Assembly (NCBI GenBank): GCA_002269645.1
Contig: NIVC01000834.1
Span: 62,001-126,000, forward strand
DNA length: 64,000 bases
Direction: 5' to 3'
Source: Macrostomum lignano
Taxonomy: Eukaryota
Shown: piece by piece, positions 1-64,000 of the stretch
How positions within the stretch are numbered: position 1 is the first letter of the stretch
How the letters are laid out: every line of letters starts with the position of its first letter
Position numbers and translations under genes: made by a program
The notes under the pieces: model-generated
Told to the model about the DNA's origin: nothing
Database searches by the model: none
What the model saw: only the letters and a program-made list of their open reading frames with translations

Positions 1-1149
1 TAGAAACACAGATTTTTAAGCTTTTAGGTAGAAATTTTGGCATTCCTTTGGTTTACAATTATCCCAAACAGTGACAATCACCTTAAATAGTGATAATCAC
101 CACAAAAAAACAGTTGTAAGACATAAAATCCATAGTTTCCAATGAAATGAAATCAAATGTTGGCAAATTGACTTTGTTTATTTCAAAAGATAGTAAGATT
201 GTCATAGCACCTTATATTTCACCTTTGGTTTACAATCACCCAAATGTATGTTGCCCATTAAAATGATTGTGAACCGAAGCTAGCTGTAAAAAAGTATACT
301 AAGGGTTGACATGCTTTCCTGAAAATGGTTTTGCCTTTTTAGTTAGTTAGCCTTATTTTAGTTGAGTATAATTAAAACAATATAAGCCCCTAGGATTTTG
401 GTCTAAAAAACTGCTTTTTAGATAGGAAAAATATAAATATAGGTTGGTGCCATTTGACATAAGGGCACTAGTATAGTTTTCTTTATGAAATTGTGCAAGG
501 CCCTTCCCGATTTCTTTATAAAATAGTCACTGTTTAGTCAATTTGAATTTACGCCAAAACTAAGAAACATATTTTGTTTTAATACTCATATTTTCTATAA
601 TATTTTGTGCTAATGAATTTTTGTTTAAAACTGTAGCAAATTTTAGTATAAATAGAAGCGTTTTTGGCGGAGGAGAGGCCAACCTCGCGCATTGCGGTTT
701 CGCAATAAGTGATTGATAGCAAATAGTAAGAGTTCCAAGAAAATAAGAATTGAAAAAATGTTTTCTGTGTTAATTCCTTTTACAAAGTAAGAGTGAAATA
801 GACTGAAACGTATACAGTAGATACTATTAAGAAGCAGTAGTATTGAGTAGTAAGAGTATACGAAGTAGATCTGAAGTGATATGTGTAATAATAACTGGAG
901 GCTGTGACCCTCTGATCTCGGTAACACCCAAGGACTTGCAAAGTACATGGAATACATATACTAGTATAGCCAATAGACCACTCAGGCCAAAAGTACAATA
1001 AACACTACTGGAATAACAGAAGTAAAATCTTTCAGGGCTAATAGTTTTCTAAGAATAATACTCAGACTAAATACTCAGACCTATTCTAAGAAATATTCTT
1101 AGACTTATTCTAAGATTAATAAACTCATAATTTATTAATAGAATAGTAT

Positions 1150-1432
1150 TGGTGGCAGCTACCAACATTTATAAACAGGAGTTTAGCCCTTTAACAACTT
1201 TAGTGACAGCTGTGGAATCATTTGAAGAGACAGAAGAATCAGCCCTTTGACAACTTGGTTGCAGCAATGGGATAATTTCAGTGAGAGCAATTACGCCTTT
1301 GACAACTTTAGTGTCAGTGGTTGAGATTTCTAGAGAGAGCTGAAAGGCCTTTGACAACTTGGTGGCAGCGGTGAGATCTCATATCGTATAGGAAAACCCA
1401 CTGTTACAACTTTGGTGGCATAACAGTGGGAT
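1150..1432 (+). repeat. Array of 5-6 diverged ~53-bp units, each with core ACAACTT-TGGTGGCAGCGGTG(G/A)GAT (tRNA-Leu PBS-like)
   Basis: Cores near 1150, 1190, 1246, 1299, 1351 and 1404. The 1300-1370 segment recurs inverted at ~63880-63945. Confidence 0.55.
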
Positions 1433-1449
1433 TTTGTATCGTACAGGAA

Positions 1450-2279
1450 GGTATCCAGTCAATCTGGCAACAAGACAATCCAGCGACAGACAATCCGGCA
1501 ACAGTCAATCCGGCGACAGACGATCCAGCGACAGATATTAAATCAACATATATCAGCATATTTATGGATTAGTTGAGCTATTATTTTTAGCTTTTTATTA
1601 TTACCTATTAATACTTAAATAATTAAATAACAATTACATAAACTATAATTGTTGCAGTTATATTTTTAGAGCTCTACGTAGCTGTTGATTTTCAATATGT
1701 TATTTTCAAAGACAATCAATCAATTTAATCTGCTTGGAAAGCAAGTTTCTATGACTATGATCAATATTGTTGTATATATTGTATTTGCGACAATATTCAA
1801 GAGTCAAAGAACCAAAAAATTGCTATTCGCACAGCAACTTGTACGTGTTATTTTTAACACGTACACGTAACCTGCATTTAAAGTAACAAATACTGCATGG
1901 ACATACATGCGCAACCTTGGGAATCACTCGGCCGTTTCTATTGGCAACACACACATGTAAGTCGCTATTGGACGGAATAGTACTCACGTGACTGCTCTCC
2001 GCCAATAGCGACTTACATGTGTGTGTTGCCAATAGAAACGGCTGGGTGAATCCCTAGGTTGCGCCCAAGCATGTGCATGGATAATATTAGTATATATAAT
2101 AATAATAATAATAATACTAATAAAAAAATAATAAAAAGCTACAAATAATAGCTTAACTGATCCATATATATCCTGATATATGTTGATTTAATATCTGTCG
2201 CCAGATCATTTGTCGCCGGATTGACTGTCGCCAGATTGACTGTTGCCAGTTCATCTTGTCACTGGACTGTCTGGAAGCC
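1450..2279. mobile_element. Non-autonomous DNA transposon (MITE) with ~150-bp imperfect TIRs containing 15-bp subterminal repeats
   Basis: 1450-1610 is the reverse complement of ~2105-2279 (e.g. CGACAGATATTAAATCAACATATATCAG vs CTGATATATGTTGATTTAATATCTGTCG). Flanked by the 8-bp direct repeat TACAGGAA (1442-1449, 2280-2287). Confidence 0.75.
1902..2073. mobile_element. 172-bp foldback MITE, copy 1 (8-bp TSD, hAT-like), nested in the 1450-2279 element
   Basis: ~63-bp inverted arms around a ~30-nt spacer. TSD TGCATGGA at 1894-1901 and 2074-2081. Second copy at 37827-37998. Confidence 0.8.
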
Positions 2280-5195
2280 TACAGGAACACCCCTAGCACA
2301 AAATTATTTTTCTATTGAATTTAGCTAAACTAATACTTTTTATTTTTTGAGTGGTAATTTTAAATCTTAGGCTATAAGTGGTAAAATATACTTTTAAATA
2401 TAACTTTGAATTTCAAATATACTTTTTGCTTTAGAAAATATACTATGGTAAAAAATGCTTTCTGCTATTCCTTTTACCCACTTAGCAATTATCAGACACC
2501 ACACCTTTGGGCCATAGGCTAGATAGGTCCAAGTCATAAGGTAGACTTTTTTGCTGCATCTTTATCACACAAATCATCAATTCAAATCCTTAGCACTAGC
2601 ACAAATTCAAATGAAAAATAATTTTGTGAAATATCATTGAATGACATGACCATGATGTTAAAATGTCATCAACATTATCAATCATTGGAACTGGCACAAA
2701 TTCAATAGAAAAATAATTTTGCAAATGAAACTGCACTAGTGCCGACATAGGCATAGGCCTAGACTAGGCTATGCATAGAAAAATGTTAAATTTTTTTCAT
2801 AGGCCCCTAGGGTCTATTTGCTATTCTGTTAAGCAGTTGAGCTTAATCCTTAAAGCCTAACCCTGAATGTCTGGCTTAGGCCTAGCCTTAGGTTAGGTAG
2901 GGCACTGATAGGCCTAAAAATAGGCCCTATAACGATTCAATAAGACTTAGTCTTAGGCCACTAGACCTTAGCAAGTTAGGCCTAGCCTAAGGCACAATGG
3001 CACATTTTATTCCATTAGCTAGACCTAGGCCATCCTCTTCTCTATCCTATAATAAGGGCAAGGCCTTAGGCCTAGTAGGCCTAGGACAAATAGACTGTAG
3101 GCCCTAAAGTACAATGTCAATAGTTCCAATTGTTATAAAAACTGGGGGCATTGTATCATTGGCATTGCCTAGTTTCTTATGCCTATTTAGAGATTTTGGA
3201 GTACAAGCCTTAGAGGAGAGGAGAGTTACCCTAGAACTTATAGCCATAGGCAAGTGCTTCTCGTGGTATAACTGGCATGTCTGACCTGATGTTACTCGAC
3301 TCAGGGCAGGTCCACTGCAGCCTGATCGGTTCAGTGCCGCCTCATAACGACAAATATTTAGCACTTTATAAACAATTCAGACAAGGTTTAATAGTAATTT
3401 TAAACAAAGAATTATATTTGTACAGAACTAAGTTTATAATGCTTTTAAACATTAACTAAAAGTTAAAAAAAATGTACGTTGTTAAAATGAGTTAAAGGAA
3501 TAAAAAGTTTTAACCCGTCATAGTAGAATCTTTATAAAAAGGGGGTCCATGAGAATTGACCAAAGACGAAATGCCCGTCAAGATTTGTCCACAGGATATT
3601 TTCCCGTAAAAGCTTTTGCCAAATAAGGCAAAGTGGTTTAAAAAAATTAACCTACGTAAAATTTTCGTAACTATTATCAATTAATTAACTAAGCTGTTAG
3701 ATGGAAAGTTAAATTCAACTGACAAAAAATGAACTGTTTATCACTAGCGAAAAGGTGACTTATAGTTAGCTTTGTGTACAGTATTACAAGTGCAAATACG
3801 CTACATTCGACCGGATCATGGCTTTAGACAAGAGTTTTAATTCCTGCCTATAATATGCGAGCCCCCTCATGCCTTGATTTAGTCAAGGAGCTCGAATCAG
3901 TTCAGTACAGTTCGTTTCGTTTTGCTTTAGTTTTGTCTCGCCAGTAAATACAGTTTCTCAGTTCTGCAATGGCCCTTCTCCCATTGTCAAAAAAGCAGCC
4001 TTTCTGATAATGAAAGTGTCTATGGTCAAACCTGATCCACACTCAATATATTTCTTCACTTAATTGAAACCTCTGGATAATGGTGTTCATCTCGCGATAA
4101 CAATGGGTTATTTTTAAAACAGAAAAATGGGTTAATTCTTTCTTGAAACAACGCGAACAAGAAAGAATAAACACAATAGTATACTCGTTCGTATTAAATG
4201 GTGAAAATTAGTCTCCATGTACAGCAGAATTGTCACAGGTACCATCCTCCTTTATTACAGTTGGCAATTGTTGAGAGTACAATTTTTATTGTGAAGATAC
4301 TCCGGCCGTTCGTCTCCCGACCATCAGCCACATTACATGTATCACCTTTTCTTGCGCGATGGAGCTCTGGATGCGCTGATGTCGGCAGGCATTGTTACAT
4401 GACCGCGTGGGTCTGTGCGTTTTCTCCCCATGCTCAGAGCAAGCGACACTGCATTTTTTGCAAGGACTGTCCCGTTTCATCGCCAGGTAGCGCCGGACAG
4501 TGCCCTCGGACTTTTGATCCGTAATAGCCATGCTCATTGAATGCCCGTCCGATTCCAGATCGCACACTCTGCTAACTCTAGTCTAGAACGGAGCAGGAAA
4601 CAAGACCAGGGAAATTCAAATTATTTTCAATCATGCAAACACATCGGGAAAGTCACATATACCTTCATCGACCCACTAACTCACCGCGGATGCTGATTTG
4701 TGTATTCCTTCGGCAGCGGCACTTCTTTACTCAGCGCCTTCTTGAAGGTCCTTAGAGTACGAGGTAGTTGATTCCTCGCTTCTTTCTGCTTTGAAAAAAA
4801 TCACCTGGTGCCTCCGACAATTAATCCTCGTCAGTATCACTGTTCTCCAAGAAAGTGAAAGATAGAAAAGTTAAAAAATCTTAGATCATTGTCCTTGATG
4901 TCCTTCTCGGATGAAGACTCACGAGATCCAATTGAGTTCCTTAATTGAATAAACTTCCATTGTCCTGACTCAGTTCTCAACCTGGACCTGCTCTGAGGCT
5001 AACACAAGGACAACTTAAGTAGATTACTTGAGTAACTTTAAGTACTTAAGTTGTCCTTGACCCGAAGGGACTGGTGGCAGCACTTACCTACGCAACCAAG
5101 AAAGCTTCCGCTTAAAGCAGCGGTGGGATACCTACCAGGCATTTGCACCACAGCGCGCAAGACCCCGATTTCGTCAGATTTCATGACTCTGTTGC

Positions 5196-5884
5196 TTAGC
5201 AACTGACGCTCGGGTTTGCCTCAGAGAAGGCAAGGGTCTTGCATTGGCGCACGTGATTTTCCCCCATAAACACGAGCCCAGCGTCACGGACCCCCTGGCC
5301 GCCGCCCGGGAAACGCCGTTGTTCATATCGCGGCCCCATCAGCAGCTCCACCGGCGCTCGGCCCGTTGTTGCGTTGGGCGCCGTCTGGTAAGCCAGCATC
5401 CACTCGTCAGAGCGATCGCGCTAGTCTTTGTTCTCGGCGATATGGCAGCGCGAATGGCCTTGTTGATCGATCTGTTCAGGCGCTCGGTCAAGCCTTTGGC
5501 AGCCGGGTATAGCGGAGTGATGGCAGGAAGTCCTTAAACTGTCCTGACGAGAACGGAGGTCCATTATCCGTAATGATCTCCTCCGGGATGCCAAACCTGC
5601 AGAATTACTCGCGCAGCCGTGGGACAATGGCGTCTGCTGTTGTGGACCGCAAGACTTGAACCTCCGGGTACCGGGAGTAGTGGTCTACGCAGACCAGCAG
5701 CATTTTTTTCTGAAGCGGGCCCAGCAGGTCGGCGCCGATCGACAGCCAGGCGCGTTTGGGTATTTTGGATGGTGCAAGGGCGTCGCGCTGACTGTTGGCT
5801 TGTGGGACGACTCGATGCAGCTCCGGCATCGGCGCTCATTTTTGGCCACCAGACCTTGCTGTTCCTGAGCATCCTGAGCATCAA
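5196..5884 (-). pseudogene. Decayed Ty3/Gypsy integrase fragment
   Basis: Frameshifted pieces read SKVWWPKM (Zn-binding region), AWLSIGADLLGPL..LLVCVDHYSRYPEV (integrase core D) and LAYQTAPNATTGRAPVELLMG, all typical Gypsy integrase motifs. Multiple frameshifts. Confidence 0.8.
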
Positions 5885-7016
5885 AGTTGATTTGTTTATT
5901 CATTGTTTTAAAATTAATTTTTGATTTTAAAACTTGCTTGCTAAAATGATTTGTTTGAATATTTAAATTTAGAATTTAACCTTCTGTTATTAAAATTACG
6001 TAACACGCATGTAGACATACATATACGCCTGAACAAGCGCAATTCGATAAAAGTAAAGAAAATGAGAGCAAAAACTAGTCTGCTCTCTGGTGGATAATTG
6101 CGCTCTATGAGTATATCGCGAAATTAAACAGTATGCATATGAAAAAGCATGCACACATGGATCCAAGTTTATATGTACGTGTTTTTACATGTCAAGATAC
6201 TAAATCATGAAAGAAAATATCATACATAAGATGCCACACAGGAATCAGTTTACATGATGCAGTAATTAGTTTAAGTTGACAGACTCTATCTATTTTTCAT
6301 GCTCTGCATGCACCTATGCGTGGGATTTTAAGAATTTGAGGAAAATAATAGATAATTGGATAAAATTAAACAGCTAGTTTAATAATTAGATTAATAATCT
6401 ATTACAAATGAACAGCAGGATTAAAAGTGCATTCACTAAACAGTAAATTATTGGGATACTAATGCATGAAAATGTACTTTCAAATTGTTTACAACTATAG
6501 GTGGGCTTTACGACAGGATGCAGGATCAAGAAGAGTCCGATGTGAGGGTATCATACCAGGAGAGTACAACGCAAGGAATTTAGGAGGGTGTAAGAAAATC
6601 AATGCATACCATATAGCGTATCGGAAACCTTTAAATATACTGTTGGTACGAGCTAATTGTGCAAAACTATGCTTTAACGAGAAGAAAATAAGTCGGATGT
6701 CACCGATAGAAAAAATTGTGACATTTTTTAGCTATACAGCAACAGTTCTGCACGAATGCATGTAAACGGAACAGTTAAAGTACGCCGTAATATAATAACC
6801 AAATGGCGTGTAGTAGCAAGAATCATGGTAAGTGTAAGCAAAAGGGTTGCAAAAAAGCTACATGTAGCTAAATAAAGCCTGTATTTAGCCTCCATACATG
6901 CCACTCGATACATGCAGCGAGTTAATATTGTCACTCTGTAGCCACAAGCAGCTAAAGCAAACTACTAGCAAATTAATCGTACAATAAGTCTCAGTTTATC
7001 CCGTCCAAAAAACGGA

Positions 7017-8807
7017 TCAGTTGGAGTGCAAATGTATGGTCGGATTCGATCCGTACAGCGTCAAAATCTGGCTGGCACGACGACCAGTGAGCGCCTCGTT
7101 CGAAGCGCTGATCGACTGTCGCCTATCAGCGTCTCCAGATTCGTCGCTATCTTCCGATGCGGCCGGTTGGTCGTCGTCCTCGTCGCTGGTGTAGCCGATC
7201 TTGCCGCACAGGTAGGCCATGATGAGCGCCGAAGCCTCCAGCAATTCGAAGCCGGTCAGGACGGAGAAGCCCAGAAACAATCCCAGAGTGCCACCGATGT
7301 CCGACAAGTAGTTATCGATAGCGTAGGCCTGCTTCTCAATGATGTGCTCGGCCATCACACCGTCAACGTACACAACCAGATTGAGCAGGTTCCTTCGAGC
7401 AGCAAGCTTGGTCTGGTTTTTCAGATCGGCTACTTTCGGCTTGACGTCGACCAGGTCCCCAAACAGGCGCATCTCGTAACTGTCGGTAGGCCACTCGCTG
7501 AGGGACTGCTTGAACGTAAAGTGTGACTCCTCGCACGGCAACTGACAGTCGCACTTGAGGTCACCCTGGTCCGAAGCGTACACGGTGTTCATCAGGCAGG
7601 ACAACTGCTCCTCAGTCTGGCACGGCTTAAGTCGCGCTTTCAGGTTGCTGTAGTAGACGGCGTTGGCCCTGTCGTAGCAGCCGCACAGCTTGTGCACGCG
7701 ATCGTACAGGCAGAGCATGGTGCAAGCGTTATAGGTGTACTTGAAGCCGTGGTTTTGAAGGAAGCCTTCGCCATCGTGACAGCTGCCCTTCGGCCGGTTG
7801 ATGCGGTTGATCATGCGCAGCGACATGCCGATTGAAGTTTGAAAGCCGGGTGGCACCGAGAAGCCGGTAGTCTCTGGAAAGGCCAGCGAGCCGAACTCGT
7901 GAATGTGCACCTTGATACCCGAGCTCGGGATGAAATTCTGCAGGTATTCTTCCAGCTCAAGATAGAGCGTCAAGATGAGGCCGTGCTCTCGACCATTCTT
8001 GCCAATCACTGGCCTACCAGCCATGGCAGACTGCCAACCGTTGAAGGTGAAGCAACTGCCGTAAGTCTTAGTCAAGGAAACGCTGAAGTGCTTGGTGTTG
8101 CACCGCTGGCCGGCAAAGCTGCACTGCAGAATGAGGTCGGACATCTGGTAGCCCATGCGCAAGCGTTGCTCGGGCGTGTGGTTGCTAATGAGCCTGTGAA
8201 AGCGCATCCAATCGACCTGCTGAGTCATCAGTTGAGTTCCGTTATCCACCACCGAGTAGTTTTTGGTTTCTAGGCCGGCGATGAAGCGCTGCAGGTCCGG
8301 CTGGCCAAACAGGCTGACCATCGAGCGGCGGAGCGGGTTGTGGTTGCAGACCGTGACCGACGGGAACTCGAAGGGTTTGTAGGACAGCTGAATAATGGTG
8401 GACTTGGGATCGCTGAAGTAAGTCCTGCTGAGGCTGTACAGCTGCCGGATTGTTAAAATCAGACAGACGGTGAATGCGATGGCCCAAAGAGTTTTGAACA
8501 CCGGATGACTGCGCTTAACAATGTTGCTGATGGCGAGTAGGCTGGTGTTGGACAGCAGCGCGTCCAGGAAGTCTTTGATGTTGTTCTCGTAAAGCGTCTG
8601 CTCTTCGCGCGTCCGCCGCTTTGGTCGCAGTTTTTCGCGAATAAGCCGTCCGTTGAACTTGCCAGAATTTGAGTCTTCGTCGGTGGACTTAGTTGCGCCA
8701 TAGTCTGGCAACCCGGATGTCCGGGATGAGTCTGCCTTCTCGTCGTCCGAAGACTTTTCCAAGGATGTGACTCGTTTCTTGGAGCTGTCAGATGACTCTT
8801 TAGACAT
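7017..8807 (-). CDS. DEG/ENaC (amiloride-sensitive / ASIC / FaNaC-like) sodium channel subunit, single exon, 596 aa
   Basis: TM1 (TLWAIAFTVCLILT), FPSVTVCNHNP motif, QCSFAGQRC and YGSCFTFN motifs, Cys-rich thumb (CTMLC..CGC..C..C..CDCQLPC), TM2 SDIGGTLGLFLGFS with G-x-S filter. Confidence 0.95.
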   Translation of the reverse strand: MSKESSDSSKKRVTSLEKSSDDEKADSSRTSGLPDYGATKSTDEDSNSGKFNGRLIREKLRPKRRTREEQTLYENNIKDFLDALLSNTSLLAISNIVKRSHPVFKTLWAIAFTVCLILTIRQLYSLSRTYFSDPKSTIIQLSYKPFEFPSVTVCNHNPLRRSMVSLFGQPDLQRFIAGLETKNYSVVDNGTQLMTQQVDWMRFHRLISNHTPEQRLRMGYQMSDLILQCSFAGQRCNTKHFSVSLTKTYGSCFTFNGWQSAMAGRPVIGKNGREHGLILTLYLELEEYLQNFIPSSGIKVHIHEFGSLAFPETTGFSVPPGFQTSIGMSLRMINRINRPKGSCHDGEGFLQNHGFKYTYNACTMLCLYDRVHKLCGCYDRANAVYYSNLKARLKPCQTEEQLSCLMNTVYASDQGDLKCDCQLPCEESHFTFKQSLSEWPTDSYEMRLFGDLVDVKPKVADLKNQTKLAARRNLLNLVVYVDGVMAEHIIEKQAYAIDNYLSDIGGTLGLFLGFSVLTGFELLEASALIMAYLCGKIGYTSDEDDDQPAASEDSDESGDADRRQSISASNEALTGRRASQILTLYGSNPTIHLHSN

Positions 8808-9636
8808 TCTATTGCCTAGAGGCTTGGTAGAGACTGCAGTGACAACGAGCGAGTTTTTGGATCGTGCTGCTTAAAACTCCTATCAAACCCGTTGTCCAGC
8901 AAAGGAACTTGAAGCTCTCGCCAAACAATCCCGAGATTTGCGTGCCAAAGCACTGCACTGGCTTGAATCCTACGTGTGCAGTAGCTAGCCTAATATCGAT
9001 ATTGGAATCCCCATTCCAATCCCACGACCTTCCTTAAAGTGATCCCCAAATATTCTTCCTGCGCAACCCCCACTCAGCCACTCCCCATAGCGCTGTTGAG
9101 GAAAAAGCGAGACGAAAAAATTTCTGCCGATTTTAGTTAAAAAGGCGCGGTAGACCTGCACTGTTGAGGCAAAACTTTGTTGGAAACCAAAAAGTGTAGG
9201 AGAAAGGGAGACTCAAGGTGCTGCGCCACGTTACGCCTACTCAGTCTCAAGCGTAGCCTACAGCTAGCTACTCAAATTATGGAGGGAAAGAGATTCAGAA
9301 GATTAGTATTATAATAGTCAATCGAGAAGCAGTTGATGGCAACAGCTGCGCACTGTACTGCACGCTCCCTAGCGAGCAGCAGGCCCGGCAGATCGAGGTT
9401 TGATCCCTGCAACATGCCAACTGTGGACAGGGGGAGAACTTCTCTGCAAAATTTGTTGTTCCGACAAGAGTTGGCCCCCCTAAAAATTGAAGCAGCAGAC
9501 TCTGCTTTCGGTGAGATACGCATTAAATGGAAACGTAACTTTTCGCCTTTTTAGTACTTGGTTAAGATCAATATTGCGAGCAGACGGGATTTCTGGGACA
9601 CAATAAAGCGTGGTATAAACTTTCATTTCCTTGTAC

Positions 9637-10112
9637 GGCTACCGGACATTTCCCCTCTGGCATTTCCCCTCCGGTGTTCCCCTCCGGCATTTCCTCACCC
9701 AAGTTTGCTCACCAACCTGCGCGGTTTTGCCTATATGCCTATTACTGCGCCTGAATCATCTGTTGAACCGACTGAAAAACTTTTCTTCCAATTTGTTCGA
9801 CAATGCTTTGTTACGTCTTTTAAGATTTTTACAATTTTTTACAATACACAGCAGCCACATTCACAGCCATGCAGCCACTTCTATTTCAATTTTTATCGAA
9901 ACGCCGGGGGGGGGAATGCCGGAGGGCCAATCTACTGCCGTCCGGAGGGGAAATGCCGGAGGGACAATCTACTGCCGTCCGGAGGGGGAAATGCCGGAGG
10001 GGAAACGCCGGAGGGGAAACGCCGGAGGGGAAACGTCGGAGGGGAAACGTCGGAGGGGAAACGTCGGAGGGGAAACGCCGGAGGGGAAACGTCGGAGGGG
10101 AAACAACGGATT
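9637..10112. mobile_element. Foldback-type non-autonomous element with inverted 14-bp subterminal tandem repeats (GGGGAAACGCCGGA / TCCGGCATTTCCCC)
   Basis: Left end GGCTACCGGACA followed by TTTCCCCTCCGGCA repeats (9640-9700). The right end carries the reverse-complement repeats (9900-10105). No clear TSD. Confidence 0.6.
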
Positions 10113-10692
10113 TAGGTGTAGAAACTGAATGACAAAAGTGACAACCGTTTAACATACGGCAACTCATGCGTATCGTTTGTCAGATAAATAAATAACAACC
10201 ATTTTTATATATACATGCTTAACTTTCTACTTGCAGTAGGCTAGTAGAATCGGGTCCACTAATTTTGATAAGTGAACGCATTTCTCATGGTATTTCACAA
10301 CGTACAGGGGAGCAAAGAATTATTTAAACTACAATATTATCATTTTATTGCCAAGCTGTAAAACAGGTGACAATTTATAGCCAGTCTGCTGTGCAAGTAA
10401 AACTTGGTTTAAGCTGCGAAACATTGGTAGCATGGTGAATCTCATCAATGAAGTTTGCATTGAGATTATCAATATGGCATGAATGGTAAATGGCGTGAAT
10501 TATTAATGGCGCAAAAATGTGAATGGCGAGAGTTGTGAATAGTATGCGCTTTGAATGTTGTGAATGGTTAATTGAATGAATCGTGAAGTGTGAATAGTGA
10601 ATGGAGGTGAATGATGGCGGAGGGTATTAACTGTGAATGGTGTTAAAGAGGAAGGGCGTGAACTGTGAATGGCGTGTATTTTGAACGGTATG

Positions 10693-12225
10693 AATTGTGA
10701 ATGGTATCAGTTGTGAATGGTATCAGTTGTGAATGGTATAAATTGTGAATGGCATCAATTGTGAATGGTATCAATTGTGAATGGTATCAATTGTGAATGG
10801 TATCAGTTGTGAATGGTATCAATTGTGAATGGTATCAATTGTGAATGGTATCAGTTGTGAATGGTATCAATTGTGAATGGTATCAGTTGTGAATGGTATC
10901 AATTGTGAATGGTATCAATTGTGAATGGTATCAGTTGTGAATGGTATCAATTGTGAATGGTATCAGTTGTGAATGGTATCAATTGTGAATGGTATAAATT
11001 GTGAATGGTATCAATTGTGAATGGTATCAATTGTGAATGGTATCAGTTGTGAATGGTATCAATTGTGAATGGTATCAATTGTGAATGGTATCAATTGTGA
11101 ATGGTATCAATTGTGAATGGTATCAGTTGTGAATGGTATCAATTGTGAATGGTATCAGTTGTGAATGGTATCAATTGTGAATGGTATCAGTTGTGAATGG
11201 TATCAATTGTGAATGGTATCAATTGTGGATGGTATCAATTGTGAATGGTATCAATTGTGAACGGTATCAGCTGTGAATGGTATCAATTGTGAATGGTATC
11301 AATTGTGAATGGTATCAATTGTGAATGGTATCAATTGTGAATGGTATCAATTGTGAATGGTATCAATTGTGAATGGTATCAGTTGTGAATGGTATCAATT
11401 GTGAATGGTATCAATTGTGAATGGTATCAATTGTGAATGGTATCAATTGTGAATGGTATCAGTTGTGAATGGTATCAATTGTGAATGGTATCAGTTGTGA
11501 ATGGTATCAATTGTGAATGGTATCAGTTGTGAATGGTATCAATTGTGAATGGTATCAATTGTGGATGGTATCAATTGTGAATGGTATCAATTGTGAACGG
11601 TATCAGCTGTGAATGGTATCAATTGTGAATGGTATCAATTATGAATGGTATCAATTGTGAATGGTATCAGTTGTGAATGGTATCAGTTGTGAATGGTATA
11701 AATTGTGAATGGTATCAATTGTGAATGGTATCAGTTGTGAATGGTATAAATTGTGAATGGTATCAATTGTGAATGGCATCAATTGTGAATGGTATCAATT
11801 GTGAATGGTATCAATTGTGAATGGTATCAGTTGTGAATGGTATCAATTGTGAATGGTATCAATTGTGAATGGTATCAATTGTGAATGGTATCAATTGTGA
11901 ATGGTATCAGTTGTGAATGGTATCAATTGTGAATGGTATCAGTTGTGAATGGTATCAATTGTGAATGGTATCAGTTGTGAATGGTATCAATTGTGAATGG
12001 TATCAATTGTGGATGGTATCAATTGTGAATGGTATCAATTGTGAACGGTATCAGCTGTGAATGGTATCAATTGTGAATGGTATCAATTGTGAATGGTATC
12101 AATTATGAATGGTATCAATTGTGAATGGTATCAATTGTGAATGGTATCAATTGTGAATGGTATCAATTGTGAATGGTATCAATTGTGAATGGTATCAATT
12201 GTGAATGGTATCAATTGTGAATGGT
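10693..12225. repeat. Minisatellite, 16-bp unit AATTGTGAATGGTATC, ~95 copies
   Basis: Direct reading. Degenerate TGTGAATGG lead-in at ~10490-10690. Confidence 0.97.
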
Positions 12226-12643
12226 GTGTCGTGTGCTAATGAGGCGAATAGTAAATAAAGTAAAAATAATTACCAATATTTAATAAAGAACTCCAATTTT
12301 AAGATAAGAAACATTATCTTTTAAGATTAATTTTATTTTCTAAGGTTTTTGTAGACGCACTGTTTGTATCAGGGAATGAAGGCCACAGAATTTAGAATTT
12401 TGAGCACTTTTTACCACCATTACGTCGTAAAACAGTGAGTAAACCAAAGGATTTTCAGCTCTCATTAAGAAAGAGTTAGGCGCTTTATTTACAAAACTAT
12501 AAACTGGCTGAAAAAAATAGATGAATAAAGCAAAAAACAGGATACAAATAACTAAATGGCTGCTAGTATTATTTGAGTACCTGATGTGAATTATTGTGTG
12601 ATCTGATATGACAATATAACTGTCAGATGATCAGAGTTCACAT

Positions 12644-13112
12644 TCTATGGTCACAGTCTATGGTCAGTCTATGGTCAGCCTATGGTCAGTCTATGGTCAG
12701 TCTATAGTCACAGTCAGTCTGGTCTCAGTCTGGTCTCAGTCTGCGATCACAGTCTGGTCCCAGTCTATGGTCACAGTCTATGGTCAGTCTATGGTCAGTC
12801 TATGGTCACAGTCTAGTCTCAGTCTGTGGTCACAGCCAATGGTCACAGTCTATGGTCAGTCTATGGGCACAGTCTATGGTCAGTCTATGGGCACAGTCTA
12901 TGGTCAGTCTCTGGTCAGTCTATGTTTACAATCTATGGTCAGTCTATAGTCAGTCTGTGGTCACAGTCAGTTTGGTCTCAGTCTGGTCTCAGTCTGCGAT
13001 CACAGACTATGGTCACAGTCCGGTCAGTCTTAGATCACAGTCCATAATCAGTCTATGGTCACAGTCTATGGTCACAGTCTACAGCCACAGCAGCTTAGGG
13101 TCACAATCACAG
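12644..13112. repeat. Low-complexity tandem repeat of 11-13-bp units (TCTATGGTCAG / TCTATGGTCACAG)
   Basis: Direct reading. It explains the repetitive SLWSQ/MVTV ORFs. Confidence 0.85.
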
Positions 13113-13253
13113 TAATTCAAAAGTCAATATGTTTTTAGGCTTATTTTCAGTAAATGAGGGACGAATGTCCACGAGATCCGTAATTAATAGTCACAGACTA
13201 TTGTGATTGTACAAGTAGAGCCAATGCTAATGCCTGCACTGTCCAGCATTGAG

Positions 13254-16200
13254 TCACATGCCCGTCTCGCTGTCCTCGGAGTCCACCGCATAAGATGGTC
13301 GCAGCCGGTTTAACCGATTCGGGAAAATGATTGTCTCGCGCCTCTGCCTGAGGAATGGATCCTGCATTCCATTGGCGTGTTTTTTAATTTTAGATTTCAG
13401 ATGGCACTGACGGGACAGCCAGAGAGAGACGGCAGACGGAACAGACTGACAGAGAGCTGATAGAAGCCAAGGCATTCACGCAAATAGACATCCTTACAGG
13501 CAGACACACGGACACTAATACAACCTTACAGGCAGACATGCATACACTATAAGACATCCTTACAGACGGACATTCAGACACTAAGACACCCTTACATGCA
13601 GACATGAGGACACTAATATATCCTTACATGCAGACATGAGGACACTAAGACATCCTTACAGACAGACATGCGGACACTAAGACATCCTTATAGACAGACA
13701 CACGGACATTAAGACATCCTTACAGAGACATACAGACACTAAGACACCCTCACATGCAGACATGTGGACACTAAGGCATCCTTACAGGCAGACATGTGGA
13801 CACTAAGGCATCCTTACAGGCAGACATGTGGACACTAAGGCATCCTTACAGGCAGACATGCGGACACTATAAGACATCCTTACAGACAGACATGCGGACA
13901 CTAAGACATCCTTATAGACAGACACACGGACATTAAGACATCCTTACAGAGACATACAGACACTAAGACACCCTCACATGCAGACATGTGGACACTAAGG
14001 CATCCTTACAGGCAGACATGTGGACACTAAGGCATCCTTACAGGCAGACATGTGGACACTAAGGCATCCTTACAGGCAGACATGTGGACACTAAGGCATC
14101 CACAACAGAGACTCACATCGGATTTGACATCCTCCGGCACAGCCAGCCGTCGAAGCGGCTGTCCGTCCTTGCCGTCGCACACGTGTTGGTGATGATGGTG
14201 ATGCCAGTCGCCAGACTCAGTCACGTTGTCCAAGTCGAACTGGTCAGTGCCGCCAGACTGCACGTTCAAATCGAAGCTGTTGTAGAGGAAGGGCAGGCGG
14301 TTGTGCAGACTCTTGGCCAGCGCTTTGATTCTCAATTTGCGCTTCTCGCTAGCCAGCAGGCGACGGCTGAGCTCCCGGCCGCTCACCAGACCAAGGAGGG
14401 TGGCGGTCACGACCTGTGGGTTCGGTTTCGAGTCCATTGGTCTTGCTGTAACTGTAACATTCGAGACCAACAAGGGTAAGGTAGGGGTGTGGAGAACCGG
14501 TCAGTGGTAAAGTTCAAGCAGTTCCTTAAGGGTTACATGCCTGATGATGGAAAGTAAGGCTCATTTTACACCCTGTCAACCCCCAAGGCACAGTGAAGGA
14601 ACGGCTCGGGCCGCTGTACATCTTCACTCCTGTGAAGATGTGTGCCTGTGCGTATGACTGCGTACGGATCCGCACGGTTGTGTGCATGCTCAGGGGAGTC
14701 GGCGGAATGGGCAGTAATGCCTCTCGCCGGTTGTGACGTGCGCCTACGAGCGTATGTATTCAAATTCGTGCACTTTCCATGGGTCAGCAATACGTTGGTC
14801 ATCTTGATTTGACAGCCCTCTGCAAAGTTACTAGCTGGCGAAGGTTGCAGTTTCGGCCCTAAATTCGAACCAGAAACTATTGAAGCAGTTCAGGGGTAGC
14901 AAAATGTACCCTCGTAAAAAACCTTGATTTCGCATTAACCATTGAACGAGCCGTAGATAAATCTCTTTGGCCGATCACGGTCAACACAGTTTGTGATTGG
15001 TTTCATGGAAGGAGTTTAAACCGGGTATCATATGAAGTCGCCAAGGACACTTACGAGCCAACAGTGGTTAAAGCAGAGCGTGGATGGTTGAATGCTAAAA
15101 TCCTACGGAAGCAACTGTACCGAAAGCCCTTCTCTGAACCTAAAAGAAACTTCATAACACTGGGGACTGCCAATGCAAGTCAAGCTGCCTCCTCGTATTT
15201 AGCTCACGTGCTTTCCAATCGAGTCCAGTCGAACGCTGCGAATTTCCAGCTTCTCCTCGTCCTCGAAGTCGCCTTGCTCCATGGTGGATCCGGCGGCTGC
15301 CAGCTGCTGCAGCTGGCGACGCTTCTTCAGCTTTCGTTTGCACACGGTGCTCCACCGCATCATTGAGTCTGAATTTGTTATCGAAGCCGAATAGAAAAAT
15401 GCTGATATATAAAGGGTGACGCAAAAACGGATGAAAATTGAAGGTCTCTAATCCATTAGCAGGCTGGCTAAAAAGTCTGACTCACACGTCATGTCAATGA
15501 AACCGACGCAGTTCGTCCAAGTCTTCACCTCCGCGTCCGCATTGATCTGCTGCACGTCGCCAACAATGAGACCGATGAACAGATTCATGAGCACTATCGG
15601 CATGGTCACCACGAAGAAGAAGTACACGAACCGAGTCAGAACATCGTCATAAACCTGCAGACGGGTGTTGGGAGATCATTGGAATAATGGTAGGTCAGTT
15701 TGGGATGAATGGATATGATGCGAAGCTCTTAATTAATTGGTCGGTATCAATTGTACTTGCGCTCTGAAAGCATTGCAATTGGGAGCCGGGAGCCACTAGG
15801 CAGACACCTAACTATACGAGCGTACATTTAGAGCTCTCAGACCAGTCAGTTCTAATTAATTTCAGATAAGAGAGCTCCGCAGCTCAAGTGGTCTAATGCG
15901 ACGGCAGGCAATGTGCTATGCAATTATGGCCAAAGTTAATCGCGTAATGACATAATGGCGATGAAATTAGACAGTCACAAAACTTTTAGAATACCATAGC
16001 AGAAAAAGCCAGAGCTATTTAATTACAAAATAGTGGTCTAAAGAGACTATACTCACCAGCTTCTGATCCTTCAAATCGAGCTTTCCATCGTCCCTGTTGT
16101 AGATTGCACTGAAAATGTCATTGTAATCCAATCCGCCCGTCATCATGTCGAAAACTTTAAAAAACGACACCCAGTAATTTCTGAAGTTGTAATGATTGTA

Positions 16201-19200
16201 CAGCAGCATGTGGAAGACTTGAACGAAGGCCATGATGAAGCTAAGAAAAGAGATGAGCACGCCCATGCCAGTCTTCACGGACGTGTAGAACATCATGACG
16301 TAGGTGCTGAACACTTGGAAGCGGGAGAGGTAGAAGAACATCATGCTCCAGGCTAGAAAGGCGGCAACAACTGACACATTCCATTGCCAGTTCTCTCTGA
16401 AGCCACTGGACCAGGGGCATTCGGACACGTTGATGCACGAGAGCAAGATCAGGGTGTACATGGTAAGCTCAATTAGATTCTGGAACCAGCCCTTGAAGTA
16501 CTGTCGGGTACTAGTGACAGCTTGGTAGATCTCTTTGAGTATGCAAGCCGCTGTGATGGCCAGCAGCACGTACTGGGCGGGCGTGATCCAGAACCAGCCG
16601 CGGTCCCAGTCGTACACGGGGCAGCGATTGAACCGTGGCTCGCTGCCGTTCAGGCAATGGGCAGAGTCCAACAGGCGGCCGTTGCACACTTCGCAGCTGG
16701 AGTTGAAAGACCTGCAGTCGGCGGAGTGGTGAACGAAGAAACCGATTTCGGGGCACTTGGCGTAGGGACAGTTGAAGTAGCCCGTGACCCGGTAGGACTC
16801 CGGGGTGCGCATCAGATGAAAGCCGGAATAGTAGCTCGCCTCCGACCTGGGGTTGTTGGTGACCCAGGTCAGGTGGCCGACCAGCAGAGCCAGGTAGGCC
16901 AGGTGGAACAAGTTCATAAACACGGCGACAAAGAAGGAGCCGACGTAGAAGCGCTCGAGGTACTGAGTAACCATCGGGTGACTTTTCAGCGTAGCGTTTC
17001 CGGCCATGACGCGCATAAGGCGGGAGTTCATCCTATCCGGTTCACCGTCGGGCTGGCGGAAAATGCCCTGCTCCATGCGCACGGCTTCAACCATCAGCTT
17101 CGGTTTCTTCTTTTTTACAGCGGCCTTGCTTTTCTTCTTCGAAGCGACTCCCTCAGTCGGCTGGTCTTCGGCCGTCTCGACGTCCACCGCCTGCGTGATG
17201 ATGTCGCAGGTCAGGAAGTAGTCGTACACCAGCACTAGAATCGAAAGTGCATCGTCGTCGTCGATTGCCAACTTGAGCAGGCCGATGTGATGCCGTTGGA
17301 CATACTCATGCCAGTACCGCTGGATCACTGAATCCCTGGAATCGTGTCCGTTCTCATGTGCCTTGTTCTCAAATGCCAGGTTGTCGCGGGTACCATGACT
17401 GTGACCGCCTCCGTGCCCGTTTGGGGGCGCTAAATGTTCCGAATTGTCCAGGCTGTCGTGGTGATGGCCGTGGCTTTCGCATGGCGTCTTTGAATTGAGC
17501 ATCTCCAAGAGCTCTGGGAACTTTTGAATGCTCTCCAAAATGGTTGATGAACTGACATTCATCAGAACTGCGGGAAACCGTCGCATCAGGTCCAGCACCA
17601 GAATTGATACGCCAAAAGACAGAGCCAGTGACAGCGCACTGATGCTCACATCTCGGTCATCAACGTCCTTGAGCGTGAAGCTGTGACTAGGATCGATGCC
17701 CTCGCTGAGCAGAAAGTTGAAGACTTCCATGAACTGGCGGACTCGTTCCTCTTCCAGGGTGCCGTCCGCCTCCATCTCCTTGAGACCCGCGCCGCAGATC
17801 TCCACGAAAGCCATTAGCAAGGTGTAGCGACCCATCACCTGGCATTTCATGTTGAAACCCTTGCCTTTCAGCGTCTTCAGCGCCACCAGCAGCATCTTGT
17901 AGCGCTGATTAAAAGTCCGCATCAGCACTACGGCCAAGTTGCAGCACTTCTTGTCGCGAATGTTCAACCGAAAACTGTCCGGCATCTTGCGCAGCAGGCT
18001 GAGCGACAGCCAGCCGGGACAGCTGGGCTCGAAGGCTGCGAATATTGACACCTTGCCGTCCACCACGGCGTTCAAATCGAACTGGGCCGCCTCAATTACA
18101 TCCAGATACTCCGGCAGCAGGCGCGACAGCTTCTCTTTGGGCAGCAGAGACTCGTTGAAGTCGGTCTCCCTGAACAGGAAGTGGATCATCCAGTGGAACA
18201 GGCTGTCCTTGTAGCGCTGCCGACGAATCGAATCGGAGCTGGTCGAGGCGGCGAAGCTGCTGAGCGACTCCAAAACGAGGCCCAGGCTGGTGGGACTCAG
18301 GGAGGCCCTCTGGTTGGCGTCGTCAACTACGGGCGAAAGTTTCAGCTCCCAGCGCACGCCCTGGATCAGCGCCATGGACAGCTGAGAGGGAAAAGTGATA
18401 GGAAAGTATGAGTCATCAACCAGAAATTGCCGAGTCTTAGTAATAGCAGGGATTTAATGCTATGCTGCTGATTCTCCCTTATACAACCCATAGGCTCAGG
18501 TAGCAGCACTACAAGCCAGGTATTAATAATGCATGCAACAGACGCAGTACACAAGCTTATTGTTCTAATGGTTAATTATTAAGTTAGAGGGCAGCGCATC
18601 TACACGGGGTCCATGCACAGAAACTTGGTCGCATGTGAAACTCTTTTTTACTATGGTCATGCAGGCCGAAATCGATCGTACGAGCGTATTATCATAAAAA
18701 GGAGCTGATAAACCCTAATTTACGAGCTAAACAAAACAGAATGTGCTTTGTTGTCGTTTGAAGTCGTCTCTGATTAACTAAAAAGTTTTCTACCTTTTTA
18801 CTATAATAAAAATGCCACTAACTTGAGCAAGGAAGGATTCATGCTCGCTCTTGTACTGTGTATACAGTTGATCTCAACCTCAAACAGCTACTCGTTCCCG
18901 ACCATATAATCGTTACCTAGAGACGTTAGTCTGTCATAAAGAAAGAAAAGTCCTTTTCGACCGCAGTACAATAATGACGTGCCCACTGTGGAAGAGCTCG
19001 AGTGCTACAGTTGGCAATTCCGCATTGGCCCCAGTGCGGATCAAGGACTTCACTTGAAAGAATTTGTCACTCAAACCCAACCCCACCCTGATCCCAAACT
19101 GCTCTGCACTGTACAGTAAAGCTGCTTAACTGACACAACGAAAATTATAATTGTTAACCTCCAATTTCTTTTTGAAATGAAAAGTACGCTTTTTACACTT

Positions 19201-20691
19201 CAATCATCAGGCAGTCAATACTTTCAATCAATTACTCTACTTTTTATGCATCAGTTATACCCCGCACCTGTCATTCCCCACCTGCAATATGCTTTCTCAC
19301 CTGTTGCACGCTGGGAAAGATGCTGGAGATGCTCACGTGCCTGGAAAAGTGCTTGAGTAGAGTTCTCACAGTCGCTGGGGGATTTGCGGATTGCGCAGCA
19401 TCTGAACCACAACGTTCATCTCCATGTCAAGCGACTCTTCGCCCAGTTCCTTCATCTCGCTCTGGTGCGGGTCGCTGAGCACCGAGGCACCGGAGGCCGT
19501 GAGCAGCTCGCAGGCAATCTCCAAGATTTCCTGTTCGGTCCGGAACGTGCAACTTAGGCAGTTGATCATGACGCTAAGATCAACCTTGGCGTCGGCTCTA
19601 ATTAACGACTGAACCAGGTGGCAGAGTTCGTGCCCGCTGAAGTGCTCGCTGCCGATGAGCACTTCCAGGCAGCTGCGCTTGTCAAAGTACGCGGTGTCAG
19701 GGGTGGCCCCGCGACTAAGCAGAAAGGCCACCAGCTCCGAGGCCACCGCTGGGTCTTTGACGTGCGAGATGATGGCGCAGATGAGGTTCTCCGACTTGCC
19801 TGACGCGTCCAGCTCGCCGGTGAGAAACGGCTTTGGTAGGCTTTGCAGCAGCACGAACAGCATTGCGGTGGTGTCCACGCTGCAGGCCTTCATCAGCGGC
19901 GTCAGCCTCTGCGCCGTGCGCTCCTGCTGACGCAATAACGACTGCAGCGTCGCGTGGCCGAGGCAATCCTTCGTCAGCAGGTTGGTCATCAGAAACGGAC
20001 TCTCCAACTCAATGCTGGCGTGCAGGAGGTTTCGCCCTTCCTCGTCGGTGTCGGTGAGCTTTCTTAGAAAGCCGTGCCTGACCAGCCAGTCGAATGAGTC
20101 GAAGGAGTCGCGCAAAGTGACCATGAAGTAGCTGGGCACGGAGCGCCAGTTGAATTTTCGCTGTTCAAGCGCGAACACGGAGTCCTCGGGCAGGTCCGAT
20201 TGCGGTGCAAAATCGATGCACAGATTGACTTTCTTGGCGAACAGGCTGACAGAGAGGATGTCGTGCGTCTGCAGGAGCTGCAGCACCCGGGGACTGGCGC
20301 ACAGGCAGAATATGTGGCCAAGGAACATGTTGCGGCAGGCGATCTTCACGCCGGATCGCGTGTGGAGCTCGATTTTGAAGCCGGACAGCCTGGTGCTGAG
20401 GTCGCGCAGCTGCGTCAGGAACTCGTGCATGCGGTTGTAGTTGTCCTCAATGATGGCCGTCATTAGCTGGCTGAGCTGCGGCTCGGTTTTCAGCGACCAA
20501 CCGCTGCGGGTCTTCAACTCCTCCGGGAGGGCGTCGCCGCGGTTCATGAGGCTGAACAGCGGCTGGCTGGTGTCCAGGTGCTCCCGATCCACCAGGTTCG
20601 ACACCGAGGCAAACCGGCTGGCTGCGCCGAGCCGTCCGCCCTGGGAGGTGGCCTCCGAGCGGGTGGTCGACCAGCGCGGAGAGTTTGCCAT
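13254..20691 (-). CDS. TRPA-family (ankyrin-repeat) cation channel, ~1473 aa, 7 coding exons
   Basis: Exons 20691-19370, 19340-19301, 18381-16057, 15654-15486, 15368-15208, 14413-14117, 13361-13254 join in frame via GT-AG junctions (4422 nt). Features: degenerate ankyrin repeats (GRNLLHASI, LTPLMKAC), six TM segments, WQWNVSVVAAFLAW (S4), pore MMTGGLDY, S6 MPIVLMNLFIGLIVGD (TRPA signature), and C-terminal FLRQRRETIIFPNR resembling TRPA1 ..TIVYPN. Exons 2, 6 and 7 are less certain. Confidence 0.85.
13490..14100. repeat. Intronic minisatellite, ~32-bp unit GACACTAAGGCATCCTTACAGGCAGACATGTG
   Basis: Direct reading. Lies in the last intron of the TRPA-like gene. Confidence 0.9.
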
Positions 20692-22134
20692 TTTCCTTTG
20701 TCTTCCAAGATGATCAACTGTACGACTTCCGAGGTGAGCTGTCCAACGTGGCCGCTCTACTCGGTAAGCATTTGCTCGTATTTTTCTCTAAATATAAAGC
20801 CGTGGCCAGCCACAGCGCCAGGTAGCGCTTCAATTGGCCCGGCCGATGAGCTAAAATACGGGGCGGGACAGAGTCGGTTGAGACCCTTTTTTGAGCAGTG
20901 CCGGACAGTGGACAAGGGGGTGGATGGTGGCGCGACCGCTTCAAGTCCGTCCTATTGTCCAATAATAGCATTGCCTGTGCACCTTAACTAATGCTGCTGC
21001 ACCTTCAGCGCGCTACGCATTAAACAAAATGCAGTTTAAGAGGTGTAGTTAAACTAGAGAGACAGAGAAAAGACAGGAGAGCGGCAGGGGTTAGGAGGGC
21101 TGCTGAGGGGACGAGGTCCGTGCATCTGCATAGCTAAGGCCCCACTAGTTTGGCATACAGAGTCGCGCTGCAGTAAAAGAATTAATTCCTATACACTAAA
21201 AATGTTTCACTGCTCACAAATTGCTGTCATGCGGGCGGGGGTGCACAGGCATCAACGCCTCGCAATTTACTGTTTTTCTACTAGAAAAATGAGTCACTTT
21301 ATCTTTTACAAGCAGTACGCAATTTTTAGATATTTATTGTTTTCATTTTAATTCAATTTTCTGATAAAATATTGGTTTTGCTTTTAAAATGATTAATTTC
21401 CCTTTAATATTAGGAGTTCCAGTTATATTCGGCTGCAATTGCAAGCATTGGACAGGCAAACACTTCTGGAAGAGCAGCGAAGCCATGCAGTCAATAAAAT
21501 AGAATAAAGAAAGTAGACCAACTAGAAGGAGTTCCATCAACCCAGCGATAGACACAGAATGCTAAGGTCAGTTAAAGAAACAATGCAGGAGCAGAACGGT
21601 CAGGCAACCCCTTAGGGCATTAGCAGGGCAAATAGAACTCGCATCATCCACTTCTCCAGACACCCCTGGGGTTCTCTATCGCTCTCATCTTACCTTCAAG
21701 ATGAAGCAACCCCCCGCCCCGAGTTTGTTTGCGCACACACAAAGCTGCACCAGTGCTGAACCGCATCTGCCCTCCCAAGGCCGGACTTAAACAACACGCT
21801 TTTCTATACCCTACCATCAAGTACCCCATCTGCCGAAAACACTCAAACTTTAGGGATTAAATTGAGTAAAGTTCAGAATTTTGGCTTTTAGTTTACGGAT
21901 CGAATGATTATAACTTCTAGCAATATACAATAACACTGCTTTTGTCAGGTCAAGCTGATAAAAAAAAATAATAAAGCAGCTCGCAGTTTCTTTCCTCGAA
22001 AGCAACTACAAATTTTGTGCTGAAAAATTGAAAACCTCCATTGTTCGTAGATTTCAGGTAAAACCTGCTTTCGAATCATTTTCAAGAAACGAAACGTATT
22101 TTCCAGTACTTCTACTTGAGAAAGCATTGACTGC

Positions 22135-25100
22135 CAGCTTGACTGGCTTTTCATCAGCTTGACTGGCTTTTTATCAGCTTGACTGGCTGTTTATCAGCTT
22201 GACTGTTGACTGGCTTTTTATCAGCTTGACTGGCTTCTTATCAGCTTGACTGGCTTTTTATCAGCTTGACTGGCTTTTTATCAGCTTGACTGGCTTTTTA
22301 TCAGCTTGACTGGTTTTTTATCAGCTTGACTGGCTGTTTATCAGCTTGACTGGCTGTTTATCAGCTTGACTGGCTGTTTATCAGCTTGACTGGCTTCTTA
22401 TCAGCTTGACTGGCTTCTTATCAGCTTGACTGGCTTCTTATCAGCTTGACTGGCTTTTTATCAGCTTGACTGGCTGTTTATCAGCTTGACTGTTGACTGG
22501 CTTTTTATCAGCTTGACTGGCTGTTTATCAGCTTGACTGGCTTTTTATCAGCTTGACTGGCTTTTTATCAGCTTGACTGGCTTTTCATCAGCTTCACTGG
22601 CTTTTTATTAGCTTGACTGGCTTTTCATCAGCTTCACTGGCTTTTTATCAGCTTGACTGGCTTTTTATCAGCTTGACTGGCTGTTTATCAGCTTGACTGT
22701 TGACTGGCTTTTTATCAGCTTGACTGGCTTCTTATCAGCTTAACTGGCTGTTTATCAGCTTGACTGGCTTTTTATCAGCTTCACTGGCTTTTTATCAGCT
22801 TCACTGGCTTTTTATTAGCTTGACTGGCTTTTTATCAGCTTGACTGGTTTTTATCAGCTTGACTGGCTTTTTATCAGCTTGACTGGCTTTTCATCAGCTT
22901 GACTGGCTTTTCATCAGCTTCACTGGCTTTTTATTAGCTTCACTGGCTTTTTATCAGCTTGACTGGTTTTTATCAGCTTGACTGGCTTTTTATCAGCTTG
23001 ACTGGCTTTTCATCAGCTTGACTGGCTTTTCATCAGCTTCACTGGCTGTTTATCAGCTTGACTGGCTGTTTATCAGCTTGACTGTTGACTGGCTTTTTAT
23101 CAGCTTGACTGGCTTCTTATCAGCTTGACTGGCTGTTTATCAGCTTGACTGGCTTTTTATCAGCTTGACTGGCTTTTTATCAGCTTGACTGGCTTCTTAT
23201 CAGCTTGACTGGCTTTTTATCAGCTTGACTGGCTTTTTATCAGCTTGACTGGCTTTTTATCAGCTTGACTGGTTTTTTATCAGCTTGACTGGCTGTTTAT
23301 CAGCTTGACTGGCTGTTTATCAGCTTGACTGGCTGTTTATCAGCTTGACTGGCTTCTTATCAGCTTGACTGGCTTCTTATCAGCTTGACTGGCTTCTTAT
23401 CAGCTTGACTGGCTTTTTATCAGCTTGACTGGCTGTTTATCAGCTTGACTGTTGACTGGCTTTTTATCAGCTTGACTGGCTGTTTATCAGCTTGACTGGC
23501 TTTTTATCAGCTTGACTGGCTTTTTATCAGCTTGACTGGCTTTTCATCAGCTTCACTGGCTTTTTATTAGCTTGACTGGCTTTTCATCAGCTTCACTGGC
23601 TTTTTATCAGCTTGACTGGCTTTTTATCAGCTTGACTGGCTGTTTATCAGCTTGACTGTTGACTGGCTTTTTATCAGCTTGACTGGCTTCTTATCAGCTT
23701 GACTGGCTGTTTATCAGCTTGACTGGCTTTTTATCAGCTTGATTGGCTTTTTATCAGCTTGACTGGCTTTTTATCAGCTTCACTGGCTTTTTATTAGCTT
23801 TACTGGCTTTTTATCAGCTTGACTGGATTTTATCAGCTTGACTGGCTTTTTATCAGCTTGACTGGCTGTTTATCAGCTTGATTGTTGACTGGCTTTTTAT
23901 CAGCTTGACTGGCTTCTTATCAGCTTAACTGGCTGTTTATCAGCTTGACTGGCTTTTTATCAGCTTCACTGGCTTTTTATCAGCTTCACTGGCTTTTTAT
24001 TAGCTTGACTGGCTTTTTATCAGCTTGACTGGTTTTTATCAGCTTGACTGGCTTTTTATCAGCTTGACTGGCTTTTCATCAGCTTGACTGGCTTTTCATC
24101 AGCTTCACTGGCTTTTTATTAGCTTCACTGGCTTTTTATCAGCTTGACTGGTTTTTATCAGCTTGACTGGCTTTTTATCAGCTTGACTGGCTTTTCATCA
24201 GCTTGACTGGCTTTTCATCAGCTTCACTGGCTGTTTATCAGCTTGACTGGCTGTTTATCAGCTTGACTGTTGACTGGCTTTTTATCAGCTTGACTGGCTT
24301 CTTATCAGCTTGACTGGCTGTTTATCAGCTTGACTGGCTTTTTATCAGCTTGACTGGCTTTTCATCAGCTTCACTGGCTTCTTATCAGCTTGACTGGCTG
24401 TTTATCAGCTTGACTGGCTTTTTATCAGCTTGATTGGCTTTTTATCAGCTTGACTGGCTTTTTATCAGCTTCACTGGCTTTTTATTAGCTTGACTGGCTT
24501 TTTATCAGCTTGACTGGTTTTTATCAGCTTGACTGGCTTTTTATCAGCTTGACTGGCTTTTCATCAGCTTGACTGGCTTTTCATCAGCTTCACTGGCTTT
24601 TTATTAGCTTCACTGGCTTTTCATCAGCTTCACTGGCTTTTTATTAGCTTGACTGGCTTTTCATCAGCTTCACTGGCTTTTTATCAGCTTGACTGGCTTT
24701 TTATCAGCTTGACTGGCTGTTTATCAGCTTGACTGTTGACTGGCTTTTTATCAGCTTGACTGGCTTCTTATCAGCTTGACTGGCTGTTTATCAGCTTGAC
24801 TGGCTTTTTATCAGCTTGATTGGCTTTTTATCAGCTTGACTGGCTTTTTATCAGCTTCACTGGCTTTTTATCAGCTTGACTGGCTTTTTATCAGCTTGAC
24901 TGGCTTTTTATCAGCTTCACTGGCTTTTTATCAGCTTCACTGGCTTTTCATCAGCTTGACTGGCTTTTTATCAGCTTGACTGGCTTTTTATCAGCTTCAC
25001 TGGCTTTTTATTAGCTTCACTGGCTTTTCATCAGCTTCACTGGCTTTTTATTAGCTTGACTGGCTTTTCATCAGCTTCACTGGCTTTTTATCTGCTTGAC

Positions 25101-28100
25101 TGGCTTTTCATCAGCTTGACTGGCTTTTTATCAGCTTGACTGGCTTTTTATCAGCTTCACTGGCTTTTTATCAGCTTGACTGGCTTTTCATCAGCTTGAC
25201 TGGCTTTTTATCAGCTTGACTGGCTTTTTATCAGCTTCACTGGCTTTTTATTAGCTTCACTGGCTTTTCATCAGCTTCACTGGCTTTTTATTAGCTTCAC
25301 TGGCTTTTCATCAGCCTCACTGGCTTTTTATTAGCTTGACTGGCTTTTCATCAGCTTCACTGGCTTTTTATCAGCTTGACTGGCTTTTTATCAGCTTGAC
25401 TGGCTGTTTATCAGCTTGACTGTTGACTGGCTTTTTATCAGCTTGACTGGCTTCTTATCAGCTTGACTGGCTGTTTATCAGCTTGACTGGCTTTTTATCA
25501 GCTTGATTGGCTTTTTATCAGCTTGACTGGCTTTTCATCAGCTTCACTGGCTTTTTATTAGCTTGACTGGCTTTTTATCAGCTTGACTGGTTTTTATCAG
25601 CTTGACTGGCTTTTTATCAGCTTCACTGGCTTTTCATCAGCTTGACTGGCTTTTCATCAGCTTCACTGGCTTTTTATTAGCTTGACTGGCTTTTCATCAG
25701 CTTCACAGGCTTTTTATTAGCTTGACTGGCTTTTCATCAGCTTCACTGGCTTTTTATCAGCTTGACTGGCTTTTTATCAGCTTGACTGGCTGTTTATCAG
25801 CTTGACTGTTGACTGGCTTTTTATCAGCTTGACTGGCTTCTTATCAGCTTGACTGGCTGTTTATCAGCTTGACTGGCTTTTTATCAGGTTCACTGGCTTT
25901 TTATCAGCTTGACTGGCTTTTCATCAGCTTCACTGGCTTTTTATCAGCTTCACTGGCTTTTTATTAGCTTGACTGGCTTTTCATCAGCTTCACTGGCTTT
26001 TTATCAGCTTGACTGGCTTCTTATCAGCTTGACTGGCTGTTTATCAGCTTGACTGGCTTTTTATCAGCTTGATTGGCTTTTTATCAGCTTGACTGGCTTT
26101 TTATCAGCTTCACTGGCTTTTTATCAGCTTGACTGGCTTTTTATCAGCTTGACTGGCTTTTTATCAGCTTCACTGGCTTTTTATCAGCTTCACTGGCTTT
26201 TCATCAGCTTGACTGGCTTTTTATCAGCTTGACTGGCTTTTTATCAGCTTCACTGGCTTTTTATTAGCTTCACTGGCTTTTCATCAGCTTCACTGGCTTT
26301 TTATTAGCTTGACTGGCTTTTCATCAGCTTCACTGGCTTTTTATCTGCTTGACTGGCTTTTCATCAGCTTGACTGGCTTTTTATCAGCTTGACTGGCTTT
26401 TTATCAGCTTCACTGGCTTTTTATCAGCTTGACTGGCTTTTCATCAGCTTGACTGGCTTTTTATCAGCTTGACTGGCTTTTTATCAGCTTCACTGGCTTT
26501 TTATTAGCTTCACTGGCTTTTCATCAGCTTCACTGGCTTTTTATTAGCTTCACTGGCTTTTCATCAGCCTCACTGGCTTTTTATTAGCTTGACTGGCTTT
26601 TCATCAGCTTCACTGGCTTTTTATCAGCTTGACTGGCTTTTTATCAGCTTGACTGGCTGTTTATCAGCTTGACTGTTGACTGGCTTTTTATCAGCTTGAC
26701 TGGCTTCTTATCAGCTTGACTGGCTGTTTATCAGCTTGACTGGCTTTTTATCAGCTTGATTGGCTTTTTATCAGCTTGACTGGCTTTTCATCAGCTTCAC
26801 TGGCTTTTTATTAGCTTGACTGGCTTTTTATCAGCTTGACTGGTTTTTATCAGCTTGACTGGCTTTTTATCAGCTTCACTGGCTTTTCATCAGCTTGACT
26901 GGCTTTTCATCAGCTTCACTGGCTTTTTATTAGCTTGACTGGCTTTTCATCAGCTTCACAGGCTTTTTATTAGCTTGACTGGCTTTTCATCAGCTTCACT
27001 GGCTTTTTATCAGCTTGACTGGCTTTTTATCAGCTTGACTGGCTGTTTATCAGCTTGACTGTTGACTGGCTTTTTATCAGCTTGACTGGCTTCTTATCAG
27101 CTTGACTGGCTGTTTATCAGCTTGACTGGCTTTTTATCAGGTTCACTGGCTTTTTATCAGCTTGACTGGCTTTTCATCAGCTTCACTGGCTTTTTATCAG
27201 CTTCACTGGCTTTTCATCAGCTTGACTGGCTTTTCATCAGCTTCACTGGCTTTTTATCAGCTTCACTGGCTTTTTATCAGCTTCACTGGCTTTTTATTAG
27301 CTTGACTGGCTTTTCATCAGCTTCACTGGCTTTTCATCAGCTTCACAGGCTTTTTATTAGCTTGACTGGCTTTTCATCAGCTTCACTGGCTTTTTATCAG
27401 CTTCACTGGCTTTTCATCAGCTTGACTGGCTTTTCATCAGCTTCACTGGCTTTTTATCAGCTTCACTGGCTTTTTATCAGCTTCACTGGCTTTTCATCAG
27501 CTTGACTGGCTTTTCATCAGCTTCACTGGCTTTTTATCAGCTTCACTGGCTTTTCATCAGCTTCACTGGCTTTTCATCAGCTTCACAGGCTTTTTATTAG
27601 CTTGACTGGCTTTTCATCAGCTTCACTGGCTTTTTATCAGCTTCACTGGCTTTTCATCAGCTTGACTGGCTTTTCATCAGCTTCACTGGCTTTTTATCAG
27701 CTTCACTGGCTTTTTATCAGCTTCACTGGCTTTTCATCAGCTTCACTGGCTGTTTATCAGCTTGACGGGCTGTTTATCAGCTTCACTGGCTGTTTATCAG
27801 CTTGACTGGCTTTTCATCAGCTTCACTGGCTGTTTATCAGCTTGACTGGCTTTTCATCAGCTTCACTGGCTTTTTATCAGCTTGACTGGCTTTTCATCAG
27901 CTTCACTGGCTGTTTATCAGCTTGACTGGCTTTTCATCAGCTTCACTGGCTTTTTATCAGCTTGACTGGCTTTTTATCAGCTTGACTGGCTGTTTATCAG
28001 CTTCACTGGCTTTTCATCAGCTTCACTGGCTTTTTATCAGCTTGACTGGCTTTTTATCAGCTTGACTGGCTTTTCATCAGCTTCACTGGCTTTTTATCAG

Positions 28101-28803
28101 CTTGACTGGCTTTTTATCAGCTTGACTGGCTTTTCATCAGCTTCACTGGCTGTTTATCAGCTTGACTGGCTTTTCATCAGCTTCACTGGCTTTTTATCAG
28201 CTTGACTGGCTTTTTATCAGCTTGACTGGCTGTTTATCAGCTTCACTGGCTTTTCATCAGCTTCACTGGCTTTTTATCAGCTTGACTGGCTTTTCATCAG
28301 CTTCACTGGCTTTTTATCAGCTTCACTGGCTTTTCATCAGCTTCACTGGCTGTTTATCAGCTTGACTGGCTTTTCATCAGCTTGACTGGCTTTTTATCAG
28401 CTTGACTGGCTGTTTATCAGCTTCACTGGCTTTTCATCAGCTTCACTGGCTTTTTATCAGCTTGACTGGCTTTTTATCAGCTTGACTGGCTGTTTATCAG
28501 CTTGACTGGCTTTTTATCAGCTTGACTGGCTTTTCATCAGCTTCACTGGCTTTTTATTAGCTTGACTGGCTTTTCATCAGCTTCACTGGCTTTTTATCAG
28601 CTTGACTGGCTTTTTATCAGCTTGACTGGCTTTTTATCAGCTTGACTGGCTTTTCATCAGCTTGACTGGCTTTTTATCAGCTTGACTGGCTGTTTATCAG
28701 CTTGACTGGCTTTTTATCAGCTTGACTGGCTGTTTATCAGCTTGACTGGCTTTTTATCAGCTTGACTGGCTGTTTATCAGCTTTATTGGCTTTTTATCAG
28801 CTT
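22135..28803. repeat. Satellite array, 20-bp unit TCAGCTTGACTGGCTTTTTA, ~330 copies (~6.7 kb)
   Basis: Direct reading. Variants TTCAC, CTGTT, CTTCT, TTCAT and a 27-bp variant with a TGTTGAC insertion. Confidence 0.98.
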
Positions 28804-29436
28804 GGTAGCTTGAATCGCAGATAAAACAGTTTTTAATAACAAAACAGCTTATAAAACAGATAGTTTTTAATGTACTGCATCTATGAATATTCATTACTCA
28901 GTATATATATTTATATATGCATTAATCTATGCAATAATCAGAACAATTATATTGTAAAAAAGCGAAACAAGGGAAAAAGCCAAGCTAGAAAAGCACGAAT
29001 CAGTTGTTCTATTAATTCCGAGAATTGCCAGGCCAGCAGGTCGCAGTGCAAAAACACAACGGGAAATAACACAAACAACAAAACGATAGCAATGAGATGC
29101 AGACAGATAAGAGACTCGAGATAGCAATTTTTGTGTAAGATAAAAAGGCCAGAAAACGAGAATAAATGAAAAGTTTACATTAAATTTATAAAGTTTCGAA
29201 CACCCGCAACTTTTTAGAACAGAAAACAATTTCAGATATACAATTCTATACACGCTACTGAACAGATAAGTTAGTAGAGTATTGCAAAATATACGTTTTA
29301 AAAATTACATCCGACCAAGAGACTGAAATAATATTTCTTTCAGAACCGACTCGAAGCAGATGCAAGCGCGCGCTCTGTCTGTACGATATGTATAGAAAAA
29401 CCATATTCTTGTGTGAAGCAAGTTGACTAACAGCTA

Positions 29437-29523
29437 GGATGGCAATTGTCCAGCATCATTGGGAAGGATTGCAATTGTCCAGAACCATTGGGAAGGATGG
29501 CAATTGTCCAGCATCATTGGGAA
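29437..29523. repeat. Three tandem copies of the 29-bp unit GGATGGCAATTGTCCAGCATCATTGGGAA
   Basis: Direct reading. Confidence 0.85.
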
Positions 29524-30029
29524 TATAAAATTAACCCAGACTGACCATACGTGCCACTGACCACCCAGACTCACGACAGACAGAACAGGCATGCAAAGAC
29601 AAGACAGACAGAACACAAGGCGTGCAGATAAACAATGGATTAAAAGTGCATGCAAACTTGCATTATATCCATAATAATAAATGATTTTCATAGCGACTAG
29701 AGATCAGCTGACTGCAAGTATTATTGCCAATAGCAAGGGATTGCGAATAGAAGAATAAAAAAGTGATAACTTTTTAAAAAACAAGTACACAATGTACTTT
29801 TGTAGCTGTGTTGTATATAAAATTTTGAAAAAGCAAAATATATAAATTTTGGATTGCACAACTAAATGAACTGCAGTAATATAGTCACGTCAGAGGGCTG
29901 ATGTAATGGATTTGCATAATCATAAACTAGTTTCAATTGATTCAGGTAGAATTGTACACAGTGAAGCAATAAAATTGCTTACAATTTGTACTTTAATTGA
30001 TATACTCTAGTCTAAATATTTCGTACATC

Positions 30030-31095
30030 ACATCAATGTACATATTGTGTACAATACTTCAATGTACATATTGTGTACAATACTTCAATGTACATATTGC
30101 GTACAATACTTCAATGTACATATTGTGTACAATACTTCAATGTACATATTGTGTACAGTACATCAATGTACATATTGTGTACAGTACTTCAATGTACATA
30201 TTGTGTACAATACTTCAATGTACATATTGGGTACAGTACTTCAACGTACATATTGTGTACAATACTTTAATGTACATATTGTGTACAATACTTCAATTTA
30301 CATATTGTGTACAGTACTTCAATGTACATATTGTGTACAGTACTTCAATGTACATATTGTGTACAATACTTCAATGTACATATTGTGTACAGTACTTCAA
30401 TGTACATATTGTGTACAGTACTTCAATGTACATATTGTGTACAATACTTCAATGTACATATTGTGTACAGTACATCAATGTACATATTGTGTACAGTACT
30501 TCAATGTACATATTGTGTACAATACTTCAATGTACATATTGGGTACAGTACTTCAACGTACATATTGTGTACAATACTTTAATGTACATATTGTGTACAA
30601 TACTTCAATTTACATATTGTGTACAGTACTTCAATGTACATATTGTGTACAGTACTTCAATGTACATATTGTGTACAGTACTTCAATGTACATATTGTGT
30701 ACAATACTTCAATGTACATATTGTGTACAGTACTTCAATGTACATATTGTGTACAGTACTTCAATGTACATATTGTGTACAATACTTCAATGTACATATT
30801 GTGTACAGTACTTCAATGTACATATTGTGTACAGTACTTCAATGTACATATTGTGTACAGTACTTCAATGTACATATTGGGTACAATACTTCAATGTACA
30901 TATTGTGTACAGTACTTCAATGTACATATTGTGTACAGTACTTCAATGTACATATTGTGTACAATACTTCAATGTACATATTGTGTACAGTACTTCAATG
31001 TACATATTGTGTACAGTACTTCAATGTACATATTGTGTACAGTACTTCAATGTACATATTGGGTACAGTACTTCAATGTACATATTGTGTACAGC
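30030..31095. repeat. Minisatellite, 26-bp unit TTGTGTACA(A/G)TACTTCAATGTACATA, ~41 copies
   Basis: Direct reading. It produces the repetitive MYILCT ORFs. Confidence 0.96.
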
Positions 31096-31592
31096 ACGCC
31101 AATATACACATTTTGCAAAGTACTTCTTGTCCTAAATAGGATAAATTATTGTCCTATTAGAATTTTCCTATAAAAATTAGAGAAGGGAAAATTGAGAAGT
31201 CAAAAAACAGTCATTCATAATATTGACTGGACTGATGAGAGGCAGCAACAACACGGCACAGTAGTTGAGAGTATTAACGAGGCTTGATAAACCTCATGAC
31301 TGGACGAGTAATTAACAAATTCAATAAAAGCATAGTTAAAAAAATTAACAAAATTCTAAAATATTTTATAGTTAAGGGAGACGAAAAATCAATTATTAAA
31401 TTTATTAAAAAATATCTAATAATTATAATTAGAACTTCTATATATGCATAGATAAATTGCGTTATAATGAAAATAATATTGCTATTTAAAAAAGTGTCGG
31501 ACATCAAGACAATCAAAAAGAATTATAGAGAATTAGGACACAGCGCAAGCATAGTAGAGCAAGAGTTGCCAGTCACAATGCAGACAGCTGGC

Positions 31593-34500
31593 TCAGAGCA
31601 GTTCGTACTGGCGCAGGTGCATCCGCTGGATGATGTCGCGGCAGTCTTTGAACACCCGACGAATGTTTTCCGTGTCCACAGCGCAGGTGAAGTGCGGATA
31701 GCAATAGTGCTGCGATGCCGCATCGTTTGCGCTCACTTTCTGCGTGTTGCAAATCAAAATTGGCGGTCGTGTGTGAAACACCTCCTTGATTTGTACTTTT
31801 GCTTACTGTATTATGGATTTGTACACTTTTGACTTTGTACACTGTTGTATTTGTACACTGTTGGATTTGTACACTGTTGGATTTGTACACTATTGGATTT
31901 CTACACTGTTAGTTTTGTACACTGTTGGATTTGTACACTGTTGGATTTGTACACTGTTGGATTTGTACACTGTTGGATTTGTACACTATTGGATTTCTAC
32001 ACTGTTAGTTTTGTACACTGTTGGATTTGTACACTGTTGGATTTGTACACTGTTGGATTTGTACACTGTTGGATTTGTACACTGTTGGATTTGTACACTG
32101 TTGGATTTGTACACTGTTGGATTTGTACACTGCTCGATTTGTACACTGTTGGATTTGTACACTGTTGGATTTGTACACTTTTGGATTTGTACACTGTTGG
32201 ATTTGTACACTTGTATTTGTACAGTTGAATTAGTACACACTACTCTGTACACAGCTAGATTAGTAAATTATTCTACTTAGAAAAAGTGTGCTCATTGATC
32301 CGTAAATATGGATCTGTGAAATTTCAGTTTTTTTACTTACCAAGAACTGATCTCTGATAAAGTACTTTGCTCGAAGCACTTCGGCGTCTTCTGAATCTGG
32401 ATTGCTCACTAAAAACGATTTTCAATGAAAAAAAATAAATCTTGCTTGAACCGCCTCTAGAATACTCCCTAATCCTCTTCTAGAGTACTGATTAATCCGC
32501 CTCTAGAATCACCGATATGGTTCTCAGAGATACTTATCTGCCTCTAGAATACTCATTAAACCGCCTCTAGGATACTCATTAATCCGCCTCTAGAATACTC
32601 CCTAATCCTCTTCTAGAATACTCATTAATCCGCCTCTAGAATACTCCCTAATCCTCTTCTAGAATACTCATTAATCCGCCTCTAAAATACTGCCTAATCC
32701 TCTTCTAGAATACTCATTAATCCGCCTCTAGGATACTCCCTAATCCACCCTGGAATCCTCCCCAATCCTATATACTAAATCTCTAATCTAACTATACTAA
32801 ATCTCTAATATCAAATATACTAAAAATCCTCTCTAAATCTGAAGTTTATCCGACATTCCGACTCACCACCCTCGGTGGGCAGGCAGTAGTCCTTGTAGTC
32901 AAGAAAGTAATCTTCCAGTCGTGACTTTCCAGCCATAATCTTCTCGGCCAGCAAGTCTTGCTTGTTGAGGAAGAGAATCACCGATATGGTTCTCAGGTAT
33001 CTGTTGAGTTAAAAAAACAGTTGTTACGTTCATTATCGGTGTTTATATAACATAGATAGGGCTGCTTCATGGGCGATTCTAGGGCTGCTTCAGATGCCAT
33101 TCTAGGGCTGCTTCAAGGAGGTTCTAGGGCTGCTTCAGGGAGGTTCTAGAGCTGCTTCAGGGAGATTCTAGGGCTGATTCAAGGAGGTTCTAGAGCTGCT
33201 TCAGGGAGATTCTAGGGCTGCTTCAAGGAGGTTCTAGAGCTGCTTCAGGGAGATTCTAGGGCTGATTCAAGGAGGTTCTAGAGCTGCTTCAAGGAGGTTC
33301 TAGAGCTGCTTCAGGGAGATTCTAGGGCTGCTTCAAGGAGGTTCTAGAGCTGATTCAAGGTTCTAGGGCTGCTTCAAGGAGGTTCTAGAGCTGCTTCAAG
33401 GAGGTTCTAGGGCTGCTTCAAGGAGGTTCTAGGGCTGCTTCAAGGAGGTTCTAGAGCTGCATCAGGGAGGTTCTAGGGCTGCTTCAAGGAGGTTCTAGGG
33501 CTGCTTCAAGGAGGTTCTAGAGCTGCATCAGGGAGGTTCTAGGGCTGCTTCAAGGAGGTTCTAGAGCTGCATCAGGGAGGTTCTAGGGCTGCTTCAAGGA
33601 GGTTCTAGAGCTGCTTCAAGGAGGTTCTAGAGCTGCTTCAGGGAGATTCTAGGGCTGCTTCAATGAGGTTCTAGAGCTGCTTCAAGGAGGTTCTAGGGCT
33701 GCTTCAAGGAGGTTCTAGAGCTGCTTCAAGGAGGTTCTAGAGCTGCTTCAGGGAGATTCTAGAGCTGCTTCAAGGAGGTTCTAGAGCTGCTTCAGGGAGA
33801 TTCTAGGGCTGCTTCAAGGAGGTTCTAGAGCTGCTTCAGGGTGATTCTAGGGCTGCTTCAAGGAGGTTCTAGAGCTGCTTCCGGGCGATTCTACGGCTGC
33901 TTCCGGGAGATTCTAGGGCTGCTTCAGATGCGATTCTAGGGCTGCTTCAAGGAGCTGTTAGGGCTGCTTCAAAGGCGATTCTAGGGTCGCTTCGGGGAGA
34001 TTCTAGGGCTGCTTCAGGGATATTCTAGAGCTGCTTCAGGGGCGATTCTAGGGCTGCTTCAGGCAGATTCTAGAGTTGCTTTAGGGAGATTCTAGATCTG
34101 TTTTAGGTTTGCAGGGCTGTTTTAAGGGGCTAGTTGAAACTAGTTGAAAATCCAACCAACCTATTGGTCCAAATGGACTGGAACAGCTCCAGACTCTCTT
34201 TCAATCGGTTCTGCGTTGGATCCTCGCGCAACACCATGTTGTAAGACGAGGAGGCCGTGACAAATATGATAGCCGTGACGTCGTTGAAGCACTGGATCCA
34301 CTTGCGCCTCTCCTCTCTCTGGCCGCCGACGTCAAACATGTGAAACTGCACTTTGTCAACGCTGAACTTTGTCTCAAAGATGCCAGACGTGAGCACTCGA
34401 CATCGAAGGATGTCCTGCTCGGAGGGCTCGTAGTCCGGACGGCCGACCTCTTCCGCTTTGTCTAGGAAGCTGGGACGAGAGGGAATTAAACAGGGATTAC

Positions 34501-36396
34501 AGCCAACTGTAATATCGTTTTGTGGTTATGTGGAAGGCCTTCCACTTATTTCTACCGTTCTTTTGTGAAAGTCAAATCCGCGCGCGATTCTATGATAAAC
34601 AATTTGTTTTAATTTTCATAATAATTTTCTAACCGCGCCTTTCCACTACCCCCCGGCCCCGCCCCGCTCCAATTTTGATTGCCTTTCTCGGAATTCCAGC
34701 CTAAAGCTGCCATGTACATTTCAGTGGACTGGCCAATGTACATTATTGCTAAACCATTTAGCAAGTTGTTTACGCCTGCAAGCTTTGAGCTTCTAAACTT
34801 ATCAAAGTCAGTTCAGCCGCCTTTATTTTTATAAAATAGCTTATGTATTCTTCTTTTTGCTACTGAACTGAAAGTAGAAAGCTGTTTTGCTAAGTATATG
34901 CCTGAGTGGCTCATCTAGTTATTTTAGTATCTGTGGCCTGCCCTAAATCCTCGGAATTCAGAAATGTTTGAATACCAATATATAGATAAAAATGAAAAAC
35001 TTTCTCATACTAGACTACTTAAAGTAAAAAATATAAGAAAAAAGAACTTTAGCAAGTATACAAAAATCATCTGCTATCAAGCAGAGAAAGAGGGACAAAG
35101 TCTCAAGTAAATGATGCCTGTCAAACATGTCCTGTCTCGTTTTCTAGGCCTCTAGTTAAGCTCAACTCGAAGGCTTGCTATCTCTATCTCTACCTAGCTA
35201 TATGTAGGACAGGATGGGCTATAATTGCAGGTATTTCCAAACTACAGAAACTCTCCCGAGTTGGGAAAATAAAGGGCCCGCATCGACAGGCATCAGCTAG
35301 ATTAGCAATGCAAAGATATGCTCGCCTAGTGAGATGTCTGCTTTCAAATTTGAGTGCCGCCTTGAAGCAGTCAAGCACGCAAAAAAGTTCAAGCATAACT
35401 CACTCCTTCCGGCTGAGATGCCATGGCTCAATGGGGGAGTTGCTGAGATGCCATGGCTCAATGGGGGAGTTTCTGAGATGCCATGTCTCAATGGGGGAGT
35501 TTCTGAGATGCCATGGCTCAATGGGGGAGTTGCTGAGATGCCATGGCTCAATGGGGGAGTTTCTGAGATGCCATGGCTCAATGGGGGGGTTTCTGAGATG
35601 CCATGGCTCAATGGGGGAGTTGCTGAGATGCCATGGCTCAATGGAAGAATTGCTGAGATGCCATGGATCAATGGGGGAGTTCCTGAGATGCCAAGACTCA
35701 ACGTGCAGTAAAAATCAGAGAAAACATACAATAGCCTAAAGAACTTTCATTTAGGACTTTCGGCACCTCTGCTGAGGGGATCGGACACATTGGATACTCT
35801 CACAGTTCTTTTTTTTCGCGCGCAGGCTCTAAGGTCATAAATTAAAACAGAGAGGAATTTTAGCGTCAACCTTGGACAACCGTCGCTAAAGAAAGGAAGC
35901 AAATAAAAGTACACCGTACACAAGCTGTACAGCTGCTTTGCACTCCAAAGAGGTTTTTTATTGATAGCTAAGAATTGCGCTAAACTTCAGCCCATTGCAC
36001 CACATACAGCAGATCCCAAAGCTAAAGGTGACGCTGTGAAAGAGCGAGTTGAAGCCTGAGCTAAAAAAATGTTGAAATTCGATGCAATATACAAGAGATC
36101 GCAGTTGAGACTTGTGCTCCCTTTTAGGAAACTAACACCCCGAGCTGCCCTTGACTGCTCTATATCGAGGAACAGGCTCTATGTTTAGACAGTGAAGATA
36201 AGAGATTATAATAAAAAATGCGCCACAAAATAAAGCTGGGAATCTCGACTATAGAGTGGAATAAAAATAGAAACCCACATCTATCCTGACTGAGAATGAC
36301 TGACAAACTGAATCAATCACTTAAGGAAGCAGACAGACAAATGCTGATATGGGAGGTAGACAGGCAAATAGGCAAACGGACAGGTACACACAGACT

Positions 36397-36431
<35 letters not shown>

Positions 36432-36467
36432 CGACAGACAGACAGACAGACAGACAGGCAGACAGAC

Positions 36468-36499
<32 letters not shown>

Positions 36500-36599
36500 C
36501 GACAGACAGACAGACAGACAGACAGGCAGACAGACAGATAGACAGACAGACAGACAGACAGGCAGGCAGGCAGACAGATAGACAGACAGACAGACAGAC

Positions 36600-36686
<87 letters not shown>

Positions 36687-36699
36687 TAGACAGACACTA

Positions 36700-36742
<43 letters not shown>

Positions 36743-39700
36743 TAGACAGGCGGACAGGCAGACAGACAAACAGAGAGACAGGCAGACATACAGACAGACA
36801 GCCTCAACTCGCCATCAAAGCAGAGCTCCAGACTCACTACTTGGCGCAGTCGATCAGCTGGTACTCATTGGACCGGTCAAAGGAGGCCCTGACGCCCGAG
36901 TCCTGCCAAAGCAGCGCCGTGTAGCGAAAGAACTGCTCTGGGTAGTCGAAGTCGGGCTTGGGCGCCTCAGTCTGCAGGTATTCGATGTAAGGCTCGTAAT
37001 CGGCGTGCTCTAGCGAAATCTGCGGCGTCAGATTGCTCATGGCGCCCGTGATGGACAGGATGGCGTCGCGAATGTTCTTTTTAATGTCCAAAATCTTCTG
37101 CTTTTTCTCTCTGTTAAAGGTAAAAATTGGTTTTGAAAGTTCAGAAACAATCTTGATAAAGATTTAGATGGAAGGACAGATTAACTGGGACTGTCACGCT
37201 AAAGTACTGAGTTCGATTCTTACATTAATTCAGTGCTTTTGCGCTCGTTAAGGTGTATTCAACATGCCAGTGAAGTATGAGACAAAACAGGCCTATGGGC
37301 TACGGTCTGCGATGCTTCACGCCTGCCCCCATCTTCAGCAGGTTAAGGCTGGTGGGAGTTCTGCAACCTCTATTTGCCGCTGGCAGCCGCAGACCACCCC
37401 CCCCCACGCTGTCTCGCAAGTCGACCCAGGGTACCCGTCCCCGCGAGTGTTCAAGGTGGACCCTAGGGCTGCCGGACAGACTGGGCTCCGGCGCTGGCTA
37501 CCCATCCAGTGGCTTTTGCCAAACTTGGGTATGCTGCTCTGGCTCGCCAGTCCGCAGGCTGTGGTACTGCTCAACGTACCCTCTAATGCCTAAGGTGTTC
37601 GACCGTGCCGATGGGCTGGAAGTCCAGGGAGTTGTCTGGTCGCTAGCGGTTCCCCTCCTGGTGTCGGGCCAGCCTTGAGGGTTCTTTTGGCCTACTGCCC
37701 GGTCAGGTGGAGCGGCTGGGTGGGTACCACGCCCCTTTGAGGGTAGCTCACCAACCTTTATCATGGTCTTCGAGCCAACTATGGATAATAAAACCTTATC
37801 TAGGGACAGGGACCCTGCTGGCGACACATGCTTGGGCGCAACCTTGGGATTCACTCGGCCGTTTCTATTGGCAACACACACATGTAAGTCGCTATTGGAC
37901 GAAATAGTAGTCACGTGACTGCTCTCAGCCAATAGCGACTTACATGTGTATGTTGCCAATAGAAACGGCCGGGTGATTCCCAAAGTTGCGCATGTATGAG
38001 GCGACACCAGGGGACCTCCCTGGGCGTTGCCAACCCTTCCTCCATAGCGACCCGTCGGCTGTTCAGGGATTAGGGGAATGGGTGTTTGCGCCTTCCCGCT
38101 GTATAGAAAGTCAAGGCTGCTGTACACTCTGAGGGAGCATATTCCTGCAAAATAGGTACTGACTGTATGCATTCTCAAAGTAAAACAACTATTTCAAAAG
38201 GCTATTCCACTATCCAGCAAAAGCTCAATGTTTTTTCATTCTTTCATCTTCCATTTATAAAGGGCAATTTTTTAGAAATTGAAAATTGGTCAATATAAAC
38301 AAACTTACTCTGGAGTGAAGCCGTCAATGTGCAGGATTCGCATCTGCTTCACAATTGTACTTTTTCCTGACTCTCCAGCGCCTAAAATGTTTACAATAAA
38401 AATGAGAGTTATAGAATAAATTAGACTTATCATTTAAACTCTAGTATGAATATTTCAGTAAAGTTGATAAAAATTATAGGGTCCAAAATTTTTGAATCAA
38501 CTGGGAGTATAAATGCCTTATAACTAGAAAGTTGGGCCAATTTACACCTGCATATAGTTATTACATGCTTGTAGATGCTCAGGAGCAAATTGAGCAGAAT
38601 TGTTGAAGCAATAATGATGAGATAATATGACCAAAGATACTGCACAAAGGTGTCTAAAAATCTTGCAATTAATAGTGCTATTAAAACCATATTGCTTTTA
38701 TCATATCAAATAAATAAATAAATCCCATTTTCTACCTAGAGTTAGGATTTATAATTTATCAAATATAGAAAATTTACAAACTATTTAATTGAGAATTTGA
38801 ATTTTCTTTTTGCATTTACAATTCAAAATAAATCAATAACTTTATTGTGATTAATCTTTATATCTTTTTTCTTTTAAAATAATGACTAAAATTAGAAAAT
38901 ATATTAATTAGGTGAAAATAAAATCTTTAGTATAACCCAAAGCTTATCTAGCATTAGCTTATCTAGTACTACAAGAGTAACAGCTTATTATTTCCAATAA
39001 AATAAGTTTTAGAAACTCTTGTATCATACTCAAGAAGGTAGCACATTATACATTAGAATACACTTTTGGAATGATCTATATGCTCTTTATACACTATGAA
39101 TTCTGGTTGTTTTGCCCCCAAACTGTTTTGGTCATGGACATTTCGCCCCCAGAACAATTTGCCCATAGTCCGTTTTGCCCATAAACCATTTTGGCTATAT
39201 GCATTTTGGCCAAAATGGTGAATATGTAATTTAGAGATACAGCCATGCAGGTATCTTTCTTTTCTTTTTTTCAATGCTAATTTTTAGTTTTAATGTGAAA
39301 AAACTATGATCTGAATTGTTGCTACAATAATTGTGTTATTGCAACTTTGTTTATTACAATTGTAAATTATTATGAGTTTTTTAAAAGTCATTTCTTTCGA
39401 AAGTGTGACAATTAAAGCCAATTTGAACAGCTGAGGATAAGAAAAGGTTTTGGTTTTATAGCAAGGTAAAGACAGAAATACTAAAAGAATAAGATGTCAC
39501 CAAAATTGAAAATTTAAGAACAGAGTTTAAAACTGTAAAGTTTAGAAATGGTCCATGGCTAAAACAGTCTATGGATGAAATGGTCTGTGGGCGAAATGGT
39601 CTGTTGGCGAAATGGTATAGAGGCGAAATGTCCATGGCCAAAATGGTTTATGGGTGAAACGACCGGTTATGTACACTATTTATATAATATTTCTAAGTAT

Positions 39701-40503
39701 GAATATATATTTATAGGCTAGCCATAGCATAGGGTAAAAATATATCATAATTAAATATTGAAGAATACAAGTTAGATTAGGAAGTATAGAAACCCTAGCT
39801 AGAATTTTCTATAACAAAAGTAAAGCCAACTTTTTTGACTATAAGTATAGCCTATACAAACCAAGCTAGGTACTTTTAATCTGTCTAGACTATAGCCTTG
39901 ATATATTAATAAGAGTTGCAATAAAAATTGGTATATTTCTATTAGTTATTATATATTAGGAATATTAACTTTAGCAAATAATATTTATTTCAATGCCTTT
40001 TTTACTATTTTCAAAATCATAATTTACAAAGGAGTTCTCTTCTATTTATCTAACTAAAATCATCTACCTTTTAATCACATTTTGCTTAAAATTGTTACTT
40101 TTGAGTTTGAAAAATTTACAAGAACTCATTCTCTTAAAAATAAAAAATCAATTAATATATTTATACAATGACTGAGAATTATGATTGATGAAAAATATAT
40201 TTAGGAACACTTATTTAAGGCCCATATGATACATTAATACTAAGCACAATGGACAACCTTACTGCAATTTTTTTTACTTTCAGGCAGCAAATATTTTTTA
40301 AATAACTAAGACAAATGCACATCGAAAATGTCATTCTCATCCTTATAAAATAAAAAACAAATATGAACTGTTATCATACCCAGAAGTAAAAGTCGATGAG
40401 TTGACTTGTAATCCTTTCTCTCCTTCTCAAGCTTTCTTTCAATGTTTTTCGAAAGTTCACTTTTTTCCGTTGCTAAATTCTTTTTTCCACCAAAACAACC
40501 CAT
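31593..40503 (-). CDS. GNAS: Heterotrimeric G protein alpha subunit, Gs class, 375 aa, 7 coding exons
   Basis: Exons 40503-40380, 38381-38309, 37110-36838, 34469-34161, 33000-32867, 32408-32341, 31739-31593 total 1128 nt in frame with GT-AG junctions. MGCFG N-terminus, G1 [20 protein letters not shown] (Arg equivalent to the cholera toxin site), DVGGQR, FLNKQD, TCAVDT. The C-terminus [11 protein letters not shown] is diagnostic of G-alpha-s. Confidence 0.97.
31810..32220. repeat. Intronic minisatellite, 16-bp unit TTGTACACTGTTGGAT
   Basis: Direct reading. Last intron of the G-alpha-s gene. Confidence 0.93.
32450..32760. repeat. Intronic tandem repeat of alternating ~22-bp units (AATCCGCCTCTAGAATACTCATT / CCCTAATCCTCTTCTAGAATACT)
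   Basis: Direct reading. Confidence 0.8.
33055..34125. repeat. Intronic minisatellite, 22-bp unit TTCTAG(G/A)GCTGCTTCA(A/G)GGAG(G/A), ~48 copies, degenerate at both edges
   Basis: Direct reading. Confidence 0.93.
35413..35697. repeat. Intronic minisatellite, 30-bp unit GAGATGCCATGGCTCAATGGGGGAGTT(G/T)CT, ~9.5 copies
   Basis: Direct reading. Confidence 0.93.
36390..36800. repeat. (GACA)n microsatellite abutting a G-alpha-s splice donor
   Basis: Direct reading. About 100 tetramer units with GATA/GGCA interruptions. Confidence 0.97.
37827..37998. mobile_element. 172-bp foldback MITE, copy 2 (8-bp TSD, hAT-like)
   Basis: Homologous to 1902-2073 and the same length. Flanks TGGCGACA (37819-37826) and AGGCGACA (37999-38006) match at 7/8. 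Confidence 0.8.
39098..39671. mobile_element. MITE-like element with inverted subterminal tandem repeats in G-alpha-s intron 1
   Basis: Left TTTTGCCC/TTTCGCCC-type repeats (39105-39215) mirror right GGCGAAATGG repeats (39545-39664). Flanking 8-bp direct repeat TACACTAT at 39090-39097 and 39672-39679. Confidence 0.6.
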
Positions 40504-40518
40504 TTTGCTTTATTAAAT

Positions 40519-40535
40519 CTGAAAATGTCAGCTAC
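40519..40535 (-). promoter_or_regulatory. 3' splice acceptor (CTGAC..TTTTCAG) 15 nt upstream of the G-alpha-s ATG: 5'-UTR intron or SL trans-splice site
   Basis: Minus strand reads GCTGACATTTTCAG|ATTTAATAAAGCAAAATG. A candidate donor (ACG|GTAATA) lies near 41050. Confidence 0.45.
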
Positions 40536-43531
40536 TTGACAAAAATCGGATATTCAATTAGACATAACAATCTACAGTAAACTTTTATAAAAACTATTAA
40601 TTAAATGCAATACTAACTAAAGGCTAGGCTACCACTACCACAACTATGCTTAATGAGTAGAATTGGCGTTTTCTGTTTTTCTAATAAGTTTAGTACCTTT
40701 CTTTCTACCAAACTTGTTACGTTAAAAAATCTGGCGCGATCATTAAAATATATTTTATTCAAAGTTCGTGCTTCGTTATTAACGCTTATGCAGTTAAATC
40801 ATCTAAATGTAAAAATGAATACTATGCGAATTCCATACTACAATCTAATAACTCAATTTAGAAGACAATTTCTACGTAAAATTTAATTAAAAAACTTTAA
40901 TTGCCCCTCAGTTAATTTTTAAATCAGGTCTAGGAGCACTGTGAGTTTTCAAATTAAAAACTACAGTCAACTTTCACCGCTACCCTCTCTTCACCTTCCA
41001 ATAGTATATCGGACTAAAATAAAAAAGGGGTTTCTAAAATATTACCGTTTTGGTTCGGTTCCATAGTGAGAGAAATCGCGTGGTTTCCTACATTGGCAGT
41101 ATACCGATTGTATTGGAAGAATACGATGTTTTCATATCGCGAATCGAAATTCTGCCCGTTATTTTTCTAATGATTAGATTTACTTACGCTACCTCTATGT
41201 CATGAAAATTGCATGCATGTTTTAACATAAACTGCAACAACCTGAATCTTTCTACGACTACGATCTTGCTCGTACACCACGTCTCATAAAAGCAGAGCGC
41301 AGATTTCGCAATCCTGACTAACACGATCGTTTTTGATTTCTTACTAAGTGCGGTTTTTCACTATCCAGAAGACTCTACCATTACTTGCTGTACCCCCCCC
41401 CAAGCAGTTGGTGTCGCTTTAATGATCATCGACCATTCTACTGGTCTCTAAAGTACGCGCTGTAGACTCGTCCCTAATGATATAGAACCCATCTACAAAT
41501 AATTATGATATTGCATGTGTGCCCACAAAGAAAAACATCAGCCCCAAATAACTTAGTATCAAAGTTCTTTGATTAAACTGCTTCCTTTCAAGTGAAATGG
41601 CGTCACTGTATGGAATGTAAATTGACTAAATAGACTGCGCGCAGCTAGCTTGTAGATCTTTCATAGCTCATTTGTACATGTAAACAATTAATATAGCAAT
41701 TTATAGCAATTTATAGCAATCTGATCAAAACTACAAGAGCCTGCGCATGCAAATGGTCACACTGAGATATACTATATACAATTCCACATACTAAACTGTA
41801 CATGCATGCATAGGTCAAAGAATCTACTATTTAGTAGTCCTTGGCAGACAGCTGGTAGGTGCGTGAAATCGGCTCCGATGCAATTACATGTACTGTGTAT
41901 GAACATGCACATGCAAGCATTCAATTTCACAGTTTTATTCTGTACATGTAAATCCAACGCCTATTGCCCAATATGCCGTTCCGTTCAAATAATCTATACG
42001 CATGCTCAACTTTTCGCAATCGCTAATTAGAGCTAGAGATTTAAATCAACTAAATAGGGCATATGAATTAAAATATAACAGGTAATTATTCATCCCGAGT
42101 TATATCAAATACATGTGCGTAAATACATGTAGACATTGTACATTGAAATATATTCAGATGCATGTACATGTACATGTAGCTTATACTAAGATTTCTATAA
42201 AAAAGGAGGGCACTACACTACTGTAGCTTAAATTTCGTACAGGATATCACAGTATCAGTAGATGCGAAGTGTTTGTGTACGTATTTCCTATCAGAGTTCA
42301 TTTATAAAGTTTTTCGACTATACTGCACAGCGGAGCATGTTCATGTCTCGTGCAAGGACAAGTTAAGAACGTAACAGCTTTAATGAGTCCTAGTCACGTG
42401 GAACATTCCGACGTACATGTACGAGGACGAGGAGTAACCGACATCGTACATGTAGGAAGTCACGTGCAAAAAGTAATTTTTAAATTGCTCTGGAGAATGT
42501 CGACGCCATCAATCAGCTGAGCGTCGGGTGATGTGAAAGTTTCCACCGACATCGCTGTTCATATCTGACATGTAAAGGGTTTATTCAGCTCGATCTTCCA
42601 AGTGTATTACTGGACGTACAAGTAGTAGAAGCATCAGCTAAATTACTAAATTTATGATTTTTCTAAAGCTAGAGAACTTGAGTGGGTCGTGTTAAAATAT
42701 TGCACGCGGTAGTGTTATTTGAATTATGTGCATTCACGTATACATTTTAGCCGCTATATACATGTATATAGAGAACCTTAAAGTGAGTATTAGTCTTCTA
42801 GAGCTCTGTATATGAACTCTAAAAATCGATGTTACAATATGTTATAAACAGTATAACTGTACATTGGCTGTCCATACAGTTTGCATCCTTTGATGTTTAA
42901 AATCCAAAATTCTAAATTATCAAATATTTTAACAATATGCCTACGCTAAGGGATTATATATTGTCAGGCGGACAAGTCTCACTGTCAACAATTGCTGCTG
43001 TGTGTGCTATAAAACTTGCCAATGTGAGTGTGGATCCAGCTGAATTCCGCTTCTATATGCTCCCACTGAGAGCGTATTAGGCTTCGCTGGAACTGCATAT
43101 CTGGCTGCATGCAACTATGTAGAAACTGCTGGTAGAAGATTCTTTGCCTTCCTGACATCGCTAGAAGAGCTTCCTCTAGAAGGCTTTTCGTTGCTTCTCC
43201 TTGCTTTCCCACTCATCGATCGCTGCGAATTTCTAAAAGGCGAATCTGCTGTTGTCTCCGCTCTGTCCAGTAATGCCCTCCCAGCAGGGCCAGTCACCAA
43301 CCCCAGCTGAGCCTTGGCGCCCTCTCTGAGGGGAGAAATTTCATTTCTTTGTATTTCAATAATACGCTGCTGTGCTCGGCTAAAGTTGACTGAGACCAGC
43401 GAGAGACTAAACTTAGTACTCTGCTGGGGGAGAGGACTATTTCAGTAGCTGGCTATTCGAGCAAAAACAAGCCGCAGTCTCCCTTGACGTGTCGCTGACG
43501 CATCGTTGTTCGTCCAATTTCAAAAGCCGTG

Positions 43532-46500
43532 ATGAGGCGGCAGCGGCTATTGCCGCCAATTTTACTTTTGCTGGCACTGATTTTGCTGCTGCTGGACTGC
43601 GGACAGTGCAAAAAGTCAGGCTCCGAGCATGGTAGGTACTGTAGGCTGGTAAGATACACAGGTGTAGCATCTGCACTGCACGAACTTTCTCATTGTCAGA
43701 CAGTGCCAATTGCGTAAACATTCCATGCCAATATAGAGATTTGAGAATTTTCTCTTTTGTGAGCATGGAAACTGTGATTGATGCTGTAGCATTCTGTATC
43801 TGATTCACTGATTCTTCTGATGTTGATTCACTACGGATTGCTTTCACAAGATCGAAATTTCACATCGTGGAAGACAGTAAACCTTACAAGCTCTCGATCA
43901 AAGCGACAGATATATGTTGTACAGTAGTGTTTACTATTTATAGACTTTAACCATGGCGTAAGAATTTAATCAAACGACTTGGCCTAGCAGGTTGCCCTCC
44001 AAGATCGGAGACTAAGTCGGCTTGTCGAACTGACGGACTTCAAAGCGTGGTTATCACGCTCTACAAATGGAATCCCTATTTGAATCGGTGCCAGAGGAAC
44101 ATACAATTAAAAGAGGTCTCTTGCGACAAAGCCGGCGCTAAAAAAGGTGGGAGTAAATGATTTTTATTGTCTAGAAATTCTCAACTCTGTTTTCAGATAT
44201 TCTTTACGCCCGATTACCAAACAAAGAAACAAAGACAAAGCTCTGACAAAGATCTCAATTAAAATTAAAGTGAAAACAGCGTCACAAGGCTTTGAAGCAA
44301 ACGTAGGCCTGATCTGTCTGGGGCGGCGTCGCCATCAGCTAGCAGGCAGTCGACTAAAAGCTGAGTGCACGCATGCCTGCCTGCGTTTCCATATTTTTAT
44401 GTGCCCAGAAATCAGTGGAATAGACAGAACTGGCTCAGCACTGCTTGCTGAAAGATGTCGCCGAAGTTGTTGCGAAAGGGTGCCCAGAACCCTCCTGCGA
44501 AAGCATGTACGTATGTTTAAATTTGAACAGTACAACCCGACACAGATAATGTGGCCTGCCATCTGGAGTTTCCAGCAGTGCAACAGGTCTACGGGTCTAC
44601 GAGTACTTGCTCCACTTGAACTTTCGACGCCATCTACATCAAATCAGCGAACTAACAGCGCCCTTAACTAATAACCACATTTAATAACCTTAACTAATAA
44701 CGACAACATTCCAAAGAAAGTCTCTCTAATTGTAGTCCTCCATAAAATGGCTATGCTTTCCCAAAAACAGCCCTTCAACTGACAGCACGCACCTATCAAA
44801 GAGCCTCGGATGATAATGAACACTCAAGCATAAACCCCGAAAATGGCAAGTTCTTTAAGAAATCTACTGTGCCTCACGCTCACGGTCTTAATCAATGCCC
44901 AGGACGTAGGGGCTAACCCACAAGGCAAAATGAAGTGTAAGCATGCCTGACGATAAATAAAATTAGGGTCACTGTAAACTCCTGCGTGTGTGTGCCTGTG
45001 CGAATGAAAAATCCGCGCATTTGTGTGCCTGCTGAGGCGTCGTCGGCAAAATGGGCAGTAATGCCTCTCGCCGGTTGTGTGACAATGTCGCTTGAAGAGC
45101 GCCAGGGTGCACACAGCTTCTGCCTCTAATAAAAAAATAAATTCTTATACTCGATACCCCCACTCAGGCGTATGCCCGGAGCCAAGAACGGTGGAGCCAG
45201 GGTCCTGTAACAGGCGCAACAATCGGCAGAAGACGCTGGTGATGCACTACGAGCCGGACGGCAAAGGCGGCTGCGTCCTGCACAAAGACTTCGCCTACCC
45301 GAACTGTCCGAAAAAGAAGCCGGGTGGTAAGGATGACTCCGACGGGTGTCCGGAGCCGCGATACTACCAGAAGCCTTGCACCGGTCGGCACAGACAGGTG
45401 TTCAAGTTTTATTACATTCGCGGCAAAGCTAAACCTGGTAGCAGTTCTGCACACGAATGCATTGAAAAGACGTCTATAAATGTGGAGGCTTGCGGCGCTT
45501 TTGGTAAGTTTCCAGCAATCACAGCACAATTTACGCTTCTTGCTTCACCCAAAAGTTCGCAATTCCCAAGCTTCAGAGCTTTAATTCCCAAAATTCAGAT
45601 CCAGCGAAACGTTGTCCATCGCCGAAAGTTGTCGAGAGAGGCCGCTGCAAAGACAGCTTCAGGACGTTGATTCGCACCGAATACTCACGAGATCCAGCTG
45701 GCAAGTGCGTCGAAAGCTCGCACAGCGTAACAGAGAGTTGCGGCGATGGCGAAACGGAAGAGCAGCCTTGTCCGCCAAACGTACTGAAGCAGGGACCATG
45801 CGTTGACGGCCTGCGGCACATCACCCGACAGTACTACGAGCGCATCAAGAAGGAAGGCAACCGATGCGTTCGCAAATTCAGCATCGAGAATCGGCCCTGC
45901 GGCAAGCACAAACCGGGCGTGTGCCCAAAGCCGCGCGTACTGGAGCCGGGTCCATGCACGGACGGCCGGACACGAGTGCTTGTGGCGCACTACGAACCCG
46001 ATCCGAAAACTGGCCATGCAAGGAGCAGCGCACCTTTACTGTCAAGACTTGCGGAAAACACAAGCCAAAGAAGACCAAAGACAAAACAACCAAAGCCGAG
46101 GAATGTCCTGACAAGGCCTACTCCCAGGGTCCGTGCAAGATGGGCTATCGAAACTTGTTCACCTTCAGCTATACCTACTCAGCCGATTTGAAACGCTGCA
46201 TCAAACACGTAGCACTAAAACGGGAGCAGTGCGCCGCGTTGGGTAACACTAAATTTCCGCATCCGCTCAAAGATTTACTTATATGATAAAAATTTCTAAC
46301 TAATAGCTACTTTCCATTTTTTATAAAGTTGCCACAGAAGCTTGTCCATCTGACGACACCGTGGAGACAGGGCCTTGTAAGAGCGGTTTCCGCACCAGCA
46401 TTCTTTATCACTACTCGCGCAACACCGAGGGACACTGCCAAAAGAATGTGAAGAAGGTTACTAGTCCCTGCAGATCGAAGAAAGCAACTGGTGAGTTTCT

Positions 46501-49500
46501 GGTTTAGATTGGCTGCTGACAGTAGCAAACGAGTGTGATTTTGCTGCTCAAAACTCATTGCAGAATGCCCTCCAAAGCGAGTGAAGAAGGTTGGAGGCTG
46601 CGAGGACCGGATCCAAAGGTGGCTCACAGTCTACTTTGAGTGGAACAAGCTCAAGGGTCGGTGCGTGAAGAAGTTCAGAGCGAGAGAAAAACCGTGTAGA
46701 GAGGCTGCCTCAGGATCTACAGGAGCTGCAAAGAGTGAGTAGACCAACTAATTATCTCGAGCACGTACTGTACTTAGCCACATTCCGGTACAACAGTCGA
46801 GCTACAATACTTCTCAATCTTCAATCGTTACCAGGTAAAAAGTGTCCGAAGCGACGAGTGATGGAGCCCGGACCGTGCATTGACGGATCCAGAAAGGTGC
46901 TCGTCGAGCATATGAGTACAGTGAGAAGCGAGGTCGCTGTATCGCTCACAGAGACTTCATGCATCAGAAGTGCGGCGAGAAGGCCAAGAAGAAAAAGAAG
47001 AAGTCTACTCCCGGAGTCGACTTGAAGCACGAGTGTCCGGAGAAGACGGTCAACCAGGGCGCGTGTCGGAAGGGGGGCTACAGGACAGTGAGCACAGTGT
47101 ACTTTGTGTTTGTGAAGGCTCTGGGTCGATGTGTGAGGAAGGTCAAACAGGAGGACGAGAAGTGCGCCTTGCTGGGTAAGACATTAGCAATATTTTAATC
47201 AAAAAATAATTTTTCGATATGATTTTTTGATCCCCACTGTACCATGCAGTACGAGTAATTCTATCTTGTCTTGTATGTTGTTTTACCTTGCACTTAATGG
47301 TATTAGCTACTGCATTTAGCGCTTGTACTCTGCCTTTATGGCGAGACTGATATTTTCAGTCAGTCAGAAAGGCAGAAACTGCTGCAAAGACGTACTATAA
47401 ATGTTTTGATTGTCTCCGGAACTGTTCTTCTGTCTGAGTGTGGCACCACACCAAGGCAGGATTTTTAAACACCTCAGGGACCAATTTCATGAAGCACTGC
47501 TAACTGTTACACTGTATTTCACAGCTGCTAGTGAACTTTTGGTTTTATGAGTCTAGCTGTTGTAAACAGATTTTTACCAGCCTGCTAACTTTTGTCTTCA
47601 CGAGCTAAAGTTTAGCATCCTTGATAGGCGACTAAGAATGGAGATTCCACTTTTCGACGCGCTTCAAGCAGCTGATCTCCCGGTCGATAGTCGTCTGCCG
47701 AGAGAGTTTAAAGATCGCATGAATTTCGCCGCCGCTGATGACTTTTAGCAGCGCTTCCGAATGAACCCAGAATTACGTTCAATTTCTGGCGGGGGTCTTT
47801 TGGCCCGAAGTTGGAATACGATGCGCCAAGAAGTAGAAGCTTGAGCGCACGTGAGCAAACGCTGACCACTTTGCGATGCTACGCACCCATTAGTTTCTAT
47901 CAGACGTACTCTGGGATGCAAATGGGCCTTCTGAATCGACAGTGACAAATTTGAATTCGAAGTCACGAAATGCCGCTTCACTGGCCCAACGTCAGCGAGC
48001 TCCGAATATTTGAGCCTTCTCGCTTTAAAAGAGCCATATTCGCCCCCACATGCATGTAGATGTTTGCCTATGGCACAACCTTGCTGTTAACTGGCTGGCT
48101 CTGCTAGTTAGCAGCTCAGACATGAAACCAAAATTTCTCAACAGTCGGTTAGCAGCGTGAAGTGGGCCCAAAAGTGTATTTTTTGAAACAAATAGCTAAT
48201 GATTGCATTTTTTGCGCCCACCGTTACTACACTTATAGCGCTTCACTTACTTCATGTAATCTTAATATGCGCAGCAGGGTTGAGGTCAGCATCCAATGAA
48301 TTATTATCTGTTGCTCTGTTTAAAAGCTTAAAAGTTCGTGCACCTGCAATTTGTCGTTGGTCTTAACAGCTCTCGCCATGGCTTGAATAGCTTGTATGCA
48401 TCAGGATCTAATGTACACGTACTTTGATCTTGATGTAGTGAAAGTTTTTGTGTACGCTCGTATAAACATAACGCAAAAATTTTAATACCCGAACGCATGG
48501 CGACAAATTGAGGGATAGCTACGATTTTCTACTAAACGCATTCAAGCCTTTCTTTAGAACAATGATTCGTCCACAAAAGGATATTTCATCTACATATTTA
48601 GGCCTGTAATTTTTTCATACATCGTCATTGATTACGAGTATGTATCGAATTATGACGTTAAGCAGGGCTTTAACAAGTGCAAGTAGTTTACAATACTCAC
48701 AGTAATGAAGTAAAAACTGAAATACGGATTTTTCGCCATAGTCTGCTTCTTTTGAGTGCAGGCGTTTACTTCTGAAGCTAAAAAGCAAAGTTATATGATA
48801 TAATATACACTTTATATTGAAAATTCAGTGAAAAACAAGAGCTGCCCAGCGGACGTTACTCAAGAAGTCGGACCCTGCGTGAACGGGTACCGCACTAACA
48901 TCGTCTACACATTCAAGAGAGATCTGGAAGGTCGATGCGAGAAAAAGTCCAAGAAGATCACAATCACTTGCAGTGATGAGAAAGCCAAAGGTAAATACGA
49001 CAGTACGTGTTTGAATTTTTCCAGGTAGTTCTGGATTAACACTGAATTGCCCATTTCGATAATTTCAGTCTGCCCTCCAAAGCGAGTGAAGAAGGTCGGA
49101 GGCTGCGAGGACCGGATCCAAAGGTGGCTCACAGTCTATTTCGAGTGGAACAAGCTCAAGGGTCGGTGCGTGAAGAAGTTCAGAGCGAGAGAAAAACCGT
49201 GTAGAGAGGCTGCCTCAGGATCTACAGGAGCTGCAAAGAGTGAGTAGACCAACTAATTATCTCGAGCACGTACTGTACTTAGCCACAATTCCGGTACAAC
49301 AGTCGAGCTACAATACTTCTCAATCTTCAATCGTTACCAGGTAAAAAGTGTCCGAAGCGACGAGTGATGGAGCCCGGACCGTGCATTGACGGATCCAGAA
49401 AGGTGCTCGTCGAGCACTATGAGTACAGTGAGAAGCGAGGTCGCTGTATCGCTCACAGAGACTTCATGCATCAGAAGTGCGGCGAGAAGGCCAAGAAGAA

Positions 49501-52500
49501 AAAGAAGAAGTCTACTCCCGGAGTCGACTTGAAGCACGAGTGTCCGGAGAAGACGGTCAATCAGGGCGCGTGTCGGAAGGGGGGCTACAGGACAGTGAGC
49601 ACAGTGTACTTTGTGTTTGTGAAGGCTCTGGGTCGATGTGTGAGGAAGGTCAAACAGGAGGACGAGAAGTGCGCTCTCTTGGGTGAGTTGTTGCTTCTTT
49701 AGAGCATGCTTCATATTTGGGTGTGAGCGCTGGATTTAAGCTGTAGTCTGGCTTGTTGGTGCGCGTGCACTTAGATGTGCACGTCTGGCTGGTTTGGGGG
49801 TTGGGGTTTAGCGCTGCGGCGTGTGCGTGCTTAGGGTGGTTACACCCACCCCAACTTTGGCAATAAATATATTGGCGTGAGCCAGTGAGGTCTCCTCACG
49901 TTTTGTTATTCTCTGCAATTCAACCCACGGTCTTACACTGGTGGCAGCGGTCTCAGTATGGCCAAATCAGAGCAAGCCAGTTTATTGCCTCCAAAGTTCA
50001 GCGGCGACTCCAACGTGAGAATGTGGCTAAGCACGTTTGAGGACTTCGCCGACGACTGCGAATGGGACGACAAGAAGAAGGCAAAGAAGCTGAGACTGCT
50101 GGTGACAGGAGAAGCGCAAATCTTCGTCTGGGAGCAGCCGGCAGACGTGTCAGCCAGCTATGAAAGGCTGAAGGAGAAGCTGATCGAGTGCTTCGGCAAC
50201 AGTCTGAGCTGCTACAGAGCAATGGAGGAGTTTGAAGAGCGAAAGCGACAGCCCAACGAGTCGCTGAGGGAGCTCGCCTACAGCCTGAAGCTTCTCCACC
50301 TTCGGGCCCGCCCGGACGACTCCGTGGCGGCTCGGGAAAAGGACGTGAAGTTTCGTCTGATGCGCCTCCTGCCATCTGCCGTGAGAGATGCGCTGTTGAA
50401 GGACCAGGACGCGGACTCGTGTTCGCTGGCCGCCATCGTCGACAGAGCTGCGCAGCTTGAGCTGGTGAGCCACGCAACTACAGCCTCATCAGCCGCGGTG
50501 TCGGTAGAAGACAGACGGCTGAGCCAGCTGGAGCAGCAGATGCAGCAGCTGACAGCCAGCGTGCGAACGGGACCACCCGGAAGAGACAGGCGTCAGAAGG
50601 GACCCATTAGGTGCTTCAGCTGCGGCGAGCCGGGTCACATTGCTAGGCGGTGCCCAAAGGCGATCGGCAGCCGCTGCAGCCGGTGCTCAGGCAAGGGTCA
50701 CTCCGCCGCGGTGTGCCCGACACCAACTGGTCAGCCGCAGGGAAACTTCTGAGGGTCGGCAGCCTGGGGCCAGCACCGACCCGCTCAAAAGGGGCCCTCA
50801 GATCAGCGCCTTCAGTCTTCGTGAAGGTGCACTTTGGCAGCGTGTCAGCGCCTGCTCTGCTCGACACCGGCGCGCAAGTTTCGTTGATGGACAAGTCGCT
50901 GTTCGACAGACTGCAGTGCAAGATCGACTCCACCGACATCGGTGCGCTGCCGACGGCTGTCGACGGATCCCGGCTGCGCTGCCTTGGCCTGTCAGCAGCG
51001 GATGTTTCGATCGGCCAGACCATCCGCGTGCGCCATCGCTTCACAGTCGTGGACGGCATCCAGCCCAGCCTGATCATCGGCATGGACTTCATTGGCGAGG
51101 TGTCGCAGGCGATGACCATTGACATTAAAGAAGGCGTCGTCAGGTTCGACGGCACAGCTGTGCCTTTCAGCAGCGAGCCGGCTCGAGCAGATTGTCGCCT
51201 GGTGCCGAGTGTCCTGGTGGCGCGTGTGGCGGCAACTACGGAGCTGCCCGCCCGCAGCGAGAAGCTGGTGTGGCTCAAGGTGGATTCCAGCGGCGAGCAG
51301 GGAGTCTTTGAGCCGTCTGAGGACTTCGTGAAGTCCACTGCCGTCCTGCCGGGCCGCGTGCTGGCGGTCTCGGACGACTGCCGCATCCCGGTGAAAATGT
51401 GCAACCTTGCAGAGGAGCCCGTGCTGCTGTACGCCAACAAGGCGGTCGGCACGTTCGAAGGCGCGATGACAGACGGGGACGGTCGCCAGGAGGCGGCCCA
51501 GGAGAACCCCGTCGGTTGGAACATCAACGCGGAGCTGCCCGAACCGGATGCTGCGAGGCTGCGACAGCTGTTGGAGAGCAACGAGGACCTGTTCGCCAGG
51601 CACGAGTACGACCTGGGCACGACGGCGTTGCTGCAGCACCAAATCGAGCTGGAGCCGGGAGCGCGGCCACACCGGCAGGTCCAGCGCCGGCTGCCGCTGT
51701 CTGTGCGAGACCAGGTGGACAAGAAGATCGGTCAGATGCTGGAAAGCGGCATCATCGAACCGTCGACATCGCCATGGGCCAGCAACCTGCTGGTGGTCCG
51801 CAAGAAGAACGGCGACATCAGACTGTGCACGGACTGGCGGCAGCTCAACGCCTGCACGGTCAAGGATGCATACCCGCTGCCGCACCTGCAGCAGGCCATG
51901 GATGCGCTTGTCGGATGCTCCTGGTTCTCCACCATCGACTGCCGGCAGGGCTACCACCAGGTGGAGGTGGCGGAGGAGGACCGGTACAAGACGGCTTTCT
52001 ATTCGACGCGCGGCCTGATGCAATTCTGCAAGATGGGCTTCGGGATGTGCAATGCCCCGGCGACGTTCCAGCGGCTCATGGAGCTGGTGATGTCCGGCCT
52101 GTCCTGGGAGTCCGTGCTGACTTATATCGACGACATCATTGTCTTCAGCAGGACGTTCGACGAGCACTTAGAGAGGCTGGCGGAAGTTTTTAAGCGGCTG
52201 CGAGACGCGGGACTCAAGCTGCACAAGGCCAAGAGCGCGTTCGGCCATCGCCGGGTGCTGTACCTGGGACACCTGATCAGCGAGCAGGGCATCGCACCGG
52301 ATCCCGGCAAGGTCGAGGCCATTCGCAGCATGCCCAGCCCAACGACGAACGAGGAGGTGAAGCGGTTTCTTGGAATGCTGGGTTTCTACCGCCGGTTCAT
52401 CCGAGGCTTCAGCCAGACGGCGAGGGTCCTGCACGACGTCAGCGTGAAATCGAGGGACTTCGCGTGGAGCAGCGACTGCGAGCGAGCGTTCCGCGAGTTG

Positions 52501-55500
52501 AAGGACCGGCTGACGACAGCTCCGGTGCTGAGACTGCCAGATTTCACCAAGCAGTTTGTGCTCAGCTGCGACAGCAGTCAGTTCGCCGTCGGCGCGGTGC
52601 TCAGCCAGCTGCACGGTGACGCCGAGCTGCCTGTGGCGTTCGCCTCTCGCACCCTCAACAAGGCCGAGCGCAACTACTCGGCGACCGACCGCGAGCTGCT
52701 GGCGCTTGTCTGGAGTTTGAAGCACTTCAGGACGTACCTGCTGAGTGTTCCGAGCTTCAGAGTCTACTCGGACCACCGGCCACTGCAAGGTCTGCTGGCA
52801 ACGAAGGACCCCGAAGGTCGGCTGGCGCGATGGCTTTCTACGCTGCAGCAGTTTTCGTTCGAGCTGCTGTACCGGCCTGGCATGGACAACGTCGTGCCGG
52901 ATGCGCTGAGCCGGGTGGCCGGCACGCGCCTGCAGCCTCGGTGGGACGACAGCCGCCTGCACGAGGAGCAACTGCAAGATCCGCTGCTGAGCAAGGCGTT
53001 CCAGGCGCTGACCGAAGGGATTGACAGCCTGTCCGATTCATGGGCGGCGCAGGTTCGCGAGCTGCTGGACGAGGCCTCGGTGAGCTCGGCGGGAGTCCTG
53101 CTGGTCGGTGGCCGGCCAGTCATTCCCGGTCACCTGCGGCCACATTTCTGCAGCAGGCGCACTCGTGTGACCAGAGCGGACACCTCGGCGTCGACAAGAC
53201 CGGAGCGAGATTGTCTGAGCGCTGCTGGTGGCCTGGTCTGCGACGGGACGTCGAGAACTGGGTGGCCAGCTGTGCGGTCTGCCTGGCCAAGAAGAGTCCA
53301 ACCAAGCCGCAGAAGGCGCCGCTACAGTCGACGTGCCAGCCGACGGCTCCGTGGCGGCTGGTGCAGATCGACATCAAAGGGCCGCTTCCGCGTACGACTG
53401 ATGGCAAAGCGTACATCCTGAGCATGTGCGACGCCTTCTCCAAGTGGATGGAGACGGCAGCCCTGGCGGCAATCGACGCGGTTACGGTGGCGGATGCGCT
53501 GCTCAAGTCGGTGGTTCTGCGTCACGGCGCTCCTCAGGTGCTGCACAGTGACCAGGGACGGCAATTCGAGAGCGAGGTGTTCGGCCGGCTCTGCGAGAAG
53601 CTGGGCGTCGAAAAGACGCGCACGTCGCCGTTTCATCCGAGCGGCAACGGAATCGTCGAGCGAGGCAACCGGACGCTCGGCGATATGCTGGCGACGACGG
53701 TGGCCGAGAACCAGCAGGATTGGGACAGCAAGCTGCCATATGTGACCTGGGCCTACAACACCTCCGTGCACAGCACCATCGGCCTCAGTCCGTACCAGGT
53801 CCTCCACGGCTGGCCACCGAGGCTGGATCTCGACAGCTGGCTGATAAGCGGCGACCGGCCGGCAGCCGACGGTGGACATCACGGCTTCCTGCGGCGGACT
53901 CAGGAGAACCTGCAGAGCGCCTTCGACACGGTGCACGGCCGACTGCGGAGCGCCCAGGCCGAGCGCAACCGGCTGGCCAACCAGGACTCTCGGTTTGTGC
54001 CGTTCGAAGAGGGCCAGCTCGTGATGCTGCGCAACTCCGTCGTCAAGCGCGGCCAGACGCGGTGTTTGAGCGCCAAGTGGAAGGGGCCGTACCGAGTCCT
54101 GAGGCGCCTGGGCGAGGTCAATTACCGCATCCAGGACGAGACCGGCCGCAGCGCCGGCTGGTGGTGCACCACGACCGCCTCAAGTGCTTCGTGCAGCGGC
54201 GGGCGTCACTGGAGCTTCCGGCCGCAGCAGACCACCAGCCGCCGGCCGCCGACTTCGACAACGACGACACCGTCGCTGAGCCGCCCGGGCAGGCGACCGA
54301 TCCTGGCGGCGACGCGGTGACCTTCTGGCCCGAGCTGCAGGCAGACGAGGCACCCGAGGAGCAGCCGGCGGCACCGGCCGAGCCGGTCACGGTTCCGCGG
54401 CGGTCGGCGAGAGAGCGGCGGCCACCTGACTTGTACATGGCGGGCTTTGCTTGACTCTGGAACTGTCTTTTGCTTCTAGGGGGAAAGTAGTGTAGTCTGG
54501 CTTGTTGGTGCGCGTGCACTTAGATGTGCACGTCTGGCTGGTTTGGGGGTTGGGGTTTAGCGCTGCGGCGTGTGCGTGCTTAGGGTGGTTACACCCACCC
54601 CAACTTTGGCAATAAATATATTGGCGTGAGCCAGTGAGGTCTCCTCACGTTTTGTTATTCTCTGCAATTCAACCCACGGTCTTACAAAGCCAATAATTCG
54701 AGCATTCTTGCTTTCTAGTAAAGCTGGCCTCCTGTCCAAAGGATGACGTAGTGGAGACCGGTCCGTGTCACCGCGGCTTCCGCACGAATATAATCTATCA
54801 ATACACACGCGACCTGGAGGGCCGTTGCGCTCGCGCCGAAAAGTCTGTTACCGAAGAGTGCAAAGGCAGCACTGCTGGTAACTACGAACACTATGTTTTC
54901 GTACTTTACGCTCGTATACTCGTACAGTTGAGAGATGATCATAGGACTGCTGTCAGGCCAAGTGAGAATGTGGGCATCCACAAATGGCACTGCATGCGTA
55001 GTTAGCCCGTGTCCCTGTATAGTTAGCGGAACTCTAGCTGGTTTCAACGCGGGATAGAGGTATGTTCAAATTTTAAATTGCACCTACGGTGACGGTGTCA
55101 AATATAGATTTGTAGACAGGAATACAGACATGAGTTGGATCCCTGTCAGTGGAATCCCAGTCAATGGAATTCCAGATGGAAATTCTCCTCCGTGGATTAG
55201 ACGGTTAAATATGACGGCCAAAGTATGATCCGAATCGCGTCATGAATATTGTATGCTTGCTCTAACAACCATTCACCTAGACTGTTTGCCTCCATCTCGT
55301 AAGCTGGCCAAACCGTGCTCAGCCTCTGGATTCGAGCGCTGGCTAACCACATACTATGTTTATAACAAGCTCAAGAAGCGCTGCGTGAGGAAGCTTCGAG
55401 TTAAAGAAGTTTCCTGTCGTCGAGTGAAAAGTAAGCAGCTAGCGTACTGTGTCAAATGTACATGAGATAATACAAACTGACGCTTAAATAATAATTAAAA

Positions 55501-56124
55501 CCGAAGTCAGTCTCTTAAATTCAGACAAAACAGAACGCTTCCTCGCCCCAACAAACCGCAGAGTGCCCAACGCCGCGGGTGATCGAGCCCAGCCCCTGTA
55601 GCAAAGGCAAGCAGCGCCTTCTGATTGAGCACTACGAGCTGGACGCTAAGCTGGGCCGCTGTCGAATGAAGCAAGATTACGTAAATAGAAAATGCGGCAA
55701 GCCAACGAAGCGACAGGCCGCAGCGGCCAAGCACCACTGTCCGGACTCTACTTATCATCAGAAGCCTTGCCGGAAGGACGGCTACCGGAGCGTTCTGAAG
55801 ATCTATTATCGATACAACTCGGCCAAAGGTCGATGCGTTAGAAACGTTCGAGTCGACGACGAGAAATGCAGCCGATTGGGTAAGGATTCTGCTACAATAC
55901 ATTTGTATATTACGCATATTGATAGCTATATAACTACAATTCCTTCTCACAAAGTCGCCACGCGAGCCACCTGCAAAGCCGACGAGATGGTCGAAGAGGG
56001 CCCCTGCAAGAAGGGATTCCGGGAGAACATCATCTACAGGTACGAAAGGAACAAAGACGGCAGCTGCGTGAGGAAGGAGCGTCGAGTCAGCCTGGCTTGC
56101 GTTGAAAAGAAGGTTGTACCTTAG
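43532..56124 (+). CDS. Secreted Lys/Arg- and Cys-rich protein with 20 tandem four-Cys modules, (D-A-B-C)x5, ~1124 aa, 14 exons; two 1-nt frameshifts in this sequence
   Basis: Exons 43532-43631 (signal peptide MRRQRLLPPILLLLALILLLLDCGQC), 43991-44146, 45168-45503, 45599-46242, 46338-46490, 46564-46734, 46835-47175, 48829-48990, 49069-49239, 49341-49682, 54719-54877, 55281-55430, 55562-55879, 55955-56124. All introns are GT-AG and phase 1. Module pattern C-x9/10-C-x19-26-C-x10-C. 1-nt deletions at ~46016 and ~46910. Confidence 0.8.
44843..44936 (+). CDS. Candidate alternative first exon (signal-peptide-like MASSLRNLLCLTLTVLINAQDVGANPQGKMK) of the Cys-rich gene
   Basis: ATG, hydrophobic stretch and a phase-1 donor GTAAGC compatible with the acceptor at 45168. 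Confidence 0.4.
47638..47995 (+). pseudogene. Decayed PIF/Harbinger (HARBI1-like) transposase N-terminal fragment in an intron
   Basis: Frameshifted pieces DDF*QRFRM, PKLEYDAPRSRSLSAREQTLTTLRCYAPISFYQ and DANGPSESTV match the typical Harbinger N-terminal HTH region (F..RFRM / LS..EQ.L..LR.YA.GS.Y / G.S.STVS). Confidence 0.6.
49742..49937 (+). repeat. 5' LTR
   Basis: TGTAGTCTGG...GGTCTTACA, identical by eye to 54491-54686. Contains AATAAA. Confidence 0.97.
49939..49951 (+). promoter_or_regulatory. Primer binding site, complementary to the tRNA-Leu 3' end
   Basis: TGGTGGCAGCGGT, 1 nt after the LTR. It is the reverse complement of the metazoan tRNA-Leu 3' end ACCGCUGCCACCA. Confidence 0.8.
49958..50752 (+). 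CDS. gag: Gypsy Gag, 264 aa, two CCHC zinc knuckles
   Basis: PPKFSGD..WL..FE capsid-like start, CFSCGEPGHIARRC and CSRCSGKGHSAAVC. Confidence 0.93.
   Translation: MAKSEQASLLPPKFSGDSNVRMWLSTFEDFADDCEWDDKKKAKKLRLLVTGEAQIFVWEQPADVSASYERLKEKLIECFGNSLSCYRAMEEFEERKRQPNESLRELAYSLKLLHLRARPDDSVAAREKDVKFRLMRLLPSAVRDALLKDQDADSCSLAAIVDRAAQLELVSHATTASSAAVSVEDRRLSQLEQQMQQLTASVRTGPPGRDRRQKGPIRCFSCGEPGHIARRCPKAIGSRCSRCSGKGHSAAVCPTPTGQPQGNF
50740..50782 (+). promoter_or_regulatory. Predicted -1 programmed ribosomal frameshift signal (slippery GGGAAAC plus downstream hairpin)
   Basis: G GGA AAC at 50740-50746, then a 6-nt spacer, then stem GGGTCGG...CCGACCC. pol is in the -1 frame relative to gag. Confidence 0.75.
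50740..54454 (+). CDS. pol: Gypsy Pol (protease, RT, RNase H, integrase with GPY/F tail), interrupted by two 1-nt frameshifts (~53140, ~54150)
   Basis: LLDTGA protease, RT with YIDD, CDSS..VGAVL RNase H, HHCC (AH..GHLG..C..C), integrase core D..D..E, WKGPY. The reading continues across ORFs 50650-53421, 53040-54320 and 53720-54454. Confidence 0.92.
54491..54686 (+). repeat. 3' LTR
   Basis: Identical to the 5' LTR. Preceded by the PPT and followed by TSD AAGC. Confidence 0.97.
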
Positions 56125-58904
56125 GCCTATGCAGTACGCAAAAGAACAGGCTATATGCTCAATCATTTTACAGTTCACGATGGAAACAGTTATACCGAGT
56201 ATATATTTTTGCTGACAGTGAAATTCAAACCTTATTTAATCGGTTTTTTCCTTTTAATGTTGGTGGTTGTAGTTGGTTAAGTTCTAAATAAACAATTACA
56301 CATAACAATAATAAGTGCGCACTTTCAATTTGAGAAATCGATCTGAAAGTCCGCCATCGGTGATTGGTTGGCTCCAAAATTCTCGTCCATTATGTTTAAT
56401 TCAGCACTTGAAAATCGTAAAATCCGAATAAAAAATCTGTGTATGTATAAATACTTCCTTTTGCTACTGACAGTAGAGACATACGAGCGTGTACTTGTAT
56501 GATGATACCGATAACGTCAGATAAGTGTCTATTCTTGTTTTATATAGCCTTACTTGAAGTACATGTAAACATGTTCAAAGAAGGTATCGATTACAACGCA
56601 CGACAGCCCGACCGCTGACGATGTCTATGGCCAAAATACTATTGATTCGCCCCTATATTGAACGAAGGCAGACGAGAAATACACAGTTTTATTCAACTGA
56701 ATGATGCAAAGTCGGCCTACAAGTGTATACGTACTAGCGTACGTACTTGTGCTGTAGCTACATGTAGCTAGCATGGCCCCAAAGTGAGGATTGACCAACA
56801 GACAGTCGCATTTCGTGCAAGCCCGTGACTATGCATTTGCGCTGAATCAGTTTGGCTTTTGCCTTTTGGCCATAGACATCCTCTCAGCGGGCGGGCAATC
56901 TGTTATGCGTTCAAATTACAATAGGTTAAGTGTATCTGTGTATTCGATAAGGGCCGTAACTTAGTCTTCGATTGGGGGGGGAGGGGTGGGCAGGAGTGCC
57001 AGTGAAGGGCCGGAACCACTTTTGACCATAGACAACGCAATCTGGGCTTTCTAATTTGGCGAACAGCGCCTATTTTAGCAATTCTGTGTACAGATAGAAA
57101 AGGTAATAACTTTCCCAAGATCATTTGCTGACCATGCTGGTTGTTGTTTTAAGGGTCATACCATTAGATAAATGTAGACTACATGTGCATGTACGTTTGT
57201 GCGTTTATTTTTAATATGTAACTGCATTACGTAATGTTTTGCAGTACTTGTACTGCATAATGCTCCGCATAATATAAAAATGCATGTATTGAAGAGCTAC
57301 TAAATGGAACTCGAAATGCTCCAGCACACGCTCGTAGCATGCAAAATTTGAAACTATTTTGCTAAAAATACACCTACACCGTTATGATTAACGAACGTAC
57401 ATGTAGTTCTCAAGAAGCACTGTGTGGCAGTATGGCATAAAATTTCAAATCTCATAATCGTTTATAGCTGACTCAGACGTTAGCGCCGCGCTTGAGAATG
57501 CATTTAGGCGCTTAAATCCACAGGTTCAATCGCTATATTTGAATCAATTTTGTAATTTTGTTTGGTGCACAAAAACCCCATAGTCCCATACAACTCTGGT
57601 CGCTCATGGGGCGGAATCGAACCATGCAGCACCTGGGGTCGTGGCAGATGAGTCAGACGTCGGAGTCAGGAGGGCTACAGGGCGATTCCCAACTTTGAGA
57701 CGTTGAGACACTGCCTTGAGAGTCAGGATAGAAGTGCATACAATCAGCGGCGCTCACACTTGAGCAGTGCAGTTGGAGGAGTAGAATCTCATCATCGCGA
57801 TTGACACAGAAAGCAGTGGTCGATAATTACATATGCGACCCATGCGCGTCAAAAATTGGATGCTTGACGAGATACAACTCTCTCCACTAAACTGCCAAGT
57901 TGTTTTTCAATCTATGAAGTTCTCTGATATTGCTTCAGTTAAGACGCTTTAGATAGAATGTTGAGGTTTTGTTCAGCCATTAAAGGCTCTTGGCCATAAA
58001 CTATTGATGATCGAATCCTCTCTAGTTTGGATCGATAATAAAAGCAGCTAGCTATATAGCTATGGCGCGAGTAGGCCAGGCTTTGACTTTTATAAATAAA
58101 AATTGCTTTCAACGTTTCTTAACGACACTGAAAACGCAAGCTATTTATTCGTTGCATTCATTGAACATGCAAGAGGCCGTACTCACCGAACGCATGCAGA
58201 CTGATAGGGGAAGATAAGAAATTATTGGGCTAGCTAGTAGCTAGCTAGCTGTGCCCTGTGGGGAGTCGGGGACACCCACAATTCAAGCTGTGTTGTGCTT
58301 GGGGGTTGGGTTGGGGTGTCGTAAAGGTAAGACGAATTCTGCTGTGCCGAGCAAAACTCGAAGCTCAAGCAAGCTAGCAAGCAGGCAGGCTTCTTTAAAC
58401 CACAAGGAAGGAACTATAATCAGCGTGTACACGTGGCTTTTGTCAAAGTTGGTGACTAAATAAATAAACCGAGTTAAACAGAGATATAAGATAAAGGAAT
58501 CGACTTACTGCATGTACCACCTTAGTATCGAGGCAAAATCTTGACAGTCATGGATAACCTGATAAGCTGTTCGAAGTTCGATAAATTACACATATTTAAT
58601 TCGAACCAGGGGAAGTTGGTTAAGAATAAGTTGTCTGACTAGCTAAGATCAGGGACGTCAGAGCGAAGCGATAGCAATAAAATTAATTGCCAAAGTTGAG
58701 TACCAATCGTGCTAAATCCTGAGGCAGTATGGACAGGACAAGTACACAGAGTCAATTTCATTAGCTAAAACTCTTAGTAGCTTTGTATGTACAATAAGAA
58801 GCCTAATATTTGTTTTTTTGGTTGTAATTTTAATGCGTTTAATTTGTAACGCAATAGAAACGACACCGAACGATTATTAGGGACTGACTTTTTAATTCGT
58901 AATA

Positions 58905-59065
58905 ACAAGTTAGGGGGGGGGGGTTGAAAAATATTTGGACATAGCTCGTATATTGACTTTCATTTACAACAACTAAGGATTGTGACCCTAGAGTGGGCTT
59001 GCTGCTCTTGTGGGGGAGAGGGTCGTTTTTACGCCCTGACTGGCACAACTAACCCCCTAAACTTA
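58905..59065. mobile_element. Small MITE-like element with short TIRs (AAGTTAGGGGG / CCCCCTAAACTT)
   Basis: Imperfect terminal inverted repeats only. No TSD established. Confidence 0.3.
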
Positions 59066-60965
59066 CTGCAATTAATGTACAGTGTCGCTATTTAACTATC
59101 ATGTGTATGTACAGCTCGAGCTCAGGTTTTACGAAGCCCGTGTAATGTACTTATTATAGCTTGACTTCATGGTGGGCTGGATGGCATTGGACAATTAAAG
59201 GCTCATTTCACACTGCCATTCAAACGACACCAAATCACACGGCCAATAAGTACAAAGAAATCAAATTCGATGTACAAATTTTGTGATGACACGAAATTAG
59301 GTCTTACTAGCAATCTAGTGCCCCCTTTCGGGGCGGCCAATAAGCAAGGGACGAATCCTTTAAAATGAAAGGAATTCTTAGGAACAGAATTCTCATTTTC
59401 AAAATGTTCAAAATGTTTCGTTTCCATAGAATAAATAATTATATAGTAAAATATGTTTTAAATCGACTGTTTTAAAGCTGAAATTACATGTAAACGTTGT
59501 TTTTAAAAGTACAGTTCTTGAATTCCTCAGCAACGCTCTTTTACAATATTATTAAACAAATTTTGGAGCATTGTAGAGTGTTTAGATGCCCTAAGCTAAT
59601 TATTCTATCCACATGCGAAAAACAACACTATAAGTAGCATCATACAAACATCAATTGTTAATTCTATAAAGCATCCATTTCGGAAGTACAAACGTATATA
59701 GTAATACCCAAGTTCGCCAGCTAATCAATCATAAGAAGTCAGCTAACTCGCTGAAGTCGCGTGTGATGGATTTATTGAGAACGCATTCGAACTCATAATT
59801 AGAGAGCTATAGATACTGCACCGGCCCGAGATCTTAGTTATAACAACTATACAGTAATTGCATATTAATTTCAGATACTGCACAACTTATCTTTTTTCAA
59901 AGCTAGGTTTTTTCCAAACTAGGACTGAACTAAATTTATCCTTTCGCTTATTTAAAGGTATAGGAATCATTTCAATATTTAATTTGAGCTGATCAATTTT
60001 TGTAAAAATGTAATTTCGTTCATTGTGTGGTAGGCACGGCCTCCCACTGCTCCCACCGAACGAAACTTTGTTTCCGCCGAGTGGATTTGCTCACCCAGTG
60101 AATTGCGCATTTTTTGACGTCATTCCCTGTGAGGAATCCGCTTTTCGCCTAATGTAATTTTCCCTTCCTGTACCCTCCTCTCTCCCCACCTGGTGTCTCT
60201 CCTGTCCCACCCGGGGTATTAACCCCTTTTTCCTCCCGGTGGCTCATGAGAGCACATTTAAGAGTCTGCGCCCCTCCTTTCCAGCCAGACTCTCGACTGG
60301 AACCCCTTCTCATTTGAATTCACCCGTCCCGAACTCCGAGCTCCAGATATTCGAGGGGACCCTACCTGTAAGCCCAGCATCCCGACCCGACCAGCTCCTC
60401 GCCTCGCCCATCAGTTTAACGATATTGATGAGGACGCACTTTTTCCCAAATCCCGCGCTAGCACATGGGCTCTAAACTTACTTGCCTACTAACAGTGGGC
60501 AATGGGCATTTTTATCCTTTTTCTGCGAATTTTCATAGAATCTATACTAGATATAATGTCTGGTCATACTAGTAGTCATAATAACATAGGCGCAGCTTTT
60601 TGGGTCATAAATCATCGCTTTCAAAGTTGGTCTGACAGCCACCTGCGCCTCACTCAGTGTTGAAGCGGGCGCCAGATGGTCTGAGAGGATGCGGGCGGTA
60701 GCTTTTTTCTCATCATTTTGACAGGCCATCAAGATTTATGAGGTCAGAGCCTATTGTTCGTGTTCACTCAAGCGTGTGACAGCTGTGACAGCTATGCGTT
60801 TTACCCCTAAAAGTACTTTGGGATTAGCGATTAGCGATTTCTCTTCATTATCTTCACTTTCTATTTAATGAGAGCTTTCTAGCGTATATTTTTTCATTAA
60901 TTTCTGTCAATCCTACGCGAAAAGTCATAAATCATTTTGTTGCGATTTTGATTGATTCATGGCCG

Positions 60966-61450
60966 CACCTGTCATCTTTTTACGACCCTGCGGGAACTGA
61001 TGGGATCTCTCGGTCACGCGATTCTGGGTAGCAACAAGCTTAGCCAATCAGAAAATTCGGCGCTCATTTTAACAAATCGGCTCAGCCAATCAGAATCAAC
61101 ATGTTCCATTATAACAAACTGCGGTCCAGTTGGCGGCTATTTAAACCGGTGTTTTTGGCCCGCTCGGACCTCAACCTCCTGGGACCTTAGCCTAGCTTGA
61201 GACATCCCGGAGCGCGACCGTCGTTTCTTGATCCCCGGATTGCGACTTCCCCCATCATCATCAAGGACGAATACCCCCGGTCATCAGCAACGAACATCAA
61301 AGTTAAGATCATCACCCGCTAGCTATCTGCGAAGACTGTGACAGCATCATCCCGAGTCTACAGCTACAGAGCATCAAGCCGATTCGGTCACTGTGGATTA
61401 CCTGGTCTCCGGCTGTTGAGTTTCTGATTGGTTGGGTGAGAGGCTACCTA
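60966..61450 (+). promoter_or_regulatory. LTR-like or Pol II promoter-like segment (two AGCCAATCAGAA CCAAT boxes, TATTTAAA box)
   Basis: CCAAT motifs at ~61043 and ~61084, TATA-like motif at ~61138. Starts with TGTCA. No partner LTR found in the window. Confidence 0.3.
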
Positions 61451-64000
61451 GACTTGCTTGATTGGGTGATCCCCTATCTGTCCCCTGTTTCAGTAGCTGG
61501 AGTAGGCGCACACTTTTGCTCATTTTGTTCAGCAGTGCTGTTATCGAGGCAGAAATCACTTAATAATACTGCTAGTAGTCTGAAACTCCAGTTCAATCTG
61601 AAGTGTGAAGTGATCTAAGGAGAAGGTTCAGTCGATCAATCAATCAAATTAGTGAGCAAAACTGCCAGAAGTGCAGAATCGGCGCCAGAGATGTACTTTG
61701 TGCACTCTAGGTTAGCCAAGCGGCTCGGGTAATGAATCATGCGGTCTCTGAAGTTCGAGTTAGTCTATCATCAGCGCTATGAGAGGCTGGTTGGCGCTTT
61801 AAAGGCCAAAAGTACATATCTTCGTGTTTAGCAATGTAATAGTACATGTAGCTACCCCATAGACTCGCCACTGCAAGAATCCCCTGCACAAGTCCCCTCT
61901 GTACCTGCATGGCCAATGCGATCTAGTCCCAGCAGTGTCCCTTACCATCGGCTATGACTTCGAGATTGACAGCAAAAAGACACTAGTTGGCAGGTAAGTG
62001 CAAAGCCCCTTCGTCGGAAGCCCGATTTCGAGAGTCCCGGTGTGGTGAGCCAGGACGTACGGGCTGGTGGCAGCGGGTTAGCTTAGTCTGCGGATTAGCT
62101 AATTTCTACCTTCAGAATACTCCCTGCTTGTCTCTCGCTGTCCCTCTCTTAGCTATAGGACCTAGACTGCTCGCCACACGATCAAGCTACCATGGGGCTG
62201 ACCATCTGACAGGAGTGGGGGGCCAGGTCTCTAATTGATTTATTTCTGAGCCTGAGGCCCGAAGGCTTCCCTAACAAGGAGCCCGAAGGTCGAAACCCAT
62301 CAATATTAAGATTTTAGTTTAGTCAATTGCTACTGTGCGTGAACTATTGCCTTAATAACCGTCAATAATAAGATCCAGCTCAACCGACCACTTAGTTACT
62401 CCGGCCAAGTTAATATTTGTGTGTGAAAACGGTGTCTTAGCCTTCGTGACCGCGGAAGCATTTATTTGACCCTTAGAGGTCTACTGAGAAGCGCTAGAGC
62501 GAACTCAAGCTAGTTTCAAGCTTAGAGCTTTTCCCGCGCACAATCGCGGTGGTGGCAGCGACCTACTACTATTAGTAAGACTCTCGACAACAATCTAGCT
62601 TATTTTGAAGTTCCCTTGAGTCGTATGCAGAAAGCTCTGTCTAGGGTAGTCCGGTCTTGAAAAGCTAGTCTGGACTTAGATTTGGTATGCAGAAACGCAA
62701 AGTTAGACCAGTCTACTATAGCAGAACTAGGCTAGCTAGACCATAGACTATAGACTGAACTACACAAGTCCGGACTAGCTAGTCTGGACTAGGCTTTCTG
62801 CATACGGCCCCTTATCGGCTACAAATCTCTGCATTCGGCCTTCTGAACGTCGGCACAACTAGACCGCTCAGCCGAGACCACAGCTACCCTCCCCCTGCGC
62901 CTGAGGAACTCAGCAGCGGAGCTCCCGTCATCTGCAAGCCGAGGTTTTCGTTTAAGTTTGTTTGAAACGTCGAAGCGCACCGATTCGAACGGCTGGGACA
63001 AACGAATTAAAACCCACGGCACAGAGCCTTTTTCTTTCAAACCCCCCCCCCCGACCCCAATTGAGCTAATTGCATGCAGTGGTTGCTCAGTGGTTTTGTG
63101 GTAGAATTTAAAATTTATAAATCAAATTATAAATCCTAATTCGCGGGAAATTAATCCACCTAAATCCTAGAAAAGCACGCGCGCAAAAACGGTCAGCACC
63201 AACGCCTCTTTTAATTTTCTGTTTCATGGAATGCTACACAACGTCACAAGGAAGAAAACAGACCACTTTATTTAAGATTAAGACAAGACACGAGCAGACA
63301 CAAACATGGATTATATGAATGAAATTAGCAGAAATATATCAGGCCTAAACTGAATTAAATTGTTGAAAAATTCGAATGCAGAATATTTTTATAAGGCTAC
63401 TTTTTCACTTTCAGTCAGTCCACATCATGGTCTTAGACTCTTAAACTATATAGAGAAAGCTCAGTAACACCCTCTGGCCTCTTTCAATTTCAGTGTTCAT
63501 GTTCACACAAGGCCTCCTAGGCCTAAACTATACATTATTTAAATTTAAATAAGTACCAACAAAACACCAAAATGACTTAATATTTAAGTGTAAAAATTAG
63601 GGCCTACATAAAATTCTACCAAATTGTTCTAATACTAAAGCTAAGTAAATTACTTTATTTGACTAGGCTTATGTCCATTATGCCTGGATGCCTATGCAGC
63701 TATGCTTAGGAGTTAGGCCTAGGCTAGACTAGTTCACTAGGCCATCTTTTTAATTTATATCCTAATATTAAATTATGTTTGGCTAAATTGGACTTATATT
63801 TTTATCCAACTAGATTACTAGAAATAGAAGCTAAGCTATTATCGTAGGGCTTAACTTCTGTCTTTATAAATAATTTCAAAATGCCACCAAAGTTGAAACA
63901 GGCCTTTTAGCTCTCTCTAGAAATCTAGTAAGTCACCAAAGTTGTGTTAGGGATTTGCTTCTATTTCTATAAATTGTCCTAAATGCTTTTAGAGTTATTA

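What the first reader, a model, noticed from the sequence alone, without database searches (positions are those of the whole stretch)
43532..56124. Secreted polycationic protein built from 20 four-Cys modules in a higher-order (D-A-B-C)x5 array, with midkine/pleiotrophin-like Cys spacing
Seen: hand-splicing gives a signal peptide plus 20 modules of C-x9/10-C-x19-26-C-x10-C. They fall into four recognisable subtypes in strict order: D (CPP..C..W/Y..NKLK.RC), A (VMEPGPC..VLVEHYE), B (YQKPC/NQGAC..YR.V..Y) and C (ETGPC..GFRTNIIY.Y.RD.EG.C). This order repeats exactly five times. Every intron is phase 1 and every internal exon length is a multiple of 3 once two 1-nt deletions are corrected. The protein is extremely K/R-rich. 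Known: the heparin-binding midkine/pleiotrophin C-terminal domain is C-x9-C-x21-C-x9-C with a (W)G-x-C motif, a TSR-like beta-sheet. Inference: this may be an undescribed giant poly-MK/TSR-like glycosaminoglycan-binding protein (mucus, adhesive, antimicrobial or seminal-fluid role), evolved by duplication of a 4-module unit.
Basis: partly seen in the sequence, partly recalled or inferred. Interest (0 to 1): 0.85.

Follow-up and report, generated by a model that had tools for sequence, protein, structure and literature searches.

The report
Flatworm secreted cationic cysteine-repeat protein gene
This is a real, expressed gene of the flatworm Macrostomum lignano encoding a secreted, very positively charged protein built from 20 small two-disulfide modules of a domain family that no database describes; a link to midkine/thrombospondin repeats is not shown.

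Summary
Window 43532-56124 (+) carries a 14-exon gene with GT-AG, phase-1 introns. It encodes a signal peptide plus 20 modules of C-x9/10-C-x19-26-C-x10-C in strict (D-A-B-C)x5 order, with K+R 23% and net charge about +134. The window is Macrostomum lignano contig NIVC01000834.1. RNA-seq-guided GenBank models (BOX15_Mlig000808g3, Mlig001823g1) match my splice chain.

This copy has two 1-nt deletions and a Ty3/Gypsy LTR retrotransposon in one intron. A sister locus has both sites intact and six D-A-B-C units.

The midkine/TSR reading is not demonstrated:
- No Pfam match.
- No sequence match to any solved structure.
- hhalign against pleiotrophin/midkine C-domains gives probability below 6%, but a control shows this test has little power.
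- Foldseek finds nothing meaningful.
- AlphaFold2 does predict a confident three-stranded antiparallel sheet per module.

Only about a dozen relatives exist among 1.8 billion proteins: Macrostomum, a monogenean and a few environmental contigs. This is an undescribed, apparently flatworm-centred domain family.

Published positional RNA-seq classes the gene as not testis-, ovary- or tail-specific. That argues against seminal-fluid or tail-adhesive roles. The most likely role, by inference only, is a multivalent polyanion-binding component of a body-wide secretion.

The parts
43532..43631 (+). Exon 1: ATG and signal peptide (MRRQRLLPPILLLLALILLLLDCGQC...), phase-1 donor GT at 43632
   Evidence: identical N-terminus in P0003
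43988..44146 (+). Exon 2: module D1. It has a tandem NAGNAG acceptor (43988 or 43991); the GenBank model of the sister locus uses the 43991 equivalent
45168..45503 (+). Exon 3: modules A1-B1
45599..46242 (+). Exon 4: modules C1-D2-A2-B2 in one exon. It carries a 1-nt deletion at about 46015/46016 inside A2 (window GGCCATGC, sister locus GGCCGATGC)
46329..46490 (+). Exon 5: module C2
46564..46734 (+). Exon 6: module D3
46835..47175 (+). Exon 7: modules A3-B3. It carries a 1-nt deletion at about 46911 (GAGCATATGAG against GAGCACTATGAG in copy A4)
48829..48990 (+). Exon 8: module C3
49069..49239 (+). Exon 9: module D4
49341..49682 (+). Exon 10: modules A4-B4
46557..49687 (+). Recent tandem duplication with a period of about 2506 nt. 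Block 46557-47180 (D3-A3-B3 with introns) is 97-100% identical to 49062-49687 (D4-A4-B4). The sister locus has three copies
49742..54686 (+). Ty3/Gypsy LTR retrotransposon inside the B4-C4 intron. LTRs are 196 nt and identical (49742-49937 and 54491-54686), with TG..CA ends and a 4-bp target-site duplication AAGC. ORFs encode gag (zf-CCHC), protease-RT-RNase H and integrase
   Evidence: same insertion in L002
54719..54877 (+). Exon 11: module C4
55281..55430 (+). Exon 12: module D5
55562..55879 (+). Exon 13: modules A5-B5
55955..56124 (+). Exon 14: module C5 and stop codon (...ACVEKKVVP*)

Best explanation
This is a genuine, transcribed, protein-coding gene of Macrostomum lignano. In this copy it carries two single-base deletions and an intronic retrotransposon.

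The product is a secreted, strongly cationic protein. It is a chain of 20 modules here and 24 in the sister locus. Each module is about 44 residues with four invariant cysteines, so two disulfides are expected. Each is predicted to fold as a three-stranded antiparallel beta-sheet. Linkers are short (5-20 residues) and often lysine-rich. The modules belong to a domain family absent from Pfam and from the PDB. They come in four subtypes arranged as a D-A-B-C super-repeat that has been amplified by unit duplication.

Shown: the gene structure, the module family, the subtype order, the signal peptide, the charge, the transcript support and the expression that is not body-region specific.

Inferred: it works outside the cell as a long, multivalent binder of polyanions such as sulfated glycans, mucus or matrix components, or microbial surfaces. 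Conserved basic positions flank Cys3 and lie at the start of strand 2. It would be part of a secretion made along the whole body (epidermal, rhabdite or mucous glands, gut or matrix), not in the gonads or tail organs.
For: Gene model and phases.

Identity with RNA-seq-guided GenBank models. The annotation method is described in PMC5730564.

Signal peptides are also present in homologues P0004 and P0005.

Single-module AlphaFold2 model: pLDDT 91.2, strands 5-13, 16-27 and 32-43. In the four-module model each module is again three strands, with pTM 0.33, so there is no fixed packing between modules.

Family-wide signature over 54 modules from at least five sources:
- Four invariant Cys.
- Pro after Cys1 in 78% of modules.
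- One position that is always aromatic or His.
- Basic residues in 54-57% of modules at five positions.

Net charge is +96 in the modules and +36 in the linkers.

The exhaustive profile search found only 17 proteins at E<=0.001 among 1.84 billion. Roughly a dozen are real family members: Macrostomum, the monogenean Cichlidogyrus casuarinus, and environmental or SRA contigs.

Positional RNA-seq is 'Non-Specific', with no germline or neoblast flag, and expression is lower in octets than in isolated worms (log2FC -1.25, padj 0.0047).

Between the two loci, exons differ at 0.51% of sites and introns at 0.92%. At least two of the eight exon substitutions change the protein; the remaining six were not individually classified.
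Against: No binding, localisation or cell-type data exist.

The monogenean homologue P0005 is nearly neutral (net +4). Extreme positive charge is therefore not a family-wide property, and polyanion binding may be specific to this lineage.

The window copy needs two frame corrections, and its GenBank model skips or truncates the affected exons. This particular copy may be non-functional.

RNA-seq counts cannot be assigned cleanly between near-identical copies.

The disulfide connectivity was not read from coordinates.
Confidence: 0.5

Rival explanations
1. The modules are diverged members of the midkine/pleiotrophin or thrombospondin type-1 repeat (TSR) superfold. On this reading the protein is a giant poly-TSR-like heparin-binding protein.
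For: The Cys spacing is nearly the same as the pleiotrophin C-domain, which is C-x9-C-x21-C-x9-C in the sequences retrieved (module spacings).

A Gly precedes Cys2 in both.

The predicted fold is three antiparallel strands.

The proteins are basic.

One protein with Pfam TSP_1 repeats of the four-Cys type (P0015; TSP_1 E 1.7e-7) matches profile positions 1-23 (E 1.3e-4). It aligns over 39 columns with the Cys in register (hhalign probability 87%).
Against: No Pfam PTN_MK_C, PTN_MK_N or TSP_1 hit for any family member at E<=10.

No PDB sequence hit.

hhalign against the pleiotrophin/midkine C-domain gives probability 0.9-5.8%, and against the N-domain 0.3%.

Foldseek shows no midkine or TSR structure in the top 50.

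The Trp of WGxC and the W/R ladder of TSRs are absent.

P0015 was picked out of 1.8 billion proteins, and its score sums four near-identical repeats, so it is not independent evidence.

Of the very many TSR proteins in the library, only this one scored.
Confidence: 0.2
2. The copy in this window is a decaying pseudogene, with two real frameshifts and a retrotransposon. The function would be carried by the sister locus or loci.
For: Both 1-nt deletions lie outside homopolymer runs and are absent from the sister locus L002.

The GenBank CDS for this locus starts downstream of the first frameshift in the wrong upstream frame. It also skips exons A3B3-C3-D4.

7 of 8 exon substitutions are T/A in the window against C/G in L002.
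Against: The assembly is PacBio/Canu polished with Pilon. It contains 180 Mb of duplicated blocks at >=95% identity (PMC5730564), where indel polishing is unreliable.

One deletion lies in the 97-100% identical duplicated block.

Exon divergence from L002 is only 0.5%.

The retrotransposon is intronic and is shared with L002, so it does not by itself disable the gene.
Confidence: 0.4
3. It is a polyprotein precursor that proprotein convertases cut into about 20 small disulfide-rich cationic peptides, for example antimicrobial peptides.
For: Several linkers contain KK, KR or RR runs. The modules are small, cationic and disulfide-stabilised.
Against: The B-to-C and C-to-D linkers lack consistent dibasic sites (AALVATEA, GDGETEEQP, KGSTAD).

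In homologue P0010 the linkers are only 2-5 residues.

The conserved subtype order argues for function as an intact chain.
Confidence: 0.05
4. It is a reproductive or adhesive-organ secretion: seminal fluid, cement gland, or tail duo-gland adhesive like Mlig-ap1/ap2.
For: Basic, Cys-rich, repetitive secreted proteins are typical of flatworm adhesives. Mlig-ap1 has K/R-rich regions (PMC6410801).
Against: Positional RNA-seq gives equal normalised expression in the head-only fragment and in the whole worm, class 'Non-Specific'.

The Mlig-ap1 KR regions are low-complexity sequence of a different kind, and that protein is a different 5407-aa protein with vWD, lectin and EGF domains.
Confidence: 0.04

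Closest known systems
Midkine / pleiotrophin C-terminal domain (Pfam PF01091)
   Same: Four Cys at almost the same spacing. The domain is small, basic and extracellular. A three-stranded antiparallel sheet is predicted here; for midkine it is known from my own knowledge of PDB 1MKC. A Gly precedes Cys2.
   Different: There is no detectable sequence or profile similarity. The Trp of WGxC is missing. The module occurs 20-24 times in tandem, whereas midkine/pleiotrophin has one C-domain paired with an N-domain. There is no Foldseek match.
Thrombospondin type-1 repeat (Pfam PF00090), especially four-Cys variants such as the repeats of P0015
   Same: Both are elongated three-stranded modules used in long tandem arrays in secreted proteins. 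The motif 'GPC-x2-G-x-(R/Q)' resembles 'WGPC-x-DG-x-Q-x-R' of P0015.
   Different: There is no WxxW motif, no Arg ladder, four rather than six Cys, and no Pfam hit.
Kunitz/BPTI domain
   Same: A 'GPC' motif is followed by an aromatic-rich strand and 'G-x-C'. This resemblance is from memory only.
   Different: There are four rather than six Cys and the spacings are longer. No helix is predicted, and there is no Pfam Kunitz_BPTI hit at E<=10.
Macrostomum lignano adhesive proteins Mlig-ap1/Mlig-ap2 (PMC6410801)
   Same: Same organism. Both are secreted, Cys-rich, repetitive and strongly cationic, and polyanions (heparin) interfere with Mlig-ap1 function.
   Different: These are different genes with different domains, and they are tail-specific. 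This gene is not tail-specific.

Membership tests
Midkine/pleiotrophin C-domain (PF01091) | Four Cys spaced C-x9-C-x21-C-x9-C | tested here: met
   Modules are C-x9/10-C-x19-26-C-x10-C. Pleiotrophin C-domains retrieved here are C-x9-C-x21-C-x9-C. The match is close but not identical: the last spacer is always 10.
Midkine/pleiotrophin C-domain (PF01091) | Significant match to the Pfam family model | tested here: not met
   No PF01091 or PF05196 hit at E<=10 for the full protein, single modules or homologues.
Midkine/pleiotrophin C-domain (PF01091) | Profile-profile similarity to pleiotrophin/midkine C-domains | tested here: inconclusive
   hhalign probability is 0.9-5.8%. The control comparison of the pleiotrophin C-domain against its N-domain is also only 1.2%, so the test lacks power at this domain size.
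Midkine/pleiotrophin C-domain (PF01091) | Conserved W-G-x-C before Cys2 | tested here: not met
   The consensus is G-P-C with no Trp. Trp is 0.5% of the protein and occurs only in strand 2 of D modules.
Midkine/pleiotrophin C-domain (PF01091) | Three-stranded antiparallel beta-sheet | tested here: met
   AlphaFold2 model with pLDDT 91, strands 5-13, 16-27 and 32-43. This is a prediction only.
Midkine/pleiotrophin C-domain (PF01091) | Disulfides C1-C3 and C2-C4 | not testable with these tools
The strand geometry makes this pairing plausible, but it was not read off.
Midkine/pleiotrophin C-domain (PF01091) | Structural match to solved midkine/pleiotrophin structures | tested here: not met
   Foldseek against the PDB gives a best E of 0.33. 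The top 50 hits are ribosomal uS17 and other generic sheets, with no midkine or pleiotrophin. Foldseek has low power for a 44-residue query.
Midkine/pleiotrophin C-domain (PF01091) | Heparin / glycosaminoglycan binding | not testable with these tools
   This needs heparin-affinity chromatography of recombinant modules.
Thrombospondin type-1 repeat (PF00090) | WxxW motif, RxR ladder and six-Cys pattern, with a match to the Pfam model | tested here: not met
   No TSP_1 hit. There is no WxxW and there are four Cys. A single bridging protein, P0015, aligns, but it was selected after the search.
Kunitz/BPTI (PF00014) | Six Cys spaced C-x8-C-x15-C-x7-C-x12-C-x3-C, with a match to the Pfam model | tested here: not met
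   There are four Cys at different spacings, and no Pfam hit at E<=10.
M. lignano seminal-fluid or tail-adhesive secretions | Tail-region-specific expression in positional RNA-seq | tested here: not met
   Mlig000808.g3 counts are A 239, B 271, C 302, D 341, class 'Non-Specific' (PMC7336406, Tables S6 and S8).
Undescribed flatworm four-Cys module family (this report) | Signal peptide plus tandem modules C-P-x7-9-G-x-C-x2-G-[FY]-[RQ]-...-[YF]-...-[GN]-[RK]-C-[V]-[RK]-K-x7-C | tested here: met
   Supported by alignments A1 and A2. Members are the M. lignano copies, P0004, P0005 (Cichlidogyrus), P0007, P0010-P0012, and P0014/P0024.

The most novel reading that the evidence does not exclude
The module is a previously unrecognised branch of the TSR/midkine superfold that is centred on flatworms. 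It would have been expanded into a giant multivalent glycosaminoglycan-binding protein of 20-24 modules. Its four-module super-repeat would predate the split between Macrostomorpha and parasitic Neodermata. The family could then mark a conserved flatworm secretion, such as mucus, rhabdites or a surface coat, that is relevant to parasite-host interfaces.
Probability: 0.2. Interest if true: 0.55.

Novelty: new variant of a known kind. Interest (0 to 1): 0.4.

Why it matters
Modular secreted proteins built from small disulfide-rich repeats are common, so the kind is familiar. This particular module has no Pfam family, no solved relative and only about a dozen relatives in 1.8 billion proteins. 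One of those relatives is in a parasitic monogenean.

It therefore defines an uncharacterised domain family, seemingly flatworm-centred, with a confident predicted fold. UniProt's automatic names for near-identical copies contradict each other (SUEL lectin, VWFD, DUF4789), which shows that the family is currently mis-filed.

M. lignano supports RNAi, in situ hybridisation and transgenesis. The function of a protein with net charge +130 that is expressed along the whole body can therefore be tested directly. It may bear on flatworm mucus, rhabdite or surface biology.

The locus also shows concerted evolution in progress: copy-number variation of a 2.5-kb exon block between sister loci.

Tried and rejected
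- **Pfam.** I scanned the full protein, single modules and homologues at E<=10. Only sub-threshold chance hits appeared (EVH1_PP4R3, Toxin_13).
- **PDB sequence profiles.** Profiles A1, A2 and A3 gave nothing, or chance hits at E>0.6.
- **Foldseek.** The one-module and four-module models gave only generic beta meanders: uS17, sialidase propellers and GFP barrels.
- **hhalign.** Comparison with pleiotrophin/midkine C- and N-domains was negative, but the control shows little power. My first attempt at the N-domain and TSR controls used faulty regexes and printed stale output; I redid it.
- **Word-indexed search with the 54-module alignment.** It found 11 candidates and no hits, which spent a search.
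- **Extra modules.** tblastn found none in the long introns (44.1-45.1 kb, 47.2-48.8 kb). The 'KGCPEPSCE' stretch near 44450 is not a module.
- **Mlig-ap1/ap2 identity.** Rejected.
- **Polyprotein-precursor idea.** Rejected because dibasic sites in the linkers are inconsistent.
- **Gene IDs in other M. lignano papers' supplements.** No occurrences, or no supplement text held. No single-cell atlas was found.
- **dN/dS between the two loci.** There are too few differences (8) to be meaningful.


Full report
**What is there**

A search of all six reading frames for C-x8-11-C-x17-28-C-x9-11-C finds 21 matches on the + strand. All lie between 43993 and 56100. One unrelated match lies on the - strand of the whole 64-kb window.

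Each module-bearing open stretch is bounded by AG and GT sites in intron phase 1. Joining them gives 14 exons from the ATG at 43532 to the stop at 56124.

All internal exon lengths become multiples of three once a single base is restored at about 46016 (module A2) and about 46911 (module A3).

The product has these properties:
- It is 1128 aa long: a hydrophobic signal peptide followed by 20 modules with spacings 9/10, 19-26 and 10.
- Composition is K 13.5%, R 9.4% and C 7.3%. Net charge is about +134, of which +96 lies in the modules and +36 in the 5-20-residue linkers.
- The four subtypes are real. Same-type pairs score 112 on average against 52 for different types, and 19 of 20 modules have their best match within their own type.
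- The order is D-A-B-C five times.

The exon layout is not one module per exon. A and B always share an exon, and one exon holds C1-D2-A2-B2.

**Where it comes from, and independent support**

The only word-indexed hit is a Macrostomum lignano hypothetical protein, BOX15_Mlig000808g3. It is encoded at this very locus on contig NIVC01000834.1.

That GenBank annotation comes from a genome-guided, RNA-seq-based transcriptome (PMC5730564). It matches my model at 100% over residues 339-468 and 694-1128. However, it starts in a wrong frame just upstream of the first frameshift, and it skips the exons around the second.

A second locus (L002, contig NIVC01001502.1) has the same G-alpha gene upstream and is about 98% identical. 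It encodes BOX15_Mlig001823g1, which matches my residues 1-830 at 826/829, including the signal peptide.

In L002 both frameshift sites are intact.

L002 and a third model (Mlig000884g5) carry three copies of the 2.5-kb D-A-B(-C3) block, where the window has two. The gene therefore has 20 modules here and 24 there. In the window the two copies are 97-100% identical.

The B4-C4 intron contains a complete Ty3/Gypsy LTR retrotransposon:
- It spans 49742-54686.
- The LTRs are 196 nt and identical, and the target-site duplication is AAGC.
- It has gag, protease-RT-RNase H and integrase ORFs.
- The same insertion is present in L002.

**What the module is**

No Pfam family matches the protein, its single modules or its homologues at E<=10. 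There is no PTN_MK_C, PTN_MK_N, TSP_1 or Kunitz hit.

Profiles of 16 modules, 54 modules or nine four-module units match no PDB sequence beyond chance.

AlphaFold2, with the 16-module alignment, gives a confident model (pLDDT 91.2) of three long antiparallel strands at 5-13, 16-27 and 32-43. In the four-module unit, each module again forms three strands. The pTM is 0.33, so the modules behave as beads on a string.

Foldseek against the PDB returns only generic sheets. The best E is 0.33 for the single module, and TM is 0.19 or less for the unit.

I retrieved 120 pleiotrophins, which confirmed the recalled query at 99% identity. I then compared a 66-module profile with 58 unique pleiotrophin C-domains plus one human midkine C-domain entered from memory (59 sequences). 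hhalign probability was 0.9-5.8%.

A control shows that this test cannot see even the accepted relation between the pleiotrophin N- and C-domains (1.2%). The negative result is therefore weak.

One protein with Pfam-recognised four-Cys TSP_1 repeats (P0015) does align with the module profile, with the Cys in register (probability 87%). However, it was itself picked from 1.8 billion proteins by that profile, and its score sums four near-identical repeats. It is a lead, not a test.

The tryptophan of WGxC and the TSR Trp/Arg ladder are absent.

The result is this. The shape is compatible with a midkine- or TSR-like module, but homology is not shown.

**The family**

An exhaustive HMMER profile search of 1.84 billion representatives finds 17 proteins at E<=0.001. 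Apart from a few false positives (bacterial YD-like and other repeat proteins), they are:
- The M. lignano copies.
- A 502-aa transcript from SRA run SRR26183987 (P0004). Its module order is X-D-A-B-C-D-A-B-C.
- A 426-aa protein of the monogenean Cichlidogyrus casuarinus (P0005). It has eight modules, with B-type modules at positions 3 and 7.
- Three short ENA fragments.
- Two JGI contigs (P0010, with at least 18 modules; P0014/P0024, with modules separated by acidic linkers).

These members are documented.

All full-length members start with a signal peptide.

Across 54 modules the family signature is as follows:
- The four Cys are invariant.
- Pro follows Cys1 in 78%.
- One strand-2 position is always aromatic or His.
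- Five positions are basic in 54-57% of modules.

The extreme positive charge is not universal, since P0005 has a net charge of +4.

UniProt's automatic names for near-identical M. lignano copies disagree (SUEL lectin, VWFD, DUF4789). My Pfam scans do not reproduce any of them.

**Function**

Published positional RNA-seq was re-analysed on the Mlig_37v3 transcriptome (PMC7336406, Tables S6, S8 and S9). For Mlig000808.g3 it gives 239, 271, 302 and 341 counts in the four fragments: head only, plus testes, plus ovaries, and whole worm. Normalised values are equal and the class is 'Non-Specific'.

The gene carries no germline or neoblast flag. Expression is lower in worms kept in octets than in isolated worms (log2FC -1.25, padj 0.0047).

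This argues against the prostate/seminal-fluid, cement-gland and tail duo-gland adhesive roles. The gene is also distinct from Mlig-ap1/ap2.

Linkers lack consistent dibasic sites, so a polyprotein precursor is unlikely.

By inference only, my best mechanism is a long, multivalent, disulfide-stabilised polycation secreted along the whole body. It would bind polyanionic partners such as sulfated glycans, mucus or matrix components, or microbial surfaces.

**Status of this copy**

The two single-base deletions may be real, which would make this copy a pseudogene. They may instead be residual errors of a Pilon-polished PacBio assembly in duplicated sequence. I put this near even odds.

Exons differ from L002 at 0.51% of sites and introns at 0.92%. 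At least two of the eight exon substitutions change the protein; the remaining six were not individually classified. That is too few for a selection test.

**Verdict**

The structural part of the interpretation (secreted, polycationic, grown by four-module duplication) is supported. The midkine/TSR homology is unproven. The proposed reproductive or adhesive roles are contradicted by expression data.

This is an undescribed small-domain family in an otherwise familiar kind of modular secreted protein. It is moderately interesting, chiefly to flatworm and domain-evolution specialists.

Noticed in passing
window 49742-54686: A complete Ty3/Gypsy LTR retrotransposon lies in the same orientation as the gene. 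It has identical 196-nt LTRs, a 4-bp target-site duplication AAGC, and three overlapping ORFs: gag with a zinc knuckle, PR-RT-RNase H, and integrase. The same insertion is present in the sister locus L002 despite the identical LTRs.
   Followed up: yes
window 22135-28804: A 6.7-kb satellite of a 20-nt unit (CAGCTTGACTGGCTTTTTAT, about 329 copies). It explains the strong AT skew seen in the composition profile.
   Followed up: partly
window 10651-12228; 13486-14101; 30033-31126; 31814-32238; 33057-34095; 35412-35701; 36386-36801: Further mini- and microsatellite arrays with units of 16/32, 32, 26, 16, 22, 30 and 4 nt. Together with the 20-nt satellite, they occupy a large share of the 10-37 kb part of the window. 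Several create long spurious ORFs.
   Followed up: partly
window 7017-8807 (-): An uninterrupted 596-aa ORF with a full-length match to the amiloride-sensitive sodium channel family (Pfam ASC, E 6e-81). It is an apparently intronless DEG/ENaC channel gene.
   Followed up: partly
window 16015-18375 and 19366-20691 (-): Two long ORFs (786 and 441 aa) on the minus strand have no Pfam hit at E<=1e-5. The first looks like a multi-pass membrane protein. They may be exons of one gene.
   Followed up: no
window about 35864-40503 (-); L002 1-6970: A G-alpha subunit gene lies upstream of the finding in both the window and the sister locus. This shows that the two loci are allelic or homeologous copies, not dispersed paralogues.
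   Followed up: partly
window 43532-46734 compared with L002: Seven of the eight exon substitutions between the two loci are T or A in the window and C or G in L002. This directional bias is unexplained.
   Followed up: no
window 43985-43993: The D1 exon has a tandem NAGNAG acceptor (tagCAG|G). The two choices differ by one codon, Ala-Gly versus Gly. The GenBank model of the sister locus uses the downstream site.
   Followed up: partly
P0015 (ENA metagenome contig, not in the window): A bacterial-looking protein has a PASTA domain, YSFTP-type repeats and four four-Cys TSP_1-like repeats (C-x11-C-x17-C-x10-C). It is the only TSR-type protein that the module profile picks up.
   Followed up: partly
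UniProt entries A0A1I8JML5, A0A1I8I7P7, A0A1I8JD99 (M. lignano copies): Near-identical copies of this protein carry three different automatic names (SUEL-type lectin, VWFD, DUF4789 domain-containing). None is reproduced by Pfam scans here.
   Followed up: partly
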